A stretch of DNA of 64,000 nucleotides, taken from positions 124,062,001 through 124,126,000 of the forward strand of contig NC_043000.1 of NCBI RefSeq assembly GCF_006345805.1. The letters run 5' to 3'. How positions within the stretch are numbered: the stretch's first letter is position 1; every line of letters starts with the position of its first letter. Source of the stretch: Octopus sinensis (taxonomy: Eukaryota). The translations under genes were made by a program, and so were the position numbers. The notes beneath the pieces were generated by a model, which was not told the DNA's origin, did no database searches, and saw only the letters and a program-made list of their open reading frames with translations. Positions 1 to 64,000 of this stretch are shown here, piece by piece.

Positions 1-1023
1 ATATCGTGTTGACTTTCCCCATGTTTACTTCTTGCGGTCAACGAAGGCACAAGTGAATGTATTTGTAATCCAAATTACATACACACAAAAATCTACCGCG
101 TTGTCAAAAACCACGTGACTTGAGAGGGTTTTCCCGCGATTTATTGTCAACATTGCACCTTAAACTTTTGTTGTTTTTTTTTCTTATGATGCTTTTCTTT
201 TATATACTGCAAATAATATTAAATTATTATATGTATAAGCAATTAATGCATTTGGGGATTCCGTCAGTGTTTTCGTTGGCTTGACAATGTGTTTGTTGTG
301 TTATATTTTTATTTCTTAAAATTACAAAGTTGTAAACAAGTTTTTCGAATAAAATGTTTTCAAGATCGACTAAGGGTTGTAGGTCAAGATCGACTAAGGG
401 TTGTAGGTGTATAAAGGAGAACCAATGCAAACTCACGAAAGAAAAAGTCACAGATCATTGTTTGCAAAGAATTTTAGCTCTTTATAATGCTATCCACCTG
501 TTAATGCAACGAGGTTAAGGGCGATCTTACGCTAGGTTAAGCATTAAGTATGGGTATTTAGATGAGTGTTAAAACCAAATCAACCGCAGAGGGAGCTATT
601 ACATGGTCGTTTGAACGGTTGGAAATATTTCAAAATTTCCCTCAAAGGACATTTTTCCGATCAAAATACAACAGACAATTGTGATCATATATCGATCACG
701 CTTGACCTGCTACGAAGCAAGAGAGCATCTCCACGCCTCGCTTGAAATAGCAGTCGAACATTATTATCACCATAAACGAGGGAGTCAAACGAGCTGCAAG
801 AATTAGAATCAAATCTCTTTCAATTCATATTCTACCGTCTTAAAAACGAAATGATACTTTGGATATTGTAATTCTAGCTAGGCTATGACGTGGGAAAATA
901 TGACGGTTAGATCTCAAACTCTTTTAATCCATTTTATCAAGGCTGAACTGGGGCAAAACAACGCAGCTAAGCAACATTAATTAATGTTATATATCTCGTT
1001 CTCATATGTAAGTGGCATTTACA

Positions 1024-1027
<4 letters not shown>

Positions 1028-1072
<45 letters not shown>
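1028..1072. repeat. (TA)n microsatellite
   Basis: About 22 uninterrupted TA units, ending at the CTAG terminus of a Helitron. Confidence 0.95.
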
Positions 1073-1073
<1 letters not shown>

Positions 1074-1074
<1 letters not shown>

Positions 1075-1710
1075 TAGCAGTATCGCCCGGCGTTGCTCGG
1101 GTTTGTAAGGGAAATAACTATATAAGCATTTTTAGAGAGTTATAGCAAAAAAATAGCAAAAAATGCATTAAAAATGGAAAAAATATGATGGTAAATTTTA
1201 TTAAAAATCGTTGACTCATCGTAGACATTTTTAGAGAGTTACTTCCCTTATATAATAGCGAAAAAATGCATTAAAATGGAAAAAAAACGATGGTAATTTT
1301 TTTTTTAAATCGTAGACTCATGTAGACGCTTTCTTAGCCATTTCTGTTTTGGTGTCTTCAAGCCATGAAGTCGTTGTTCTAAAAGAACACTGGTCTCCTT
1401 GACAACGCATTACGACGTTGATTTCCTTACACTCCCTTCCCCACAGGTGCAGGTGTGAGCGTGGACGCCAACTCCGCCGCCATCGACACACGAAAAATTA
1501 TGCATTAAAATGGAATAAAAAATGATGTTAAATTATTTTTAAAATCGTAGACTCATCGTAGACGCGCGCTAATATTCAGACGGGCTCGATATGAATCACG
1601 ACTATAAGCTACCCGAATTTGGTTAAACTGCACCGCAAAATGTGGGAGTAGTTAGGAATCTAAATCGAAGGGGACAGACACTCACACAACTACAGTTTTA
1701 TATATATAGA
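1074..1710 (-). mobile_element. Non-autonomous Helitron (family A)
   Basis: On minus strand starts TCTATATATATAAAACTGTAG and ends CCCGAGCAACGCCGGGCGATACTGCTAG (GC hairpin then CTAG); homologous to the copy at 24252-24764. Confidence 0.85.
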
Positions 1711-2088
1711 CTAGCAGTATCGCCCGGCGTTGCTCAGGTTTGTAAGGGAAATAACTATAAAGCATTTTTAGAGAGTTATAGCCAAAAAATAGCAAAAAAA
1801 TGGGAAAAAAAATGATGGTAAATTTTTTTGAGAGTTAAAAAAGGTGGAGCTGCGTCCCCTAGACGGTCTGTGGTTTGGGTTTCTGATTCTCGACCCCATG
1901 TCGAATTTATCGATTTTTTTCAGAACTGGGGGAACTTTTCAAAATTTTCGCTGCGTTAGTTTTGAATTATGACATTGGGCTATGTGTGTGTCAAGTTTCA
2001 TCAGAATTGGTTGAAAGCCGTGGTCAGAGTGAGGGTACGAGAAAACAGACACACAGAAAACGCACAGACAAACTGCCGTTTATATAGA
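1711..2088 (-). mobile_element. Non-autonomous Helitron, family A 3' end with a different 5' part
   Basis: Same hairpin+CTAG 3' end at 1711, abutting the previous element; 5' end TCTATATAAACGGCAG also seen at about 44670. Confidence 0.75.
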
Positions 2089-2161
2089 GAGAGATATACA
2101 TAGCGCAGTAGTGGTGAGATGTGACAGCAAAGAAAAGCATACATTCACTCTCTGCATGCAA

Positions 2162-2480
2162 TTAGACTCGGAAAGTTCGTGAGGAACCCATTGACCCAAT
2201 TTGCTGACTTTTCCGATAGCACACAGGACTCAATGAATGGTTGAATGACCAAATCCAAGCTTCTCTGCTAGTTCCTCAACAGTTACGATGAGATTTTGTT
2301 CCACCAGGGTTTTCAGGATGTCCTTGTCGAGTTCTACAGATCTTTCAGGATGAGGCTCGTCTTCTAGGCTGTAGTTTATGGCTCGGGATTTCTGGAACCA
2401 CCATTGACACTGCCTTACGCTTATTGTCCAATCCCCATATACTGCATTAATATTTCTTGTACTTTGCACACATTTATATT
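2162..2480 (-). mobile_element. Mariner transposase N-terminal (HTH) relic
   Basis: ORF 2230-2469 reads INAVYGDWTISVRQCQWWFQK...SLEDEPHPERSVELDKDILKTLVEQN...TVEELAEKLGFGHSTI, typical of mariner DNA-binding domains. Confidence 0.8.
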
Positions 2481-2530
2481 CTGTTATTCTTTTATATGTT
2501 CAGCCTTGAGGTTGTGGCCATGCTGGATCG

Positions 2531-2710
2531 TGTGTGTGTGTGTGTGGTGTGTGTGTGTGTGTGTCTATCTGTCTGTCTGTCTGTATGTATATATGTATAT
2601 GTATGTGTGTGAACAATAATATTTTCAACAGATGTGTTGCAAATGTATCTGATTGTTCTCAAGCTTCAATACTGTGTGTGTGTGTATGTGTGTGTGTGTA
2701 TGTATGTATG

Positions 2711-2742
<32 letters not shown>

Positions 2743-2790
2743 TGTATGTATGTATGTGTGTATGTATGTATGTATGTGTGTGTGTATGTA

Positions 2791-2821
<31 letters not shown>

Positions 2822-2832
2822 ATGTATGTATG
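2531..2832. repeat. (TG)n/(TATG)n compound microsatellites
   Basis: Direct inspection; accounts for the CVCVYV-type ORFs here. Confidence 0.95.
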
Positions 2833-3054
2833 AGTGTATGGTCACTAAGGAATCTAGGCAGCTACGAGAGGCTTGTAAGAGACTGTACAAGCTGTATACA
2901 AAGAAGCAGTGAGTGAATTTAGCATAAAGGTTCAGTTGATCAAGGGTCAGTCCTCTCCTATTCATAGTTCTACAGGTCATCACAGAGGCTGGTTGTTGAT
3001 GATATAGTTCTCAGGGCTGAATGTATAGTGAAATTTGAAAGGAAATGTCAGGCA

Positions 3055-4560
3055 TCTCTTATTATAAAAGGCAGATTTTATCTGCCTCCCTTTGTCACTT
3101 ATAGAAATCTACAATATAGGATTTCTTCAATTACAATTTACCTAGCATTTTTAAGAGTAGAATGCATCGGGTCATGCCAGGTCCAGTTTTTAAAATTTCA
3201 ACCCCAATTAAGCAAAATTTAGAGAAAACTCACATTGTGGTGTATGAGTCAAATGCTTCTCTTAATGTGGGCTACAGCACTCGCACACACACAAAAAGGG
3301 AGCGATCTCATTCACTCACGCTATCACTCATTTCTACGACTTTCTCTTTGCAAGTTTGCAGCGATTAAAGTGAAACTAATTCGATAAAACGAGAGAAGTG
3401 TACCTTAAACCACTACTAAAAAAAAAAAAACATCAAACAGAAACAAATAAATACATAACGATTTACTCCTCACACAATTTCTTCAATTAGAGTGTACCCA
3501 TGATTTTTCAGAGTACTTCCAGTGGGTGATGCCATAAAAAATTTCTTTCAATTTTACCACCAATTAAGACAAAATTCGAGAAAACTCAATATTTTAACAT
3601 TTCACTCCGAAAGCATTGATGTACATGTGTGCGTGCGTGAGTGTGTGTGTGTCATTCCTCACACACACGCATACACATACATATATGAGAGTGGCAAACA
3701 CAAACGTTTCAAACAACTACATACAAACACGTGTGTGTTTGTTATTAGTAAAAAAGGCGCCAAAACACAACTCACTTATCATTCCAACACATTTGCAAAG
3801 ACACACGGACGGTCGAATTGCTATAACAATACAGAAAAGGTAAATTGGTTTTTATTTTACTCTGTATATATTTTATTATATCTCTTATTATAAAAGGCAG
3901 ATTTTATCTGCCTCCCTTTGTCTCTTATAGAAATCTACAATATAGGATTTCTTCAATTACAATTTACCTAGCATTTTTAAGAGTAGAATGCATTGGGTTT
4001 TGCCAGGTCCACTTTTTAAAATTTCAACCCCAATTAAGCAAAATTTAGAGAAAACTCACATTGTGGTGTATGAGTCAAATGCTTCTCTTAGTGTGGTCTA
4101 CAGCATACGCACACGCGCACACACAGTGTGCAACGAATAAAGTGAAAGTAATTCACTGTGTGTGTGTTGACAGGTAGACAATAGAATGCGATGGCGATGG
4201 CGATGTAATATTTGTTTCTGTCTATGACGCTGATAGATACATGAGTAAAATGTATGGGAAGCTAAGAGATAAGAGTGAGTGAAAATGTTCTTGGAAGAGA
4301 GTAAATAGCGACAGAGTGATTTGAGGAAGACTTTACATTAAATAACCGTAGTGGCTTGTCAAATGAAGAGGAGTGAAAGGGTACTGGAGGAAATAGGGTG
4401 AGTGAGGAAGATGGCCCCTAGCAACCACACCTTTTAAGATAGGGATTTCTAAGGTAGCCCACGAGCATCGTCACCTCATTCTACATGTCCCTGTAAATTT
4501 TGGAGCGAATCGGACGGGATAAAGTTATCTCTAAGAAACAGAAAGATCGCCCAAAAGTGT
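3055..4560 (+). mobile_element. Two related Helitron-like elements sharing about 250 bp of 5' sequence (starts at 3055 and 3881)
   Basis: Both begin A|TCTCTTATTATAAAAGGCAG and are near-identical for about 230 bp; 3' ends unclear. Confidence 0.5.
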
Positions 4561-4680
4561 ATATAGATATTTAAATGTATTTATATATTCATCTATACAC
4601 ACATGTATGTATAATGTGCGTGTATATATTTCCATAGAGGTAACCATTCAATCCATACAAAGTTTTTTAGGACGAAAATA

Positions 4681-5530
4681 TTTATATATAAAAGAAAGGT
4701 TGTGTGTCTGTCTACTCCGATTTAGATTCCTAACTACTCCCACATTTTGCGATGCAGTTTAACCAAAACCGGGTATCTTATAGTCGTGATTCATATCGAA
4801 CCCTTCTGGGTATTAGCGCGTGTCTACGATGAGTCTATGATTTTACAAATAATTTAGCATCATTTTTTTCCATTTTAATGCATATTTTTTTAATAAAGGG
4901 AAGTAACTCTCAAACTTCACACCAATATGCGTGCTCATATGCGACGTAATATCACATCAGCAGCATTTCCTCACACCCTCCTTGCACTTGGCGAAGGCAA
5001 AATACCAGGGGATGAAAATTACCAGGGTAATATTGCCACCGATTCCATTTGTAACATTGTTAAGACGCCTTCTGATCTCAGAGATGCAGTGTTCCCAGAT
5101 CTACAAGCTAATTATCAGAATATGGATTGGATTGGCAAAAAGGCTATACTGGCCCCGAGGAATAAAACTGTTCACTATATTAATGATGAAATGCTAAAAC
5201 TCATTCCTGGGGAAGTCTATGTATATCAGTCTATCGATACAACTCCTGACCCAGAGGACGTCATCAACTATCCAATAGAGGTACTCAATTCCTTTGAGCA
5301 CCCCAGACTACCACCACACTTTCTCAAACTTAAAGTTGGTGCCCCTATAATGCTCATCAGAAATTTGGTTCCCCCAAAACAATGCAATGGCACACGTTTG
5401 ATCGTTAAGTCCTTATCTCCCACCGTAAACTTATATCAATATTTGCCTGAATAATCATCATAATTCAGTGCAATCATTAACAGTACTTTCAAGCAATTCA
5501 GCCCCGAGCAACGCCGGGCAATTCTGCTAG
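4681..5530 (+). mobile_element. Helitron derivative carrying a PIF1-type RepHel helicase fragment (ORF 4927-5454)
   Basis: Motifs AILAPRN, LKVGAPIMLIRNL, CNGTRL; family A 5' end; hairpin+CTAG|T 3' end at 5530. Confidence 0.9.
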
Positions 5531-5964
5531 TAATATTATATATAGATATATGTATATATAATTGCAGTATGAAACAGTGTTTATGTATAAACAGACGACA
5601 CTTATATATAGTTATTAATAAATGTATGCATCCGTTTAACCCTTTCGTTACCAAACCGCCCGAATTTACCTATTCATATTTAAATGAGAATATCAGAGTA
5701 AATCTCTTTAGTACATTCGTGAAAACACGTATTATATTTCGTAAACACTTCAATTACAGTTTTGTACAAAAATCGAAGTGTAATTTTAATTCCGTGAATT
5801 ATGGGAGATTTTTTTCCGAAATTTGTTCCTATTGTGTTTTCAAAATTTGTAATTCTGACAAAAAATGGATACGAATTTCATTATATCAAGCAGCGAGTCA
5901 GAATTCGAAGGATTTTCTACTGAAGACCTTCATAAATCTAACTCTATGACTGAAAAAAAAAGCA

Positions 5965-6349
5965 TCTTTATATAAAAGTGAAGTTGTGTGTCTGTCTCCT
6001 ACGATTTAGATTCGTAACTACTCCCACATTTTGCGGTGCAGTTTAACCAAAACCGGGTATCTTATTGTCGTGATTCATATCAAGCCCTTCTGGGTATTAG
6101 CGCGCGTCTACGATTTTAAAAAAATTTACCATCATATTTTTCCATTTTAATGCATTTTTTTCGCTTTTATATAAGGGAAGTAACTCTCTAAAAATATCTA
6201 CGATGTGTCAACGATTTAAAAAAAAAATTTACCTTAATTTTTTTTCAATTTTTAATGCATTTTTTTGCTATTTTTGGGCTATAACTCTCTAAAAATGCTT
6301 ATATAGTTATTTCCCTTACAACCCGAGCAACGCCGGGCGATACTGCTAG
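5965..6349 (+). mobile_element. Non-autonomous Helitron (family A)
   Basis: A|TC 5' end, CCCGAGCAACGCCGGG hairpin, CTAG|T 3' end. Confidence 0.85.
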
Positions 6350-7579
6350 TTAAAGATAAACCTAGAACCTAGCAAAAGCAAAGGTTTTAGTATTTTAGAA
6401 AGAAGACAGGACCATGATATCTTCAAGAAAATGCTCTTGCTTGATACTCAGAAAAGGAGTAAGTATAAGCTCCATATACTGTAACCCAATGGATACACAT
6501 ATGATGTAGTGGAATCACAGGCAGAGTAACAGAGAACGTAAGCTTCATATGTAATAGATGCACTTGAACAGTACATACCATGAGCATGTAGCAAGATTTG
6601 AAACCAAATTGGCAAATTTCCCAGTTAAAATCACAGCTTAGCAACAGCTTTTACGTGTGATCAGCCAAGTGATGGACCAATAAGCATCAACACATCATGT
6701 GATGCATCTTTCTAGAAGTTGCTAGAACACTCCTTTACAAAACTTATAAATAGGTATATCTTGAGTGCCAAACTTCAGTTTGTGGCCATCTGCAGCTAAG
6801 CTAGCCACATTTTCGTTTTGCTGCTTTTAACAATTGCTCTCATGACTTTTTAGATCAACCTAGACAGCAACTCTAATTCACCAGTGTGTATATTTTCTCC
6901 TGTCTTGGCAGCATAATTATAAAGCCTTCTTTATCAACTATTCATAAGAGCTATAGAATTGCCCTTTTCAGTATGTCAACTTTGTTGATGCATCTTTAAT
7001 TTATGACCAACATGGAAAATATTTGTGCAGTGAAATAAAATTCTGCCAATTGTTAATAAGTGCTGTGCATTCATTATATGCAGTCCGAAACCAACTCAAC
7101 TACCATCATTTCATATCCTTCAAACTATGTCCTTTGTGACAGCAGTTAATTGCACTTTTGTGACAAGTATTGTATATTGGAAACAGATTTTCTTAAATGC
7201 ACAGAAGGCTCACTAGAAATAGCAGACAGCTTTTGTTGCCTCAGCGGTATGATTAGCAAATATCTGTGGGGATGAGCCGGAAGAAGAGGGCCATGATGTC
7301 AATGGAACAGGAAGCGTGAGAAGGAAGTGCAGGGGTGACAGAACAGGGACATCCTCTTTTGGCCAGCTGAGGCATTGCGAATGGACGTCAGGGAATTCAC
7401 TCCCAGGTTGGTGAGATAGCAGCCGCTTATACTGGGTGACAGGGTAGAGCAGGATTGCTAGAATGACTACCACTAGACAGGCGCAGACAAGAGAGGACGG
7501 TAGGTGAACCTCTTTTCATTTCCCACACACAACAAGCTATTTTGGCAATTGTATACAAACATTGTTGTCCCCTTGATAT

Positions 7580-9010
7580 ATGATGGCAGCAAAGATAAGG
7601 ATTGGCAGTGATGTCACCAGACTTTTCTTTGGCAAAGAAGATGTATTAGCCTGGATTTGAAAGGTCAAAATTATGGCCAGGCTACAAGGCATTGAAGATG
7701 TAACGAGCCCCATGGCCCTGTATTTGGAGGGGAGTGCACTGCCACTGTACCTCGAAATGGATAAAGAAGAACAACTGAGCATGGCAAAGATCGAGCAGCA
7801 CTTGAGTGAGGCTTACACAGATGGAAAGTATCCTGCTTTTGCTAAGCTGGGAACGATCAAATGGAGAGGGGAACAGGTCAACGAATACGCTGTGGAGGTT
7901 CAGAGGCTGGTTTTGTTGTCTGGTCTTACCAGTGAGGGACTTGAGAAAGTAGTTCAACTGGCTTTTGTGAATGGCTTTCCCGACAATATGTCAGTGCAAC
8001 TACAACAGTTGTCAGGGGGCAACAAAATGGCAATGAGCGAGCTCATCATTCAAGCCTGTGTGTTGACACACAACACTAGGCAGAAGGCAGTAGTGATGGT
8101 GGCTGCAGAAGCCTGCAAATCTGCGCGATGACTGGTGAAGGACAAAAAGAGGCCTACTGTGGAATGACAGTGATCATTCACAGGCCGGTGTTTTAACTGC
8201 CAAGGACCGCACATGGTGAGGGACTGCGCAGAGCCTTGACCAGTTTGCTACCAGTGCAAACAGACTGGGCATATCGCCTCAAATTATAACCAGAGAAAAG
8301 GCCACAAGGGAAGTTGTTGCTTCTCAAATTTCCTCCGCAAATGAGTAGAGGTGTCGGTGAAGCCACTGCCCATAATTGAAATGTGGTCAGGGGAAACACA
8401 TTCAAGGCCCTAGTGGACATGGGCTGCATGACGACACTTGTAACCCTGAGGGTGACAAAGAAATAGAAGGGGATGAGTAGCGTCCAGGTGATCAATGGCA
8501 GTGAAATCAAATGCAAGGGTAGCAGTGTGAGGCACAACGCTAAGGCTTCAGGCGATCGTGATCAACCACATGATAGACGGGATTGATGTGGTAATGGGGA
8601 TGGACACAATCGACCACCTTGGAGATGTCAGTGTTGGAGGAGACGTGGTTTTGTTTGGTGCCATGGAGGCATTGTGCACTGTGAGTCAGGAATGTGAGTA
8701 AGAGCAGAGCCCTGTGAGGAGCTGCACTGCATATGCCATTGAAGACAAGGATTTTCGGGCAGCGTTTGATGCTCAGCGATGGACAATAAAGTGGCACTGG
8801 AAAGAAGGACTCCTGACACAGAAGAACAAGGTGAGCTGCTACCAGCATACTCTGAAAGGACATGCCAGGGGCAAGTTAGAAGAAGAGGTAGAGAAGTGGA
8901 TTAAGGAAGGTGTCCTTATCCCATTGAAGGAGGAGGTGGTGAGTGGAGTGCTACCTCTAATGGCAATGGTGCAGCCAACAAAGAGCAAAGTTAGACCGGT
9001 ATTCATGCAT
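7580..9010 (+). mobile_element. Degenerate Ty3/Gypsy-like LTR retrotransposon (gag, zinc knuckles, protease, start of RT)
   Basis: gag-like ORF 7673-8131; CxxCxxxxHxxxxC-like knuckles at about 8190-8290; protease-like FKALVDMGC at about 8400; GVLPLMAMVQPTKSKVRPV at the RT start; many stops and frameshifts. Confidence 0.8.
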
Positions 9011-12000
9011 AACTGGGCCCTTTTCCCAATCTTTTCTTCATGACACCACCACCACCACCACTCACCATCTCTCTAACTGCTGTTCTACCATGATACCACT
9101 TATTCATCCTACTACCAAGAACCATTTCTATTTCTATACTTCATTCATGAATCAATACTCTACTCTCCACCCACACTTTACGTTGATCGCACACCCATCA
9201 CTGAGCCACCAAATTAACTTTCCTCCTCCATCACCTCCTCATGCATAGTATCTGCCTCCTCACCCTCCCCACTGCTGCAACTTACTCAGCTACATGTCAT
9301 CACTCATTTCCTTCTGGCAGAATTTGAAATTAGCACATGGAGCCAGAACAAATGCTACAAGATACTTTATCAATGCTCTTATATTGCAACCAGTTTGCCA
9401 TCTTTGCTATGATGCGCATTTGACATCATTTATGTTTACTGACATGTGTATGTGGATATGAATTTTAAAAAAAAATTCTATATGTGTATAGATAGTGAAG
9501 TGGCAAAGTTATTAAAATAAAGGACTAAATGCATTGCAGTATTTATATTCTGGGTTCAAATAGTAAAAAATCAGCTTTGTCTTTCATCATTTTAGGATCA
9601 GTAAAATACAGGCTCAGTCCAGGGCAGTGGACTGGCAGATAAATAGAACATTGGATAAAATATCTTCTGGCCTTTTTTTTCATTCTGAGCTCTTGGTTGG
9701 TTGACTTAATCTGTTGCTAGGTTCAATACCACTACATAGTTTTTGGGCTCCTTTAATGAAGTTAACTCTGTTGCAAGCAACCCAGCCAGGTTTCTTGTTT
9801 GAATTCCACTGAATTAGGAAGCCAAGAATGTCCTTCATCTTTAAATAAGTAGAAGTGTACATATTCACAGTTAATGAAATTGAAATGTAAATGAAAAAGG
9901 AGGAAATGACAAGGAATCGCAGATTATTGTAGAAGGTTTCAAGCAGTAACAATGAAATAAAAGCAAACCACTATGGCTGCTTGACCAGTGAGCAATAACA
10001 GAGTCATTCAACCTGAATAAAAAAGTACCTGAATTTCCTTCATATTACAGTACACATCTTTAAAAGGAAAATAGTACATTAAATAATGTAGTTATAATTA
10101 AAAAGACAGGATGGTCATGACTAGAATGCTCTAGTGTGGTAATTAGTCATCATTTCTTTGAAGGTTGTTCAGTGTGAGGTAGGTGTATGTGCAGACAATG
10201 ACCACACTGAAGTTTCATTATTTACATTATTTACATTTGACGAATATTTGTCCTCATCTTGTTTGTTACTAACACATTTCGGCTGATATACACTCCAGCC
10301 TTCTTCAGGTGTCTTGGGGAAATTTCAAACCTGGGTTCTCATTCCTAAGGTATTTTTCAATGTTATTGTTATTATTCAGGTCACTGCCTGGAATTGAACT
10401 CGGAATGTTGGGTTAGTAGCCCATGCTCTTAACCACTATGCCAGATAACAAGATGAGCACAAATATCCATCAAATGTAAATAATGTACATAATTTCTCAT
10501 CTCTTAAATATAGAACTGTACTAAAGTTTCAGTTTTCAAATACCCTATTAACTTGGCATTGTTATATTTACAAATGTATGTTCAATAAATTAATGTAACA
10601 ATGTTTAACGAACCTAACAGGAATCTTCTATGTATAACTTTCTTGTTAATATTATCAAAGGAATGCAAAGAGTTCAAATCACTGCATGTAATTAATGTAT
10701 GTTACGTAAGTGAAGAAGGAAAGAGAGAGCAACATACTGAGACAAGTAACATGGATTCCCCTAGACTGCTATTGGTTCTGTAGTCCATTAAGTTTGGCAA
10801 GGTGAGAGAAGTGAGAAACTACCAGATGGGGGAAGAGTAACATGATCTGTATAAACCTGGGTTAGCTCTTTTTAAAGTTGAATTTGCTCACCTTTTATTA
10901 CTGTTGGCCCAGAAGTTCTAGAATCTTCAGCCAGACTGTTTTATGAGAAAACTTGTACACTTCCTTTGAAGGCTGCAGCCTCAGCTATAATAAGTTAGCC
11001 AGTGCTGAATGGTCAAGCTATATTCACATTGGTTTAATACATTTTATGGAGATACATTAGTTCACGGTTCTAGACTGGGAAAATCTGAGAGCCATTGTTT
11101 AAATCTCAGCTGGGGCATTGCCACAATGTTTTTGACCTTAGATCTGCCTGATCAAAGCTAACCCAAGATTAAACAGCATGTCACTTTTGCTTTAACTTTT
11201 TGTCCATTTAAAATTACTACATGTACAAAAGATATGTTAAAGTAAAATAATTTTAAAGTGAAGGTCCTTTCCTCTTCATTTCTGACACTGAAAAATGATT
11301 TGGTGCCAGTGCATTGTCACACCTCATTTGACAGTTTTGCATTTGGGACGTTTCACCCCAATACTTCTACTTCTTGTATTTTCATTTCAGTTTGATACTC
11401 ATATATAATAGCTACATATAGAAAATATATGAACTTTAAAATAAACTAATTTGAGAGTCTGCAGTGTTCCCAATCAGGCAGTTAATAAAAGGGAGATAAT
11501 CATTTCTCCTTGGTAAGATTAGAAGTTTGAATTTAAAATTGAGGAAAAGATACATATTTATTTATTAATTTATTTGTTGCTTTAGCATAAGAAATGCATA
11601 AGGTGAAGGAAGATCTGTAGTAGAGAAGAATTCAATACACAAAGCTGTAGTCTTGCGGAAGACCACATTTAGAACTCAAAATTTACGGTCTATTCAATTT
11701 GCAGTATTCAGGTACTGCCTCATTACAGGTTGTCCCGGAAAAGGATCAAATAAGGTGAAAATTAACGTTAATTGTAAAAACAACAAAAAAGGTGAAAATT
11801 AACGTTAATTGTAAAAACAACAAAAAAGGTTATGGTTTGTCCACATTACTCCATAAGGACCTTAGGGCTGATTTCCCCATTTCTTTGGCATATATATTCC
11901 CTGGATGGGATGACGCTGGTCCGTCACAGGATCATCCATATCTCCCAAGTGGACTAGAGTAATGCAAAAACGAAGTGTTTTGCTCAAGAACGCAATGCAT

Positions 12001-13331
12001 TACCTGGTCCAGGAATCAAAACCATAATCTTACAATCATGTGCCCAACACCCTAACCACTAAGCTATGTGCCTCCTAAAAAAAAAAAAGGCAGGAGGAAT
12101 AAATGATTTGCTCATTACTATTGTCAAGGGAAGTTTGGTCAAGCAACCACAGAAGCTATCCGGCTATTATTGATGAATGTATAGCAACAGAAAACAGCAG
12201 TGAATGTGTAAGAAAAAGTAACATTTTATGTCACCTCAGAAACACAGGAAATTTCAGCCAACTCAAATTGGTGTATGCTTCAAAGCGTTACAGTTATACA
12301 AAGGTTACAACTATTAGAATATTGGTTTCAAATTTTGGCACAAGGCCTGCAATTCCAAGAGAGATGGTAAGTTAATTACATTGTTCCTAGTCTTCAACAG
12401 GTACTTATTTATCAACCTCAGAAGGATGAAAGGCAAAGTCAACCTTGGCAGAATGTGAACACAGAACATAAAGATTGATGAAATGCTGTTGAGCATTTTG
12501 CCTGGTGTGCTAATGGTTTGAATCCAAGTAAAAAAAGTCACAGGTTTTGTCCAGGTGGGGATGTATGTGTGTGTGTGTCTGAGGGGGTTTCATCTAGATC
12601 CCATAAATTAATTGTGACTTTTTTTCCTGTGACTTTATTACTGGCCACCATAAATTAATTGTATCTTTTTTTCCCAAGCAAAATTGTGACTTTTTTTCCT
12701 GTGACTTTATCACCGGTCACCAATGATTCTGGCAGCTCATCATCTTACAACTACATCTAAAAAATTTCAGACAGTGCAGAAGTTGTGGTGTGGATCTGAA
12801 GCACAATACTCTAAAGGTGAGCAAACTTCCAAGAAATGACACACAGAAAGTGATGTATAAAGTCTACAACATGGTTCAATGATGAATTTGTTGGCTCATG
12901 TATAACATTCAAAAGGGTGGAAAAATTCTTCACCTGTACTATTTCTGGGCTCATTTAAAGTTGTTCTTGGAAATGATCATCAAATATAAGCAAGAAATTA
13001 AAAGACATTGGTATGATTATTGACCTGAATTAATTCTGCTGAGATAATAATGAAATTATTGTATACAGTGCTCAGGTACACCACAAGGAAAAACTTATTT
13101 TCTCTGTTTTAGATGTTTCAATCATTGGACTTTTGTCACACTTGGATACCACTGTAAAGGGTTTAGTAGAATAAATCCCCCCCACCCAATGACATTTTTA
13201 TGTCTGGTACTTGTTCTATTGGGCTCTTTCTGTCGAACCCTTGAATTATGGGGTCGCAAACAAACCAACGCTGGTTGTCAAGCCGTGGTAGGAGACAAAT
13301 TCAAATACACAAATGTATATATATATATATA

Positions 13332-13515
13332 TATATAGTAAAGAAAAATAAGTTGGCTAGCAGCAAGCTGTTTCGCCTCATACCGAAGGAATTAGAAATG
13401 GCAGTCAAAGACCGTTTTTTCCATGGAAAAAACGGTCTTTGACTGCCATTTCTAATTCCTTCGGTATGAGGCGAAACAGCTTGCTGCTAGCCAACTTATT
13501 TTTCTTTACTATATA
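13332..13515. repeat. Perfect 184-bp palindrome with no spacer
   Basis: 92-bp arms are exact reverse complements, centred on CCA|TGG at 13423/13424. Confidence 0.95.
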
Positions 13516-13627
13516 CTGAACCTTACAAAGGTCTTGACAATTATTTTGTCGTATTTACATACCGAAATTTACCGGTAAATAATTGTTGGTTACATGAAAA
13601 ACCACAGGAAAATTATTTACCATTTTT

Positions 13628-13667
<40 letters not shown>

Positions 13668-14239
13668 CTTGCTCCCTTATACGTGCTCCCTTACAGTTTC
13701 CGTCTGCAAAATTCACCCACAGCATATTGGTCGGCCCGGGACTATAGTAAATACTTGCTCAATGGGTCGCGTAGTGGGACTGAACCCAAACCCACATAGT
13801 TGCAAAACGAGCTTGTAAACCACACATTCAACCGGTTTTGGAACTAAATTATTACTGCTTTATATCCTTTGTCACAACCTTTTTTAAAGTAAATTTCGTA
13901 CTTTCTAAATGGCTCTTTATATAAATATCAAATAGATGTTTTAACAAAACCTGTTTGATATTCCGTGTCTTCTGCTTTTTTAACTTTCGGTCTATAATGT
14001 TTAAAAGTTATTTCATTTCATTAATTTATTTCCATCTTTCTTACATACAAATGCTTAAAGAAAAAGTGTATTTGTTTGGAAGCGATTTGATTTTTGCTGA
14101 TTGATGAAGGAGACTTGGTTATTATTTCTAGTACATCTGGCGGTTACCTATAGGCTACTGTGATTGAGCGGAAAGCAAAAGAATAGCTGATATGCAAAAA
14201 CAAAAATTGTGCGATAAACGAAAAACGAATTTGTTAAGA

Positions 14240-14461
14240 GCGCTGTGGGCAGAATCGTTGGCACACCGGGCAAAATGCTTAGTGGTATTTAATCTGTCTG
14301 CACGTTCTGAGTTCAAATTCCGCCGAGGTCGACTTTGCCTCGCATCCTTTCGGGGTCGATAAATTAAGTACCAGTTACGCACCGAGGGCGATGTAATCGA
14401 CTAGTCTCCTCCCCCCAAATTTCTGGTCTTGTGTCTTTTGTAGAAAGGATTATTATTATTA
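14240..14461 (+). mobile_element. tRNA-derived SINE (short family)
   Basis: B-box-like GAGTTCAAATTCC, body GCCGAGGTCGACTTTGCC...GGGGTCGATAAATTAAGTACCAG, (ATT)n tail; many copies in window. Confidence 0.8.
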
Positions 14462-15109
14462 TTTTAGTTATTCTGCAATAGACCTACTTTCTTCTAAACT
14501 CCATTTCTATTTACTATAATTGAAAAGAAATCGCGCTAAATTCTGATGATTACAAATTTATCCTTAAAAAAAAGAAGGCGATATGGGAGTATATTGTGCC
14601 GTTTTTACTGTCTTTTAGGATTTTTGTCAACGATTAGTTTTTAAACTTCTGCTCATGTTTTCCAACCTTGGTACATAATGAGCCTGGTGGTTGTCGAATA
14701 TTGGCCAAAAGTTCTCTATGCAATACAGAATAATGTTTTCTTCATTTGTATTTTAACATATTATTGCTATTATCATCATTTAATTAACATTCTTACTGCA
14801 AGAGCATTATTCTTCTTATTTTCATTCATTCGCCGAGGTCGATATTGCCTTTCATCCTTTCGGGGTCGGTAAAATAAGTCCATGTCAAGAACTGGGTTCG
14901 ATATAGTCGACTGCCCCACTCTCAAAAACTTCTTGTACCGAGCCAAAAATTGGAAACATTATTATTATAATCATTCAATTGTGAAACCTAAAGAAAATCA
15001 AAACTCGGGGAAGTGAAAACAATATGATCGTCAAGAAAAGAACTAGAATTATTTGTCGTACTAGCATCCATACTTAAATTGGCATAGCTACACAATTGTG
15101 CCACTCGTC

Positions 15110-15497
15110 CTCTACCACTAATATCTATTTCTGTGATAGTTATGAGGAAACAAAATTGGTAGAGGAATACGCTTAAATTCCTACTTCGGATGATTTCACT
15201 TAAATCTGCCGGTCAAAGTGAAAAGATCCCCTACTTCTTTTACATATATATTTCATATGACTTGTCGACAATGGTTTTCTCGAGATTTAATGAAGTCCTG
15301 TTCCAATCAGTAAAAACTAGAGATTACACAATTGTGCCACTTATTCCCATTTCTGTGATAGTAGTGAGGAAACAAAGTTGGTAGGGGAACACGCTTAAAT
15401 TCCTACTTCTTTTACATAGATATTTCATGTGATTCGTCGACTATGGTTTTCTAGAGATTTGACAAAGTCCTGTTCCTATCAGTAAAAACTAGAGATT
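15110..15497 (+). repeat. Diverged tandem duplication (about 170-bp unit) upstream of the putative TSS
   Basis: ACACAATTGTGCCAC...TCAGTAAAAACTAGAGATT occurs twice; copy 1 has an insert of about 50 bp. Confidence 0.8.
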
Positions 15498-15616
15498 GCT
15501 TTTCGTGGTTAACTGAGAATTAATCACGAATATCTGTCCATCCATACTTGTGCAATTCTGACTATTCTTTCATTCCATAGTATAATGACGCAGGCGTAGT
15601 TGAACGTTGCAATTAT

Positions 15617-15632
15617 CTCCTCCTTCCTTTTC
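15617..15632 (+). promoter_or_regulatory. TCT/5'TOP-like pyrimidine initiator of the U16 host gene
   Basis: CTCCTCCTTCCTTTTC in a CpG-retaining region about 115 nt upstream of the ATG; resembles ribosomal-protein and snoRNA-host starts. Confidence 0.5.
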
Positions 15633-15741
15633 AAGCGTGGCTCTCCATCTCTACCTGACCTGTTCTCTGAGAGTTCCACAAACTTTGTCTTTTTGTTGCT
15701 CTAACCTTTTTAAAGCAGACCAACTCTTGTGATATTGATAA

Positions 15742-15782
15742 ATGACTATGGCACGCAAAAAGAATAAGCAAGCTTACAAACC
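15742..15782 (+). CDS. U16-host gene coding exon 1 (MTMARKKNKQAYKP)
   Basis: ATG, 41 nt, then GTAAGT donor at 15783; phase 2 matches the next exon. Confidence 0.7.
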
Positions 15783-16586
15783 GTAAGTTGGTCGAAAATC
15801 GCGTAATTTTTCTACTTTATTTTACAACATGGTGGCCATACACCCAAAGTAGCACATGTCTCCTCATATTCTCTCTCTCTCACTCCCTTTTTAACTCTCG
15901 TCACTTTTATTCTTCGTTTCTCCTCCATATATCCAAAGTCCTATTTAAATAATTAGTTAAACTGAAGAGATCATCTTCGTTACTGAAAATTTAATTCTCA
16001 AACTAACACCATTCTTCAAATTTATTCTGTTAAGCTTTTTTTTGTTTTTTTATCTATTTCTCATAATTATTAATTTATAAGGAAATATTTATTCTTGCAC
16101 ATAAACGTTCTGAGTTCAAATTCCGCCGAGATCAACTTTAATCCTTTCGGATCGATGAAATATAGCACCAAAGTATTAGATTCAGTATAACCGACTGTTC
16201 CCTTGTCTCAAATTTAAGGGGCTTCTAAGAAAGTATTATAAATAGCTGCACTGAGGAATGTATTTTAAGTTCTAAGAAATTGTCACGTGTCAATATTACC
16301 AGACACTTTGGATTTTTGGAAGTTATTCATGTATTTCTTTCTTTATAATATATTTTTACTCATTTGAATAGACACCTAAGTCTCGTACGAGATGATTACG
16401 CTAGTACGTGTATGATAGTTTTCCCGTATAGAAAGTATTGATAAAACTTAGGTGAATACCCACTAAACGATCGAGACCGTATTACAATGACCGGTTTTGT
16501 GCTTTAACTCCATATGCTATCTTCTATCCCCAAATCCAATTCATTTAACTCGTCATAAGATTAAAAAAATTGTGAGAAGTCTTGAT

Positions 16587-16794
16587 ATATATATATATGA
16601 AAGAAAAAGGTGTTCAGAATGCTGGATGGTTGTAAAAATATATATTTATTTACATATCACATATTATTTCTTCATATAAGCGCTTTCAACTACTCCTGTA
16701 GCGCTAATATGTAGAAATAATATGGGATATGTAAATAAATATATATTTTTACAACCATCCAGCATTCTGAACACTATTTTCTTTCATATGTATC
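16587..16794. repeat. Foldback inverted repeat (about 95-bp arms, short loop) in intron 1
   Basis: ATATGAAAGAAAAAGGTGTTCAGAATGCTGGATGG... pairs with ...CCATCCAGCATTCTGAACACTATTTTCTTTCATAT. Confidence 0.9.
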
Positions 16795-17732
16795 AAATCT
16801 GTACATCACCCCTAATACTTCTAACATATATATATATATGGCAATCTTACGATCTATCTCTTGCTAGCTTTATATGAAATTCTACCTCTCGGAGCTAGAG
16901 CTTTTGTTCCAGTTCAGACTTCATTTCATTAGCTGTTCACTTTTTACACACAATTATTCTTTTTAGGTACTTGATGGCAAGTTTCAATCTTAGTAAAACC
17001 GATTATTTTGTCAGAACTTCGGGCTTTTTTGTTGCGGCAAATAAGACACTATGTTGGAATAATCTTAAATCTTTGAAGTTCGACCTTAGCACAATTTCTA
17101 ATAAATTTGAAATGCAAAATTCTATGTACTTGGAATTTAATCTTATGTAAACATAAATTAATACCAATAACTTTTAATACTGACAACTTTTAAAAAAAAT
17201 GAATGTCAACACATCTAATTTCCATATTGCCAAACAATCTTCCAATTCGTAACTTTTCTAGCCTACTTTTGCCACTTGATGTGTGTGTGTGCATTTAAAG
17301 GAACATATTTTCGAGAAAATTTTAATTATTTTCTCTGAAATTCTAGGCGAATGTAATTTTCTTTTTTTCAATTAATGTCAGACTGTTACACTGTTAAAGT
17401 GGTTGGCATCCAGCCATAGAAACTATGCCAATGCAGACATTGGAACTTGATACAATCTTCCTGCTTTTTGGATCTGGTTAAACCGTCCAACCCATGCCAG
17501 CATGGAAAACAGGCGTTAAATGATTATGATCAATCTCAATAGAAGAAATGTTATTAAAGAACAATTGCTCTTTCTAGAAAAGTGAAATAATAATGAAAGT
17601 AGTTAGGGTAAATCCTTCCTTATTTTATTCATTAACCATTTCTCTCAGTTAATTTGACCAGTCTATTTAAATGCATCCACTTTTTTGTTTCTCTAAGTCT
17701 TGTCTGATGCTAATATTTATTGTTATTTCTAG

Positions 17733-17796
17733 GCCAGCTGGTGGGGCCACTATCGCGCCTGCTCAAGTAAACAAAACAAAAGCTCCATTAGACAGT
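17733..17796 (+). CDS. U16-host gene coding exon 2 (PAGGATIAPAQVNKTKAPLDS)
   Basis: TTATTTCTAG acceptor, GTAAGT donor, 64 nt (phase 2 to 0), open frame. Confidence 0.8.
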
Positions 17797-18329
17797 GTAA
17801 GTATTGCATATGAGCTGATGAAATGCCTTGTCTAAGAAAAAGCATTCCATTTTTCAGCAAAATAGCATTATGAAGTCCATTTTAAGATGTCTCGACAAAC
17901 TGATTGAAGTAACTGAATTGAGATGGATGACTTGCAAGCATGTTGTTGAGTGATTGAACTAAAAAAATATTGCTTTGAAACATTTGCTTACCTGTAATAC
18001 CAATATCCGATCACTAGGATCTGTGTAGCTTGTGTTAACATAAATGATAAGACTTGGCCAGTTGTGTCATTGTTATTAGTTTACATAGATCAGTTGACAG
18101 TTATTGTTTGTATGGGCTTCCATAGATCTAGATCTATTTAAGATTTGGTCTATTCTTGACTATTGGTTCTTTGCCATTAAGAATTTCCATGAAAGCAATG
18201 GTGACAGAAACAAATTCTTCAACTGTATCTAATATGGAAGCTTAACTGAATTGCCTGTTTATGATTTCCAGCTGTTGCTCATTTGTTGGTTTGAAACCTT
18301 GTTAGATTGTGTCCAAAAGAAGACCATTT

Positions 18330-19426
18330 AACTGGGGTTTGGCCGAAAAGATCATAGGTTGACCAAGATACTCATAGAATGTGACCAAATGAGGTTTATT
18401 TTTCAACATAGTCCCCCTTGTGGTTTACACACTCCTTCAATTGGTGTTGCAGTGCTTGGATCCCATTGGTGAAAGAGCTTTCATCCTGTTGGATATTATG
18501 TTATCACCGATACTGGTTCCCAGTCTAGTGTTTTTTCATGTTGTGGGACATGATAGATGGTGTTAAATTGGGAGAATAAGGTGATAAACCAGTTCAAAGC
18601 TACAATTATGCACAGCAGTCCTGATGGTGTTGCCCTTTTGTAGATAAACACAATGCGTTTTGCATTTCAAAAATACTGAAGCCATCCCTTTCCCTGCAGA
18701 TGAAATGATGTTGGCTTTCTTTGGAGCAGGTGAGAAGGGATGTTTCCTTTGCATGGATTGTCTCTTTGTCTCTGGTTCAAAGTGATGAACCTAACCCTCA
18801 TCCTGGATTAGGAAATGTTCAAGGAACCCAGCTGGTTCTGCCTCAAACGATATCACATTTTCCGGTGATGTAATCAACTTGATGTGCTTTTGAACAGCTG
18901 TCAGATGTGGCACCCATTGAGCAGAAATGTTCATCATGCTAAGTTCATTGTGTAGAATATTCTCAACTCTCTCTCACAGGATATGCTTATAACTTTGGTT
19001 GTTTGATTTATAGTCAACTATTTGTCATCCATCACTATTTGGTGAACATGACCAATGTTTTCCTTCATGGTGGCAGTTGCAAGACGTCTAGATCTTGGGC
19101 CACCTTCAACACCCTCCCTTCTCCTAAATTCAGCTGTTCACTTTTGCACTGTTGATAAAGCTGGAGCATCATCCCCTAATGTAACAACCAAGTCAGCATG
19201 AAAGCCATTGGTGGCTAAACTCATTCTGCAGGTACTTGATAGCACCACAAGGTCAAATTCATTTTCAAGAGAAGTCACTACTGCTTACTTTCGAAGTCTT
19301 TGAACTGCCAGTTTACTTGGAAAGAAACAATGCAGTTATTAAGAAGAGCTGAAATTATGTGTGTGAGATTTCACAACTCTAGCATCACTCCTTCATAGCC
19401 TATGAACTTTTCAGCCCACCTTTGTA
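18330..19426 (-). mobile_element. Degenerate mariner element in intron 2
   Basis: Minus-strand HHFEPETKRQSMQRKHPFSPAPKKA...SAGKGMASVF; imperfect TIRs of about 27 bp (GGCCGAAAAGATCATAGG / CCTATGAACTTTTCAGCCC). Confidence 0.8.
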
Positions 19427-19930
19427 TTTATACTGTGTTTCATCTCCCACATTCCATGCTAAGAGTTTTGCACAGATCGTACTATGTAGGACTGTGCTAC
19501 AACTCTGGAATTTCTGCGGTTCCTCTTTCTCCCAGCAGCCATGTACAAATCCTCAAACTAAATATTGAAATACATCACTCTATGTAGACTTAAGTGTCTG
19601 CTCCCTCTTCATTTATCTAGCTCATTTTTAACAAGTAGAATAGAGAAATGTTACTGTGTTTCTTGTCATACTTTAAGCTTTAAAGATGTGTTATTGCATG
19701 ATTATTGATGTAACTAGTAATTATTAGTTATTCATGTTTGTTAACTCTAACTATTAACTTCTACTGTTCATCTGTTAACTAAAAATTTTAGAAGCTATTC
19801 CAGGATTGTACTGACTAGATTATTTTTTTCTCTGTATCATGTCCTTTTAGATGTAGCTTTTGGATCTTAGCTAAAATCTGTTTCATTATCTTTAGTGAAA
19901 TGTAAGTTTTGAAATGTTCTCTTCTTACAG

Positions 19931-20212
19931 AAAACAGAAGCATTCGTAGACAGTTTGTATAATGCAACATTTCAGAGGTATGACGCACGGCCAAATTCCA
20001 TGGAAGGTGTTTATATAGTACTTCGCTGGTATAAATTTAGTAAAACATGGATAACGCTGTATGTTGGTGAAGGAGATATCCGTTTAGAACTAAACCGCTT
20101 ATTTGGCCCCTGCAAGACATGCAAACCAATTACCAAATACTTGTCATCAGTTTCTAAGACCGATCGTAAGAGATTGCTTGCTCTGAAGTGGATTCCATAT
20201 CCTGATTTTAAG
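19931..20212 (+). CDS. U16-host gene coding exon 3, GIY-YIG-like core (GVYIVLRWYKFSKTWITLYVGEGDIR...)
   Basis: CTTCTTACAG acceptor, AAG|GTAATT donor, 282 nt phase 0-0, no stops, protein-like composition. Confidence 0.85.
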
Positions 20213-21414
20213 GTAATTTGTATTCCATTTATTATTGGGAAAATGTACATAGTCTGCTTTGAGGTCTTTAGGATTATTAGTTGTTTTTACAAACATTCTT
20301 TTCAAGCAAGTTGATTTTTACACAAATGTACATTTGCAATATATATATATCAATATCATTATCATTTAGCAATCCGTTTTCCAAGCTGGCATGGGTTAGA
20401 TGGGCTGACTGGGATGGGTAAGCCAGAGAGCTGTACAGGGCTCCAGTCTGATTTGGCTTGGTTTCTATAGCTGAATGCCCTTCCTAATGCCAACCGCTCT
20501 ATGTGTCACTGGCATTGGTCAGTGAAACTAATTTCACATGTCTTCTCATGTACAGTAAATGGCATGGCATAACTACAGATTTCTGCACCCCCCTGACTTT
20601 GGATGATCATAACAGAAAAATGGATATTTTTTAATGAAATTTTCTATGACTATGTGTTATATCATGTAGATTCTGAATATGCAAAATTTTTTTGGAGGAA
20701 GTGTTTTATGAGAGGGTGGGGAATTTCAGAAAATTCACTGGATATTTTTAAATGAAATTCTCTACAAATATACCTCAGACTATGTAGATTCTGAGGACAT
20801 AGGAATTTTGGGGGGAAACAATTGGGGGTTATTTTTGAGAACTATTCCCCACTCGGGTGTTTCCAAAGGGGTGGGGCAGAAATCTGTAGTTATGCCCAGT
20901 AAATCCCCAAAGATCTTAATCACTTGTCATTGTCCCGTGTCTTCTTGGGTCTACCTTTTCCACAGGTTTCCTCCACAGGATCGGCATGTTGAATCATGGA
21001 TGTTGGAAGATAGACACAACTATCAATTGACTATGTTATAAAACTATAACCCACTGGTTACCCACCTGTTGCTAAAGATTTTGTTGATTGGAAAACTTAA
21101 AAACTTACGACAGGTGTTGTCAGTGGGTTATTATTCTGCTGCTGCTCTTCAACCTTTCTGTACAGCTTGTCGTCACCTCCACCCCTGCTTCTTATCACCT
21201 TCCCCTCCATATTTACTATTGTCCTCATTTACAGTTCACTGCCTTCATCTCAAACCATTTCTTACAATTACCCCATGCTCTTGCAAACTCTACCTACCCA
21301 CCCTTCCTGATCTACTTCTACTTTCTCTTCTATTTACCTTCTTATACCTTGGTGTCACCATCTTTATTACCCTTTCCAGTTTCTCCCTAATTACTCCCAC
21401 CCACCTTTATATTA

Positions 21415-21795
21415 TGTAGCTGTGTGGTAAGTAGCTTGCTTACGAACCACATGGTTCCGGGTTCAGTCCCACTGCATGGCACCTTGGGCAAGTGTCTTCT
21501 ACAATAGCCTTGGGCCGACCAAAGCCTTGTGAGTGGATTTGGTAGATGGAAACTGAAAGAAGCCCGTTGTATGTATATATATATATATATATATGTTTGT
21601 GTTTGTCCCCCCCACCCAAACATCGCTTGACAACCAATGCTGGTGTGTTTATGTCCCCATAACTTAGCGGTTCAGCAAAAGACACCAATAGAATAAGTAC
21701 TAGACTTACAAAGAATAAGTCCTGGGGTTGATTTGCTTGACTAAAGGCGGCACTCCAGCATGGCCACAGTCACATGACTGAAACAAGTAAAAGAG
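21415..21795 (+). mobile_element. tRNA-derived SINE (long family)
   Basis: GCTGTGTGGTAAGTAGCTTGC...GGGTTCAGTCCC head, internal (TA)n, tail ...GACTGAAACAAGTAAAAGAG; related copies at 32213, 52837, 54152, 61800. Confidence 0.8.
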
Positions 21796-21904
21796 GGTAG
21801 CAATGTATCTCCTTTACAGCAAGAAACCATTTCCCATCCCTATATCCTACTTCAATCACTCAACATCTAGCATTATGCTGCCTCTCTTTTTACTATACTC
21901 CCAC

Positions 21905-22250
21905 CCAGTGAAGGCACATGGCTCAGTGGTTAGAGTATTTGGCTCACGATTGTAATGTTGCAAAGTTCAATTCTTGGCAGTGCGTTGTGGCTTTAAGCAA
22001 GACATTTTATTCCATGTTGTTCCAGTTCACTCAACCAGCAAAAATGAGTGGTACCTTTATTTCAAAGGGCCAGCCTTGTCACAGTTTGTATCATACTGAA
22101 TCTCCTCGGAAACTATGTTGAGGGTATGCCTGTTTGTGGAGTGCTTAGCCACTTGCTTGTTAATTTAATGAGCAAGCTGTTAACATTGATTGGATCAACT
22201 GGAACCCTCAATGTTGTTGCTGTCAGAGCACCAGTTGTGCTCTCACTCAG
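21905..22250 (+). mobile_element. tRNA-derived SINE (third family), degenerate
   Basis: A-box-like TGGCTCAGTGG and B-box-like AGTTCAATTC followed by a SINE-type body. Confidence 0.6.
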
Positions 22251-22526
22251 TTAAGGGGGTCTTTTTAATCTTGCTAGTTGTATGGCCATCTCACTAGTGC
22301 TGGCACCACAAGAAAAAAGCACCCAATACACTCTGTAAAACGGTTGTCATTAGGATGGGCATCCAGCCATAGAAACCATTTTAAAGCAGATAGTGGAGTT
22401 TGATGCAGTTCTCCAATTCATGGACCCTGTAGAAACTTTCAACCCATGCCAGCATGGAAGGCAGATGTTAAATGATGATGATGATATCCTGAAGTACAAA
22501 TCTAAGTGCTATAATGTATTGAATCA

Positions 22527-22740
22527 TCATCATCTTCATCGTTTAACGTCCGTTTTCCATGCTAGCATAGGTTGAACAGTTCAACTGGGGTCTGGGAAGC
22601 CAGGAGGCTGCACCAGGCTCCAGTCTGACCTGGCAGTGTTTCTACAGCTGGATGCCCTTCCTAACGCCAACCACTCCGTGAGTGTAGTGGGTGCTTTTTA
22701 CATGCCACTGACACAAGAGCCAGTCAAGGCAGCACTGGCA
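22527..22740 (-). mobile_element. RTE LINE 3' UTR fragment
   Basis: Reverse complement of the 3' end of the RTE at 41660-41825, including the (GAT)n tail. Confidence 0.85.
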
Positions 22741-23155
22741 TATTGTACTATTTCTGCTAAAGTTTGGACCATGTCAAGTGAAATAAGTAAAAATGCTATG
22801 CCATTCTTCAAATGAATTGATAGCAGCTGATGATGATCTTGTTCAGTGTTACTAAATCATTATTATCATTTAGTTATTGAAATTAGTGGCTCTGAGACAT
22901 GCACAGAATATTGTTATATCATCTGCTTAATGTTATCTAAAAGGCTCTATCCTAAAATGATCTCAATAAGTGGCTTCTACAGTGTTATCGATTCTAGGAA
23001 TTCAATATTTCCATTTTGAATTGTAATCAGAAAATATAATAATTTTTTACAATATTTTAGTTTTCTTATTTAATGTACTTACTGAATATATTATTAACAA
23101 AATGACAATTTATATGCTTAATAAATATGCTAACATGTATTTTTGTAATTTTTAG

Positions 23156-23233
23156 ACTACCATGAAAGACATCAGAACTGTCATTGCTGCAAAATATAAC
23201 GATGGTGGTGAACCGCCATTTAATTGCGTTTAG
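23156..23233 (+). CDS. U16-host gene coding exon 4 (TTMKDIRTVIAAKYNDGGEPPFNCV*); exon continues as UTR to a donor after 23276
   Basis: TTTTTAG acceptor with GCTAAC branch-like site; phase 0; TAG at 23231-23233; ATG|GTAAGT donor 43 nt later. Confidence 0.8.
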   Translation, partial: TTMKDIRTVIAAKYNDGGEPPFNCV

Positions 23234-24091
23234 CAAAACATACAGAAGGTTTTAGCCTGCTTGTATACAGAATATGGTAAGTTCTTTTCATCGATACTTT
23301 TTTTGCTACAATATTTCTAATTAAAAACGCACTATGTCTCTTAAAAGTTTATAGTGATTTTGTAAAACAAATATAACAATGTATTACAGTAGTACTTGGA
23401 ATGTAACTTGACAAAAAAAAAGCTAAAACTATAGTGATATATAAAGTCAATATATAATGTAATGTGTTTTTAGCCATTAGTCCCAAATACCCATTATATT
23501 TATGGCAAAAATACCCTAATTTCATTCAGTTTTCCCTTTTCCTTTAAACTCTGGTACTTATTCTATTTGTCTCTTTTGTTGAAATCACTAAATTATAAGA
23601 GCATAAACAAAGCAACACCAGCTGTTGAGCAGTGGTGGAAGTTACACAAAACTCAATGGGGCATGTGCCCAAACATGCAATGTATCAAATAGACTCAAAA
23701 GGCATTGTTTGGCCCAGAGTTATAATAGGAGAAAGACATGCAATGGGACTGAACTTGAAGCCATGTGGTTGCAAAGTGAGTCATACCTGCATTTTCATAG
23801 CAGTTAGTCCTTATTATCATATGGAACTCTTGAATTAGAAACAAAAGGGAATAGTCATTTGCTTTTGAATAAATCCCAAAGAAGATTATAATTGACTTCT
23901 GCAGAAAATATATAGAAACAAAAAGTGGGCAAGTAATATTTCATGCATGTGGCCCTCTCCCACTTGGAAATGGTATAATGTGGCCTCCAGTTGATGAAAA
24001 GTTGCCGATCCCTGCTCTACGTGAAGCTTAATTCTTTTCTCAACAACTGTAAAATGGATGTAAATTATAATTGATACTTTGTGTCATCAAC

Positions 24092-24191
24092 TGACAATGA
24101 TGTTGTAATTTGCGTCTGATGGTGCAGTGCGCAGACTACTGCCTATTGTCAAAATGCCACAGGCTCATTGAAGAACATTGGAACTGAGCAA
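24092..24191 (+). ncRNA. SNORD16: Box C/D snoRNA U16 copy 1 (subfamily A)
   Basis: Box C ATGATG, guide GTAATTTGCG, D' CTGA, C' TTGAAGA, D CTGA, GCAA end; 5' terminal stem degenerate. Confidence 0.85.
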
Positions 24192-24251
24192 GTTATTGGT
24201 ATTGCTGCAAATATTTTTATATAATTCTGCTAATTTTATAGATTTATGTAA

Positions 24252-24764
24252 TCTATATATATAAAACTGTAGTTGTGTGAGTGTCTGTCCCCTTCGATTT
24301 AGATTCCTAACTACTCCCACATTTTGCGGTGCAGTTTAACCAAATTCGGGTATCTTATAGTCGTGATTCATATCGAGCCCGTCTGAGTATTAGCGCGCGT
24401 CTACGATGAGTCTACGATTTTAAAAATGATTTAACATCATTTTTTATTCCATTTTAATGCATAATTTTTCATGTGTCGATGGCGGCGGAGTTGGCGTCCA
24501 TGGTCACACCTGCACCTGTTTGCTTCTCCCCCTTCTTCCCTCCCTCGTGAAGCTGTGGGGAAGGGAGTGTAAAGAAATCAACGTCGTAAAGCGTTGTCAA
24601 GGAGACCAGCGTTCTTTTAGAACAACGACTTCATGGCTTGAAGACACCAAAACAGAAATGGCTAAGAAAGCCCGAATTGGCATCTATAAGGGAAGTAACT
24701 CTATAAAAATGCTTATATAGTTATTTCCCTTACAAACCCGTGCAACACCGGGCGATACTGCTAG
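24252..24764 (+). mobile_element. Complete non-autonomous Helitron (family A)
   Basis: A|TC...hairpin...CTAG|T, inserted between A and T with no TSD. Confidence 0.9.
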
Positions 24765-25029
24765 TACATATATAAAAATAGTTGTTTTAATATCATTTTT
24801 CCATGCTTGCATGGGTCAGATGGAATTTGTTTAGACACATTCTCTATCATAAGAAGACATTTCTGATGACCCCAACATGTTTTCATGCAAGATTTGAAAT
24901 GGACACTGCTTGCACGATGGTGACACTTGCTTACCACTATTGCACAACATCAAGGCAAGGAGATGATAATACATACAGACATTTATTTATACCAAGTCTT
25001 TTCAAGGTTTTGATTGGCTCATGGTTACA

Positions 25030-25355
25030 GTAGTAGACCAGCAGAATTCATCTACGAAGCAATTGCCCCAGCTCCCCTTCAGGGTTGGCGAAAGCGATGT
25101 GGTGGACAACGAAAAACCTGGCTAACGACAGTCAAGGCTGATCTGGAACCCAACCTAGGCCCCTATTTCAACGACAGTCAAGGCTGATCTGGAACCCAAC
25201 CTAGGCCCCTATTTCTATGGCCTTCGCCGCTGGAATAAGGAGTGGTTGGAGATCACGCGGTCGTTAGCCTCAAATTGCCAGGCCTGATCTGCGTTTGTGA
25301 GAGATGCAGCATTGAGGATGAATGAAGCCAGCTCAACCTACCCTGGGTGAATGCT
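25030..25355 (+). mobile_element. 3' fragment of an RTE-like LINE with an internal 46-bp tandem duplication
   Basis: Translates RKTWLTTVKADLEPNLGPLFYGLRRWNKEWLEITRSLASN...SAFVRDAA, resembling RTE ORF C-termini (recalled); AACGACAGTCAAGG...CCCCTATTTC duplicated. Confidence 0.55.
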
Positions 25356-25863
25356 GTCTCAAGACAAGAAGACATTAGTAGACACTTGACCCAAGTGCCA
25401 CAAAGTGGGACTGAACTCAAGACCATGTGGTTGGAAAGCAAACTTATCTCACATCCATGCCTGTTTATTTTTAAAACTAATGAGATGGCTATGATGACTT
25501 TTCACATTTCAGTGCACCTGGCTCAGCTCATTTGTGTTTTCAATGGCTAGTAGTGTGAAAAAATATTACACATTCTAGGACACGAATATTCAATATTCTG
25601 GTGTCACATTATTCAATGTTTATTTGAGAACTTACTCTTCAATACCATATTGATGCCGGTTGGGAATAATTAAAAGACTTTTGATTTTATTTGCTTGGTG
25701 TATGATATGAATACAAGATGTAAGAAAGTATTTTGTTGTAGACGTATTTACCACTAGTAATATTCTAGTAAGGCTAAGTTTGCAACATATTCCTGTCATT
25801 TCAGGAACAAGGATTTTCCCCTCTTTGTTTGGTGATATTATTGTACTATAGTGTTGAGCTAAT

Positions 25864-25967
25864 TTGCAATGATGCTGTAATTTGCGTCTGATGGTGCAGT
25901 GTGCAGACAGTTGCCTGCTGTCAATTAATGTCACTGGCTCTCATTGAAGAAGTTTTAAACTGAGCAA
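25864..25967 (+). ncRNA. SNORD16: snoRNA U16 copy 2
   Basis: TTGC/GCAA terminal stem, C/D'/C'/D boxes, internal GACAGTTGCCTGCTGTCA as in vertebrate U16 (recalled). Confidence 0.92.
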
Positions 25968-26682
25968 GTTAATTGAAGCGAAGAATTCATTAAATTTTGT
26001 TTAAGGATTCTGTAATTTTACGTGCTATTTTGTATGATAATTTAAAACTAAGTAGAAAAAAATTATCTGCAGTGCCTCTTAGGTCTTCTCAGTAAGTTAA
26101 CTGAGAGATTCAGGTTGGAAAGTGTATGATATTGAAGGAGCAAATGTTTTGTCTGCGTTAACGGGGGTGGCTAGATCTACCTCAATGCCATAGCAACCAA
26201 GGTTGATCACTTTAAGAAATGTCGTGGAAAACTAGCTCAGGAAGGCAGAGATGCTACTCCCTGAGACTCCTTTCGGAGCCCCCCCCCCCCCTGCCCTGTA
26301 TAGTAAATACCCCACTGTGTAGTAAATGAGAATTCATGCTATTAAGTTGAGGTACAGGATTGGTGACAAGTGATGTTAAAACTCTTGCATGCTACAAACT
26401 TCTGAGTTTACCTGGTTGACAACTGGTAATGGCATGCAGTTGGTAATTCATCTTGTGGTAATACAACACAAAATATTACCTATACTGGCTTGAACACCCA
26501 ATAGAAATAGCCAGAGAAGTAACTTGTATAAATTATGGTTATATCAATTATCAAATCAATTTCTACCAAATTATTTTTGGAATTTACATATAATAAAGTA
26601 ATTAAGTTGGATATTTGGTGTCTCATTGAATTATTCTTGGATATGGAAAATTCAAAGGTTTTTTTTTTCTTTGAGTGTTAAC

Positions 26683-26785
26683 TTGCAGTGATGCTGTAAT
26701 TTGCGTCTGATGGTGCAGTGTGCAGACAACTGCCTATTGTCAACAATGCCACTGGCTCTCATTGAAGAACATTGGAACTGAGCAA
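26683..26785 (+). ncRNA. SNORD16: snoRNA U16 copy 3 (subfamily A)
   Basis: TTGC/GCAA stem, GTGATG box C, intact guide, D' and D CTGA. Confidence 0.92.
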
Positions 26786-26929
26786 GTTGATTTAACGTTG
26801 AAATATGATATAGCATCCCCTCTATGAAATGTTGTTATAAGATTTCATGGAGGGGATCAGTTATAATTCTGATAGAAATTGCAATTCATGGGGAAAAGGA
26901 TGCAATATATAGGAATCAGGAATTAAGGC

Positions 26930-27157
26930 GTTGAGCTGGCAGACATGTTAGTGTGCCGGGCGAAATGCTCAGCAGTATTTCGTCTATCGTTACGTTCTGA
27001 GTTCAAATTCCGCCAAGGTTGACTTTGCCTTTTATCCTTTCGGGGTCGATAAATAAAGTACCAGTTTCGCATTGGGGTCGATGTAATTGACTTAATCCCT
27101 TTGTCTGTCCTTGTTTGTCCCCCCAGTGTTTAGCCCCTTGTGGGCAATAAGGAAATA
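26930..27157 (+). mobile_element. tRNA-derived SINE (short family)
   Basis: GAGCTGGCAGA...GAGTTCAAATTCC...GGGCAATAAGGAAA. Confidence 0.85.
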
Positions 27158-27586
27158 TATATAGGAATCAGTAAGAAACCTGAGGAAGTCCTTTTACAGC
27201 TACTATTTCATAGATTTGTCATCATCATAACTGTTGCAGTAGAGCATCATCGTTTCGTGAAAGTGTTAATAATGTCTTGAGTAATCTGGTGGCCAAACTG
27301 TACACCCGATTGGTTTTTCAGTGATGACAGTTATTTAATCTGAAGTTAGGTGTTTCTTGTAACTCAATCCAATAACTGCTTGATATTTTGATACAATTTA
27401 CTTAACTAAGGTTTTATGGATGGATATTGTTAACAACAGCAAATGGAGTAACTTTTGTTATCCATAGTGAGATTTTTGCTGATAGCTATGTTGCAATACA
27501 TCATAGAGTCGGAGTTAGTATTGTTACTCTGACAGCTTTGTTTTAATTACATTAATATGATACATGTTGTATGAAGATAATCAAAC

Positions 27587-27691
27587 TTGCAATGATGTGG
27601 TAATTTGCGTCTGATGGTGCAGTGTGCAGACAGTTGCCTGCTGTCAATAAATGCCTCTGGCTCTCATTGAAGAAAAGTTAAAACTGAGCAA
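27587..27691 (+). ncRNA. SNORD16: snoRNA U16 copy 4
   Basis: All boxes, guide and terminal stem intact. Confidence 0.92.
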
Positions 27692-28486
27692 GTTTATTTA
27701 CTCCTACCATCTTGTTGAAAATCTTCCAAATCAAAATCTCAGTCATGTAATGATTGAACTGAAAATAACTAAAAAATAGGTTTGTTTATTTAAATGCCTA
27801 TAGTGTATTTACGATTTTGAAAATTGGAATGCCAACCACTCTGATAGTGTAGTGGGTGCCATTTGCGTGACACTGGTATCTGCCACAACTGCGATTTTGC
27901 TCAGCTTGATGGGTCTTAGTAAAAAATCAATTGCAATTAGTGACATGGACATCATAAGCAAAAAAAAATAGTTTTCCCTTGACCTTTTTGTAGATTTTTA
28001 AAGTAAGATTTACAGGTAGTAAATTAATTTTTTCCTTTCAGAAACAACATAGTCAAGTATGCATAGAAGTTTTGATGAAAAGATAATTTCCAAAATAAAT
28101 TGCAAAAATTCAACAATATTCAGATCAATTTTAATAGTGGACATTACAAAATATGAATAAATGGTAAATGGATTAAAGTTTCTTTCTCCAGATTAGAGTT
28201 CATATCTTCCTTTGAATATAAATATGAGTGGTTCAATTCTGGTGGCATAGGACTGAGTGATAAATGTGCTTGCAGGTGAATTTATGTCACATAGGATGTT
28301 ATGACTTACACTGGTCACCATAATTATGTTCAGCAGAAGTAATGATAATTGTTTAGTTGCAAATGATGGTCTCCATATGGTTTTATTTTTCTCTTACTCT
28401 TTCTCACCAAAAGCAAGTCTGTTTAGTGTAACCATGATAACTGATGAGATACTGATGCCTGTGTTGTGTTTAAACCTGATGCTAAC

Positions 28487-28591
28487 TTGCAGTGATGTGG
28501 TAATTTGCGTCTGACGGTGCATTGTGCAGACAGTTGCCTGCTGTCAATAAATGCCTCTGGCTCTCATTGACGAAAAGTTAAAACTGAGCAA
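28487..28591 (+). ncRNA. SNORD16: snoRNA U16 copy 5
   Basis: All boxes intact; C' is TTGACGA. Confidence 0.92.
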
Positions 28592-29049
28592 GTTCATTTA
28601 CTCTTACTGTCTTGTTGAAAAATCTTCCAAGTCAAAACCTCAGTCCTGTAATGATTGAGCTGAAAATAACTAAAAAAAATAGGTTTGTTTATTTAAATGC
28701 CTATAGTGTATTTACTTCAGGTTAGATTATTTTGAAAACTGGAACGCCAACCACTTTGAGAGTGGGTGCCATTTGCTTGACGCTGGTATCTGCCACAACT
28801 GCGATTTTGCTCAGCTTGATGGGTCTTAGTAATAAAATTAATTGCAATTAGTGACATGGACATCATACAATAAAAAAAGGTTATCTCTTGACCTTTTTGT
28901 AGTTTTTTTTTTAGTAAAATTTTGCAGGTAAATATCCATATGGCTTTATTTTTTTCTTACTCTTTCTCACCAAAAGCAAGTCTGTTTAGTGTAACCATGA
29001 CAACTGATGAGATACTGATGCCTGTGTTGTGTTTAAACGTGATGCTAAC

Positions 29050-29154
29050 TTGCAGTGATGTGGTAATTTGCGTCTGACGGTGCAGTGTGCAGACAGTTGC
29101 CTGCTGTCAATAAATGCCTCTGGCTCTCATTGAAGAAAAGTTAAAACTGAGCAA
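29050..29154 (+). ncRNA. SNORD16: snoRNA U16 copy 6
   Basis: All boxes, guide and terminal stem intact. Confidence 0.92.
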
Positions 29155-29609
29155 GTTCATTTACTCTTACCGTCTTGTTGAAAAATCTTCCAAGTCAAAA
29201 CCTCAGTCCTGTAATGATTGAGCTGAAAATAACTAAAAAATAGGTTTGTTTATTTAAATGCCTATAGTGTATTTACTTGAGGTTAGATTATTTTGAGAGT
29301 GGGTGCCATTTGCGTGACACCGGCACAGGTGCCAATTTGCTTGACACTGGTATCTGCCACAACTACGATTTTACTCAGCTTGATGGGTCTTAGTAATAAA
29401 ATTAATTGCAATTAGTGACATGGACATCAAAATAAAAAAGGGTTATCCCTTGACCTTTTTGTAGTTTTTTTTAAAATTAAAATTTGCAGGTAAATATCCA
29501 TATGGTTTTATTTTTCTCTTACTCTTTCTCACCAAAAGCAAGTCTGTTTATTGTAACCATGACAACTGATTACATTGATGCCTGTGTTGTGTTTAAACTT
29601 GATGCTAAC

Positions 29610-29714
29610 TTGCAATGATGTGGTAATTTGCGTTTGATGGTGCAGTGTGCAGACAGTTGCCTGCTGTCAATAAATGCCACTGGCTCTCATTGAAGAAAAG
29701 TTAAAACTGAGCGA
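29610..29714 (+). ncRNA. SNORD16: snoRNA U16 copy 7 (D' CTGA changed to TTGA)
   Basis: Guide intact, D' altered, 3' stem GCGA. Confidence 0.88.
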
Positions 29715-30991
29715 GTTTATATAAATGCTTCTACTTAAACATGTTATGTGAATTTCAGGGTAACCTTTCAATACCAGTCACCTCATCCCAAATTTAACTG
29801 TTTGAAACTATTTGCATAATCTGATTTAAACTGTCATTGAAACTGAAAAATTGATTTTTTTAAATTTATGTAATATGGAAAGTTTATTCTTGTATTTTAA
29901 TAATTTGGGGTTTAGCCTGATGTACATAATATTGATATACCAAGTTGTAAGAAGTTATTACAAAGGCTTCTGGTTGTAAAACACTATCTCTAAAAGTTGT
30001 TCAACCTATACCAGTATGGAAAGCAAACAAAATTATCATGATACCTTACTGAACTCTGGTTTTATGTGGTGCAAGGGAATAAACAAAGTTGCATGATCTT
30101 TATTTACCATAACAGTAACCAGCAAAAGAAGGATTAAGCTTGAGTGTAGTTAAAGTTTTGCTGTTATTGTAGTTTTTTAATGAAACTAATACCAACTAGT
30201 TATAAATTGTAAAGTACAGCAAAATAAATGTGTAGCATAAAATATGATTAGATAAAACAAGGAATAAAAATTTTTATGGCAAAGAAATTGTCCAGGAAAG
30301 AAGAGATGTAATTTTATCATAATAGTCATCAGCAAAAGTAATTAGGTTTATGTGCTGGCAGAATAATGTATCTTGACTGGGATATTGTAGATGTGGTTAA
30401 AAGTACTGTTACTATTTGTAGTAAAACCTAAATTGTGATTTTAGTATGAAGGCCATCTATTCAGCTTATTAATAAACTAGCCTAAATAGGAGGATTTCAC
30501 AATGTTAAATAATCAGTTGTTTTCCAATGGCTTGTGCTTTTCTGATTTCTTTTTAACATATGTATGGTGACAATTATTTATCCTTGCCTCATACTTTGGT
30601 GTGATTTTATGATTCTGTTGTGTCAACACCCCCAGACGATGAAGTAGGCTAGCCCAACACGTAGATATAGAGGGAGAAGCCTAGACGTTGAGAGTTGAGT
30701 ACAGGTCATCCAAACATGCGATATAACAGTGGCAACGAGGATGAGATACTCACACAGCCACTGTGTAGTATTGCAATATAACAGTGCCAATGAGGATTTC
30801 ATAGCTCAGCCACTGTAGTATTGTGATATAACAGATTCTAAGATTTTATGACTGATTATTCTTGGAATATTGTAATGTTTCAGAGATATGTATCACAATA
30901 CTTAAAACCAGGATTAATATATCATTACTACAATAGCTTACCATTTAATTACATTTATATTTGTCTATGTAGTGCTTGAAGATGATCAAAC

Positions 30992-31096
30992 TTGCAATGA
31001 TGTGGTAATTTGCGTCTGATGGTGCAGTGTGCAGACAGTTGCCTGCTGTCAGTAAATGCTTCTGGCTCTCATTGAAGAAAAGTTAAAACTGAGCGA
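30992..31096 (+). ncRNA. SNORD16: snoRNA U16 copy 8
   Basis: All boxes and guide intact; 3' stem GCGA. Confidence 0.9.
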
Positions 31097-31592
31097 GTTT
31101 ATTCTTATGCTAAACATGAAATCATTAAATGTTATATAATCTTCAGGTCGAGTCTTTCTGCTAAGAAACACCCTTTGTCCCAAATTAACCACCTGTATTA
31201 TAATCTAAAATTTCATCCAAGCTCATATGTCATTGTATAAATAAGGGTCCAGAAGTTAAAACCTCCGGTTTTCTGCAATACCTTTGTATCTCAATCTCTA
31301 GAGCCTATTGTTTTTTCTGTTATTTAAAAAAAATTTATTGCCACACAAAAAGTTGATTTATTCATGTGAAAAATGTGTACAAATTCGTCAACGCTTTTGA
31401 CACTAACCCAAATGAGGTTGTTCTTGGTTCTATGATACAAACTTATAAAGTGATCTCAATTAAAACCTCAGAATTTCCTGTAACTTTGTTCCAGCATAAT
31501 AATTATAACAAAAGAGTTAAACATTTGATATTTTCATAAAGTCTAATATTTTTCATTGTTCATTGAAACTTTTTTTTTCTTCTTTATTACAG

Positions 31593-31835
31593 AAAGCTGG
31601 TCTATCTTGTGAATATAAGTCCATATGCCATCTTAAACATCAGAGAGGTTTAAAGAACAGAAAACCTATTTTTGCTGTGAATTACTTTATAATTCTCACA
31701 ACTTCCAATTTGGTAAATAAATGATGAATCTATATGAACATGATGCCTTGTTTTTCTCCAATGTGATATACTGTATAAACTAATGTAATTTATGCATTTT
31801 TCTCACAATAATAAAAATAAACTTTAAGGGTGCAT
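31593..31835 (+). other. Putative terminal non-coding exon of the U16 host gene
   Basis: Strong acceptor T9CTTCTTTATTACAG ending 31592; AATAAA at 31810 and 31816. Confidence 0.55.
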
Positions 31836-32212
31836 AAATTATATTAAATAAAATCATCAGTAATGACCCGAGATAGCAGCTGACACTAGAAATTACATAG
31901 GTTAAAAAAGTGTTGTCCTAAATGTACTTAACCTTAAATGCTAATACACTTTGATAGGTAAATGATTACCTTCTATGTTCAAAACATTTAATATAAACAC
32001 TGCTTTCTTTGAGGCAATTTACAGAAATAGCGTTATAAACATCTTTTGCTATGCTGCTTGGGTTCCATGTTTGTTTTGGCATGGTTTCTACAGCTGGATG
32101 CCCTTTCTAATGCCAACCACTTTACAGTGTACAAGGTACTTTTATGCAGCACTGATACAGGTGCTTTTTATGTGGCACCAATACCCACGTTTTATGTGAA
32201 ATAGATTCTCAA

Positions 32213-32555
32213 TAGGCGTAGGAGTGGCTGTGTGGTGAGTAGCTTGCTTACGAACCACATGGTTCTGGGTTCAGTTCCACTGCGTGGCACCTTAGGCAAG
32301 TGTCTTCTACTATAGCCTCGGGCTGACCAAAGCCTTGTGAGTGGATTTGGTAGACGGAAACTGAAAGAAGCCCATCATATATATGTGTGTTTGTTCTCCC
32401 AACATCACTTGACAACCAATGGTGGTGTGTTTACGTTCAGCAAAAGAGACCGATAGAATAAGTACTAGGCTTACAAAAAATAAATCCTGGGGTCGATTTG
32501 CTTAACTAAAGGTGGTGCTCCAGTATGGCCACATGACTGAAACAAGTGAAAGAGT
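32213..32555 (+). mobile_element. tRNA-derived SINE (long family)
   Basis: Homologous to 21415-21795. Confidence 0.85.
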
Positions 32556-32925
32556 AATTTAATTTGTTTTTAAAATTAAGATGGCAGAATGTCCATAGAA
32601 TATGGATATGAGTCATGCAATTTTAAAAAGTGTTGTATGTGTTCTGCAACAAAAACCGAAATTAGTGGCATAAGGGATAAGAGCATTATTGCTCATAATT
32701 TAAAAATAAAGGCTCAATTTATAGTTTCATCTCAAAAAATAGAACACTCAATAATTAATGACTGTACAGATTCATCTTGAAAAGTGAAGTAGTAAAACAG
32801 CTTACTGTTAGACCTTTTGCTTGAAATAACATAGATATGGAACTATCCTCAATTGATCTTATTTAAGAACTTTCCAACAAAAATGAATAAGAAAACTGAG
32901 TAAATGAAAGTTATATATACATGGC

Positions 32926-32931
32926 TTTATT
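32926..32931 (-). terminator. Poly(A) signal of POLR2K
   Basis: AATAAA on minus strand 44 nt after the stop codon. Confidence 0.65.
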
Positions 32932-32974
32932 CAAGGCTATTTACAAATGAAGCTGCAAAAGGATCCTTCTCTGG

Positions 32975-32997
32975 TTACCGAGCATCAAACACAATCA
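32975..32997 (-). CDS. POLR2K: POLR2K last coding exon (MIVFDAR*)
   Basis: CCCTGTCCAG acceptor; completes the conserved VFDAR C-terminus; TAA stop. Confidence 0.95.
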
Positions 32998-33089
32998 CTG
33001 GACAGGGTTAAGGTTCATAACTTTGGAAATCATTTAAAAAGCTGATTTTTACCTGATATACAATTAATAGCAATTAACATTCAACTTGT

Positions 33090-33370
33090 GTGGAGGTACA
33101 TGGCCTATTGGTTAGAGCAGTGGTCTTGCAGTCAAGGGATCACAGGTTTGAATCTCAGACCAAGCGATGTGTGTGTTTATGAGTGAAACATCTAAGCTCC
33201 ATGTGGCCCTAGCAGAAGGTAATGGCAAACTTCTGCTGACTCTTGCCACAACTTTCTCCTCCTGCATCTAGCAGCTCACCTGCAATGGACTGGCATCTCG
33301 TCCAGGTGGGGAAACCTATATGCCAATAAAACTAGCCCTTATGAGCCAAGCGTGACTCGAAGGAACAAAC
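33090..33370 (+). mobile_element. tRNA-derived SINE with RTE-like GGTAATGGCAAAC segment
   Basis: TGGCCTATTGGTTAGAGC A-box, GGTTTGAATC B-box. Confidence 0.6.
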
Positions 33371-33924
33371 AACATTCAACTAGTACTTAGACTAGATTTC
33401 ATTAATGAAATCAAATGTTTTTTATGGTTCAGTGCTGGTGTGTTTACGCCACCGTAACTTAGCAGTTCAGCAAAAGGAGAGACCGATAGAATAAGTACTA
33501 GGCTTACAAAGAATAAGTCCTGGGGTCGAGTTGTTTGACTAAAGGCGGTACTCTAGCATGGCCACAGTGAAATGACTGAAACAAGTAAAAGAGAGAGTAT
33601 TAGGTGTACATTTGATGTCAAATCCATCAAATTATACTCTTCCTTAACATGTTCTACTGTAACATGTCGAATAAATAAAATGATAGTTATGTGACTTTTT
33701 TCTTTACTAGGTTACATGTAGAGACTGGTTTAATTAGCCTTCAACCTTGGAAGGAAAATGAATAAGTATCATTTCTGTTGTTTCTGACACAGTACAATGC
33801 AATATTTTGTAAGAGAAGGATAAAAGCGATTAAATAGATCCTACAGACACTGCCCACTTCTGAAATAACGAATGGCTGTGTAGCTAAGATGCTTGCTTTG
33901 CAACTACGTGGTTTCAGGTTCAGT

Positions 33925-34160
33925 ACCTATTTCTTTACTACCCACAAGGTGCTAAACACAGAGGGGACAAACAAGGACAGACAAACGGTTTAAGTTGATT
34001 ACATCGACCCCAGTGTGTAACTGGTACTTAATTTATCAACCCCAAAAGGATGAAAGGTAAAGTCGACCTCGGCGGAATTTGAACTCAGAGCGTAATGCCA
34101 GACGAAATACGGCTACGCATTTCGCCCGGCGTGCTAACGTTTCTGCTAGCTCACCGCCTT
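33925..34160 (-). mobile_element. tRNA-derived SINE (short family)
   Basis: Reverse complement of the 26930 and 49084 copies. Confidence 0.85.
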
Positions 34161-34627
34161 TCAGGTTCAGTACCACTGCATAGTACCTTGAGCAAGTGTC
34201 TTGTACTATAAACCTTGGGCTCACCAATGCTACGAATGAATTTGATAGACACAAACTGTATAGAAGCCTCATCATCTGCCTTATGTGTGTGCAGGTGTTT
34301 GTGTTCACTGTTGCTTGACAATAGGTGTTGGTTTGCTTACATCCTCATAATCTAGCAGTTCAGCAAAAGATCTCATTACGATAAGTACTAGATTTTAAAA
34401 ATTAGTACTGGAGTCAACAGCATGGCCACAATCCAATAACCGAAACAAGTAGAAAGTAAAAGATATCCGTCCAGAAAATTATCCAAAATTTAAGGAACAC
34501 AACCAATTACTGCAAAGTGATGCTCTACACGTTTTGATTTTTGTTATTACCAAGTGTTACCTAGAATCAGGTATTCCGTAAGCCATCTAGACCCATCTCA
34601 AATTTAAAGACAAAAGCAAAAGGATAC

Positions 34628-34720
34628 TTCTTGTTGTTCGTTTCTTGTACATAATTCTGTAACCACATTCTCGACAACGAATTGGATCTCTGGCTTTGAT
34701 TTCATTTTCCTGATGGCATT
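34628..34720 (-). CDS. POLR2K: POLR2K middle coding exon ([31 protein letters not shown])
   Basis: 93 nt phase 1-1, TTTGTAG acceptor, GTATCC donor; RPB12 zinc ribbon. Confidence 0.97.
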
Positions 34721-35852
34721 CTACAAATAAACCATAAACATTTTGTTGAGTTATAGAAAAGGCTTTGAAACAAAACTTAGAATCAATATATTTTGTTTAT
34801 CACTGTTATTTATGACAACTCTAACCCTAAAACCAGTACAAATGCACAAATGATGTCATAAATAACAGTAACAAACGAAATATATACCACTGATAGTTGT
34901 TGTTGACAAACAACAGCAGTAATTTTATTCAGCTGAATGTACGTCATTGATTGGTTGAAATTACTGAAATACGACAACTTTAATGTGAAATAACTTCCTA
35001 AATATAAGCTTTTCTCAAAAACGCTAAGAGTAAAAGATGTTTTATATGACATATTCTACCAGTGTCCGAAATTTGAAAGTGTTTAGTTACAAAAAATTAT
35101 TTTAAAAATCTGTCGGTTAAAAGGTAAAGATCCGATGTTTACAATCACAGTATACGTACATTGTGTGGCCACTTTTCATTTTGTGCACCTGTACCTTTTC
35201 TAGAACATATTGAAGCACATAAGAGCAAAACTAAAACTACTGATAAAAGTTTCTAATGTCAAGATAAATGAGAACAATTCTTTCAAAATAGGATTAGTGC
35301 ATTCGTCTATTCTGTTTAGCAATATAACCAACCTGGTGTCATTTAGCTTTTGTCTAAGACAGGAAATCATGATTTGTAACTGAGGTTGTTTACATCGGCC
35401 TGCTACAGAAAGCTTCAGCTCATGCTTCAAGTCAGCATGAAAGTGATGGAAACAACCTTTATCTCCATGAACCTCTTCTTCCTCAATGACTACCAGTGTG
35501 GTTTTCATGAAGCTGTTATCTTGCAAATATTGAAAGAGAAATTTCAACAACATTGATGACAAAATCTGCAGGCACAGCACTTTTCTCCTATCCAAATCAA
35601 CAAAATAATAACAAAGCTATGAATATGAATATCCTTTCAGTAGCTATTAAGGTACACAACTGCCACAACTTTTATTATTTATTTCTTGCAAAGACTGTTT
35701 ATGTCCTGGTCACTTGGTTGTAAATAATATTAAATAAATGCTTTGTAAACTTGCAGTGCTGAGTTCAAGAAGATTGTATAATATGATCCTGATACACAGT
35801 TGGAATGACCTTTAAAGCAGTCAATACAATCTAAAACAAAATCATAAATTAC

Positions 35853-35922
35853 CTCCACATATATAAATCATGGCACTTTTTCTTGCAGCTGCCTGGTTAC
35901 TGTCTTTATTTTGCTGCTCCAT
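35853..35922 (-). CDS. POLR2K: POLR2K first coding exon (MEQQNKDSNQAAARKSAMIYICG); exon begins at 35932
   Basis: TTATTACAG acceptor, GAG|GTAATT donor, phase 1; MIYICG|ECH motif; total protein 61 aa. Confidence 0.95.
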
Positions 35923-37177
35923 TGACTGATCTCTGTAATAAGACAAATCAATAATCAATAAAAATCAATAATAATCAATTATTAAATGATCATGGTTAGC
36001 AAATTCTCATTACATTCTTAAACTAATGTAAGACAAAGAAATAATACAAATAAATGGAAAGCAAAACTACAAGAAAAAAGCTAAATTCACTGAAGTTTGT
36101 CCCAAATCACAATTCAGTACCTTTCATGTTAGCTGTAATATCATCTGATTATTTTAATATGATGACCTAGTGCTTGTAGCTGAATCATCATCACTATCAC
36201 TACATAAGACCCATCTGGCATGCTGGCATGGGTTGAACAGTTCAAAAGAAGTTGGCAAACCAGATGACTGTGCTAAGCTCCAATATCTACTTCGATATGG
36301 TTTCTATGGCTAGATATCCTTCAGAAAGAATTATAGAATCATAGAAGAAAATTTGAATGTGGAAGCAAAGACATTGTTTACATTAGCAGTAATGAAGAAA
36401 AAATTATTGCAATCTGGGAATGGAACAAGCTCAATATACAGTAAAAAAAAGTAGGAATGTTACACAGTGTAGCTAATGTAAAAAGCGAGTAGGAAATGCA
36501 GTGAGATTACAGGCAGGCTCATAGAGGACATTGTATGAAGGAGATATACAGGAATAATTAGAAAAAATATATATATATAAAATAAAATATTTCCTATGCT
36601 CAGAGGGATCTGTAGAAATAGTTGATAGCTTCTGTTAACTATCTAGGTGATCTAAACAGCTGTGAAAGTGGGTGCACCAAAGACATCACCAGAGTAAGAA
36701 TGGAGCTATGACCTCTGCTGCCAACAAAGAAAATCTCTGAGTGAGGGGCAGATTGTATAGTGTTTGTGTACTTGGTGTGATAGGGCATGATAGTGAAACA
36801 CAGTACTGAATAGTAGAGGATGAGAAAAAACTGGAAAAAAATGAGGTGAATATGCTTCACTGGAAGAGTAATATTAGTAGTATGCTTGTGCAAAAGAACT
36901 TAAACTGGGGGAAAAAAAAAACTGGAATCAGATGCAATGAGTTAAGGAGAAGACTGCAATGACACAAACATGTAATTCATATGGATGATGATATTTGAAT
37001 AAAGAGATGTCAAGAATTCCAAGTGGACAGAACTTGCAGAAAATGAAGGAAAATATGGAAGAGGCAATGAATGGTAATCTCAGGAGACTGAACTCATGAA
37101 GGAGATGACAAATGATTAAGTGGCAACACACTGTACTGGAGAACTCAACCTATGCAAGTACAAAAAACAGACATTAA

Positions 37178-37390
37178 CCCTTTCGTTACTGTATTTATTT
37201 TGAGATACTCTGTATTTCTTTCAATTATTTTAGATATAACAAAGAATCTAGTAAAATAACTTATTCAGCTAGTGTTAGGAACATAAATTGTGACTAAGGT
37301 TTGGTGGAAGATTTTAATTCAGAACTTTTGAAAACAAGACATTTGTTCTCAGAGCCAGAGCCGGTTTCAGCTGGATTGGTAACGAAAGTG
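37178..37390. mobile_element. piggyBac-type MITE
   Basis: TIRs CCCTTTCGTTAC / GTAACGAAAGTG with TTAA on both sides; a lone left end also at 5636. Confidence 0.8.
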
Positions 37391-38980
37391 TTAAACAATG
37401 ATGATGATGACTTGCATTTATTGGCAAAATGAGTTTTCTTCTATTTGATCACAGAAATGTTTTTGTTCCCCAAAAGAAAGAACTTAAGTGCTGCTTGTCA
37501 CGAAGTCAAGCATATACAAAACCAGTGACTCATTTGGATTTACTGCAACATTAAGCAAATAAAAGCCCAATTTACCCTGTTGCTAGACAATAATAGCACC
37601 TCCCCAGAAAGCTTAGTGTTTGTTCTTCAGTTAGACTGAATCATATAATGTCTTGCCTAGAGAAATGAGGATATGTACACATTAGGATCTGAACACTAAC
37701 TTATATGTAACCTAATGCCTTTTCAATGCAGGAAATGAGTTAATTATTTAAGTTAAAAGGCTGAAATTAGGACAAAGGAAAGACTCATATTCAGAAAGAA
37801 TCTGTGTGCTGTCTAGTACAGTAAAAATGAACAAATTATTGGTAGCAAAAGGGGAGTGTCAAGGTGTTGTTGGGTGTCAAAACTGTAAAATTGGCAAAGA
37901 AAAATTTGTGGATGAGCTGAAGACTGTTCATTGTCATAGAGTATTTATCTATCAAGCACATAACTTGATTTATGTGGGAAGATAATGAGATTCGAGAATA
38001 TTCAGTACCCTCTTCCCACTGTTGAGTTTAAAATCATTACACGTTTAAAACAACCAAAGCTAGTTGGTTGTGACAATCAACCTGTTAATAAAATTTTCAA
38101 AAGGCTTACCTTCTCTCTATGTTTTAATACCTTTACAAAATGAACAGACATATTATTCTCTCATACTGACCACAGGAGAATTAATAACCCTGATCAAGAT
38201 TAAGCCAAAGTTTCTCTATTTACAGCCTTCTATGTATGAGTCAAAGCCTGGTATGTGAAAACATTACCTCCAACGAAAATAGCAATTACATCCCTCTTAG
38301 ATTATGCCCCACTCTCAAAAATGGAAGAACATATTGTTGACAAAAGTCAACCCTAATTAAAAGCATTGCAATTGTGATCAATCCATTGTTTTAAAAGTAT
38401 TTAGGATATGTCCTCTTTTTTTTAAAGATGTTATAATGTGGTTTGAAGGAAATGTTTAGTAGGTTTAGCGATTGTGTAGAGAATTACCTTGTTGAATCCA
38501 TGTTTATATTTTTTTAATGGTTTGGTCTAGAGGAAGGAGCTGTGCTTATTATCTTCACAGGCCCCACAAGACTGGTGAAATCAAAGCTGTTAATATTCCT
38601 CTTGAACAGTTGCAAGTTGACAGCTGCAGGAAAAGACACAAGCAAAAGTGAAATTCTAGAAGGCAGACATTCCAGAGTTAGAGTTAAAAAGACAAAAAGT
38701 GGAGGGTTATGATTACTATGGGGTCTGAGGTGGTGGTTTGAATTTAATTGACAAGAGGAGTTGTCTGAGTAAGGGTGGCATGTAACCCACCAGCACCAAG
38801 GAGTAATCCCACTGTAGTCTTTATCAGCACTGTTCTAATGATCACTTTTCCATGTTGCATAGGTCAAATAGAGTTTATTGAGGCATATTTTCTATGCCCA
38901 GATGTCCTTCTTGCCAGCAATCCTCACCTATTTCCAAGCAGGATAATATTTCCTCCATGGCCAGACATGTTGCTGCAGAA

Positions 38981-39432
38981 TCATTATCATCATTTAATGT
39001 CCGCTTTCCGTGCTAGCATGGGTTGGACGATTTGACTGAGGACTGGCAAACCAGATAGCTGTACCAGGCTCCAATCTGATCTGGCAGAGTTTCTACAGCT
39101 GGATGCCCTTCCTAACACCAACCACTCCGAGAGTGTAGTGGGTGCTTTTACGTGCCACCGGCATGAGGGCCAGTCAGGCAGTACTGGCAACAGCCACGTT
39201 CAAATGGTGTTTTTACATGCCAGCTGCTCGTAAGTTTTTTCACATGCAACCAGCACAAGTGCCAGTAAGGCGATGCTGGTAACGATCACGCTTGAATGGT
39301 GCTTTTTACATGCCACCGGCACGGAAGCCAGTTAGCTGCTCTGGCAATGATCACGCTCAGATGGTGCTCTTTGCACCCCGCCAGTCATCAAATTTAATTT
39401 CAATTTCACCTGCCTCAACAGGTCTTCGCAAG
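38981..39432 (-). mobile_element. RTE LINE 3' UTR fragment
   Basis: Reverse complement of the family 3' UTR (GTGGCACGTAAAAAGCAC units, GAT tail). Confidence 0.85.
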
Positions 39433-39527
39433 CAGGGTAATAAATGACACTGCTTGCATCACAGTGATAATCATTTACAACTATAATTCATGTAATGTCA
39501 AAACAAGAAGACAAACACACACACACA

Positions 39528-41825
39528 CTCAGGTTGCTGAATAAAGAAAATGAATGGGATACAGAGAGTCTGCCGAATGTTGACCCAACAGAGGGACCAG
39601 CTATCAGAGTTGATAGTTCCTTGGTAGTTAAGGCAATTAGAAGCATGAAGACAGGGAAAGCCCCAGGCCCATCAGGTATCACTGCAGAGATGCTCAAAAT
39701 ATCTGGTAGTGTCAGCTATAGCCTAGTCACCCGTATAGTTAATCAGGTGATACAAGAAGGAGTCATACCCAATGACTGGTGTAGCAGCATAATAGTCAAC
39801 TGCTACAAAGGTAAAGGTGACGCCCTAGATACAAATAATTACAGAGGTAACAAGCTGATGGATCAGGTGATGAAGGTTACGGAGAGGGTCATAACCCAAC
39901 TAATTAGAGAGAGAGTTAGTTTAGATGAGATGCAGTTTGGGTTCGTGCCAGGGAAAAGTACCACTGATGCTATATTCCTGGTAAGGCAGCTGCAGGAGAA
40001 ATACCTAGCCAAAGATAAGCCCAAGTACCTGGCTTTTGTTGACTTAGAGAAAGCCTTCGACAGGGTCCCCCGATCCCTCATCTGGTGGTCAATGAGGAAA
40101 CTAGGGATAGATGAATGGTTAGTGAGAGCTGTGCGGGCCATGTACAGGGACGCTGCTAGTAGGGTGAGGGTTGGAAATGTGTACAGTGAAGAATTCCGGG
40201 TAGAGGTAGGAGTCCACCAAGGCTCAGTACTCAGCCCCCTCCTATTTATCATAGTCCTCCAGGCAATAACGGAGGAATTCAAGACAGGATGCCCTTGGGA
40301 GCTCCTCTATGCTGATGACCTTGCTCTAATTGCTGAGTCACTATCAGAACTGGAGGAGAAGTTTCAGGTGTGGAAGCAAGGTTTAGAATCGAAGGGCCTT
40401 AGAGTCAAACCAAAGTCGTAATAAGTAGGAAGGTAGACAAATCACAAATGCCTGCTCGATCTGTAGAAAAGGTGTAGGTAGAAACTCTATAAGATGCACC
40501 AAGTGTAAGCTATGGACACATAAGAGGTGCAGCAATGTCAAAGGAAGACTAACTAGGAAGATGGTTTTTGTATGTGGCAGATGCTCAGGAACAATAAACA
40601 CTGAAAATGCTCTGAAACCAACTTCTGTCACTTTCCAGGGAGAAAAACTAGAAATAGTTGATAGCTTCCATTACCTAGGTGACCAAGTCAGCAGCGGGGG
40701 TGGGTGTGCTGAAAGTGTAACTGCTAGAGTAAGAATAGCTTGGGCAAAGTTCAGAGAGCTCTTACCTCTGCTGGTGACAAAAGGCCTCTCACTCAGAGTA
40801 AAAGGCAGACTGTATGACGCGTGTGTACGAATAGCCATGCTACATGGCAGTGAAACATGGGCCGTGACTGCTGAGGATATGCGTAAGCTCGCAAGAAATG
40901 AAGCCAGTATGCTCCGATGGATGTGTAATGTCAGTACTCATACTCGACAGAGTGTAAGTACCTTGAGAGAAAAGCTGGACCTGAGAAGCATCAGATGTGG
41001 TGTGCAAGAGAGACGTTTGCGCCGGTATGGGCATGTGGCGAGAATGGATGAAGATAGTTGTGTGAAAAAGTGCCACACCCTAGCGGTTGAGGGAACCTGT
41101 GGAAGAGGCAGACCCAGGAAAACCTGGGACGAGGTGGTGAAGCACGACCTTCGAACTTTAGGTCTCACTGAGGAAATGGTTAGAGACCGAGACCTCTGGA
41201 AGTATGCTGTGCGCGAGAAGACCCGGCAGGACAAGTGAGACCATAACCCGTGGCCTTCTACACGGGATGTAGCCAGCCCACTTATGCATACCTTCCCTTC
41301 TTGGGACACAAAACTCTATTTGTGAAGACCGGTTGAGGCAAGTTAGAATCAGAATCAGAATCGAAATTGATCAATGGAAATTGCAGTTGAGTTACCAGTG
41401 CCGGTGGCACGTAAGAGAACCATCCGAATGTGGCCGTTGCCAGCGCCGCCCCGACTGGCCCCCGTGCCAGTGGCACATAAAAAGCACCATCTGTTCGTGG
41501 CCGTTGCCAGCGCCGCCCAGACTGGCCTCGTGCCAGTGGCACGTAAAAAGCACCATCCGTTCGTGGCCGTTGCCAGCCTCGCCTGGTCCCCGTGTCGGTG
41601 GCACGTAAAAAGCACCATCCGTCCGTGGCCGTTTGCCAGCCCCGTCTGGCACCCCGTGCGGGTGGCACGTAAAAAGCACCCACTACACTCACGGAGTGGT
41701 TGGCGTTAGGAAGGGCATCCAGCTGTAGAAACACTGCCTGATGCAGCCTTCTGGCTTCACAGACCCCAGTTGAACCGTCCAACCCATGCTAGCATGGAAA
41801 GCGAACACTAAACGATGATGATGAT
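39528..41825 (+). mobile_element. 5'-truncated RTE-clade LINE: RT ORF with a frameshift at about 40410, repetitive 3' UTR, (GAT)n tail
   Basis: ORFs 39495-40421 and 40561-41238 with KAPGPSG, QFGF, FVDLEKAFD, GVHQGSVLSP, YADD, YLG, MLHGSETW, GRPRKTW. Confidence 0.95.
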
Positions 41826-42779
41826 ATATATATAGACAAACATATGTTGGGCGTCTTTCAATTTCTGTCTACACAAGACTTTGGCTGGCCTGGGGTTATA
41901 GTGGAAGACAGTTGCTGATAGTGCTATCCAGTGGGACTCAACCCTGAAAAATGTGGTTTGGAAGCAGATTCTCACTCACACAGCCGAGAGAGAGAGAGAG
42001 AGAGCAGACATGTCTTCAGACCAGAAGTTAGAGGGTGTTGCTGAGCAATTTCATTGTTTGTATGTTTAGCTAAAGCCCCATCCTAAGTGCAGGGGTACCC
42101 ACAGTAGATCTCACTTAAGTTTTGTAGAGATCTAGTAGTTGTTAGTGTTCAGAGTGAAATATTTTCTGGCCTCGAAAAGGAAGTTCCGTCAGTCGGGATG
42201 ACTATAACTGGAAGGGCTTTGATCACAGGTGTGATGGAGTAGGGGTAACTTGAAACGAAAAAAATACCAATATTCTGGTTAATATAGGGCGTAACAAATA
42301 TCAGAAAATCAAAAAAAAAATGACTAACACAACTACATACTACAAGACTCAAAATATTCAGCCAAATCACCACCCTTTAACTAGCAATAATAATAACATC
42401 AATAACATAACAGCCAAAAGATTTATTTGTTCTGAAAATAACAATCATAGTAAATAAATATGTTCTTTAATATTCACATTCATGTGCACAGTTAAACACA
42501 CTTACATACAAACAGTCACGCATGCATAATACAGAACGGAACACATAAATGAAGGATGAATTACTTAGTATATATTACATCTAGAGAATTTTGATTAATA
42601 AGTCAAATATGCAAATTATAAAGATAATTAATTGCTTTACTAAACAGTGTTGTAAAGGTGAAAAAATAAATTTGGGAAAAAAATACACGCCAAAACTAAT
42701 TAATAAAGGATAATTAGGGAAGGATTGACACAAAATGGTTAATATAGGGCGTAACAAATATCAGAAAATCAAAAAAAAA

Positions 42780-43260
42780 ATGTGTGTAATAGGTGTAAAA
42801 CAACTTCCTATGAACAAATATGAAAAAAAAAATTCGCGCACGCGAAAGGGGGGTGGGGGAGAGGCCTCGGAAAATTCACATCGGGAAGTTCCGAAAGCGT
42901 CTGAGGAGCTGACCCGGGCACCAAAACAAAAAAAAAATAGTGTAATATGTGTAAAACAACTTGCACTAAACGAATATGACAAAAAAAAATGCGCTCTCGC
43001 GAAAGAGGGGTGGGGGAGAGGCCTCGGAATATTTATATCGGGAATTTCCGAAAGCGTCTGAACCGGGCACAAAAACAAAAACAGCGTAATAGGTGTAAAA
43101 CAACTTGCTCTAAACGACTATCATGAAAAAAATGCGCGCTCGCGAAAGGGGGGTGGGGGAGAGGCTTCGGAAATTTCACATCTTCAGTCCACGGCCTTTA
43201 AACTAAGAAAAAATAGTGTAATTGGTGTAAAACTACTTGTTCTAAACGAGTATCAAGAAC
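42780..43260 (+). repeat. Minisatellite, about four units of 130-155 bp with G-runs
   Basis: GTAATAGGTGTAAAACAACTT...GCGAAAGGGGGGTGGGGGAGAGGC repeated. Confidence 0.8.
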
Positions 43261-43588
43261 ACACACTCACACATGAATCATAAACTCCGTATTTCGCAAA
43301 AAAAAAAAATAAAGAGAAGAAATTCTGGAAAAAGTGAAGAAATGTTGGATCTCCGCCATGTGAATCAAAATACGTGTCAGAAACATCTTGAAATACTACA
43401 GAAATTATGTTACGAAAATGATAATGTATACATACCTCTTTGAGTGGTCCATATAGAGATTTTTAGAGAGTTACTTCCCTTATGCCAACAATGCGTTTAA
43501 ATGGTGAAAATTGATGGTAAATTTTTCTTTAAATCGTAGGCAATTTTCCGAGCGCCCCCCCCCCGTTTGTCAGCGCGCTTTTTTTTCG

Positions 43589-44433
43589 TCATATTCCTTC
43601 AATATACGATGCCTTACACCTCTTGCACATATTTTTTAAGTTCCCCCAAAATCTTTCTATTGTCTGTGTATGTATAGATGGGTTTGTTGGATCTACAAAA
43701 TTCTGGCTGTGATTTATCTTAAAATGCGTGTAGCCTAATGTATCTAACCTATTATATACGGGCCAACAATCACTATATACAGTTGAACCAGGTTTAATGT
43801 GGCGTCTAATTAATGGAATTAGTGTGGAAGAATCTCGCCTTAGAACTTCACCACATTCTGATGTCAGGGGTATCAAAAAATTTTTCTTGGAATCTCTTTC
43901 GATTCCGCCAAATAGCCAAATAGTTTTCACAAGTCTCCCCCTGTTATATTTCCTCCTAACCAAGACTGTCTCATCTATTTCTACTTCTATCCCTGGCCCT
44001 CCAATTGGTGTTTGGGAATTTGCGGCCCAATGAAGACAGACTTCAGAGCAGAAGGACCTCCAATCAACGGACGTAGCAAGCGATATATCTAAATTCTCAA
44101 TAACTGCTTGGTGCGACCAACCTTCTGTTAAGAAATGGTTTACATACAAAAGAATTTTCCAGGGGGTTAATCTACTCCGATTCAAAAAGGTGTTCTTAAA
44201 TATGGAAACAGAAAAACCACATTCTGTCGCCTTCTGCGAACCATTTTCCTGCAACGAAATATATGTGTTCCATTTCGTAGAATACACGGTGAATTGCACG
44301 TCGGGCAATTCACATTTCTTGGTATCACCCCATGTTCCCGAAAAAATTCTAATGCTGTTTCATCGTTAAGCTGAAATCTCGAAACCCCGTCATACAGACT
44401 CAGCTCGCACGGAATAACACACGATGCCATCAT
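43589..44433 (-). pseudogene. Merlin (IS1595/IS1016-like) DDE transposase, frameshifted and 3'-truncated
   Basis: N-terminal CPTC...FRC zinc ribbon (ORF 44182-44433); DWRSFCSEVC, GGPGIEVEIDET, WLFGGIER, IKPGSTVYSDCW, INHSQNFVDP, HTQTIERFW (ORF 43589-44308). Confidence 0.92.
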
Positions 44434-44670
44434 GCAAATTAAAATGACCAGATTAAAGATAAATTCAAATAATATTTTCGTTAAAGGGAAGAGTACGTCT
44501 AGTCACTGCGAATACACAAATTTGAAAGGCTTTTCCACGCTGCCTGCGCACGGAATTAGGGCTGGCACTTCACGCAATTAGGGCTGGCACTTCCGGCAAT
44601 GTGGTCAACCGGAAGTTGGGCTGGCACAACCTGACAGACACACAGAAAAACTGCCGTTTATATATAGAGA

Positions 44671-45510
44671 TTTTTAGAGAGTTACTTCCCTTATGCCAAC
44701 AATGCGTTTAAATGGTGAAAATTGATGGTAAATTTTTCTTTAAATCGTAGGCAATTTTCCGAGCGCCCCCCCCCCCGTTTGTCAGCGCGCTTTTTTTTCG
44801 TCATATTCCTTCAATATACGATGCCTTACACCTCTTGCACATATTTTTTTCCATTTTTGCCACCTGGGCGTGGATCCTCTACGGTTGATCCTGGGAATTT
44901 TCCAAGCCCCCCGTTTGTCAGCGCGCTTTTTTTTCGTCATATTCCTTCAATATACGATGCCTTACACCTCTTGCACATATTTTTTTCCATTTTTACCACC
45001 TGGGTGTGGATCCTCTACGGTTGATCCTGGGAATTTTCCGACCCCCCCACCCCACCCCCGTTCGTCAGCGCCCTTTTTTTACGTCTTATTCCGTCAATAT
45101 ACGATGCCTTACAACTGTTACACATTTTAGATTCCAGGTTGATCCTGGGAATTTTCCGACCCCCCCATCCCCCACCCCCGTTCGTCAGCGCCCTTTTTTT
45201 CCGTCTTATTACGTCAATATACGATGCCGGTTAATATCTAGATCCGCACCCGGTGGAAAAAATGGAAACGCAAATGTGTAACAGTTGTAAGGCATCGTAT
45301 ATTGACGTAATAAGACGGAAAAAAAGGGCGCTGACGAACGGGGGTGGGGGAGGGGGGCTGGGGGGTCGGAAAATTCCCAGGATCAACCTGGAATCTAAAA
45401 TGTGTAACAGTTGTAAGGCATCGTATATTGACGGAATAAGACGTAAAAAAAGGGCGCTGACGAACGGGGGTGGGGTGGTCGGAAAATACAGGATCAACTG
45501 TAGAGGATCC
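44671..45510. repeat. Tandem and inverted array of a 120-140 bp C/G-run unit
   Basis: CCCCCGTT(T/C)GTCAGCGC...ATATACGATGCC units; orientation flips at about 45240. Confidence 0.85.
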
Positions 45511-46392
45511 ACGCCCAGGTGGTCCATCGATAATGATGATAAAGAAATGAGGGTTAATATAGGGCCGGTTTTTCAGGGGTACAACCCCCTAAAAAAAACC
45601 CTGCGTATTATACTCGAGGATTTACGGTACTCTTTTTAGTTTGTTTCCCTTCGTTATCCATCAGTAGAAAGCTCATTATCTAAAGAACCAGTCTATGTGA
45701 ATAAATTGACGGAATTGTTACACGGGATGAGATGCTTTGTTATTTGTTCTGTCTCTACATTCTTAACACTTTAAGTAGTGTACAACGCCTAACACCATCA
45801 CCTGGTTCTCGGGTACCTTTAGTAGAGTTCACTCTGTTTTAAGGTTCGGGCCAGGAGTCCCATTTTAAGATAACTTCCTCATTTCTTCCTACCAGTCACG
45901 GAGAATCCTTTAAAAATATAAAGGAACATGATCACTGCCCTTCCCTCTCTGAATAAAGAGGAAAAAGTTATTGTTTCGTCTAAGTGGGCGAAGGTAAAGA
46001 ATACTCATACCACCCGTTTTCGGCGTAACCCTAAATGCCGAAAACGGGTTCAAATTCCGCCGAGGTCGACTTTGCCTTTCATCCTTTCGGGGTCGATGTA
46101 ATCAACTTTATACGATTGTCTGTCTTTGTTTGTCCCCTTGTGGATAATAAAGAAACAGGTATATCTATATGTAAGTTTTAGCAGATAGAACGATAGCGAA
46201 TTGGCTCAGCTTTAAACCGGTTTTTAATATAGAAGCACGTGGTAAAGAAATGCGGTGCGAAGAGAGCATTTTGTTTCGTAACCACACGTTAAATTACTTC
46301 AGATAACTGCTATTAAACACTGAATCGACAGATAAGGTATAACAAACGTATAGACAACCGAAACGAAGAATAAATAGTTAAGAAGAACTTAC

Positions 46393-46480
46393 GTGAGACA
46401 ACAATAACAATGCGTCGTTGATAGAGAAACAAGAAATAACGAGAGAATTCGAGATTTAGAAGAATGTACACTCGTGTCGA
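46393..46480 (-). other. Putative non-coding first exon of POLR2K
   Basis: Minus-strand pyrimidine-rich, CpG-containing stretch ending CAC|GTAAGT; the acceptor at 35933 needs an upstream exon. Confidence 0.45.
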
Positions 46481-46647
46481 CGAGAGTTAGCGAATCTTTT
46501 GCAAAAGTTTATTTTTATTTTAATAGTTCAAGTTAATATTATTTAGGCAAGATTGCCGACGACTACCTAAGCAAAGTAAATAAAACACAAAAAAAATTTT
46601 TGTTAAACAAAGTAAGTAAAACACAAAAACACAAAGTAAATAATTAT

Positions 46648-47070
46648 TTGGCAATCTTTCGTCTCTAGTAGACCTTTCCGTCGATTTCCGTAAAAAATTA
46701 TTTTTATTTTTACATATGGGCTTGCGGGAACTTTTGAAGTAATGAGAGCGAAAGAGACTAAGAGAAAGCGATTGTATGACGAAGGAAGTTCTTTTGAAGT
46801 TACCGTGCATGGGAAGCATTGATGTACATGTGTGTGTGTTTGATGGGGTGTGGGAGACAGACAGTATGTTGTGTAAGTGAAGTGCTTCTGTTAGTATGTG
46901 TGAAGAGACAGAGTAATGTGTGAAAGAAAGAGATAACTGAAATTTTTTACTCGGTGTATGTGTATATGTATGTATATTACTTCAAAAGTTCCCGCAAGCC
47001 CATATGTAAAAAAAAAAAAAATTTTTACGGAAATCGACGGAAAGGTCTACTAGAGACGAAAGATCGCCAA
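46648..47070. mobile_element. MITE-like element with near-perfect TIRs of about 95 bp
   Basis: 46648-46743 is the reverse complement of 46976-47070; TG-rich spacer; no clear TSD. Confidence 0.75.
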
Positions 47071-48000
47071 TTTTTTAAATAAAGCAAAAACACAAAGTAA
47101 GAATCAACTAGTCATGACTAGTTAGCGCGGATGCGTGACTACGCGAGTGCGCGCACCGGGACCACTGTTCTGAAGTAGTACCGTAGATTCGAACGTTAAG
47201 GAACGCAACAAGTACCGCAAGGTAGTTTTGCCGATTGTAAAAGAGATTGGACGAGGAAAGTTTTGTCAAAGAAAGCATTCACTATTTTGATTTATTCGGT
47301 AACCCTTTCAATACATAATAACGTACTTGATCGATCCACTTAGCTTCGAAATCCAATTATCCATTCTGAAATCAACGATTTGGATGACTATCATTATGGT
47401 AGTCTTCCGTTAGAAACAGGCTGTTTTTAACGAAAGAATACCATCATGATTATCAAAGAGCGTTAAGAGTGACAACGTAGACTTTCCTGCTTTTGTTTAC
47501 GTTGTCATCGTGTCTTCCTTTAAAAATTATACGATCAGATTTCAGTATTTAAAGAAGGAAAATACTCGACGATGAACTTAAATGGCTGGGACCCACGATT
47601 CACAATAGAGCCTATACAACGTTATAATGATGCATATAAATAGTTACTAGGGTTATTATATACGATGATTTTTAAAAAACTTTGTTGCCTGACAAGAATC
47701 GGTAAAGTTTATTAATTATAAACTTCAAAATTCAAATAATTTCTAAAATAGCATCGATATTACCCATTAAAAAGAAAAAAAAATATCGATTATCATCTTA
47801 AAGTATCGGCTGAAACGAACAAAATAAAAAAAATAACAATAGTTTCACATAACTGAAAATATCATTAGAGACTTTAAAAATACAAATCATATTCGTCGGC
47901 AAATTGCTACTAGTATACTTAAAATACTTAAATATATAATATTAAAATCGAGTGGTAATTATGGTTTAAATATATTAAAACAAACTCCTTTCCCAGCTGC

Positions 48001-48092
48001 GCCCGCATAGCTCAGTCGGTAGAGCATCAGACTTTTAAGACTCTTTCTAAGAAGGAATCTGAGGGTCGTGGGTTCGAGTCCCCCTGTGGGCG
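48001..48092 (+). tRNA. tRNA-Lys-TTT: tRNA-Lys(UUU) with a 19-nt intron (48038-48056)
   Basis: Acceptor GCCCGCA/TGTGGGC, D-arm GCTC/GAGC, anticodon stem TCAGA/TCTGA, anticodon TTT, intron at canonical 37/38, one T-stem mismatch, oligo-T terminator 8 nt downstream. Confidence 0.93.
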
Positions 48093-49083
48093 AAGGCAGT
48101 TTTTTTTTTCTTTTTATTGCAAGTAAATATAATTTCGTATTATTTAAGTTGATAAGTATACATAAGGAAACAACTCAGAATTACTTTGATTGTTTTTTTT
48201 CCATTCTTTCTGATTTTCTTTTATTCGTAATCCTCTTTTAGTTCCGAAGTACTAACAGCCTATGCTTCTGTTCGGAAAAACGAAAATTCTTAATCATAGG
48301 ATGATGAGCAAGAAACAGAAATTCTATATTTTGTTGGTGAAATAGTACTATTTCAACTGTAGCAAACAACGAGGGACTAGCTCTATTTTCAACTGAATCT
48401 ACCGTTATATGTTAACACGGTGTCAGTCAAAATGTTAATAGCCAACAAGGCAGCGTTATACTATAACGCACTCGTTTCATATAATTGATATTTTTCTTAA
48501 TTGGCAACATATTTCATGACTATATAAAAATTTGGTTTGAGTAATGCAAAATTTCCTGATACGACAAATTACAGTTAGATGTTAAAAATATCTAAAAGCT
48601 AATGTGAGCAGTGCGTTTAGTATACGTTGGTAAATAAAATTGATTCCATAGATATTTTGACATTTCTTCTTTTCTAGGGCCCCATGAAAATGAAAGTATT
48701 TGCTTTTCCTGATGACCAAAAAGTGAAATAGTTTTTATGGGAGAAAGGTGAAAACTTTATTAATTTGTTTAAATATAATTGAGGAACAAGATTAATTTCT
48801 TTAATTAATTTCTCATCAGTTTCAGTTCAAATTCATAGCGACACTAGATTTTGAATAAAATGCTCTGTACATATATCACTCACTAGTTGGCACCCGAATG
48901 CTCTTATTTCATGCAATGTATGTTATACGTCCAGTAATACTGGTGCTTGCTGACTTACACAAGAGATAAGTCTTCTTAGGAAGATATTGTTCGCAATGAA
49001 TATTTCTTGCGACAGAGCTCTCTTTGTAATTGGGGCTTTTCATTTTAACTCCTCTTTTACCATTTGATATATAGCTGGGTACC

Positions 49084-49313
49084 CAAGGCGGCGAGCTGGC
49101 AGAAACGTCAGCACGCTGCGCGAAATGCGTAGCCATATTTCGTCTGCCGTTACGTTCTGAGTTCAAATTCCGCCGAGGTCGACTTTGCCTTTCATCCTTT
49201 CGGGGACGATAAATAAAGTACCAGTTACTCATTAGGGTCGATGTAATCGACTTAATCACTGTCTGTCTTTGTTTGTCCCCTCTATGTTTAGCCCCTTGTG
49301 GGGCAATAAAGAA
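49084..49313 (+). mobile_element. Full-length tRNA-derived SINE with 17-bp TSD
   Basis: ATATATAGCTGGGTACC at 49067-49083 and 49314-49330. Confidence 0.92.
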
Positions 49314-50079
49314 ATATATAGCTGGGTACCTTTGTTCACGTTAAATCTTCATCACAAAATATTTGGTTAGTCCAACTTAAATAATGAAAACTTCACACTA
49401 CACGGTTTATTGTGTCTAGCTGACACTCTGCTGTTTGTTATCTCACTTTTGTTTCCTAATGGTTGCGTTTTGTTGGAAAACACTTTGAAGGTTTGGGCCT
49501 GGGAAACGTTTATTTCTGGCAAGGTAAATATTTTCATTTACTTGGGACCTGGGAACGAGGAGCTGATATTTTCATATGAAGTTGAATAGAAATGCACAGT
49601 AATACATACTCTACTTTAGTTTCCTCAATTAATACATTCCTATATTACAACCCATTAATTAAAAAAAAATCCCTTTTTCGCAATAGAAAATAAACAAGGA
49701 AGTTGGTCTTCGTCCCAGTTTTTGGAAATTGTGCTTCGTGAACCAATTTCAAAATAGAATTATTTCACATTCCCTCGAAAGTTTATAAAGTCTTATATTA
49801 ACCACTATTTTCCAACTAATATTTCAGTCAATTAAAAACTTTTCTTTTATGTGAGTGGTCAGATTCCTCATCATACACCAAACTCAATGGCGTACTGTAG
49901 CGTCAGGGCTAAGGCAAGTGTTGTAGGCAGGGCGCACTATTCTATTTATTTATTATTTCTACTTTATTTGTATTTCCATTCATGATTTTTTTCACCCAGG
50001 TTTAAATATTCCTATTACACTGCTCAGATGAAAGGGTCAAATTTATGAAGGGAGGTAATCAGCAAGCACTTGGTACAAA

Positions 50080-50247
50080 ATGGCTGATTCACGTCGTTGT
50101 TATGCGGCACTCTTGAATGGTTTAGCTAGAAGAAACTATTTTGGTGAAAAAGAATTGAGTAATGAAGTCTTGAAAGAACAAATATATCCCAAACTATCGG
50201 ATGAAGAATTTGAACATCTTGTTACAAAATGTACAGCTCTTATAAAG
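50080..50247 (+). CDS. COMMD1: COMMD1 coding exon 1
   Basis: ALLNGLARRNYFG...LKEQIYP matches the COMMD1 N-terminus; AAG|GTAAAA donor, phase 0; a possible 5' UTR acceptor ends at 49999. Confidence 0.93.
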
Positions 50248-52046
50248 GTAAAAACTACACACAATCTTCAAGACACACCCCTTCAAATCAGCTGATATCC
50301 CTTCAATTATATTACAGTTACAATTTCTAAAAACTTTTATTTATATATTTATTGACATAAAAGTCCTTTGAATGACTTTCTGTTTAATGTGGTAACCTTC
50401 TGCTACCGCATATTATTTTCTTTTTCATCTTTTAGCGTAGGTTAGCGTAGCTACAGTGTTAGATCGTTGTCCAATATAGTTTATTCTTTACTTCATTAAT
50501 AACATGACTTCTAATCTCTCAACTTCGACTGGAAAGTAGACAGTTTGCGAAGTAGCTAGAAAAAACAGCCATCCAAGTAAAAGTACTATCATTCAAAATG
50601 AATGGGTGATTTGAGAATGAGCACTTGTGTCTATAAGCAAGCCAAAACCCGCTAGTAATATACCTATCATCAAGTATCACAGAATTCTTTAACTACGAGA
50701 GGCTATTTTCGTTGATATGAGTACGAGAGAATACATTGTTACTCTACACAACTATCCTTACTGCTTATAATATACAACTGATTTCGTCTGTCGTTACGTT
50801 CTGAGTTCAAATTCCGCCGAGGTCGACTTTGCCTTTCATCCTTTCGGGGTCAATAAATAAAGTACCAGTTTCGCACTGGGGTCGATGCAATCGACTTAAT
50901 CCCTTTGTCTGTCCTTGTTTGTCCCCTCTATGTTTAGCCCCCTGTGGGCAACAAAGAAATATATAATATAGAACTGTATTTTCTGTAATTCGGTACCCTT
51001 GTTTTAACATCGACGGATTCGCTGTTAAATACCATGGTTGAGGCCCTATGTAATCGGCGCTTCGTATGAGTTTGGAATGCTCATTTTGCGTCTTTCAAAG
51101 ATTTTATTTAGAATTTTAATATTATCAAAAAAAACTGAAATATATCCTCTTCAAGTTTCTATTTATTCCTTTTACAAAATTATGTTTGAAATCGTACAAC
51201 TTTTGATCATTTCGCTTTGATTAAAAAAAAAAGTAGTATGTTTGAATCAACATTGGTATGTGTAACAACTAGCAGAACATTCTACATTTTGAAATGTTCT
51301 TATTTCTATTTTGATTTTTAATATAATTTCTGTAATTTGAGAAATTTGATAGAAAACACTGGAAGTATAACTACAGTTCAGTGCCCCTTGACTTTGTTTC
51401 CTCATGACAAATATTGTCTGTATGTTTTCTTTTTTGTTTTTTTAAATGAAATTTTGCAGAGATCGTTTTCAAAAGTGTAGATTGCGATTATTTTGATAAC
51501 ATTAAAAATAGAAGGAGGGGAAGTTTCGGATTATTCTACTCCCTCATTGTTTTCTTATAACTCTCTTTAAAATGCATATTTTTTAAATGGCATTTTGCAG
51601 AAATACATAATGTTGGTGCTTCAAACATACATCTAAAAAAAAAATGGAAAATGTTTAAGTTCCAGAACGAACAAAAAGGAATGATTCAAAACTCCTCCCT
51701 AAAGCGTTTTCCCCTAAATTTTATCATAATCTATACCATTAGTCCTCAACCGCGGTCTGTACGACCCCCTGAGGGTCCACGTAAGATTTTTAAGGTCTAT
51801 ACAAGCAAAATAGTAAGTTGGGGGTCCATGCAAGCAAAATATTTTAAAAGACCATAACAAATTTTGCTTTAGATGTATTAGCGTAAGAAATAGCTTAGTT
51901 TCTTTCTCAAACGTTTTACACAGTTCAAACTATACAAGTGAATATGGGGGGGGGCAGGTACTTTGAAAGAAGTATCTATAAAACTAGTTTTTAAATATTG
52001 AATGGCTACGAGGGTTCAGTAATGTAAAATAGTAATCAAAAAGATC

Positions 52047-52360
52047 CATCATTATCATCATTGTTTAATGTCCGCTTTCCATGCTGGCATGGATTTGATG
52101 GTTTGACTGAGGACTGGCAAGCCAGGAGGCTGCACCAGGCTCCAATCTGATCTGGCAAGGTTTCTATAACTGGATGCCCTTCCTAATGCCAACCACTCCG
52201 AGAATGTAGTGGGTACTTTTTACGTGCCACCATCACGAGGGCTCAAATGATGCATTTTATGTGCCACTGGCACAGGAACCAGTCTGGTGGGACTGGCATC
52301 GACCGCACTCAAATGGTGCCAGTCTGGCAGTACTGGCATTGGCCATGACAATGATTTCAC
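52047..52360 (-). mobile_element. RTE 3' UTR fragment in COMMD1 intron 1
   Basis: Reverse complement of the family tail. Confidence 0.85.
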
Positions 52361-52836
52361 TTCAGTCAACAGATAAAAAAAGAAAATGGCTGAGAACCAG
52401 GGATTTGTATCATAAAAACTTAGTTCTGCAAAATTTCACCAATCTGTAGATATGTTCAAAAGTGTGAGGTAACATTATATTCTAGTCCAAGGGAAGAAAT
52501 AAAAAACAACAGTGAAAGAAGACAGTCCCATGGACAGCCTTCAATATTTTTCATTGGTGGTGCTCCAGCATGGCTAGAGTCTTTGGGCTGAAATGTATAA
52601 AAGAATGAAAAGAGAATAAAATATTTTTACTCATTCTTAGGTACAAAAAATGGAGGTTGCATTATATCTGAGATAGCAGTTTTCTCATAAAATATGGTGA
52701 TTTTTTTTTCATACGTTAATAAAATGTCTTTTTTTTTTCCTAGTTAGGGTTGTTGACGGCATAACTCTCACACTTGTTATATTATGTTAAAAATTTTGAT
52801 TATGTTTTTGATTTCATCCCATTCTTTTATTTATTT

Positions 52837-53030
52837 ATTTGTTTCAGTCATTTGACTGTGGCCATGCTGGAGCACCACCTTAAAGAAATTGACCCCAGAA
52901 CTTATTCTTTGTAAGCCTAGTACTTATTCTCTCGGTCTCTTTTTACCAAACTGCTAAGTTTTATGGGAACCTAAACACACCAGCATTGGTTGTTAAGCAA
53001 TGGAGTGGGGACAAACACAGACACACACAC

Positions 53031-53093
<63 letters not shown>

Positions 53094-53226
53094 CAGACAT
53101 ACACACACATATACATGATAGGCTTCTTTCAGTTTCTGTCTACCAATTCCATTCACAACACTTTGGTCGGCCCCGAACCCGGCTCTATGTGGTTGGGAAG
53201 CAAGCTTCTTAACACATAGCCATACT
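52837..53226 (-). mobile_element. Long-family SINE with expanded (TA)n in COMMD1 intron 1
   Basis: Reverse complement of the 21415 family. Confidence 0.8.
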
Positions 53227-54151
53227 GCAATATTGCACCTACTTAATGTTTTTAAAAGCAATACACTCGAACACATCTTATTATAGATATGATCATCAAT
53301 TGTTTACTGTCCACTTTTTCATGTTTTTATGGGTTGGACAGAGTTTATTGAGGTAGATTTTTACAAATGGAAACCCTTCCGGTTGCCAACTCTCACCTGT
53401 TTCCAAGCAAAGTTTTCCCATGGCCAGACAGGTTTTTCACGGAAGTCTAGAAACAAACAGCTTCATATACAGCCATCATATGATGTCAATACAAGGACAT
53501 ACAGGCACGCATACACATATATACAGACGACAAGCGTCTTCCAGTTTTTTTGTAACTTTCCTTAGAATTCTAATTAATTTGAATCCTATTTTCTGTATAT
53601 AAAATTCTTCAGGCATATTTAGACTATATTATGCTGATGAGGTCAAATGACTGAAATATGTCCGTCTCTTGTCTGCAAAGATCACTGTTCACCTTTCGTG
53701 TAAATTGAGAAATTTAGTCTTAAATACTTGAAATTATCTCCCCTTCTCTCTGAGAGTTGCTACCAATTGCTGTTACTAGGTTTTTCTTTTCTAACTCTAA
53801 CTCAGAGAAATTTCAATAAATTAAAAATTTTACAGACAGCATTCAGTACATCACCCTTTAATCTAAGTATAAAATGTATTATTTCATACATTTCGAAGTA
53901 AATCTTTTAATACTGGAGTAACAATAAATTATAATTTGTTTCCTAGTAGTTCCAGCCATTTTTATGCTGTATGAATATCACAGAACATTGAAATGGAGTT
54001 GAGTCAAAAAGGATCTCTACACAAGTGCTTGCCCTACTAGAAATAACACTCTCATGTTTAAAAAAAAGATATATTGAATAATGTAGTTCTAGATATATAA
54101 AGAGATAGGATGAACATGACTTGGGAGCTATACAAGCAACAACTAAAAAGG

Positions 54152-54625
54152 GACACAGGCATGGCTGTGTGGTAAGAAGCTTGCTTCCCAACCACATGAT
54201 TCCGGGTTCAGTTCCACTGTGAGGCACATTGGGTATCTTCTACTATAGCCCCTGGCCAACCAAACCCTAGCAAGAAGATTTGGTAGATGGAAACTGAAAG
54301 AAACCCATTATATATACATTGCATAAACACAAGCACACAAATGCAAAGGTGAGAAAAAATAGTACTTGAATACCAAAGGTAGAATAATATGCTTTTATTA
54401 AAGCTCCAAAATTTCCTGAAATTTTTGTGCATATATATATATATTATCATCATCATCATCATACATACATAAATGTGTGTATCTTTGTATGTATGTTCCC
54501 ATCCCTGCTTGACAATTGGTGTTGGTTTGTTTATTTCCCCATAACTTTGCAGCTTGGCAAAAAGAGACTGGTAGAATAAGTACCAGACTGCAGTCCAGTG
54601 ACTGAAGCAAGTAAAAGATAAAAGA
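54152..54625 (+). mobile_element. Long-family SINE in COMMD1 intron 1
   Basis: GGCATGGCTGTGTGGTAAGAAGC head; tail GACTGAAGCAAGTAAAAGA. Confidence 0.75.
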
Positions 54626-54784
54626 TTATAACATTGATGTAGGTAATAATGGAATGTAGGGAATGAAGTAGAAAGATGGAAGAGGTACAGAACTAAAATT
54701 CTAATTGTTAACCATTATGTTAACTGCTTTCTCTGATATTGTTTCGTTAAATTTTTTCCATACATTTCTATTCTTTTTCTGAAG

Positions 54785-55093
54785 AGTATGGTTGCCGTTG
54801 ACATGGATTTCAATCAACTGGAAGCTTTCTTGACATCTCAAATTAAAAAGGCTGATAGTGGAATGAATGAAGAACGAGCTAATGCTGTCCGTAAGTTCTG
54901 GAAGAATCAAAGGAACAAAATTCATGACATTCAAGTACAACAAACACAATGGAACAGTTGTTTGAAGCAAATGTCTTGGAGAATTGATTTAAAATCTCAA
55001 GCAAGACACATTGAACAAATTGATAAACCTACAGCCATTGTAGAATTGATGGTTTCAAATAATTCACAGACCACAGATGATGAAAATAAAAAG
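54785..55093 (+). CDS. COMMD1: COMMD1 coding exon 2
   Basis: SMVAVDMDFNQLEAFLTSQ...KFWK...WRIDLKSQARH...PTAIVEL; 309 nt phase 0-0; TTTTTCTGAAG acceptor, AAG|GTAAAT donor. Confidence 0.97.
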
Positions 55094-55234
55094 GTAAATT
55101 GCTATTTAATATATTATTAGAATATGTTGAGTAAACTGCTGTTGGTAATTGAAGTATGAGAATAAATAAGACTAAAGCCTCTGAGTGGATTTGGTAAAAG
55201 GAAACTAAAAGAAGCTCCCATCATACATTCATAT

Positions 55235-55576
55235 GTGATTGTTACCAGCGTCGCCTTACTGGCACTTGTGCCGGTGGTACGTGAAAAACAACATTCGAGT
55301 GAGGGTGTTGCCAGTGCCACTGGATTGGCTCCTGTGCAGGTGACACGTAAAAACACCGTTTGAGTATGGTCGTTGTCAGTACTGCCTGACAGGCCCTTGT
55401 GCCGGTGGCACATAGAAGCACCCACTACACTCTTGGAGTGGTTGGCATTAGGAAGGGCATCCAGCTGTAGAAACTCTGCCTGATCAGATTGGAGCCTGGT
55501 GCAGCCATCTGGCTCACCAGTCAAACCGTCCAACCCATGCCAGCATGGAAAGCGGGTGTTAAACAATGATGATGAT
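55235..55576 (+). mobile_element. RTE 3' UTR fragment nested in a long-family SINE (about 55160-55805)
   Basis: SINE body on both sides of the RTE tail. Confidence 0.8.
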
Positions 55577-55836
55577 ATATGTGTATATGTTTGTGTCAGT
55601 GCTTGTCCCCCACTACCATCACTTGACAACCAATGTTGGTGTGTTTATGTCCCCATAACTTAGCGGTTCGGTAAAAGAGACTGATAGAATAAGTCCTGGG
55701 CTTACAAGGAATAAGTCCTGGGGTTGATTTGTTCAACTAAAACCCCTTAAGGTGGTGCTTCAATATGGCTGTGGTCAAATGACTGATACAAGTAAAAGAA
55801 TAAAAGAAAAGAATGAAAGAATATTTCTGGCATGTA

Positions 55837-56377
55837 TTGGTTTGTCTGGAAAGTTTGTGCCGATTTTTAAAGGAAAGGAAAAGATTAATCAACCAAATAT
55901 GAACCATTTTGTTGCACAATGTGTTTCCATCTTTCCTTTAACTTAAAAATACCCTCTTCCCAGAATTGAGGTGGTTTCGTGGCAAAGAATTCATCAAGGT
56001 ATCTTTTTACGTCATCCAAGGAATTGAAATTTTTACAATTAAGACTATTCTGCAGAGACCTGAATAAGTGGAAATCCGAAGGAGCAATATCTGGTGAATA
56101 TGGTGGGTGGGATAACACATCCCAGCTGAGCTGCAACAATTTTTGTCTGGTTCCCAAAGCATCAAGTGCCAAAAATTAACTTTCTTATCTTCCATTTTAA
56201 AGGGTTACAAAATTAACACAGGTTATAGGAACATAAACCTTCTTCCACGAAAAGATAGCTTAAACTGTGCTCTAAATGGAGGTGTGGTCAAATCCTATTT
56301 TATGGACTCAGCCATGTTCTAAAATAAGTTGAAAGGTAAGCTACTATAAATCAGCACAAACTTTCCGGACAACCCAA
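55837..56377 (-). mobile_element. Internally deleted mariner with TIRs and TA TSD
   Basis: ORF with HPPYSPDIAPSDFHLFRSLQN; TIRs of about 30 bp (TTGGTTTGTCTGGAAAGTTTGTGC / GCACAAACTTTCCGGACAACCCAA) flanked by TA. Confidence 0.9.
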
Positions 56378-57384
56378 TATTATTGTTAGCTCTGATCATG
56401 TAGAACTATGATTCTTGATGTTCCAACAGCATTCAGTATTTTTTAGGAGCATAATGTATCCAACATATTATCCATTGTTTCTTTTTGTTTTTTTTAAACA
56501 CTCTGATATAGTTTGAGGGTAACTTGGTTGTTTAAATTCTGTGACAAACAGTAATCATAATTGTTATGTTTTATTTTTTTTATGCTGGCATAGGTTAGAT
56601 GTAATTTCATATGGGGAAATTTTTAAGCCTGGGTGCTCTTCCTGTCACCAACCTTCACATGTTTTGTAAGTTAGGTCTTCTGATTCTCCTGATCCAGAGA
56701 ACCAAAGAAGCCACTGAAACTACAAAACTTTTTGTTTACTGGGTAAAGTAAACAAAGACACTACTCAGGTGGTGTTAATGAAAAAACGCAGACATAACAT
56801 TTCCAAACACATTGACATGCACGTGCACGCACACACACGCACACACACACACAGCTGTTCAAGAATTTGGACCTGGAGATCCCCATTTCCAGCGACTTTG
56901 AGGGCCACCTTCCACTGGTGTCGGGCGTCAACGAAGAGCCCTCGACTACAAGACAACCAAAGTTTTTTTTTCCAAGGTCTGGGGTCTCCCGCCCCTAAGC
57001 CCTAGACCATCACCTAATCACCCTTACCCGTCTTGTTGCTTAACAACAACAACAACAACACACACAAACAATCAATAGGCTTTGTCTCAGTTTCTGTCTT
57101 CCAGTTTCACTCACATGGCATTGGTCAACCTAAGGCTGTAAAAGACCCTTACTCAAGGGTCATGCTGTGGGACCAAACTTCAAAACATCATGGCTTTGAA
57201 GCAAAGTTTGTAACCACACAGCCATGCTTGCATCTATTATCAAATTAGAAAAAAAAGAAATATACGAGGAATTGTTTTTGCTACCTGAATTTATCAAAAT
57301 CTTTGAGTTATGAAAAGTAGGATTTTTTCTGGGAATATGATAAGAATCTTATTCACAAAAGTTTTTCTCAGGCAAGTGAAATCA

Positions 57385-57792
57385 AAATCAAATTTGATGA
57401 CTGGCTAGTGGAACGCTAAGAGCACCATCCGAGTGTGGTCATTGCCAGAGCGGCTAACTGGCTTCCATGCTGGTGGCACGTAAAAAGCACCATTCGAGCG
57501 TGATCATTACCAGCGTCACCTTACTGGCACATGAAAAAAAATCATGCAGGTGGCACGTAAAAATCACCATTTGAGCATGGCTGTTGCCAGTACCGCCTGA
57601 CTGGCCCTCGTGCCGGTGGCACGTAAAAAACACCCACTACCTTCTCGGAGTGGTTGGCGTTAGGAAGGGCATTCAGCTGTAGAAACTCTGCCAGATCAGA
57701 TTGGAGCCTGGTGCAGCCATCTGGTTTGCTAGTCCTCTGTCAAATTGTCCAACCCATGCTAGCATGGAAAGCGGACATTAAACAATGATGAT
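57385..57792 (+). mobile_element. RTE 3' UTR fragment in COMMD1 intron 2
   Basis: Family repeats and (GAT)n tail. Confidence 0.85.
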
Positions 57793-58719
57793 CAACTCTT
57801 TAGCATTTAAACCAGCCATATCTGGTTCAAACATTCTACCTGTTGAATGTTCAAACTGACTGGGTGCTTTTGCACATCAGCAACACAGACACTTTTATAA
57901 TGCCTGTATGCAAGGACAGCCACTATTTTATTTAGCTTGATGTGTCTTCTTTGCTGTGCTTTAGAAGACATGCCAAGCTGAGTAAAATCCTAGCTGCCCT
58001 TGCATACAAGCATATCCCCTACATCTCTCTTCAGCTGAGTGAACCTAATTCTACTGGATCATGGGTGCTGGTGCCAAGTAAAAAGCACCCAGTACACTCT
58101 GTAAAGTGGTTGGTGTTAGGAAAGGTATCCATCTGCAGAAACCATGCCAAAACAGACATAGAGCCTAGGCTGCTCTTCAGCTGGTCAGCCTCTGTCAAGC
58201 CGTTGAACACATACCAGCATGAAAAAAATCGATGTTAACCCATATATGCCAATAAAAAATGAAGCCTTAAAATTTCACTGTATTTAGATTAAACGTTATG
58301 GTAAGCTTTCACAATCTGGAAGAGAAGGACAGTATGCAACTGTTAGCTACAGGTGTTGACTACCTAATGAACATTTCATATGCTCAGTCAGATGTTTCCT
58401 GGTGAGTTCATGTCCAAACAAGTACGAGCAGGTCTTGTGTTATGAACACACAACCAGGGGTATATATGGGTTAAATGATGATGATAATGACCAGATTTGC
58501 TCTCTTACACTTACCCTGAAATGTCATTCTAAAGTAAATAATCAGTATATCAAAGACATGAATCTATGAAGTAATACATGATTAATTTAAAATAATGAGA
58601 AAAATTAAGCATTACATTTGACAGTAATCTGAGTTAAAGTTACAGAAATCTCAGTAAGTCATGAAATGAAAAACATTCATGTAAAAACAAGATTCTAATA
58701 TATTTAATTCATTTTCCAG

Positions 58720-58821
58720 GCTAAAGTATTTCATTTTGAAATGGATGACAAGAAATTAGACCAAGTTCTAAGCAATCTACACGAGATCAAAGAACAGATT
58801 TCCAATCACAGTCAGCAATAA
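58720..58821 (+). CDS. COMMD1: COMMD1 coding exon 3 (AKVFHFEMDDKKLDQVLSNLHEIKEQISNHSQQ*)
   Basis: ATTTTCCAG acceptor, phase 0, COMM-domain final helix, TAA stop; total 192 aa. Confidence 0.92.
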   Translation, partial: AKVFHFEMDDKKLDQVLSNLHEIKEQISNHSQQ

Positions 58822-61409
58822 TTATATTTAATTAAAAGAAATTAATTTTGATAAGACTTTGTTTATATTTGTTGTAAAATAACCAATCATTTGTATATTT
58901 CCCTCATTCATTAGAAACAATTTATTCCATCACCCTTGAATTTTGTTATCTTTTCAATTTGTTTTTTGTAACATTTTTTTTTGTATCTATCATTATTAAA
59001 TAATAACCGAAAACTATTGACTGCTGAAGCTGTTCTGTTTTCTTTTTAAGAAGAAAATTAGGAGTTTATTTTCTCAATGATTGGTTGTGCAATTATTATT
59101 GAAATGAAAGTACTCAAAAAGAATTACTGAGTGAAAGAATGGTTGTGGACAAATTCCAAGTTTCTAAAAATATTTCTGACAAAAATCTGTTCAGATATGG
59201 ACGACAACACATAAAAATGCAACTATTTCTTGAATATTATATATTCTTTTATGTTTGTTTAGAGGGTTAGTACTGAAATAAATAGGTAACATATTAAAAA
59301 GTACATTGTATGTCTTTTATATACTTATGTCTGGACTGTTTAGGAAAGCGTAGTCCTAACTCCCTCCCATGAAGAAGCTGACCTTGTGCCAAAATTTGAA
59401 ACTAATATTCTCTATCTGTAAGGTTGGCAGAATCATTGCTGGGTAAAATGCTTAGTGGCATTTTGTCTCTCTTTACATTCCGAGTTCAAATACTACTGAG
59501 GCCAACTTTACTTTCCATCTTTTCAGGGTCAATTGAATAAGTACCAGTTGAGCAGGGGGGGGGGCAATGCAATTGACTTACTCCCTCCCATGAAGAAGCT
59601 GGTCTTGTGTCAAAATTTGAATCAAAACATCTTATATTTCATTTAACACATCACATATTTTCTCTCTCCCTCTAAAATAAAGCAAACAACATTAAAAATG
59701 ATAAAGCAAAACAAAAAAAGAAACAAATAATAAATCGTACATACAAATCTTATTTTATTTTAAAATGGACACCATGACCATCCTCATTGAGTCATTGGTA
59801 TAGTTTGGAAGACTTTTGTGATTTTCATGTAATACATTAAAAACAAGTTAGCTTGGTAGAATTCACTTCCCTAACAGTTATTTACAACAGCAAATTTATA
59901 AAAAAAGGTTAATTTATTTCATTGGATGTTTGTTTTTGCATGTTAGCATAGGTGAGATTAATATATTATTGAAGCTGACAATTTTTGATGAGAAATTAGA
60001 ATATCATTGCTTTGTAGCTTACTATTTCAGAGAAGCAGAGATATAAAAACATACACACTTCGTCATCATCATTTTAATGTCCTCTCTTGTATTCTCACAT
60101 GGGTTGGATGGAATTTGTTGATAATTTTCCCTTGTCACCAGTTTCCAAGCAAGCAGATATTTCCTCATGATCAGACATATTTTCACAGAGGATTGGAAAC
60201 AAAGAACACTGCTTGTATGATGATGACACTAATTTACAGCAATCACAATAGAAAGCAATTCCTACGCATATACATTAAGAAAGGCATCTAGCTGTAGAAA
60301 TAATCCATGCTGGATCCATCACAGATTTTAAAATTATTTTTTTAAAAACTAAACAGTTTGAAACTTCGTATACTGGTGTATTTCTCACTGAACATTTTGG
60401 AGAAAATTTCGTATTTTAGAAGTTATTTCATGTTAAAGTTGGTGTATTTGGTTAATTTTAACCAATCAACAGTTGGAGAAAGCTACTGCTGTTTGCAATA
60501 GTAATCAAAGAGGAACAACTTCCGGGTCACCTCCACTAAATGTCACCACTCTGTTCTGTTCTAAATCAAGCAAAGGGAAAGTGTTGCTCCTTGGTCATAG
60601 CTGACACAAAAGAGAAGCTTTTGGCTGCAAGAAAGATGATGTCACCTTTATTCTTTCTTCCTTTCTAGTCAGCACTGTGCATTCCTTACTTTTTCCTTCT
60701 CTACTGGCAAACAGCCACTTCTACATTATCAACTACCAACTAGCAAGCAAACTTGTCACTGCCACAACAATTACTGCTGTATCTCTAACTACATGTCAGG
60801 CAAACAAATAAATATATGTAAATAATATTTCTACCTTCTTGGTGTTGATTCTTCAATGTTTACTGGTTACTCCAACGCGAGAACCAAAAGAGAAAAAAGT
60901 GTGTAATATGCAATGTAGGCAGTAAACAAAAATAAAACAGAACAGAGTAGTGACATTTAGTAGGGATGATCTGGAAGTTGTTCCTCTTTGCTTACTATTG
61001 CAAACAGCAGTAGCTTTCTTCAACTGAGTACACATTGTTGATTGGTTAAAATTACCCAAATACAACTTTAACACAAAATGACTTCTAAAATACAAAGTTT
61101 TGTCAAAAAATCTGATTGAAACTGAACAGATCCATAATTCCACAGTTCGATGCAGTGCTCTGGCTCGCCAGCTCATGTTGAACAGTCCAATCCATGCCAC
61201 AATGGAAAAAAGATGTTAAATGATGATATATGACAGACTTCTTACAATTTTTGTCTACCAAATCCATTCACAAGGCTTTGGTCAGCCTGGGGCTATAATA
61301 AAAGATGCTTGCTTAAGGTTCTGCATAGTGAGATAGAACTTGAAGCATGTAATTGGAAAGTGAACATCTCAACCACACAGCCATACCCACAAAAACTTTT
61401 AGTACCCTC

Positions 61410-61665
61410 CCCACTGCTGGTGGCACATAAAAAGCACCATACGAGCATGGCCGATGCCAGTGCCACCTGACTAGCCCCTGTGCCGGTGGCACGTAAAAAG
61501 CACCCACTACACCCTCAGAGTGGTTGGCATTAGGAAGGGTATCCAGCTGTAGAAACCTTGCTAGATCAGACTGGAGCCTGGTGCAGCTTCCCGGCTTGCC
61601 TGTCCTCAGTCAAACCATCCAACCCATGCTAGCAAGGAAAACAGATGCTAAACAATGATGATGAT
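61410..61665 (+). mobile_element. RTE 3' UTR fragment
   Basis: Family tail with (GAT)n. Confidence 0.85.
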
Positions 61666-61799
61666 GGAGATTGGAAGTTGTAAGTTTCATGCTTTTGCCA
61701 TAGAAGATAAGCAAAGTTAAATATGAACCCATTTTGCTTGGAACTTATCCCCATATTATGACTCTTGCTTGAATAATTAAACCCTTTAAGTATATCTTT

Positions 61800-62180
61800 T
61801 ATCTCGTTTCAGTCATTAGACTGTGGCCATGCTGGAGCACTGCCTTGAAGAATTTTTATTTAAAGGAATTGACCCAGTACTTTTTTTGTTATTTTGCTAA
61901 GTCTGGTACTTATTCTATGGGTCTCTTTTGCTGAACCCCTAAGTAATGGGGACTGAAATACACTAACACTTGTCAAATAGTGGTAGGGGACAAATACATA
62001 CACACATATATATATTATATATACGACAGGCTTCTTTCAGTTTCCGTCTACCAAATCCACTCACAAGGCTTTGGTTGGCCTGAGGCTATAGTATAAGACA
62101 CTTGCCCAAGGTGTCACATAGTGGGACTGAACCTAGAGCCATGCGGTTGGGAAGCTAGCTTCTTATCGTGTGACCATGCC
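61800..62180 (-). mobile_element. Long-family SINE
   Basis: Reverse complement of the 21415 family. Confidence 0.8.
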
Positions 62181-62269
62181 TAACTAATATTGAGAATGTT
62201 ATGGATACGGCAAAATTTGTGAAAATTAACATTTCAGAATTGAAATTTTTATACTTTTCAAATATTAAT

Positions 62270-62705
62270 ATGACAATTGGATTCTCCAGGCCTACTTTCT
62301 TCATCACATGACCAAGACGTCTCAGTTACCTGGCCCTTGTCTCATGAAGCGGTTTCCTATTTACTGCAGCTTGGGTCATTACTTCATTTGATATTTTGTC
62401 TGTCTAATGAAGAACTGATGACCTGAACTGCAGAAAACAGGAAACTGCTTTGTGAGATAAAAAAGGTCAAGCAACTGACATTTCTTGGTCATGTGATAAA
62501 GAAAGTGGGCCTAGAGATATTTAACAATGACTGAAAAGATTGAAGGGAAAAGAAGCAGAGGAAGGATGATATGGATATCAAGCTTGATGAAATGGTGAGA
62601 AAAAAGAGGCATTAAACATCAGGAAGGGGAACTGTTACAGAAAACAAAGAACAGAGAATTGTGGCAGGACATGATTTCCTATGTCCTCTGTTAAATGGAC
62701 ATGGC
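62270..62705. mobile_element. Two degenerate LINE (RTE/Jockey-like) ORF C-terminal fragments in inverted orientation
   Basis: Plus strand: TFLGHVIKKVGLE...KIEGKRSRGR; minus strand: DKISNEV...LGHVMKKVGLEN. Confidence 0.55.
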
Positions 62706-63344
62706 ACCCAAAAGAAGGAGAAGGACAATCAGAAATACTTATTGATTGCTTCCATTAAAATGGTTATTGACAACATGCATACATTAAAGATTAAATTCAA
62801 TTACAATTCCTCATTGTTAACAGTTTAAAACGAAGGTATTGAAAAAAAAAAAACCGTCAAGCCAACGAATACAAGTTTGAGTTATTTGCCCTTCCTACTT
62901 TTAGAATTGTTTTGCTCAAATATAGCAGCAATTTCAAACTAATCATAAATCTAACCTGAATTTGTTTGTTAATATAATTTCAAACATTACTTTATTTTAA
63001 ATTATTTTAATATACTAAATGAAATTAAATTTCGTATTCGTGCACTCATATGTAATCTAAATAGTAATTAAAAAAAATTAGTTCCTTTCCTTTCAGGCCT
63101 TGTCAATCCACTGCCAGCTAATCTATGCTGGTTGTAGACTTATCTGTTCAAGATCACCAATTACAGATGGCCAAGATTAATCACTTAAATATAGATAGCT
63201 CTATATTTGGGTGATTAACCTTGACCACTGGTACCACAAAAAATTAGTATTAGTAAATCGTCCTTTCACATACTAAGAGAATCTTTTTTTTTAGTAGTTT
63301 TATTAAAAAAAATATATTTGATTTTTTTTTTATTATTTTACAAT

Positions 63345-63716
63345 TCACTTTACAGATCCAGAACCATATCGCAATTCTTTTTCAAATTGTTCTGCAGTAA
63401 ATGTTCCATCTAAACGTTCACAGTCAGGATTGAACACTGAGTATGCACTGGGACCAGTTTTCTTTTTGGAACCAGTATTAGTATTTTTGCAAATAAAAAT
63501 AAAAGCTGATGCAATAAAATAAACAGCTCCAAATCCTATTTCAACAAAGAATCCCCATAAAATTAGCCACAGAATTATTTTGAGAATAAACAAAGCCCTT
63601 GAGAGGGTTACATTCGTGGGGGGTTCAGCTTTCAGTTCAGACACAACATTTTCTTCGTCATCTTCCAGGGGGATTGTAGACATGCTATTTTCATCAAGTG
63701 GTTTAGGAGGAAGGAT
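63345..63716 (-). CDS. SAYSD1: SAYSD1 (SAYSvFN motif domain protein) last coding exon; earlier exons lie beyond the window
   Basis: Hydrophobic hairpin LWLILWGFFVEIGFGAVYFIASAF, then PSAYSVFNPDCERLDGTFTAEQFEKEL; TTTTGATTTCAG acceptor ending 63717; AATAAA on minus strand at about 63299 and 63329. Confidence 0.95.
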   Translation of the reverse strand: MLPPKPLDENSMSTIPLEDDEENVVSELKAEPPTNVTLSRALFILKIILWLILWGFFVEIGFGAVYFIASAFIFICKNTNTGSKKKTGPSAYSVFNPDCERLDGTFTAEQFEKELRYGSGSVK

Positions 63717-64000
63717 CTGAAATCAAAATAAGTATTTAATTTTTAATTTAGATTTCTGTCTTTTCACCTCAAAGGCAACTGAGGATCAAAAACATGGAAC
63801 AATGCTTGCAGAACAATGGAATAAAAAGCACTAGGAATAATAGTATAGTAGTATTGCTTGACACAGCAAATAAATGTAAAATAATAGACATTAACCTAAA
63901 GGGGTTAGAATTTACTAAGAAATAAAAATAGCCAAATTTGGTGAATCTATATCATGGACAAATAGCTATTACAGTATATGTAATTTTAATAATTCCCCAA

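Follow-up and report, generated by a model that had tools for sequence, protein, structure and literature searches.

In the 64-kb window of Octopus sinensis DNA analysed here (the whole stretch at its full length), a gene for a small protein and an array of U16 (SNORD16) box C/D snoRNA copies very likely form one transcription unit, with the array placed inside intron sequence of the 3' UTR. The proposed RNA polymerase II unit would cover ~16 kb of the + strand, roughly from 15616 to 31740, and would give two products: an mRNA with four coding exons for a 154-aa protein, and U16 from the 3'-UTR intron. A donor 43 nt past the stop would open ~8.3 kb of intron sequence with seven intact and one decayed U16, and a conserved terminal exon with a poly(A) signal would close it. 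The full form of this reading, a single ~16 kb unit in which 23276 is joined directly to 31593 and which yields U16 together with an mRNA spared nonsense-mediated decay (NMD), has a somewhat better than even chance of being correct. The features are collected in the table.

Table. Features of the proposed transcription unit (positions in the window)
Feature	Position	Strand	Evidence
Pyrimidine tract TCTCCTCCTTCCTTTTC, candidate TOP-type start	15616..15632	+	Read from sequence
Exon 1, coding portion from ATG to donor	15742..15782	+	Same exon and phase in Argonauta
Coding exon 2	17733..17796	+	Argonauta comparison
Coding exon 3, core of conserved domain	19931..20212	+	Joined reading frame
Exon 4: last 25 codons, TAG 23231-23233, then 43 nt of 3' UTR	23156..23276	+	
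GTAAGT donor opening the 3'-UTR intron region	23277..23282	+	PWM 9.7; Argonauta and Sepia orthologues
U16 copy 1, deletions and broken terminal stem, probably a pseudogene	24092..24190	+	SNORD16 32.5 bits
U16 copy 2, orthologous to Ob1 and Ov1	25865..25966	+	SNORD16 50.1 bits
U16 copy 3, compensatory change in internal hairpin	26684..26784	+	SNORD16 44.6 bits
U16 copy 4	27588..27690	+	SNORD16 55.1 bits
U16 copy 5	28488..28590	+	SNORD16 63.5 bits
U16 copy 6	29051..29153	+	SNORD16 54.2 bits
U16 copy 7, D' box TTGA	29611..29713	+	SNORD16 49.3 bits; alignment
U16 copy 8	30993..31095	+	SNORD16 54.5 bits
Polypyrimidine tract and CAG acceptor of terminal exon	31569..31592	+	PWM 13.8
Conserved non-coding terminal exon, approximate 3' end	31593..31740	+	AATAAA 31716-31721

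The window matches chromosome CM016862.1 of GCA_006345805.1 at 100% identity. The four-exon reading frame proposed in an earlier note on this DNA is exact in its coordinates and splice sites. The exons have GT donors and AG acceptors, and the spliced length of 465 nt corresponds to 154 aa plus TAG; the product is identical to XP_029635761.1 (LOC115211037) of O. sinensis in RefSeq and to CAI9720917.1 of O. vulgaris. Exon 3 is 81% identical to its Argonauta counterpart over 298 nt. Between Octopus and Argonauta the coding sequence has a dN/dS of 0.135 with a dS of 0.98, which shows that the frame is a real gene, maintained while neutral sites have approached saturation. Upstream, the pyrimidine tract that had been placed about 115 nt before the ATG is present, its 17 nt starting 126 nt and ending 110 nt from the ATG; the + strand of the window has just nine pyrimidine runs of 15 nt or longer, this one included. 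Argonauta, like Sepia cDNA, keeps the tract core (CTTCCTTTTC / CTCCTCCTTTTC) at equal spacing from an upstream TTCCATAnTAT block; three coleoid lineages share both promoter block and tract. Exon 1 probably begins near 15616, at a putative TOP-type start site.

The protein had been described as an orphan, which does not hold. An exhaustive HMMER search gave 18 homologue clusters at 24-77% identity, apart from one spurious match to a repeat protein, with members in the gastropod Babylonia areolata, the bivalve Solemya velum, Sepia and further samples; several mollusc classes are represented. The protein is a member of a small mollusc family under purifying selection. The proposed likeness to GIY-YIG proteins survives only as a weak hint at the level of the fold. 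The N-terminus is basic. The predicted secondary structure consists of an N-terminal helix followed by beta-beta-alpha-alpha-alpha-beta-alpha, an order that resembles the GIY-YIG core with one extra helix. Foldseek repeatedly gives weak matches to GIY-YIG proteins: the best BFVD match is one (E 0.011, TM 0.36-0.41), and T4 EndoII has the highest TM-score in the PDB (0.29). However, all TM-scores are below 0.5, the protein has no sequence match in Pfam or the PDB, Pfam PF01541 matches none of the 19 family members, and the family conserves neither the 'GIY' Tyr nor the 'YIG' Gly nor the catalytic Arg. The predicted core fold may thus be called faintly GIY-YIG-like.

The eight U16 copies reported downstream of the stop were all recovered as Rfam SNORD16 matches on the + strand. 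Six exceed the gathering score of 45 bits, with E-values of 1e-7 to 1e-11, far beyond chance. Copy 3 falls 0.4 bits short; its internal hairpin carries a GACAA..TTGTC pair change that is common to Ob2 and Ov2, a compensatory change confined to one lineage. Seven of the eight matches are likely to be functional from their sequence, copy 1 having probably decayed. Compared over four species, 27 copies show little or no variation in boxes C, D' and D, the guide element or the flanking AACT/AGTT, and every U16 copy conserves a 4-bp external extension of the terminal stem (AACU...AGUU). The array has expanded through tandem duplication of units of ~560-900 nt. Once the intron RNA is spliced out, debranching and exonucleolytic trimming would free U16, whose invariant GUAAUUUGCG element would direct 2'-O-methylation of a putative target in 18S rRNA. 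The external stem could permit snoRNP assembly regardless of the distance to the 3' splice site.

Two splice elements bracket the array, both kept between Octopus and Argonauta despite a dS of about 1. According to our own position weight matrix (PWM), the GTAAGT donor after the stop scores higher than the three coding donors (5.9-7.4), and in Argonauta it is kept as ATG|GTAAGTT, 27 nt from the stop versus 43 nt in Octopus. The terminal acceptor has the top score between 23234 and 31800; Argonauta has a pyrimidine tract and TAG at the same boundary. The terminal exon shares 79% identity with Argonauta over ~150 nt, with conservation running from exactly the acceptor AG to AATAAA, and indels of 1, 1 and 8 nt rule out that it is coding. 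Four octopod genomes agree at every position of the acceptor AG and of the 32 nt that open the exon. When the sequence from the stop to 32 kb was compared with Argonauta by BLAST, nothing aligned except the U16 copies and block 31574-31721. Donor, acceptor and poly(A) signal thus stand as they had been proposed. The transcript end does not: AATAAA occurs at 31716, 31810 and 31816, and termination past the first of these is most likely, rather than at 31835.

Transcripts from cuttlefish show the orthologous donor in use. In five RNA-seq contigs of Sepia esculenta, the stop and the next 28 nt are spliced to ~120 nt of downstream sequence followed by poly(A), while one contig keeps GTAAGT unspliced together with >1.1 kb of intron; U16 was not found in the first 1.1 kb of this intron. 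Given the conserved donor, the conserved terminal exon and the splicing in Sepia, a single transcript with two outputs, as the earlier note had suggested, is well supported.

The synteny of the U16 host points in the same direction. O. bimaculoides (six copies), O. vulgaris (eight) and A. hians (five) all have an array directly 3' of their orthologous gene, so that the linkage is kept in four octopod genomes, on the same strand and between the same pair of splice elements, even though copy number varies. This argues against the U16 copies being independent snoRNA genes with promoters of their own that happen to adjoin the protein gene, or belonging to a plant-like polycistronic cluster excised without splicing. 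The spacing of the copies (560-1770 nt) would suit such genes, and in invertebrates independent transcription is common for identical small RNA genes repeated in tandem. Nevertheless, the flanks upstream of the 4-nt AACT are unconserved between copies or species, meaning that no promoter element is shared at a fixed distance, and independent transcription, the plant-like variant included, is highly improbable.

It is also unlikely, if less remotely so, that there are two units, with the protein gene ending soon after exon 4 or splicing to a nearby exon, and the U16 array and the 31593 exon forming a non-coding host with its own promoter at ~23300-25860. This would be consistent with ATTAAA at 23320 and AATAAA at 23868, downstream of the stop, and with the pyrimidine runs 23530-23545 and 24523-24546, which could act as TOP-like starts. 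However, none of these signals is kept in Argonauta, where the first U16 follows the donor after only ~575 nt, and O. bimaculoides, with its first intact U16 only 967 nt past the stop, has no room for the 24523 run. Two units would leave the strong conserved donor after the stop without a role, while Sepia uses the orthologous donor and transcription continues >1.1 kb beyond it. Within a single unit, the same ATTAAA and AATAAA count against the preferred reading to the extent that they might cause some transcripts to be polyadenylated early.

How the single unit is spliced is less certain. In the main mRNA, 23276 is most likely joined straight to 31593: the Octopus donor would pair with the acceptor at 31592, and the U16 region would lack obligatory internal exons. 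An earlier proposal of several introns after the stop is not supported: no internal exon is conserved with Argonauta by BLAST or convincingly predicted by the PWM. Direct joining has to be weighed against the usual arrangement in animals of one snoRNA per intron, which is the rule in vertebrates. Short non-coding exons could split the array accordingly, as in GAS5/SNHG genes, with several junctions more than 50-55 nt past the stop that would hold the mRNA down by NMD. Each tandem unit of ~560-900 nt could bring one exon, and the PWM predicts some internal exons, among them two paralogous 25-nt microexons (28903-28927 and 29465-29489) whose acceptors and donors score well (17.6-17.8 in total) and which are partly kept in O. 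bimaculoides, so that multi-exon isoforms are possible. In addition, snoRNA hosts, coding ones such as TAF1D included, are over-represented among NMD targets (PMC4233243, PMC5238794). However, the best exon in 29714-30992 totals only 8.3 and there is none in 31096-31592 or in L002 18997-19236; the sequence between the U16 copies, unlike the terminal exon, is not conserved with Argonauta. Moreover, the mature 3' UTR of Sepia is just 28 nt plus ~120 nt, and its spliced mRNA, assembled in many RNA-seq runs, is evidently stable. A split array is therefore a possible arrangement, though clearly a less probable one than direct joining.

The position of the junction bears on the fate of the mRNA, which had been expected to be limited by NMD. 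The only junction with evidence lies 43 nt past the stop in Octopus, 27 nt in Argonauta and 28 nt in Sepia, below 50 nt in three lineages. If it is the sole 3'-UTR junction, and so inside the non-triggering 50-55-nt zone (for the 50-nt rule, see PMC5238794, PMC4233243), protein output would be spared rather than limited. The mRNA would escape EJC-dependent NMD if the 50-nt rule holds in molluscs.

The locus is a new example of a known dual-purpose gene type, combining a small conserved protein with a U16 array. The earlier note did not recognise the architecture as described for U16; TAF1D and SNURF-SNRPN/SNHG14 are precedents for it. TAF1D and EIF5 are human protein-coding snoRNA hosts whose RNAs are NMD-sensitive with intact ORFs, and have been used to argue that the coding/non-coding divide among snoRNA hosts is artificial (PMC4233243). 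As in TAF1D, one Pol II transcript would give an mRNA and intron-derived snoRNAs. However, TAF1D carries several different snoRNAs rather than a tandem array of a single one, its protein is unrelated, and its RNAs are documented as NMD-sensitive, while the conserved octopus junction lies in the NMD-safe zone. SNURF-SNRPN/SNHG14 is a coding gene with a long 3' extension that has tandem SNORD116/SNORD115 box C/D copies in its introns. These snoRNAs are orphan, brain-enriched and imprinted, and are present in tens of copies, each in an intron of its own, with repeated non-coding exons in between. The two loci share tandem box C/D repeats in introns 3' of the coding exons, but octopods have a canonical rRNA guide in 5-8 copies, and no repeated conserved exons were seen.

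snoRNA hosts have been noted as TOP genes (PMC4233243). The octopus locus resembles the 5'TOP hosts GAS5, UHG and SNHG in the pyrimidine tract at its putative start, its many snoRNAs, and exons that are poorly conserved except at the ends. Unlike GAS5-type hosts, which lack a conserved ORF, it has one under purifying selection with homologues in several mollusc classes. The snoRNA itself resembles vertebrate U16 in its full-length Rfam matches, and its box C, guide GUAAUUUGCG and box D'/D layout match the consensus. The host differs, since mammalian U16 is hosted by RPL4 (PMC3035437). Vertebrate U16 is a single copy in an intron within the RPL4 coding region, in contrast to the many octopus copies that lie 3' of the stop.

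The eight U16 (SNORD16) copies in the Octopus sinensis window lie downstream of a gene whose four coding exons join into 465 nt, encoding 154 amino acids and a TAG stop. The earlier note had proposed this four-exon model, and it holds: the splice sites are canonical and the product is identical to XP_029635761.1 of O. sinensis (LOC115211037) and CAI9720917.1 of O. vulgaris. It is 98% identical to XP_014785502.1 of O. bimaculoides and 77% identical to the protein of Argonauta hians, where all four exons recur with matching phases. Between Octopus and Argonauta, the dN/dS of the coding sequence is 0.135, indicating a real gene under purifying selection. The corresponding dS is 0.98, which places neutral sites near saturation, so that a non-coding block that can still be aligned between the two is constrained. 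Across the 27.5 kb compared, the window matches chromosome CM016862.1 of the O. sinensis assembly GCA_006345805.1 with 100% identity. An exact-protein lookup of the product returned two genome assemblies and no RNA contigs, and a literature search on the LOC identifiers of the gene found nothing.

The Rfam SNORD16 model (RF00138, gathering score 45 bits) matches the window eight times over its full length. Six matches exceed the gathering score, one falls 0.4 bits under it, and the first (Os1) is decayed. Twenty-seven copies from four octopod genomes were aligned, all intact apart from Os1. Box C (UGAUG), the guide GTAATTTGCG, the internal hairpin, box D (CUGA), and the terminal stem are invariant across the 26 intact copies, while box D' varies in one of them (Os7, TTGA). 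The guide is identical to that of the Rfam consensus. Box C/D guides pair with rRNA, and 2'-O-methylation occurs at the fifth nucleotide upstream of D'; by analogy with the vertebrate family, the predicted target of the octopus guide is 18S rRNA, at the site paired with GUAAUUUGCG. One orthologous lineage of copies (Os3 and its counterparts Ob2 in O. bimaculoides and Ov2 in O. vulgaris) carries a compensatory change of a hairpin pair, from GACAG..CTGTC to GACAA..TTGTC. Within O. sinensis, the sequences of Os2, Os3, and the set Os4-8 can be told apart. Nearly all copies are flanked by AACT upstream and AGTT downstream, which lengthens the terminal stem by 4 bp.

In all four octopod genomes the array adjoins the same gene, directly downstream and on the same strand. 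Copy number differs, with seven intact copies and one decayed copy in O. sinensis, eight copies in O. vulgaris, six in O. bimaculoides, and five in A. hians. The Argonauta copies have lineage-specific substitutions in common, so expansion and homogenisation of the arrays occur within each lineage. The interval between the decayed copy and the second copy contains a CT-rich run. Since the first intact U16 of O. bimaculoides lies only 967 nt past the stop, the bulk of the interval lacks an equivalent in that species, and it looks like an insertion particular to the O. sinensis/O. vulgaris lineage.

Positions of features at the U16 host locus (window coordinates unless a locus is named)
Feature	Position	Strand	Remark
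Pyrimidine tract	15616-15632	+	17 nt; start 126 nt and end 110 nt upstream of ATG
Coding exons	15742-15782, 17733-17796, 19931-20212, 23156-23233	+	GT donors, AG acceptors
Conserved block in intron 1	15819-15870		just past exon 1
AT-rich palindrome in intron 1	16612-16772		miRNA model matches on both strands
Repeat shared with Argonauta	21477-21567, 32285-32372		both match L002 (Argonauta hians locus) 21263-21352
SNORD16, decayed (Os1)	24092	+	32.5 bits
Interval from decayed copy to copy 2	24191-25864		1.67 kb
CT-rich run in this interval	24523-24546		24 nt
SNORD16, above gathering score	25865, 27588, 28488, 29051, 29611, 30993	+	49.3-63.5 bits, model positions 1-100
SNORD16, just under gathering score	26684	+	44.6 bits
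Paralogous microexon candidates	28903-28927, 29465-29489		25 nt each
Identical terminal-exon start	31593-31626; L001 (O. bimaculoides locus) 20866-20899; L002 19235-19268; L003 (O. vulgaris locus) 26250-26283		
tRNA-like element	48000-48093	+	92-94 nt; 58.3 bits
T-rich run	48100-48115		

A GTAAGT donor starts at 23277, 43 nt past the stop, with a PWM score above those of all three coding donors. In Argonauta, a donor reading GTAAGTT after ACATG lies 27 nt past the stop, and the sequence surrounding it is unalignable. In a BLAST comparison of window 13-34 kb with the Argonauta locus, with simple repeats set aside, the only segments to align were a promoter/exon 1 block (15565-15874), exon 3, exon 4, the U16 copies, and a block at 31574-31721 with 79% identity. 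Conservation in the latter begins exactly at the AG of the terminal acceptor that had been predicted at 31592, and ceases at GGTAAATAAA. Upstream of this AG there are pyrimidine tracts in both Octopus and Argonauta, which differ in sequence. The two genera are separated by indels of 1, 1, and 8 nt in this block, which is thus not coding. An alternative coding exon was rejected: frame 0 is open in Octopus, and the Argonauta sequence has an early stop in addition to these indels. This pattern is characteristic of a conserved non-coding terminal exon, with the AATAAA at 31716 as its poly(A) signal. This signal probably places the end of the unit near 31740, and not at 31835 as initially proposed.

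The four octopod genomes do not differ at the acceptor AG or over the first 32 nt of the terminal exon. This start is more tightly kept than the coding exons, despite a dS of about 1 between Octopus and Argonauta. Candidates for the constrained element are a structure and a site bound by a protein or miRNA. The locus also flags an unusually conserved non-coding terminal exon.

Use of the stop-proximal donor can be followed in cuttlefish. An exhaustive HMMER search identified a 165-aa homologue (P0022), 53% identical to the octopus protein and intronless on ten Logan contigs; three of the contig runs are Sepia esculenta RNA-seq (PMC10141105, PMC10442824, PMC9538352). Five Sepia contigs have, after the stop, 28 nt ending in CATGATTG, joined to a sequence of about 120 nt in all that begins with ATTTCATTTACAG and precedes a poly(A) tail. 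In another contig, the same 28 nt continue into GTAAGTGTTTT and 1.15 kb of unspliced sequence. Taken together, the spliced and unspliced contigs indicate that the donor is a real 5' splice site in use in cuttlefish, that the mature 3' UTR is short, and that the spliced mRNA is abundant enough to have been assembled repeatedly.

The downstream exon is absent from the first 1.1 kb of the retained Sepia intron. In Babylonia areolata, the TGA stop of the homologue is followed immediately by GTAAGT (L005, the Babylonia locus, 15151-15162), yet no SNORD16 was found within 10 kb downstream. A splice donor or intron at or just past the stop may thus predate the arrival of U16, and is perhaps ancestral to the family. 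The comparison of synteny across molluscs that the earlier note had called for was positive for the four octopods, where the array is kept beside the gene, but no U16 was found within 10 kb downstream in Babylonia, in the Solemya locus, or within the 1.1 kb of retained Sepia intron.

The octopod array is on the same strand as the gene, between the conserved donor and the conserved acceptor with its terminal exon. A single transcript with a junction from 23276 to 31593, in a form safe from nonsense-mediated decay (NMD), is the reading slightly favoured here. Separate transcription units for the protein gene and the array are improbable, and independently promoted snoRNA genes are far more so.

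How many exons separate the U16 copies bears on the multi-intron, NMD-limited host that was originally envisaged. A home-made donor/acceptor PWM, relied on only for the two sites that bracket the array, was run over every inter-snoRNA interval in three species, and the outcome was ambiguous or empty, with no consistent picture. Two paralogous microexons score well and speak for a multi-exon transcript. However, several intervals contain nothing credible as an internal exon, and BLAST found no conservation with Argonauta between the U16 copies. A further argument concerns NMD itself. In snoRNA hosts targeted by this pathway, of the GAS5 or TAF1D type, the main spliced RNA has an exon junction that follows the termination codon by more than 50-55 nt. 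With 23276 spliced directly to 31593 in the main mRNA, the sole 3'-UTR junction would be 43 nt past the stop in Octopus; the corresponding distance is 27 nt (Argonauta) or 28 nt (Sepia), and the threshold for EJC-dependent NMD is 50 nt (PMC5238794). Any further junction would depend on the candidate internal exons. Conservation of a distance below 50 nt points, if anything, to escape from NMD rather than limitation by it. The multi-exon, NMD-coupled version is rather unlikely, although it fares better than separate transcription units. Overall, the observation made in the earlier note is confirmed, while its interpretation is supported in part.

In vertebrates, each intron carries one box C/D snoRNA, which lies about 70-80 nt ahead of the 3' splice site. 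The octopus locus does not follow this rule: the last U16 ends 497 nt from the terminal acceptor in Octopus and 240 nt in Argonauta, and the conserved AACT/AGTT external stem is present instead. By analogy with vertebrate work on splicing-independent snoRNP assembly, this stem could offset the long distance to the 3' splice site. It is tempting to suppose that one 3'-UTR intron of about 8 kb delivers the whole array through stem-based assembly independent of splice-site distance, and that selection holds the lone junction within 50 nt of the stop so that the mRNA escapes NMD. The junction or donor lies 0-43 nt past the stop in four mollusc lineages. This fuller proposal is tentative, with somewhat less than an even chance of being correct. 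If true, it would be a dual-output design with a logic opposite to that of GAS5, and would entail processing of many snoRNAs per intron, a mode not known to have been described in lophotrochozoans.

The host protein had been called an orphan, which no longer applies: 18 homologue clusters were found, apart from one spurious match to a 1114-aa repeat protein (P0004). The clusters are 24-77% identical and 93-202 aa long, and come from Babylonia areolata, Solemya velum, Sepia, and unnamed transcriptome or environmental assemblies. A profile search of a 5.8-billion-protein set gave no additional members. The invariant residues of the family are P56, G61, G83, Y105, K121, and W122.

The same protein had been likened to GIY-YIG nucleases on account of a GVY…YVG motif. 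The catalytic set of these enzymes consists of the Tyr of GIY, the Tyr of YIG, an Arg in the first helix, and a metal-binding Glu. Within the family of the octopus protein, position 63 varies between Y, F, and L, Y79 is kept in most members, and many have S, G, A, or Q in place of R86. Since the catalytic Tyr and Arg positions vary, membership of the nuclease superfamily is unsupported. The octopus protein has no Pfam match; a Pfam search with 19 members returned no GIY-YIG family at E up to 1, and a profile search of PDB sequences gave no match. At the fold level there is a faint lead. An AlphaFold (AF2) model from a 19-sequence alignment (pLDDT 84, pTM 0.80) has a helix followed by the order beta-beta-alpha-alpha-alpha-beta-alpha. 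Foldseek against the PDB gave nothing below E 0.4, and the best TM-score (0.29) was that of T4 EndoII, a GIY-YIG enzyme. Against BFVD, the top match was a phage GIY-YIG protein (E 0.011, probability 0.92, TM 0.36/0.41), and two further GIY-YIG proteins ranked lower. The locus flags a small, confidently foldable, uncharacterised mollusc protein family.

Nine such runs, the pyrimidine tract upstream of the ATG among them, occur on the window's + strand. The core of the tract is kept in Argonauta and in Sepia cDNA, its spacing from an upstream TTCCATAnTAT block is constant, and the Sepia contig L009 begins 13 nt downstream of the equivalent tract. Transcription of 5'TOP genes starts at a C followed by 4-15 pyrimidines; the features of the tract fit, and do not prove, a TOP-type start. 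The intron 1 block, running from TTTTACAACATGGTGGCCAT to GCACATGTCTCCTCA, is kept in Argonauta and may serve as a downstream promoter element or an enhancer.

In Octopus, Argonauta, and Sepia, the gene next upstream is MSH6, in divergent orientation. Only about 180 nt separate the two start codons in Sepia cDNA (contig L007, 577-5284), where the 5' ends thus overlap head-to-head. A tight bidirectional promoter was rejected for Octopus, where the genes are 6-16 kb apart (about 6.4 kb in O. bimaculoides and 15.7 kb in O. sinensis). The annotated O. bimaculoides MSH6 start (about L001 3546) maps to around window position 1, and a search of the window with the Sepia MSH6 protein found no exon.

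Other elements occur in the window. The AT-rich palindrome in intron 1 matched several miRNA models far under their gathering scores (e.g., MIR6027, 53.5 against 95); these matches were rejected as products of the palindrome, which is most likely an inverted-repeat element. Two segments with 84-86% identity to one Argonauta sequence are an interspersed repeat common to Octopus and Argonauta. The tRNA-like element was found with the Rfam tRNA model, and ARAGORN could assign it no anticodon; it could be either a tRNA gene with an intron or a SINE of tRNA origin.

In octopods, a universally conserved rRNA-modification guide is supplied by a multi-copy array in a probable host gene that is lineage-restricted. 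Copy number turns over, yet the arrangement has persisted since Octopus and Argonauta split. The locus offers a natural case for asking how snoRNA dosage, host-gene choice, and mRNA surveillance interact outside vertebrates. It also raises the questions of whether several box C/D snoRNAs are processed from one mollusc intron, and whether the 50-nt NMD rule shapes the positions of lophotrochozoan UTR introns.

Intron-encoded snoRNAs in TOP host genes are textbook knowledge, and SNURF-SNRPN/SNHG14 has, like the octopod locus, a tandem array of a single box C/D snoRNA downstream of a coding region. TAF1D and EIF5 are protein-coding hosts with RNAs that blur the line between coding and non-coding (PMC4233243). 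No concept is overturned, since mammals already have protein-coding snoRNA hosts and post-coding arrays. A literature search for cephalopod snoRNA hosts found no paper. What is new is the combination of a canonical rRNA guide, five to eight tandem copies after a stop codon, octopod-wide stability, and a stop-proximal junction with a highly conserved terminal exon. The mammalian host of U16 is RPL4 (PMC3035437), whereas the octopod array probably occupies the 3' UTR of a protein gene unrelated to RPL4, from a family represented so far by molluscs and unnamed assemblies.

What the first reader, a model, noticed from the sequence alone, without database searches (positions are those of the whole stretch)
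15742..23233. Unrecognised 154-aa protein with a GIY-YIG-like signature, possibly catalytically altered
Spliced product: MTMARKKNKQAYKPPAGGATIAPAQVNKTKAPLDSKTEAFVDSLYNATFQRYDARPNSMEGVYIVLRWYKFSKTWITLYVGEGDIRLELNRLFGPCKTCKPITKYLSSVSKTDRKRLLALKWIPYPDFKTTMKDIRTVIAAKYNDGGEPPFNCV. GVY-x15-YVG followed by GDIR and a terminal PPFN resemble the GIY-YIG motifs (two Tyr, helix-1 Arg, metal-binding Glu, terminal Asn). By eye the helix-1 catalytic Arg position holds Glu (IRLEL) and no Glu is evident in the last helix. It also has a CxxC insert and a basic N-terminus (possible NLS/NoLS). It does not look like SLX1, ANKLE1 or a Penelope endonuclease in size or context. It may be a domesticated or horizontally acquired nuclease fold repurposed for nucleic-acid binding.
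Basis: inference. Interest (0 to 1): 0.75.

Follow-up and report, generated by a model that had tools for sequence, protein, structure and literature searches.

The report
Mollusc protein with degenerate GIY-YIG-like fold
This is a real four-exon octopus gene for a small basic protein, part of an unnamed family found at least across molluscs, whose predicted fold most resembles the GIY-YIG nuclease domain but which lacks that enzyme's key catalytic residues, so it is probably a non-cutting binding module.

Summary
The 154-aa spliced product is really there: four exons, three GT..AG introns, an identical gene model in O. bimaculoides (98%) and Argonauta hians (77%), and dN/dS about 0.14. An exhaustive profile search found about 18 more clusters, including a bivalve and two gastropods. 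The gastropod gene has the same intron positions and phases, so the gene is old and vertically inherited.

No Pfam, NCBIfam, PHROGs or PDB sequence match exists. An AlphaFold model on 22 sequences is confident (pLDDT 86, pTM 0.83). Its best structural neighbour is a phage GIY-YIG protein (Foldseek prob 0.98, E 8e-3, TM 0.43/0.49), and ten of the top 40 viral hits are GIY-YIG-type endonucleases. PDB gave nothing significant.

Across the family the first Tyr, the catalytic Arg and the His are not conserved. The CxxC is octopod-only. The invariant residues lie elsewhere: R55, P56, G61, W68, W75, G83, Y105, K121, W122, YN143-144 and FN151-152.

Best reading: a divergent, probably catalytically dead GIY-YIG-like domain used for binding. 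Function is untested. Octopods have also lost the family's C-terminal "FSIL" tail; a remnant sits out of frame after the stop.

The parts
15742..15782 (+). Coding exon 1 (M1 to the first two bases of codon 14). Encodes the Lys-rich N-terminus MTMARKKNKQAYK.
   Evidence: Donor CC|GTAAGT. The same exon is in L001 and L002, and the same intron position and phase is in Gigantopelta.
15783..17732 (+). Intron 1 (phase 2), GT..AG.
17733..17796 (+). Coding exon 2 (aa 14-35). An extended N-terminal segment carrying the family motif K-[LFP]-P-x-G. It is modelled with pLDDT about 77-80 without regular secondary structure.
17797..19930 (+). Intron 2 (phase 0). It contains a roughly 1.87-kb insertion (17860-19732) that is absent from O. 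bimaculoides, whose intron 2 is 252 nt. The insertion carries a mariner-like transposase remnant.
19931..20212 (+). Coding exon 3 (aa 36-129, 282 nt). Encodes the whole core: helix 35-46, hairpin beta1 60-69 / beta2 74-84 (GVY...YVG), helices 85-93, 101-108 and 111-117, and beta3 118-124 (K121, W122).
   Evidence: The exon is 282 nt in Argonauta, O. bimaculoides and Gigantopelta as well. 81% nt identity to Argonauta.
20213..23155 (+). Intron 3 (phase 0), GT..AG. Contains an inverted pair of a roughly 180-bp dispersed repeat (about 22250-22730).
23156..23233 (+). Coding exon 4 (aa 130-154 plus TAG). Encodes the last helix 132-142 (D134) and the invariant KYN...PPFN motif.
23245..23268 (+). Out-of-frame remnant (-1 relative to the CDS) of the family's distal tail motif, reading E-G-F-S-L-L-V-Y. 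It lies 9 codons after FN, the same spacing as in relative P0021.
   Evidence: The frame differs in O. bimaculoides (1-nt indel, stop just upstream) and the remnant is degraded in Argonauta, so it is a relic rather than translated sequence.
23277..23282 (+). Consensus splice donor GTAAGT 44 nt after the stop, conserved in all three octopods. It is probably the ancestral exon-4 donor, now opening a 3'-UTR intron.
   Evidence: Gigantopelta's exon 4 ends right after ...NFSIL at a GT donor, and a fifth exon supplies GT+TAA. The position is not exactly equivalent, and RNA evidence is lacking.

Best explanation
The locus encodes a small (17.5 kDa), basic (pI 9.8) intracellular protein. It belongs to an unnamed family that is at least mollusc-wide (cephalopods, gastropods, a protobranch bivalve, plus unassigned transcript-like contigs).

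The core (aa about 57-152) is predicted to fold as beta-beta-alpha-alpha-alpha-beta-alpha, preceded by an extra helix and an ordered N-terminal strap. This is the topology of the GIY-YIG nuclease domain. The model's nearest structural neighbours are phage and giant-virus GIY-YIG endonucleases.

The family keeps positions that in GIY-YIG proteins are mostly structural: G of GIY, mostly Tyr at the YIG position, F at the end of helix 1, and a terminal aromatic-Asn. It has lost the catalytic Arg and His of helix 1 and the first Tyr. A different set of residues is invariant instead: R55-P56, W68, W75, G83, Y105, S108, K121-W122.

I therefore think it is a degenerate, catalytically inactive descendant or look-alike of the GIY-YIG fold. 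It most likely acts by binding a polyanionic partner, probably nucleic acid, in the nucleus. Lys-rich termini would serve for localisation, and short linear motifs (N-terminal K-L-P-x-G; C-terminal [DE]-x-F-S-[IL]-L) for partner docking. Octopods have lost the C-terminal motif.

Shown: gene structure, selection, family, model confidence, structural neighbours, residue conservation. Inferred: homology to GIY-YIG, loss of catalysis, nucleic-acid binding, nuclear localisation.
For: Gene and selection:
- Real gene with canonical splice sites and dN/dS about 0.14.
- Family of about 20 clusters from an exhaustive HMMER scan. Named members are Solemya velum, Babylonia areolata and Gigantopelta aegis.
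- Identical intron positions and phases in Gigantopelta.

Fold:
- AF2 on 22 sequences gives pLDDT 86.2 and pTM 0.83, with elements H35-46, E60-69, E74-84, H85-93, H101-108, H111-117, E118-124, H132-142.
- BFVD Foldseek rank 1 is 'GIY-YIG domain-containing protein' (E 8.4e-3, prob 0.98, TM 0.43/0.49, 128 columns). Ranks 6, 13, 17, 18, 19, 22, 25, 31 and 38 are GIY-YIG_SF, group-I-intron endonuclease, Endonuclease II or intron-associated endonucleases.
- The low-confidence 3-sequence model gives only noise, which serves as a baseline.
- In PDB, the low-rmsd long matches are PD-T4-3/CMoRE, which has an N-terminal GIY-YIG domain (PMC12923530).
- hhalign against a verified UvrC + I-TevI + SLX1 reference scores 19.6 (P 0.013), reached by 1 of 100 column shuffles. 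The register is GVY-GIY, YVG-YVG, helix 1. True pairs in the same setup score 19.5 (I-TevI vs SLX1) and 12.2 (SLX1 vs UvrC).

Residues and charge:
- Position 63 is F11/Y8/L3. Position 88 (Arg equivalent) is L/E/R/Q/K and others. Position 92 (His equivalent) is hydrophobic. D/E134 occurs in 11 of 12. N144 and N152 occur in 12 of 12.
- pI is 8.4-9.9 across members, with Lys-rich termini.
Against: - No sequence method links the family to GIY-YIG at significance. Pfam on all 22 members and on the consensus, NCBIfam, PHROGs, and a PDB profile search were all negative.
- Foldseek against PDB found nothing at E below 0.28. UvrC, I-TevI and SLX1 structures are not in the top 50.
- All TM-scores are below 0.5, and no BFVD hit reaches E <= 0.001.
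- hhalign P-values are marginal, and the aligned block covers only the hairpin and helix 1.
- I could not inspect model coordinates, so whether the invariant residues cluster on one face is unknown.
- There are no expression, localisation or biochemical data.
- An invariant R55/Y105/K121 set plus a mostly acidic 134 could in principle form a relocated active site.
Confidence: 0.45

Rival explanations
1. It is an orphan alpha/beta domain unrelated to GIY-YIG. The resemblance would be convergent topology plus a chance 'GxY...YxG' pattern in octopods, and the protein would do something else, for example act as a protein-protein adaptor through its conserved Trp/Tyr surface and terminal linear motifs.
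For: All sequence-profile libraries are negative. PDB Foldseek has no significant hit and TM is at most 0.30. BFVD TM-scores are below 0.5. The GIY and YIG letters are not conserved family-wide, while the invariant residues are unrelated to GIY-YIG catalysis.
Against: Foldseek gives prob 0.98 for the top hit. Ten GIY-YIG-type proteins among the top 40 viral hits is far more than the noise baseline. The hhalign register coincides with the structural expectation and exceeds 98-99% of shuffles. The terminal aromatic-Asn and the F closing helix 1 match GIY-YIG structural positions.
Confidence: 0.3
2. It is still an active nuclease or nucleotidyl hydrolase of the GIY-YIG fold, with a rearranged active site. 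The invariant R55, Y105 and K121, together with D/E134 and N144, would replace the canonical Tyr/Arg/His/Glu set.
For: Five catalytic-type residues are invariant or nearly so. Y79 is Tyr in 18 of 22 and an acidic residue sits near the start of the last helix in 11 of 12. GIY-YIG families tolerate motif shifts: CMoRE uses a 'GIYxY' Tyr, and motif E is absent in Slx1 (PMC1564403).
Against: The Arg of helix 1, mutated in the I-TevI R27A structure 1LN0 and described as catalytic and conserved in PMC12923530, has no conserved counterpart. Nothing shows that the invariant residues are spatially clustered. Nuclease pseudo-enzymes typically keep structural residues and lose catalytic ones, as seen here.
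Confidence: 0.15
3. It is a PAZ-like small-RNA end-binding domain, as suggested by the only Pfam or PDB sequence hit (archaeal Argonaute PAZ_2).
For: Pfam PAZ_2 at E 0.031 over aa 41-117. P. furiosus Argonaute 1u04 at E 0.59 over aa 42-130.
Against: The hit is below Pfam's cut-off (14.6 vs 23 bits). It is seen only in the three near-identical octopod sequences and in none of the other 19 members. It is absent with the family profile and the consensus. No Argonaute or PAZ structure appears in either Foldseek list.
Confidence: 0.02
4. It is not a functional gene: a chance ORF chain, a pseudogene or a transposon fragment.
For: The window is rich in transposon debris. The C-terminus is truncated relative to the family.
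Against: dN/dS is about 0.14 at dS about 0.9. Splice sites and phases are conserved from octopods to a gastropod. The gene is single-copy. Only exons are conserved against Argonauta. The stop position is shared by three octopod genomes.
Confidence: 0.02

Closest known systems
Stand-alone phage / giant-virus GIY-YIG proteins and I-TevI-type 'intron-associated' endonuclease catalytic domains
   Same: They are the best structural neighbours of the model. They share a similar domain size (about 90-130 aa), the beta-hairpin followed by helix 1, the third strand, and a last helix ending in aromatic-Asn. The hhalign register matches I-TevI residues 4-41.
   Different: There is no detectable sequence homology by HMMER. 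The hairpin is about 5 residues longer and carries two invariant Trp. Equivalents of R27, H31 and Y6 are not conserved. The octopus protein has an extra N-terminal helix and strap, no NUMOD or DNA-binding tail, and sits in a spliced, vertically inherited animal gene.
UvrC / Cho N-terminal GIY-YIG domain
   Same: Same proposed fold. hhalign gives score 18.0 (P 0.029) over the GIY-YIG-helix-1 block, and a permissive alignment puts the family's KYN on UvrC's 'PkYN'.
   Different: No catalytic Arg or Tyr. No UvrB-binding, EndoV or HhH domains. UvrC structures do not appear in the top 50 PDB Foldseek hits.
Eukaryotic GIY-YIG proteins: SLX1, ANKLE1/LEM-3, Penelope-like element endonuclease, plant MSH1 C-terminal domain
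   Same: These are eukaryotic nuclear proteins built on the same fold class. A MutS-like GIY-YIG family exists (PMC1564403), and the octopod gene lies next to MSH6.
   Different: hhalign against SLX1 alone gives no signal (score 13.3; 19 of 100 shuffles reach it). There is no RING, LEM/ankyrin, RT or MutS domain, and the protein is 154 aa in all. The MSH6 adjacency is seen only in octopods and is 6-16 kb away, not a fusion. No other gene is called within 10 kb of the Gigantopelta gene.
PD-T4-3 / CMoRE GIY-YIG restriction endonuclease (9U75, 9U7U)
   Same: It is the only GIY-YIG entry among the top 50 PDB Foldseek hits. Its rmsd of 5-6 A over 83-97 columns is low for alignments of that length in the list. 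It is also an example of a shifted Tyr in the GIY box.
   Different: E is 1.3-1.6 and TM 0.23-0.30, so the match is not significant. CMoRE keeps the catalytic Arg and Glu and has a separate modification-sensing domain.

Membership tests
GIY-YIG nuclease superfamily | Sequence match to the family model (Pfam PF01541 or clan relatives) at or near the curated threshold. | tested here: not met
   No GIY-YIG-clan hit at E <= 10 for any of 22 members or for the family consensus. PHROGs, NCBIfam and a PDB profile search were negative.
GIY-YIG nuclease superfamily | Fold: beta1-beta2 hairpin, helix 1, helix 2, beta3 and a last helix forming a three-stranded sheet flanked by helices. | tested here: inconclusive
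   The secondary-structure order of the pLDDT-86 model matches. The BFVD top hit is a GIY-YIG protein at prob 0.98, TM 0.43/0.49, with nine more GIY-YIG-type hits in the top 40. PDB has no significant hit and all TM-scores are below 0.5.
GIY-YIG nuclease superfamily | Tyr of the 'GIY' box (I-TevI Y6). | tested here: not met
   Position 63 is F in 11, Y in 8 and L in 3 of 22 members. Tyr is commoner one residue earlier, at position 62 (13 of 22).
GIY-YIG nuclease superfamily | Tyr of the 'YIG' box (I-TevI Y17). | tested here: inconclusive
   Position 79 is Y in 18 of 22, with F2, C1 and L1. The Gly of YIG is kept in only 11 of 22.
GIY-YIG nuclease superfamily | Catalytic Arg in helix 1 (I-TevI R27), and His/Tyr four residues later. 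| tested here: not met
   In the hhalign register, position 88 is L6/E5/R3/Q3/K2 and others, and position 92 is L/I/H/R/F. Neither is conserved. The Arg is described as catalytic and conserved in PMC12923530.
GIY-YIG nuclease superfamily | Metal-binding Glu in the helix after beta3 (I-TevI E75). | tested here: inconclusive
   D/E at position 134 occurs in 11 of 12 intact C-termini (A in P0021) near the start of helix 132-142. This part of the alignment has no confidence, so equivalence is unproven.
GIY-YIG nuclease superfamily | Terminal Asn (motif E, I-TevI N90). Not universal: it is absent in Slx1 and is Asp in COG1833 (PMC1564403). | tested here: inconclusive
   Y143-N144 and F151-N152 are invariant in 12 of 12. 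A permissive hhalign alignment places KYN on 'pkYN' at low confidence.
GIY-YIG nuclease superfamily | Metal-dependent phosphodiester cleavage. | not testable with these tools
   Needs recombinant protein and nuclease assays.
PAZ_2 (archaeal Argonaute PAZ, PF12212) | Match to the family model across the family. | tested here: not met
   14.6 bits against a cut-off of 23. Only the 3 octopod sequences of 22 match. No PAZ or Argonaute appears in the fold searches.
SLX1 / ANKLE1 / Penelope-like endonuclease | Accessory domains: C-terminal RING (SLX1), ankyrin + LEM (ANKLE1), or an upstream reverse transcriptase (PLE). | tested here: not met
   The protein is 154 aa with no further Pfam domain. hhalign against SLX1 is at noise level. 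The nearest RT ORF is an unrelated LINE fragment 16 kb downstream.

The most novel reading that the evidence does not exclude
This would be a previously undescribed animal family of stand-alone GIY-YIG pseudo-nucleases, old enough to predate the cephalopod-gastropod-bivalve split. The nuclease fold would have been converted into a nucleic-acid- or chromatin-binding module with a new invariant Trp/Tyr/Lys/Arg surface. Its C-terminal docking motif was discarded in octopods by a frameshift whose remnant is still legible in the 3' UTR.
Probability: 0.3. Interest if true: 0.55.

Novelty: new variant of a known kind. Interest (0 to 1): 0.42.

Why it matters
If the reading holds, it adds a lineage-restricted, non-catalytic branch to a nuclease superfamily otherwise known in animals from SLX1, ANKLE1 and retroelement endonucleases. 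It also gives a name and a testable hypothesis to a set of 'uncharacterized LOC' genes in mollusc genomes.

It is a clean example of a fold that only a deeper alignment made predictable: pLDDT 51 with 3 sequences against 86 with 22. Only a viral structure library linked that fold to a known class.

It does not address a long-standing open question, and no phenotype or biochemical activity is attached to it yet.

Tried and rejected
- Pfam, NCBIfam and PHROGs scans of single members, all 22 members and the HMM consensus gave no family. The PAZ_2 hit was rejected as octopod-only chance.
- phmmer and profile searches of PDB sequences gave nothing.
- AF2 on the 3 octopod sequences gave pLDDT 51 and was unusable. 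Its Foldseek run gave noise and was used only as a baseline.
- Foldseek against PDB gave no significant hit.
The HGT question rests on the exhaustive HMMER search and the shared introns.
- The profile-seeded word-index search found few extra members.
- The GIY-YIG reference search returned almost only gamma-proteobacterial UvrC fragments. I-TevI, two UvrC domains and four SLX1 domains were therefore added from PDB alignments.
- MSH6 linkage as a functional clue: seen in the octopods, but no other gene is called within 10 kb in Gigantopelta. Treated as coincidence.
- Translation of the tail remnant by frameshifting or editing was rejected, because its frame differs between the two Octopus species and it is interrupted in O. 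bimaculoides.
- A literature search for the four LOC identifiers found no paper.

Full report

Yes. All four segments of the quoted 154-aa product are present on the + strand. The exact exons are 15742-15782, 17733-17796, 19931-20212 and 23156-23230, with stop TAG at 23231-23233. All three introns are GT..AG with good polypyrimidine tracts. Exon 1 ends CC|GTAAGT, and the third base of codon 14 comes from exon 2.

The protein matches NCBI 'uncharacterized protein LOC106880171' of Octopus bimaculoides at 98%, and an Argonauta hians protein at 77%. Both orthologous loci (L002, L001) have the same four coding exons with the same phases.

Nei-Gojobori dN/dS is 0.14 for window vs Argonauta at dS 0.96 (0.12 for aa 36-154, 0.22 for the N-terminal 35 aa), and 0.15 vs O. 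bimaculoides. Against Argonauta, only the exon 1 region and exon 3 align by blastn. Exons are 66-85% identical and introns 28-57%.

**2. A wider family.**

An exhaustive hmmsearch of 1.84 billion representative proteins with the octopod profile gave 19 hits at E <= 1e-3. Eighteen are true relatives of 93-202 aa; one is repeat junk. Named members are Solemya velum (bivalve), Babylonia areolata and Gigantopelta aegis (gastropods). The rest come from roughly 1-kb Logan, ENA or JGI contigs of unknown taxa.

Invariant positions in 22 sequences are P56, G61, G83, Y105, K121 and W122. Nearly invariant are R55, W68, W75, L78, F93, S108 and L117. In the 12 members with intact C-termini, Y143-N144 and F151-N152 are also invariant. 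All members are basic (pI 8.4-9.9) and many have Lys-rich ends.

The Gigantopelta gene has introns at the same three positions and phases, and the same 282-nt core exon. The gene was therefore inherited vertically from before the cephalopod-gastropod split. Nothing supports recent horizontal transfer or transposon domestication.

**3. Is it GIY-YIG-like?**

*Sequence libraries say no.* There is no GIY-YIG-clan hit for any member or for the family consensus in Pfam at E <= 10, and nothing in NCBIfam, PHROGs or PDB sequences. The only weak hit, PAZ_2/archaeal Argonaute, is confined to the three near-identical octopod sequences and is chance.

*Structure says probably yes, weakly.*
- AF2 with three sequences was unusable (pLDDT 51). 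With 22 sequences it is confident (pLDDT 86.2, pTM 0.83). The elements are H35-46, E60-69, E74-84, H85-93, H101-108, H111-117, E118-124 and H132-142.
- After the extra N-terminal helix, this is the beta-beta-alpha-alpha-beta-alpha order of the GIY-YIG domain. That topology is established knowledge from the I-TevI and UvrC structures; I did not compute a superposition here.
- Foldseek against PDB found nothing significant (best E 0.28, TM at most 0.30). The only GIY-YIG entries in the top 50 are the PD-T4-3/CMoRE chains at ranks 21, 28 and 34. That enzyme's N-domain is GIY-YIG (PMC12923530).
- Foldseek against BFVD put a phage 'GIY-YIG domain-containing protein' first (E 8.4e-3, prob 0.98, TM 0.43/0.49 over 128 columns). 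Nine further hits explicitly annotated as GIY-YIG-type fall in the top 40: GIY-YIG_SF, group I intron endonuclease, Endonuclease II and intron-associated endonucleases.
- The poor 3-sequence model, run as a baseline, gave such proteins only at ranks 16, 35, 36 and 43 with prob at most 0.07.

The E. coli UvrC N-terminus matched database proteins at 100%. I-TevI matched 1MK0/1LN0, and two UvrC domains were read from the PDB alignments. Four SLX1 domains were read from PDB alignments.
- hhalign of the family core vs the first reference (UvrC fragments plus I-TevI): score 17.1, P 0.039; 5 of 200 column shuffles reach it.
- vs UvrC only: 18.0, P 0.029; 2 of 100 shuffles.
- vs the merged reference: 19.6, P 0.013; 1 of 100 shuffles.
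- vs SLX1 only: noise.

In the same thin-alignment setup, true superfamily pairs score 34.4 (I-TevI vs UvrC), 19.5 (I-TevI vs SLX1) and 12.2 (SLX1 vs UvrC). The family's signal is thus within the range of true distant members, but it is not proof.

**4. Catalytic residues.**

In that register, the first Tyr (position 63) is F11/Y8/L3. The second Tyr (position 79) is Y18/F2/C1/L1, and the Gly of YIG is kept in 11 of 22. The catalytic Arg position (88) is L/E/R/Q/K and others. The His position (92) is hydrophobic.

An acidic residue (D/E134) is present in 11 of 12 near the start of the last helix. Two aromatic-Asn pairs are invariant, and a permissive alignment places KYN on UvrC's 'PkYN' at low confidence.

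The pattern of structural positions kept and catalytic ones lost, with new invariant Trp/Tyr/Lys/Arg, is what a pseudo-enzyme looks like. A relocated active site cannot be excluded, because I could not inspect coordinates.

**5. Mechanism proposed.**

I propose a small basic protein whose degenerate GIY-YIG-like core binds a polyanion, most likely nucleic acid, without cutting it. This is inference. The Lys-rich N-terminus (K5-K9) is a plausible nuclear signal. Residues 11-34 are modelled as an ordered strap (pLDDT 77-89) and carry the conserved K-[LFP]-P-x-G motif. Non-octopod members end with [DE]-x-F-S-[IL]-L, which looks like a docking motif.

Confidence:
- Real, selected gene: about 0.97.
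- GIY-YIG-like fold: about 0.6.
- Non-catalytic, given that fold: about 0.7.
- Nucleic-acid binding: about 0.4.

**6. Octopod-specific truncation (new observation).**

Full-length relatives continue for 16-50 residues after ...PAFN. Gigantopelta's exon 4 ends just after ...NFSIL at a GT donor, and a fifth exon supplies the last codon and the stop.

In the window, the stop follows FNCV. The -1 frame downstream reads LRLAKHT-EGFSLLVY-RIW* (23224-23280; EGFSLLVY is 23245-23268). That puts F-S-L-L nine codons after FN, exactly as in the 165-aa relative P0021 (FN-TTPEKTNEP-FCVL). A consensus donor TG|GTAAGT (GT at 23277) follows immediately and is conserved in all three octopods.

O. bimaculoides has a 1-nt indel that changes the frame, plus a stop just before EGF. 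In Argonauta the remnant is degraded. It is therefore a relic of the ancestral exon end rather than a translated extension. How well it has survived in Octopus is somewhat surprising and unexplained.

**7. Context.**

Window position 1 corresponds to the 5' end of MSH6, which is transcribed divergently. It lies 6.4 kb upstream of the gene in both O. bimaculoides and Argonauta, and about 15.7 kb in the window, where the spacer is longer and carries transposon-derived ORFs. GIY-YIG domains fused to MutS-like proteins exist (PMC1564403). Here, though, the adjacency is only documented in octopods, and no other gene is called within 10 kb in Gigantopelta. I treat it as coincidence.

The rest of the window is transposon debris: a Pif1 2B-domain ORF, a LINE RT, and an IS1595/ISXO2-like DDE transposase with inverted subterminal repeats.

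**8. Verdict.**

This is an unnamed, conserved molluscan protein family whose nearest known kind is the GIY-YIG fold. It fails the catalytic-residue and sequence-model tests for membership, so it is best filed as a new, probably inactive variant of a known kind rather than as a member. No paper mentions these loci. Interest is moderate. It is a tidy, testable orphan-family annotation with an interesting evolutionary footnote, not a surprise that changes a field.

Noticed in passing
window 23224-23282: Out-of-frame remnant of the family's C-terminal tail (EGFSLLVY, 23245-23268), followed by a conserved GTAAGT donor 44 nt after the stop. Octopods appear to have truncated the ORF by a frameshift and probably keep a 3'-UTR intron. 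The remnant is better preserved in Octopus than neutral decay since the Argonauta split would suggest.
   Followed up: partly
window 1-930, and upstream of the window: The window starts at the 5' end of MSH6 (PWWP + MutS I-V), which is transcribed divergently from the gene in O. bimaculoides and Argonauta. The spacer is 6.4 kb in both of those species and about 15.7 kb here, where it carries transposon-derived ORFs.
   Followed up: partly
window 17860-19732 (intron 2): A roughly 1.87-kb insertion absent from O. bimaculoides (intron 2 is 252 nt there, 2134 nt here). It is unique within the window and carries a short minus-strand ORF with a mariner-like transposase signature (...FEPETKRQSMQ...).
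   Followed up: partly
window 4927-5454 (+) and 7673-8131 (+): A 175-aa ORF with a Pif1 helicase 2B domain (E 1.7e-14), probably a Helitron or Pif1-like element fragment. Also a 152-aa ORF with no Pfam hit that looks gag-like by eye. Both lie in the stretch between MSH6 and the gene that has no aligned counterpart in the O. bimaculoides locus.
   Followed up: partly
window 39495-41238 (+): Two consecutive ORFs (308 and 225 aa) of a non-LTR retrotransposon. The first has RVT_1 (E 1.4e-28). A 66-bp tandem array of 4.4 copies follows at 41398-41680.
   Followed up: partly
window 42766-45400: An IS1595/ISXO2-like DDE transposase ORF (43589-44308, minus strand, E 1.4e-13), bracketed by 136-157-bp tandem arrays (42766-43182, 44769-45125) that are inverted relative to each other. 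This looks like a DNA transposon with subterminal repeat arrays. Further hairpin-forming repeats lie at 45042-45400.
   Followed up: partly
window 22250-22730, 38980-39180, 52047-52233, 55386-55590, 57597-57792, 61467-61666: A roughly 180-bp dispersed repeat (SINE-like), present in at least seven copies in both orientations. An inverted pair sits inside intron 3 of the gene, and copies also occur in the O. bimaculoides and Argonauta loci.
   Followed up: no
window about 27150-31150: O. bimaculoides sequence maps to several overlapping places here, spaced about 560 bp apart. This indicates a long-period tandem or segmental repeat block that TRF (period limit 500) did not report.
   Followed up: no
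window 48000-48093: ARAGORN calls a 94-nt 'tRNA-???' with a two-base anticodon. This is almost certainly a false positive or a tRNA-derived repeat.
   Followed up: no

What the first reader, a model, noticed from the sequence alone, without database searches (positions are those of the whole stretch)
24092..31096. Eight-copy tandem expansion of snoRNA U16/SNORD16
Seen: eight same-strand elements of about 100-105 nt with a TTGC/GCAA stem, C (RTGATG), D' (CTGA), C' (TTGAAGA/TTGACGA) and D (CTGA) boxes. The guide GTAATTTGCG is invariant and complementary to 18S rRNA CGCAAAUUAC; the D'+5 rule points to the A equivalent to human Am484 (yeast Am436, snR87). The snoRNA bodies are conserved while many flanks diverge, which implies selection. 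Eight copies of one guide in one host is a high dosage for a single rRNA site.
Basis: partly seen in the sequence, partly recalled or inferred. Interest (0 to 1): 0.8.

Follow-up and report, generated by a model that had tools for sequence, protein, structure and literature searches.

The report
Eight U16 snoRNA genes in octopus
A 7-kb stretch of the common octopus genome carries eight same-strand copies (seven look intact, one is decaying) of the ancient U16/SNORD16 guide RNA that directs one methyl mark on 18S ribosomal RNA; the copies are real, but this is an ordinary kind of gene-family expansion.

Summary
Eight + strand box C/D elements of 99-103 nt lie between 24092 and 31095. All match Rfam SNORD16: six pass the curated cut-off (49-63 bits), c3 scores 44.6 and c1 32.5. 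The 10-nt guide occurs 8 times against 0.06 expected. It is identical to the vertebrate consensus and in the same register to D', so it points at the 18S A equivalent to human Am484. The window is Octopus vulgaris.

Bodies are 79-98% identical, while most flanks are at random-sequence identity (about 52%). Where flanks still align, bodies have diverged 2-8 times less. The terminal stem and internal hairpin keep pairing through compensatory changes. Copy c1 has a broken terminal stem and is probably decaying. Copies c4-c7 arose by tandem duplication of a unit of about 563 nt.

No RPL4 (the vertebrate host gene) and no other snoRNA is in the window. The host transcript is inferred, not shown: splice-site scoring did not support one copy per intron.

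Multi-copy same-guide snoRNA arrays are well known (Drosophila Uhg1, chicken RPL4). I also found 3-copy and 2-copy U16 arrays in an unidentified eukaryote. Verdict: real, correctly identified, a new member of a known kind, of modest interest.

The parts
24092..24190 (+). U16/SNORD16 copy c1, probably decaying
   Evidence: Rfam RF00138 scores 32.5 bits, below the gathering score of 45. The guide, C, D', C' and D boxes are present. The terminal stem has two mismatches (CTGAC against GCAAG), the hairpin has a U-U mismatch, and the spacer has two 2-nt deletions. The generic C/D scan misses it.
25865..25966 (+). U16/SNORD16 copy c2
   Evidence: 50.1 bits. 7-bp terminal stem with one G-U pair. 88-91% identical to the other copies, with flanks at background identity.
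26684..26784 (+). U16/SNORD16 copy c3
   Evidence: 44.6 bits, E = 4e-6. The hairpin stem is kept through a double change, GACAA...TTGTC against GACAG...CTGTC.
27588..27690 (+). U16/SNORD16 copy c4
   Evidence: 55.1 bits. It shares about 42 nt of upstream flank with c8 and about 330 nt of downstream flank with c5 and c6.
28488..28590 (+). U16/SNORD16 copy c5
   Evidence: 63.5 bits, the best copy. C' = TGACGA, as in the Rfam consensus.
29051..29153 (+). U16/SNORD16 copy c6
   Evidence: 54.2 bits. Against c5, the body differs at 2 of 111 positions and the flanks at 41 of 444.
29611..29713 (+). U16/SNORD16 copy c7
   Evidence: 49.3 bits. D' = TTGA. The 3' stem strand reads GCGA, which keeps a G-U pair.
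30993..31095 (+). U16/SNORD16 copy c8
   Evidence: 54.5 bits. 97% identical to c4 in the body; only about 45 nt of flank aligns, at 78%.
28372..29723 (+). Youngest part of the array: tandem repeat of a unit of about 563 nt, each unit carrying one U16 (c5, c6, c7). The older c4 unit (27584-28018) is related.
   Evidence: blastn self-comparison: 28372-29163 against 28935-29723 is 92.6% identical over 798 nt; 27584-28018 against 28484-28930 is 87.7%. The repeat finder families D1, D2, D5-D7.
28903..28927 (+). Candidate 25-nt micro-exon of a non-coding host transcript (paralogues at 27994-28017 and 29465-29489). Predicted only.
   Evidence: An acceptor scoring 8.2-9.4 bits is followed directly by the donor CAG|GTAAAT at 8.4 bits. 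Such pairs arise by chance at about 0.2 per kb, so this is unproven.
23156..23276 (+). Candidate non-coding exon upstream of c1. Predicted only.
   Evidence: Acceptor tttttgtaatttttag| and donor ATG|GTAAGT (9.7 bits). Stop codons in all three frames. 815 nt upstream of c1.

Best explanation
This is a lineage-specific array of SNORD16 (U16) box C/D snoRNA genes in Octopus vulgaris.

Function. Each intact copy (c2-c8) is expected to fold so that its 7-bp terminal stem brings the C (RUGAUGY) and D (CUGA) boxes together, and to assemble the standard box C/D particle (Snu13, Nop56, Nop58, fibrillarin). It then pairs through the 10-11-nt guide upstream of D' with 18S rRNA 5'-CGCAAAUUAC(C)-3'. The base opposite the fifth guide nucleotide upstream of D', the first A of AAA, is 2'-O-methylated. 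This is the site equivalent to human 18S Am484. All copies carry the same guide, so they are redundant and add dosage, not new targets.

Origin. The array grew by repeated tandem duplication inside the locus. c1-c3 and c8 are old: their flanks are no longer alignable. c4 to c7 arose later by unequal crossing-over of a unit of 563-900 nt. c1 is now decaying.

Biogenesis (inferred, not shown). The copies have no shared upstream element and all sit on one strand, so they are most likely cut out of one long + strand Pol II precursor that does not encode a protein. That precursor could be a U16-only snoRNA host gene, or one or a few long introns. Release would be by splicing and debranching followed by exonuclease trimming, or by endonucleolytic release independent of splicing, as a review describes for some intronic snoRNAs in frog oocytes (to my recollection these include U16).
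For: Identity: eight RF00138 hits covering the full model, six of them above the gathering score.

Guide: present 8 times against 0.06 expected. It is identical to the family consensus and in the same register to D'. U16 guiding Am484 was shown by depletion (PMC3035437). The orthology table linking U16, snR87 and snoR15, with an 11-nt 5' antisense element, is in PMC2653536. The 18S sense strand contains CGCAAATTACCC (PMC10047333).

Structure: with the octopus copies plus eight homologues from metagenome contigs, 88.7% of stem cells pair, against 29-47% when the partner is slid. The covariation score is 0.479 against 0.165 +/- 0.03 in shuffles (0 of 500 reach it). 8 of 12 pairs show double changes.

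Constraint: bodies are 79-98% identical. Unrelated flanks are 49-57% identical, against a shuffled baseline of 52.2 +/- 2.0. In the young duplicates:
- c5/c6: body 1.8% divergent, flank 9.2% (p = 0.004).
- c4/c6: 1.8% against 14.2% (p = 6e-5).
- c4/c8: 2.7% against 21.7% (p = 3e-4).

Age: the youngest paralogue flanks differ by about 9%. That is similar to the non-coding divergence between O. vulgaris and O. bimaculoides at the neighbouring locus, where aligned blocks are 86.5-91.4% identical. The array is therefore old and is not an assembly artefact.

Tandem origin: mosaic sharing of flanks and a 563-nt period.

No own promoter: upstream flanks of the independent copies are at background identity.

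No coding host: tblastn with a recalled RPL4 sequence gives no significant hit. COMMD1 starts at 50080, 19 kb downstream. No other snoRNA family is in the window.
Against: There is no expression, methylation or splicing data.

Splice-site scoring does not support a tidy one-copy-per-intron host:
- The best acceptors 25-110 nt downstream of the copies score -1.6 to 4.3. Random windows average 3.5, and the genuine COMMD1 acceptors score 7.6 and 8.1.
- No donor of 5.5 bits or more lies between c3 and c4, or between c7 and c8.
- The micro-exon candidates are no rarer than chance.

Within the bodies, variable columns are only weakly depleted in the functional elements: 12 of 57 against 20 of 55, p = 0.056. 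Gene conversion limited to the bodies could mimic part of the body/flank contrast.

Confidence: 0.8

Rival explanations
1. Only one or two copies are expressed. The others are dead duplicates that look conserved because gene conversion from the live copy keeps overwriting the roughly 110-nt bodies.
For: c1 already shows disabling changes. c4-c8 bodies are 94-98% identical, while c4/c8 flanks are unalignable beyond about 45 nt, a pattern conversion can produce. The within-body test of functional against spacer columns is not significant (p = 0.056-0.105).
Against: The seven copies c2-c8 keep every box, the guide and both stems. The changes that do occur in stems are compensatory or wobble: c3 hairpin, c7/c8 and c2 terminal stem. 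c2 and c3 differ from c4-c8 at 9-14% of positions, so they have not been homogenised, yet they remain intact.
Confidence: 0.12
2. Each copy is an independent transcription unit with its own promoter, not a piece of a shared precursor.
For: No convincing host exons or splice sites were found. Independently transcribed snoRNA genes exist in animals: PMC4430873 mentions seven in Drosophila outside the clusters.
Against: The upstream 150 nt of the independent copies (c1, c2, c3, c4/c8, c5-7) share nothing beyond the terminal stem: 49-57% identity against a 52% baseline. There is therefore no conserved promoter element at a fixed distance. All eight copies are on the same strand.
Confidence: 0.07
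3. The copies are snoRNA-derived retroposons (snoRTs), or passengers of a transposable element, and not locally duplicated genes.
For: The region is full of SINE and other repeat fragments. Only the bodies are similar among c1-c3.
Against: There are no A-tails or target-site duplications next to the bodies (sequence). All copies are on one strand within 7 kb, and none lies elsewhere in the 64 kb. c4-c7 share long flanks in a mosaic pattern that fits unequal crossing-over.
Confidence: 0.03
4. Several copies sit in the same long intron or introns, so that besides snoRNAs the locus yields snoRNA-capped long RNAs (sno-lncRNAs) with functions of their own.
For: No donor of 5.5 bits or more lies between c3 and c4 or between c7 and c8, and acceptors near the copies are weak. 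Two snoRNAs in one intron are known to give sno-lncRNAs (review PMC11028025).
Against: This rests purely on missing splice signals, scored with a rough PWM built from vertebrate-like frequencies. There is no RNA evidence. It would add to the guide function, not replace it.
Confidence: 0.15

Closest known systems
Vertebrate SNORD16 (U16), Rfam RF00138, in introns of RPL4
   Same: Full-length covariance-model match. The guide GUAAUUUGCG is identical and in the same register to D', so the predicted target is the same (human 18S Am484). The 17-nt internal hairpin GACAGUUGCCUGCUGUC is identical. The C box variant AUGAUGU and the short C'-to-D spacer are shared (PMC3035437; PMC2653536).
   Different: The vertebrate gene is present in one copy (human; my recollection) or two (chicken, RPL4 introns 1 and 3; PMC2653536) and lies beside U18 copies in a ribosomal-protein gene. 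The octopus has eight copies, no RPL4 and no U18 within 64 kb. Its D' is canonical (CUGA, not CUUA).
Drosophila non-coding U snoRNA host genes (Uhg1 to Uhg7)
   Same: Non-coding loci that carry many snoRNAs, including several isoforms of the same guide. Uhg1 holds 16 snoRNAs, and five rRNA positions are targeted only by them (PMC4430873). 42% of expressed fly C/D snoRNAs sit in Uhg lncRNAs (PMC11014333).
   Different: Fly Uhg genes have mapped exons and hold different snoRNA families side by side. Here only one family is present, and the host transcript is not demonstrated.
Intragenic (cis) duplication of snoRNAs, as described for chicken and platypus
   Same: Paralogues arise in neighbouring introns of one gene, with guide and structure kept while the rest drifts (PMC2653536). 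This is the same pattern of conserved body and diverged flank.
   Different: Typical copy numbers there are 2-5. Here there are eight for one guide.
Mammalian SNORD115/SNORD116 tandem arrays
   Same: A repeated unit containing one C/D snoRNA is amplified head to tail. Birth-and-death and conversion among copies are documented (PMC8789076, PMC12429941).
   Different: Those are orphan guides in an imprinted, eutherian-specific locus with dozens of copies. The octopus copies carry a canonical, ancient rRNA guide.
U16 arrays on metagenome contigs L077 (3 copies) and L099 (2 copies), organism unidentified
   Same: Same guide. Same-strand copies lie 0.7-2.1 kb apart. Only the bodies of about 110 nt are alignable (89-91% identity). 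No RPL4 exons are on the contigs.
   Different: A more divergent U16 (34-37 bits) with a different terminal stem and hairpin sequence. Fewer copies are seen, though the contigs are short.

Membership tests
SNORD16 / U16 (Rfam RF00138) | Covariance-model score at or above the curated gathering score (45 bits), over the full model | tested here: met
   c5 63.5, c4 55.1, c8 54.5, c6 54.2, c2 50.1 and c7 49.3 bits, all covering model positions 1-100. c3 scores 44.6, just below the cut-off. c1 scores 32.5 and does not meet it.
SNORD16 / U16 (Rfam RF00138) | Box C (RUGAUGA-like) and box D (CUGA) brought together by a terminal stem, plus internal D' and C' boxes | tested here: met
   Present in all eight copies. 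The 7-bp stem is intact in c2-c8 and broken in c1. The stem covaries across 16 homologues.
SNORD16 / U16 (Rfam RF00138) | Antisense element upstream of D' complementary to 18S rRNA, placing the Am484-equivalent A opposite the fifth nucleotide upstream of D' | tested here: met
   GTAATTTGCG is invariant. Its reverse complement CGCAAATTAC is in human 18S (primer in PMC10047333). The register to D' is the same as in the consensus. c4-c8 extend the duplex by one G-C pair. The octopus 18S sequence itself was not available.
SNORD16 / U16 (Rfam RF00138) | Stable nucleolar RNA of about 100 nt bound by fibrillarin, required for methylation of the target A | not testable with these tools
   No expression or methylation data were accessible.
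SNORD16 / U16 (vertebrate genomic context) | Located in an intron of the ribosomal protein gene RPL4, together with U18 | tested here: not met
No SNORD18 hit at E <= 0.1. This is a feature of vertebrate synteny and does not define the RNA family.
Non-coding multi-snoRNA host gene (UHG / GAS5 / Drosophila Uhg type) | snoRNAs lie in introns of a spliced, polyadenylated transcript with short exons and no conserved ORF | tested here: inconclusive
   No protein-coding exons were recognised around the array. Exon-like pieces exist (23156-23276; 25-nt micro-exons in each 563-nt unit), but they are no better than chance, and donors are missing between c3/c4 and c7/c8.
Retroposed snoRNA copies (snoRTs) | 3' A-rich tail, target-site duplications, dispersed insertion sites | tested here: not met
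   No A-tails or duplications flank the bodies. The copies are clustered on one strand, and c4-c7 share long flanks.
Tandem snoRNA arrays of the SNORD115/116 type | Head-to-tail amplification of a unit containing one snoRNA, with an orphan guide | tested here: not met
   Unit amplification is seen for c4-c7, but the guide is a canonical rRNA guide and not an orphan.

The most novel reading that the evidence does not exclude
Octopuses (perhaps cephalopods generally) moved U16 out of a protein-coding host into a dedicated, U16-only non-coding locus. The exon-plus-intron unit of that locus is still being amplified. Because several copies share long introns, the locus would also make U16-capped sno-lncRNAs, or would tune methylation of one 18S site by copy number. 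That would be a route to ribosome heterogeneity in a lineage already known for unusual RNA biology.
Probability: 0.08. Interest if true: 0.55.

Novelty: new member of a known kind. Interest (0 to 1): 0.27.

Why it matters
The finding gives a clean, annotated example of how a very old rRNA-modification guide changes host and copy number between animal lineages. Vertebrates have one or two copies in RPL4. The octopus has eight copies in what looks like a non-coding locus.

The duplication mechanism is still visible: a 563-nt unit, mosaic flanks, and one copy decaying. This is useful for ncRNA annotation of cephalopod genomes and for studies of snoRNA birth and death.

It does not challenge current understanding. 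Redundant same-guide copies in one locus are well documented in flies, birds and mammals, and the giant squid genome averages about five loci per recognised snoRNA family (174 loci for 34 families; PMC6962438).

Tried and rejected
1. RPL4 as host. tblastn with a recalled human RPL4 sequence gave only chance hits (best E = 0.12, on the opposite strand).

2. COMMD1 as host. Its three coding exons are at 50080-50247, 54776-55105 and 58717-58818, 19 kb downstream of c8. An intron-containing tRNA gene lies between them and the array. A far-upstream 5' UTR exon cannot be excluded.

3. One snoRNA per intron. My by-eye 3' splice sites 45-53 nt downstream of six copies (c1 and c4-c8) did not score above random windows, and some inter-copy intervals lack donors. 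The micro-exon idea is no better than chance.

4. Orthologous array in O. bimaculoides. The COMMD1 locus (L121, CM046604.1:16946508-16972455) with 10 kb of flank reaches back only to the equivalent of window position 43-47 kb, and contains no guide match. The array should lie further upstream, out of reach of the tools.

5. Fishing for other cephalopod copies through a spurious ORF overlapping c2. No hits.

6. Per-family snoRNA counts in the giant-squid paper's supplements. Not present.

7. Myc E-box near a putative promoter. CACGTG occurs at chance frequency, with none between 16.3 and 46.2 kb.

8. Other snoRNAs in the same locus. None found by Rfam at E <= 0.1. My C/D scan gave two extra hits. 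One, on the minus strand at 27893-27963, is not conserved in the paralogous units. The other, at 39349-39470, I did not examine further and regard as chance.

9. Pfam scan of three-frame translations. The tool refuses sequences with stop codons. Inspecting the stop-to-stop segments by eye showed only low-complexity or TE-like text.

Full report
**Observation.** An Rfam scan of the whole window at gathering thresholds returns six SNORD16 (RF00138) hits on the + strand and one tRNA. A permissive scan of 20-36 kb adds the two remaining elements (c3 at 44.6 bits, c1 at 32.5 bits; the gathering score is 45) and no other snoRNA family. A permissive scan of all 64 kb also shows no other snoRNA. The guide 10-mer GTAATTTGCG occurs 8 times, only in these elements, against 0.06 expected. 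A family-blind C/D-box scan of both strands finds 7 of the 8 copies and two unconvincing extras.

**Organism and neighbourhood.** The ORF at 63345-63683 (-) is 100% identical to an Octopus vulgaris SAYSvFN-domain protein on a 177-Mb chromosome. COMMD1 lies on the + strand with exons at 50080-50247, 54776-55105 and 58717-58818. The rest of the window is mostly transposon debris: reverse transcriptase, an IS1595-like transposase, a helicase-like ORF that I take to be Helitron-derived, and SINE fragments. RPL4, which hosts U16 in chicken (PMC2653536) and, to my recollection, in vertebrates generally, is not in the window.

**Anatomy of the copies.** The layout is:
- 5' stem strand AACTTGC
- one unpaired A
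- C box RTGATGY
- guide (G/T)GTAATTTGCGT
- D' CTGA
- 14-nt spacer
- hairpin GACAG-TTGCCTG-CTGTC
- 22-nt spacer
- C' TGAAGA
- 10 nt
- D CTGA
- 3' stem strand GCAAGTT

The cmscan alignment puts the octopus CUGA on the consensus CUUA, so the fifth base upstream of D' is the U that pairs with the first A of 18S CGCAAAUUAC. Human U16 depletion lowers Am484 (PMC3035437). The chicken catalogue equates U16 with yeast snR87 and plant snoR15, with an 11-nt 5' antisense element (PMC2653536). A published human 18S primer reads CGCAAATTACCCACTCCCG (PMC10047333). In c4-c8 the extra G before the 10-mer lengthens the duplex to 11 Watson-Crick pairs.

**Structure.** I aligned the eight copies with eight homologues recovered from metagenome contigs. 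The terminal stem and hairpin are paired in 88.7% of cells, against 29-47% when the 3' partner is slid by 1-3 columns. 8 of 12 pairs show changes on both sides, and the covariation score is 0.479 against 0.165 +/- 0.03 in shuffles (RNAalifold agrees for the terminal stem). Within the octopus:
- c3 keeps the hairpin by a G-C to A-U double change.
- c2, c7 and c8 keep the terminal stem through G-U pairs.
- c1 has two mismatches in the terminal stem and one in the hairpin, and is the only copy my scan rejects.

I read this as seven intact genes and one decaying.

**Constraint.** Pairwise global identity of the 107-111-nt bodies is 79-98%. For copies that do not share a recent duplication, the 150 nt on either side are 49-57% identical, indistinguishable from shuffled sequence (52.2 +/- 2.0). 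Where flanks still align, bodies are less diverged:

| Pair | Body divergence | Flank divergence | p |
|---|---|---|---|
| c5/c6 | 1.8% | 9.2% | 0.004 |
| c4/c5 | 3.6% | 9.1% | 0.04 |
| c4/c6 | 1.8% | 14.2% | 6e-5 |
| c4/c8 | 2.7% | 21.7% | 3e-4 |
| c6/c7 | 4.5% | 7.8% | not significant |

. Within bodies, variable columns are only weakly depleted in boxes, guide and stems (12 of 57 against 20 of 55, p = 0.056). The case for selection therefore rests on the body/flank contrast and the compensatory changes. Gene conversion may contribute.

**History.** Self-comparison shows a mosaic:
- c4 shares about 42 nt of upstream flank with c8 and about 330 nt of downstream flank with c5 and c6.
- c5, c6 and c7 share about 115 nt of upstream flank.
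- 28372-29163 repeats at 28935-29723 (92.6% identical, period 563 nt).

This is what unequal crossing-over between neighbouring units would produce. The flank divergence of about 9% between the youngest units equals the non-coding divergence between O. vulgaris and O. bimaculoides at the adjacent COMMD1 locus, where most blocks are 86.5-91.4% identical. Even the youngest duplications are therefore old, and the array is not an assembly artefact.

**Biogenesis is the weak point.** By eye, six copies have a YAG 45-53 nt downstream, which suggested one snoRNA per intron. I scored sites with rough consensus matrices, calibrated on the genuine COMMD1 sites (donors 5.8 and 7.4 bits; acceptors 7.6 and 8.1 bits).
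- The candidate acceptors score -1.6 to 4.3, no better than random windows.
- No donor of 5.5 bits or more lies between c3 and c4 or between c7 and c8.
- Each 563-nt unit has a strong acceptor followed after 24-25 nt by CAG|GTAAAT, a possible micro-exon. An exon-like piece with stops in all frames lies at 23156-23276. Such pairs occur by chance at about 0.2 per kb.

What can be said is this. The independent copies share no conserved upstream element. All are on one strand. No coding host is visible. A shared long non-coding precursor is therefore the most economical reading. Whether the copies sit in separate introns or share introns is open. A review notes that some intronic snoRNAs are released independently of splicing in frog oocytes, and that two snoRNAs in one intron can give sno-lncRNAs (PMC11028025).

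**Comparison with other organisms.** A pattern scan of metagenome contigs (TGATGNNGTAATTTGCG) gave mostly chance hits in prokaryote-like contigs. It also gave genuine U16 genes: L041 (67 bits), L031 (53), L116 (50.5) and L102 (44). A more divergent U16 occurs three times on one 11.7-kb contig (L077), twice on L099, and on L089, a 4.5-kb near-identical fragment of the L077 locus. In L077 only the bodies of about 110 nt align (89-91%), exactly as for octopus c1-c3. None of these contigs carries RPL4 exons. U16 arrays outside RPL4 therefore occur in at least one other eukaryote.

**Literature context.**
- Intragenic tandem duplication is described as the main source of snoRNA paralogues in chicken, with similar cases in other vertebrates (PMC2653536).
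- Drosophila Uhg1 holds 16 snoRNAs, and five rRNA positions are targeted only by them (PMC4430873).
- Seven Uhg lncRNAs host 42% of expressed fly C/D snoRNAs (PMC11014333).
- The giant squid genome has 174 loci for 34 snoRNA families (PMC6962438).

**Verdict.** The feature is a new, well-preserved member of a known kind: a lineage-specific tandem expansion of a canonical rRNA-guide snoRNA. Eight copies for one site is at the high end but not different in kind. The host transcript, per-copy expression and methylation remain to be shown.

Noticed in passing
window 48001-48092 (+): tRNA-Lys(UUU)-like gene (Rfam tRNA, 58.3 bits). It has an insert of about 20 nt directly 3' of the anticodon loop (gactctttctaagaagga) and a T10 terminator 10 nt downstream. 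ARAGORN cannot assign it. The surrounding block is 89% conserved in O. bimaculoides (L121 7079-8342). As far as I recall, an intron-containing Lys-UUU tRNA gene would be unusual for an animal.
   Followed up: partly
window 27633-27649 and the same position in c2, c5-c8; L031, L041: The 17-nt internal hairpin GACAGTTGCCTGCTGTC of U16 is identical in the octopus, in two unidentified eukaryotes from metagenome contigs and in the Rfam consensus. It is as conserved as the guide itself, and c3 keeps the stem by a double change. This suggests a function beyond a spacer, which I do not know.
   Followed up: partly
L077 3591-3693, 5679-5781, 7025-7127 (-); L099 about 239-356 and 950-1052: An unidentified eukaryote in host-associated or marine metagenomes carries 3 (and a relative carries 2) same-strand U16-like genes 0.7-2.1 kb apart. 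Only the bodies are alignable, and no RPL4 exons are present.
   Followed up: partly
window 27994-28017, 28903-28927, 29465-29489 (+): Each tandem unit of about 563 nt contains a strong acceptor followed after 24-25 nt by CAG|GTAAAT (CAG|GTAGTA in the oldest unit). This is a possible T/A-rich micro-exon of a host transcript, but it is statistically no better than chance.
   Followed up: yes
window 23156-23276 (+): Exon-like segment: polypyrimidine tract and AG acceptor, ATG|GTAAGT donor, stop codons in all frames, 815 nt upstream of c1. A candidate upstream exon of a non-coding host gene.
   Followed up: partly
window 27893-27963 (-): A 55-nt piece with ATGATGT ... CTGA and a 6-bp terminal stem, on the opposite strand inside the repeat unit. 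The stem is absent in the paralogous units at 28771-28875 and 29335-29439, so it is probably chance.
   Followed up: yes
window 25124-25215 (+): A perfect 46-nt tandem duplication (2 copies, 100% identical) inside a transposon-like segment between c1 and c2.
   Followed up: no
window 22631-22710, 27828-27875, 32077-32121, 41282-41782, 55117-55629 and others: A high-copy repeat (core ...CAGCTGGATGCCCTTCCTAACGCCAACCACTC...) is scattered on both strands, with a fragment inside the U16 tandem unit. It gives spurious long ORFs and sub-threshold miRNA-model hits (for example 22448-22566).
   Followed up: no
window 50080-58818 (+) and 63348-63716 (-): COMMD1 (three coding exons) and a SAYSvFN-domain gene (SAYSD1), in the same order and orientation as in O. 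bimaculoides (L121).
   Followed up: yes
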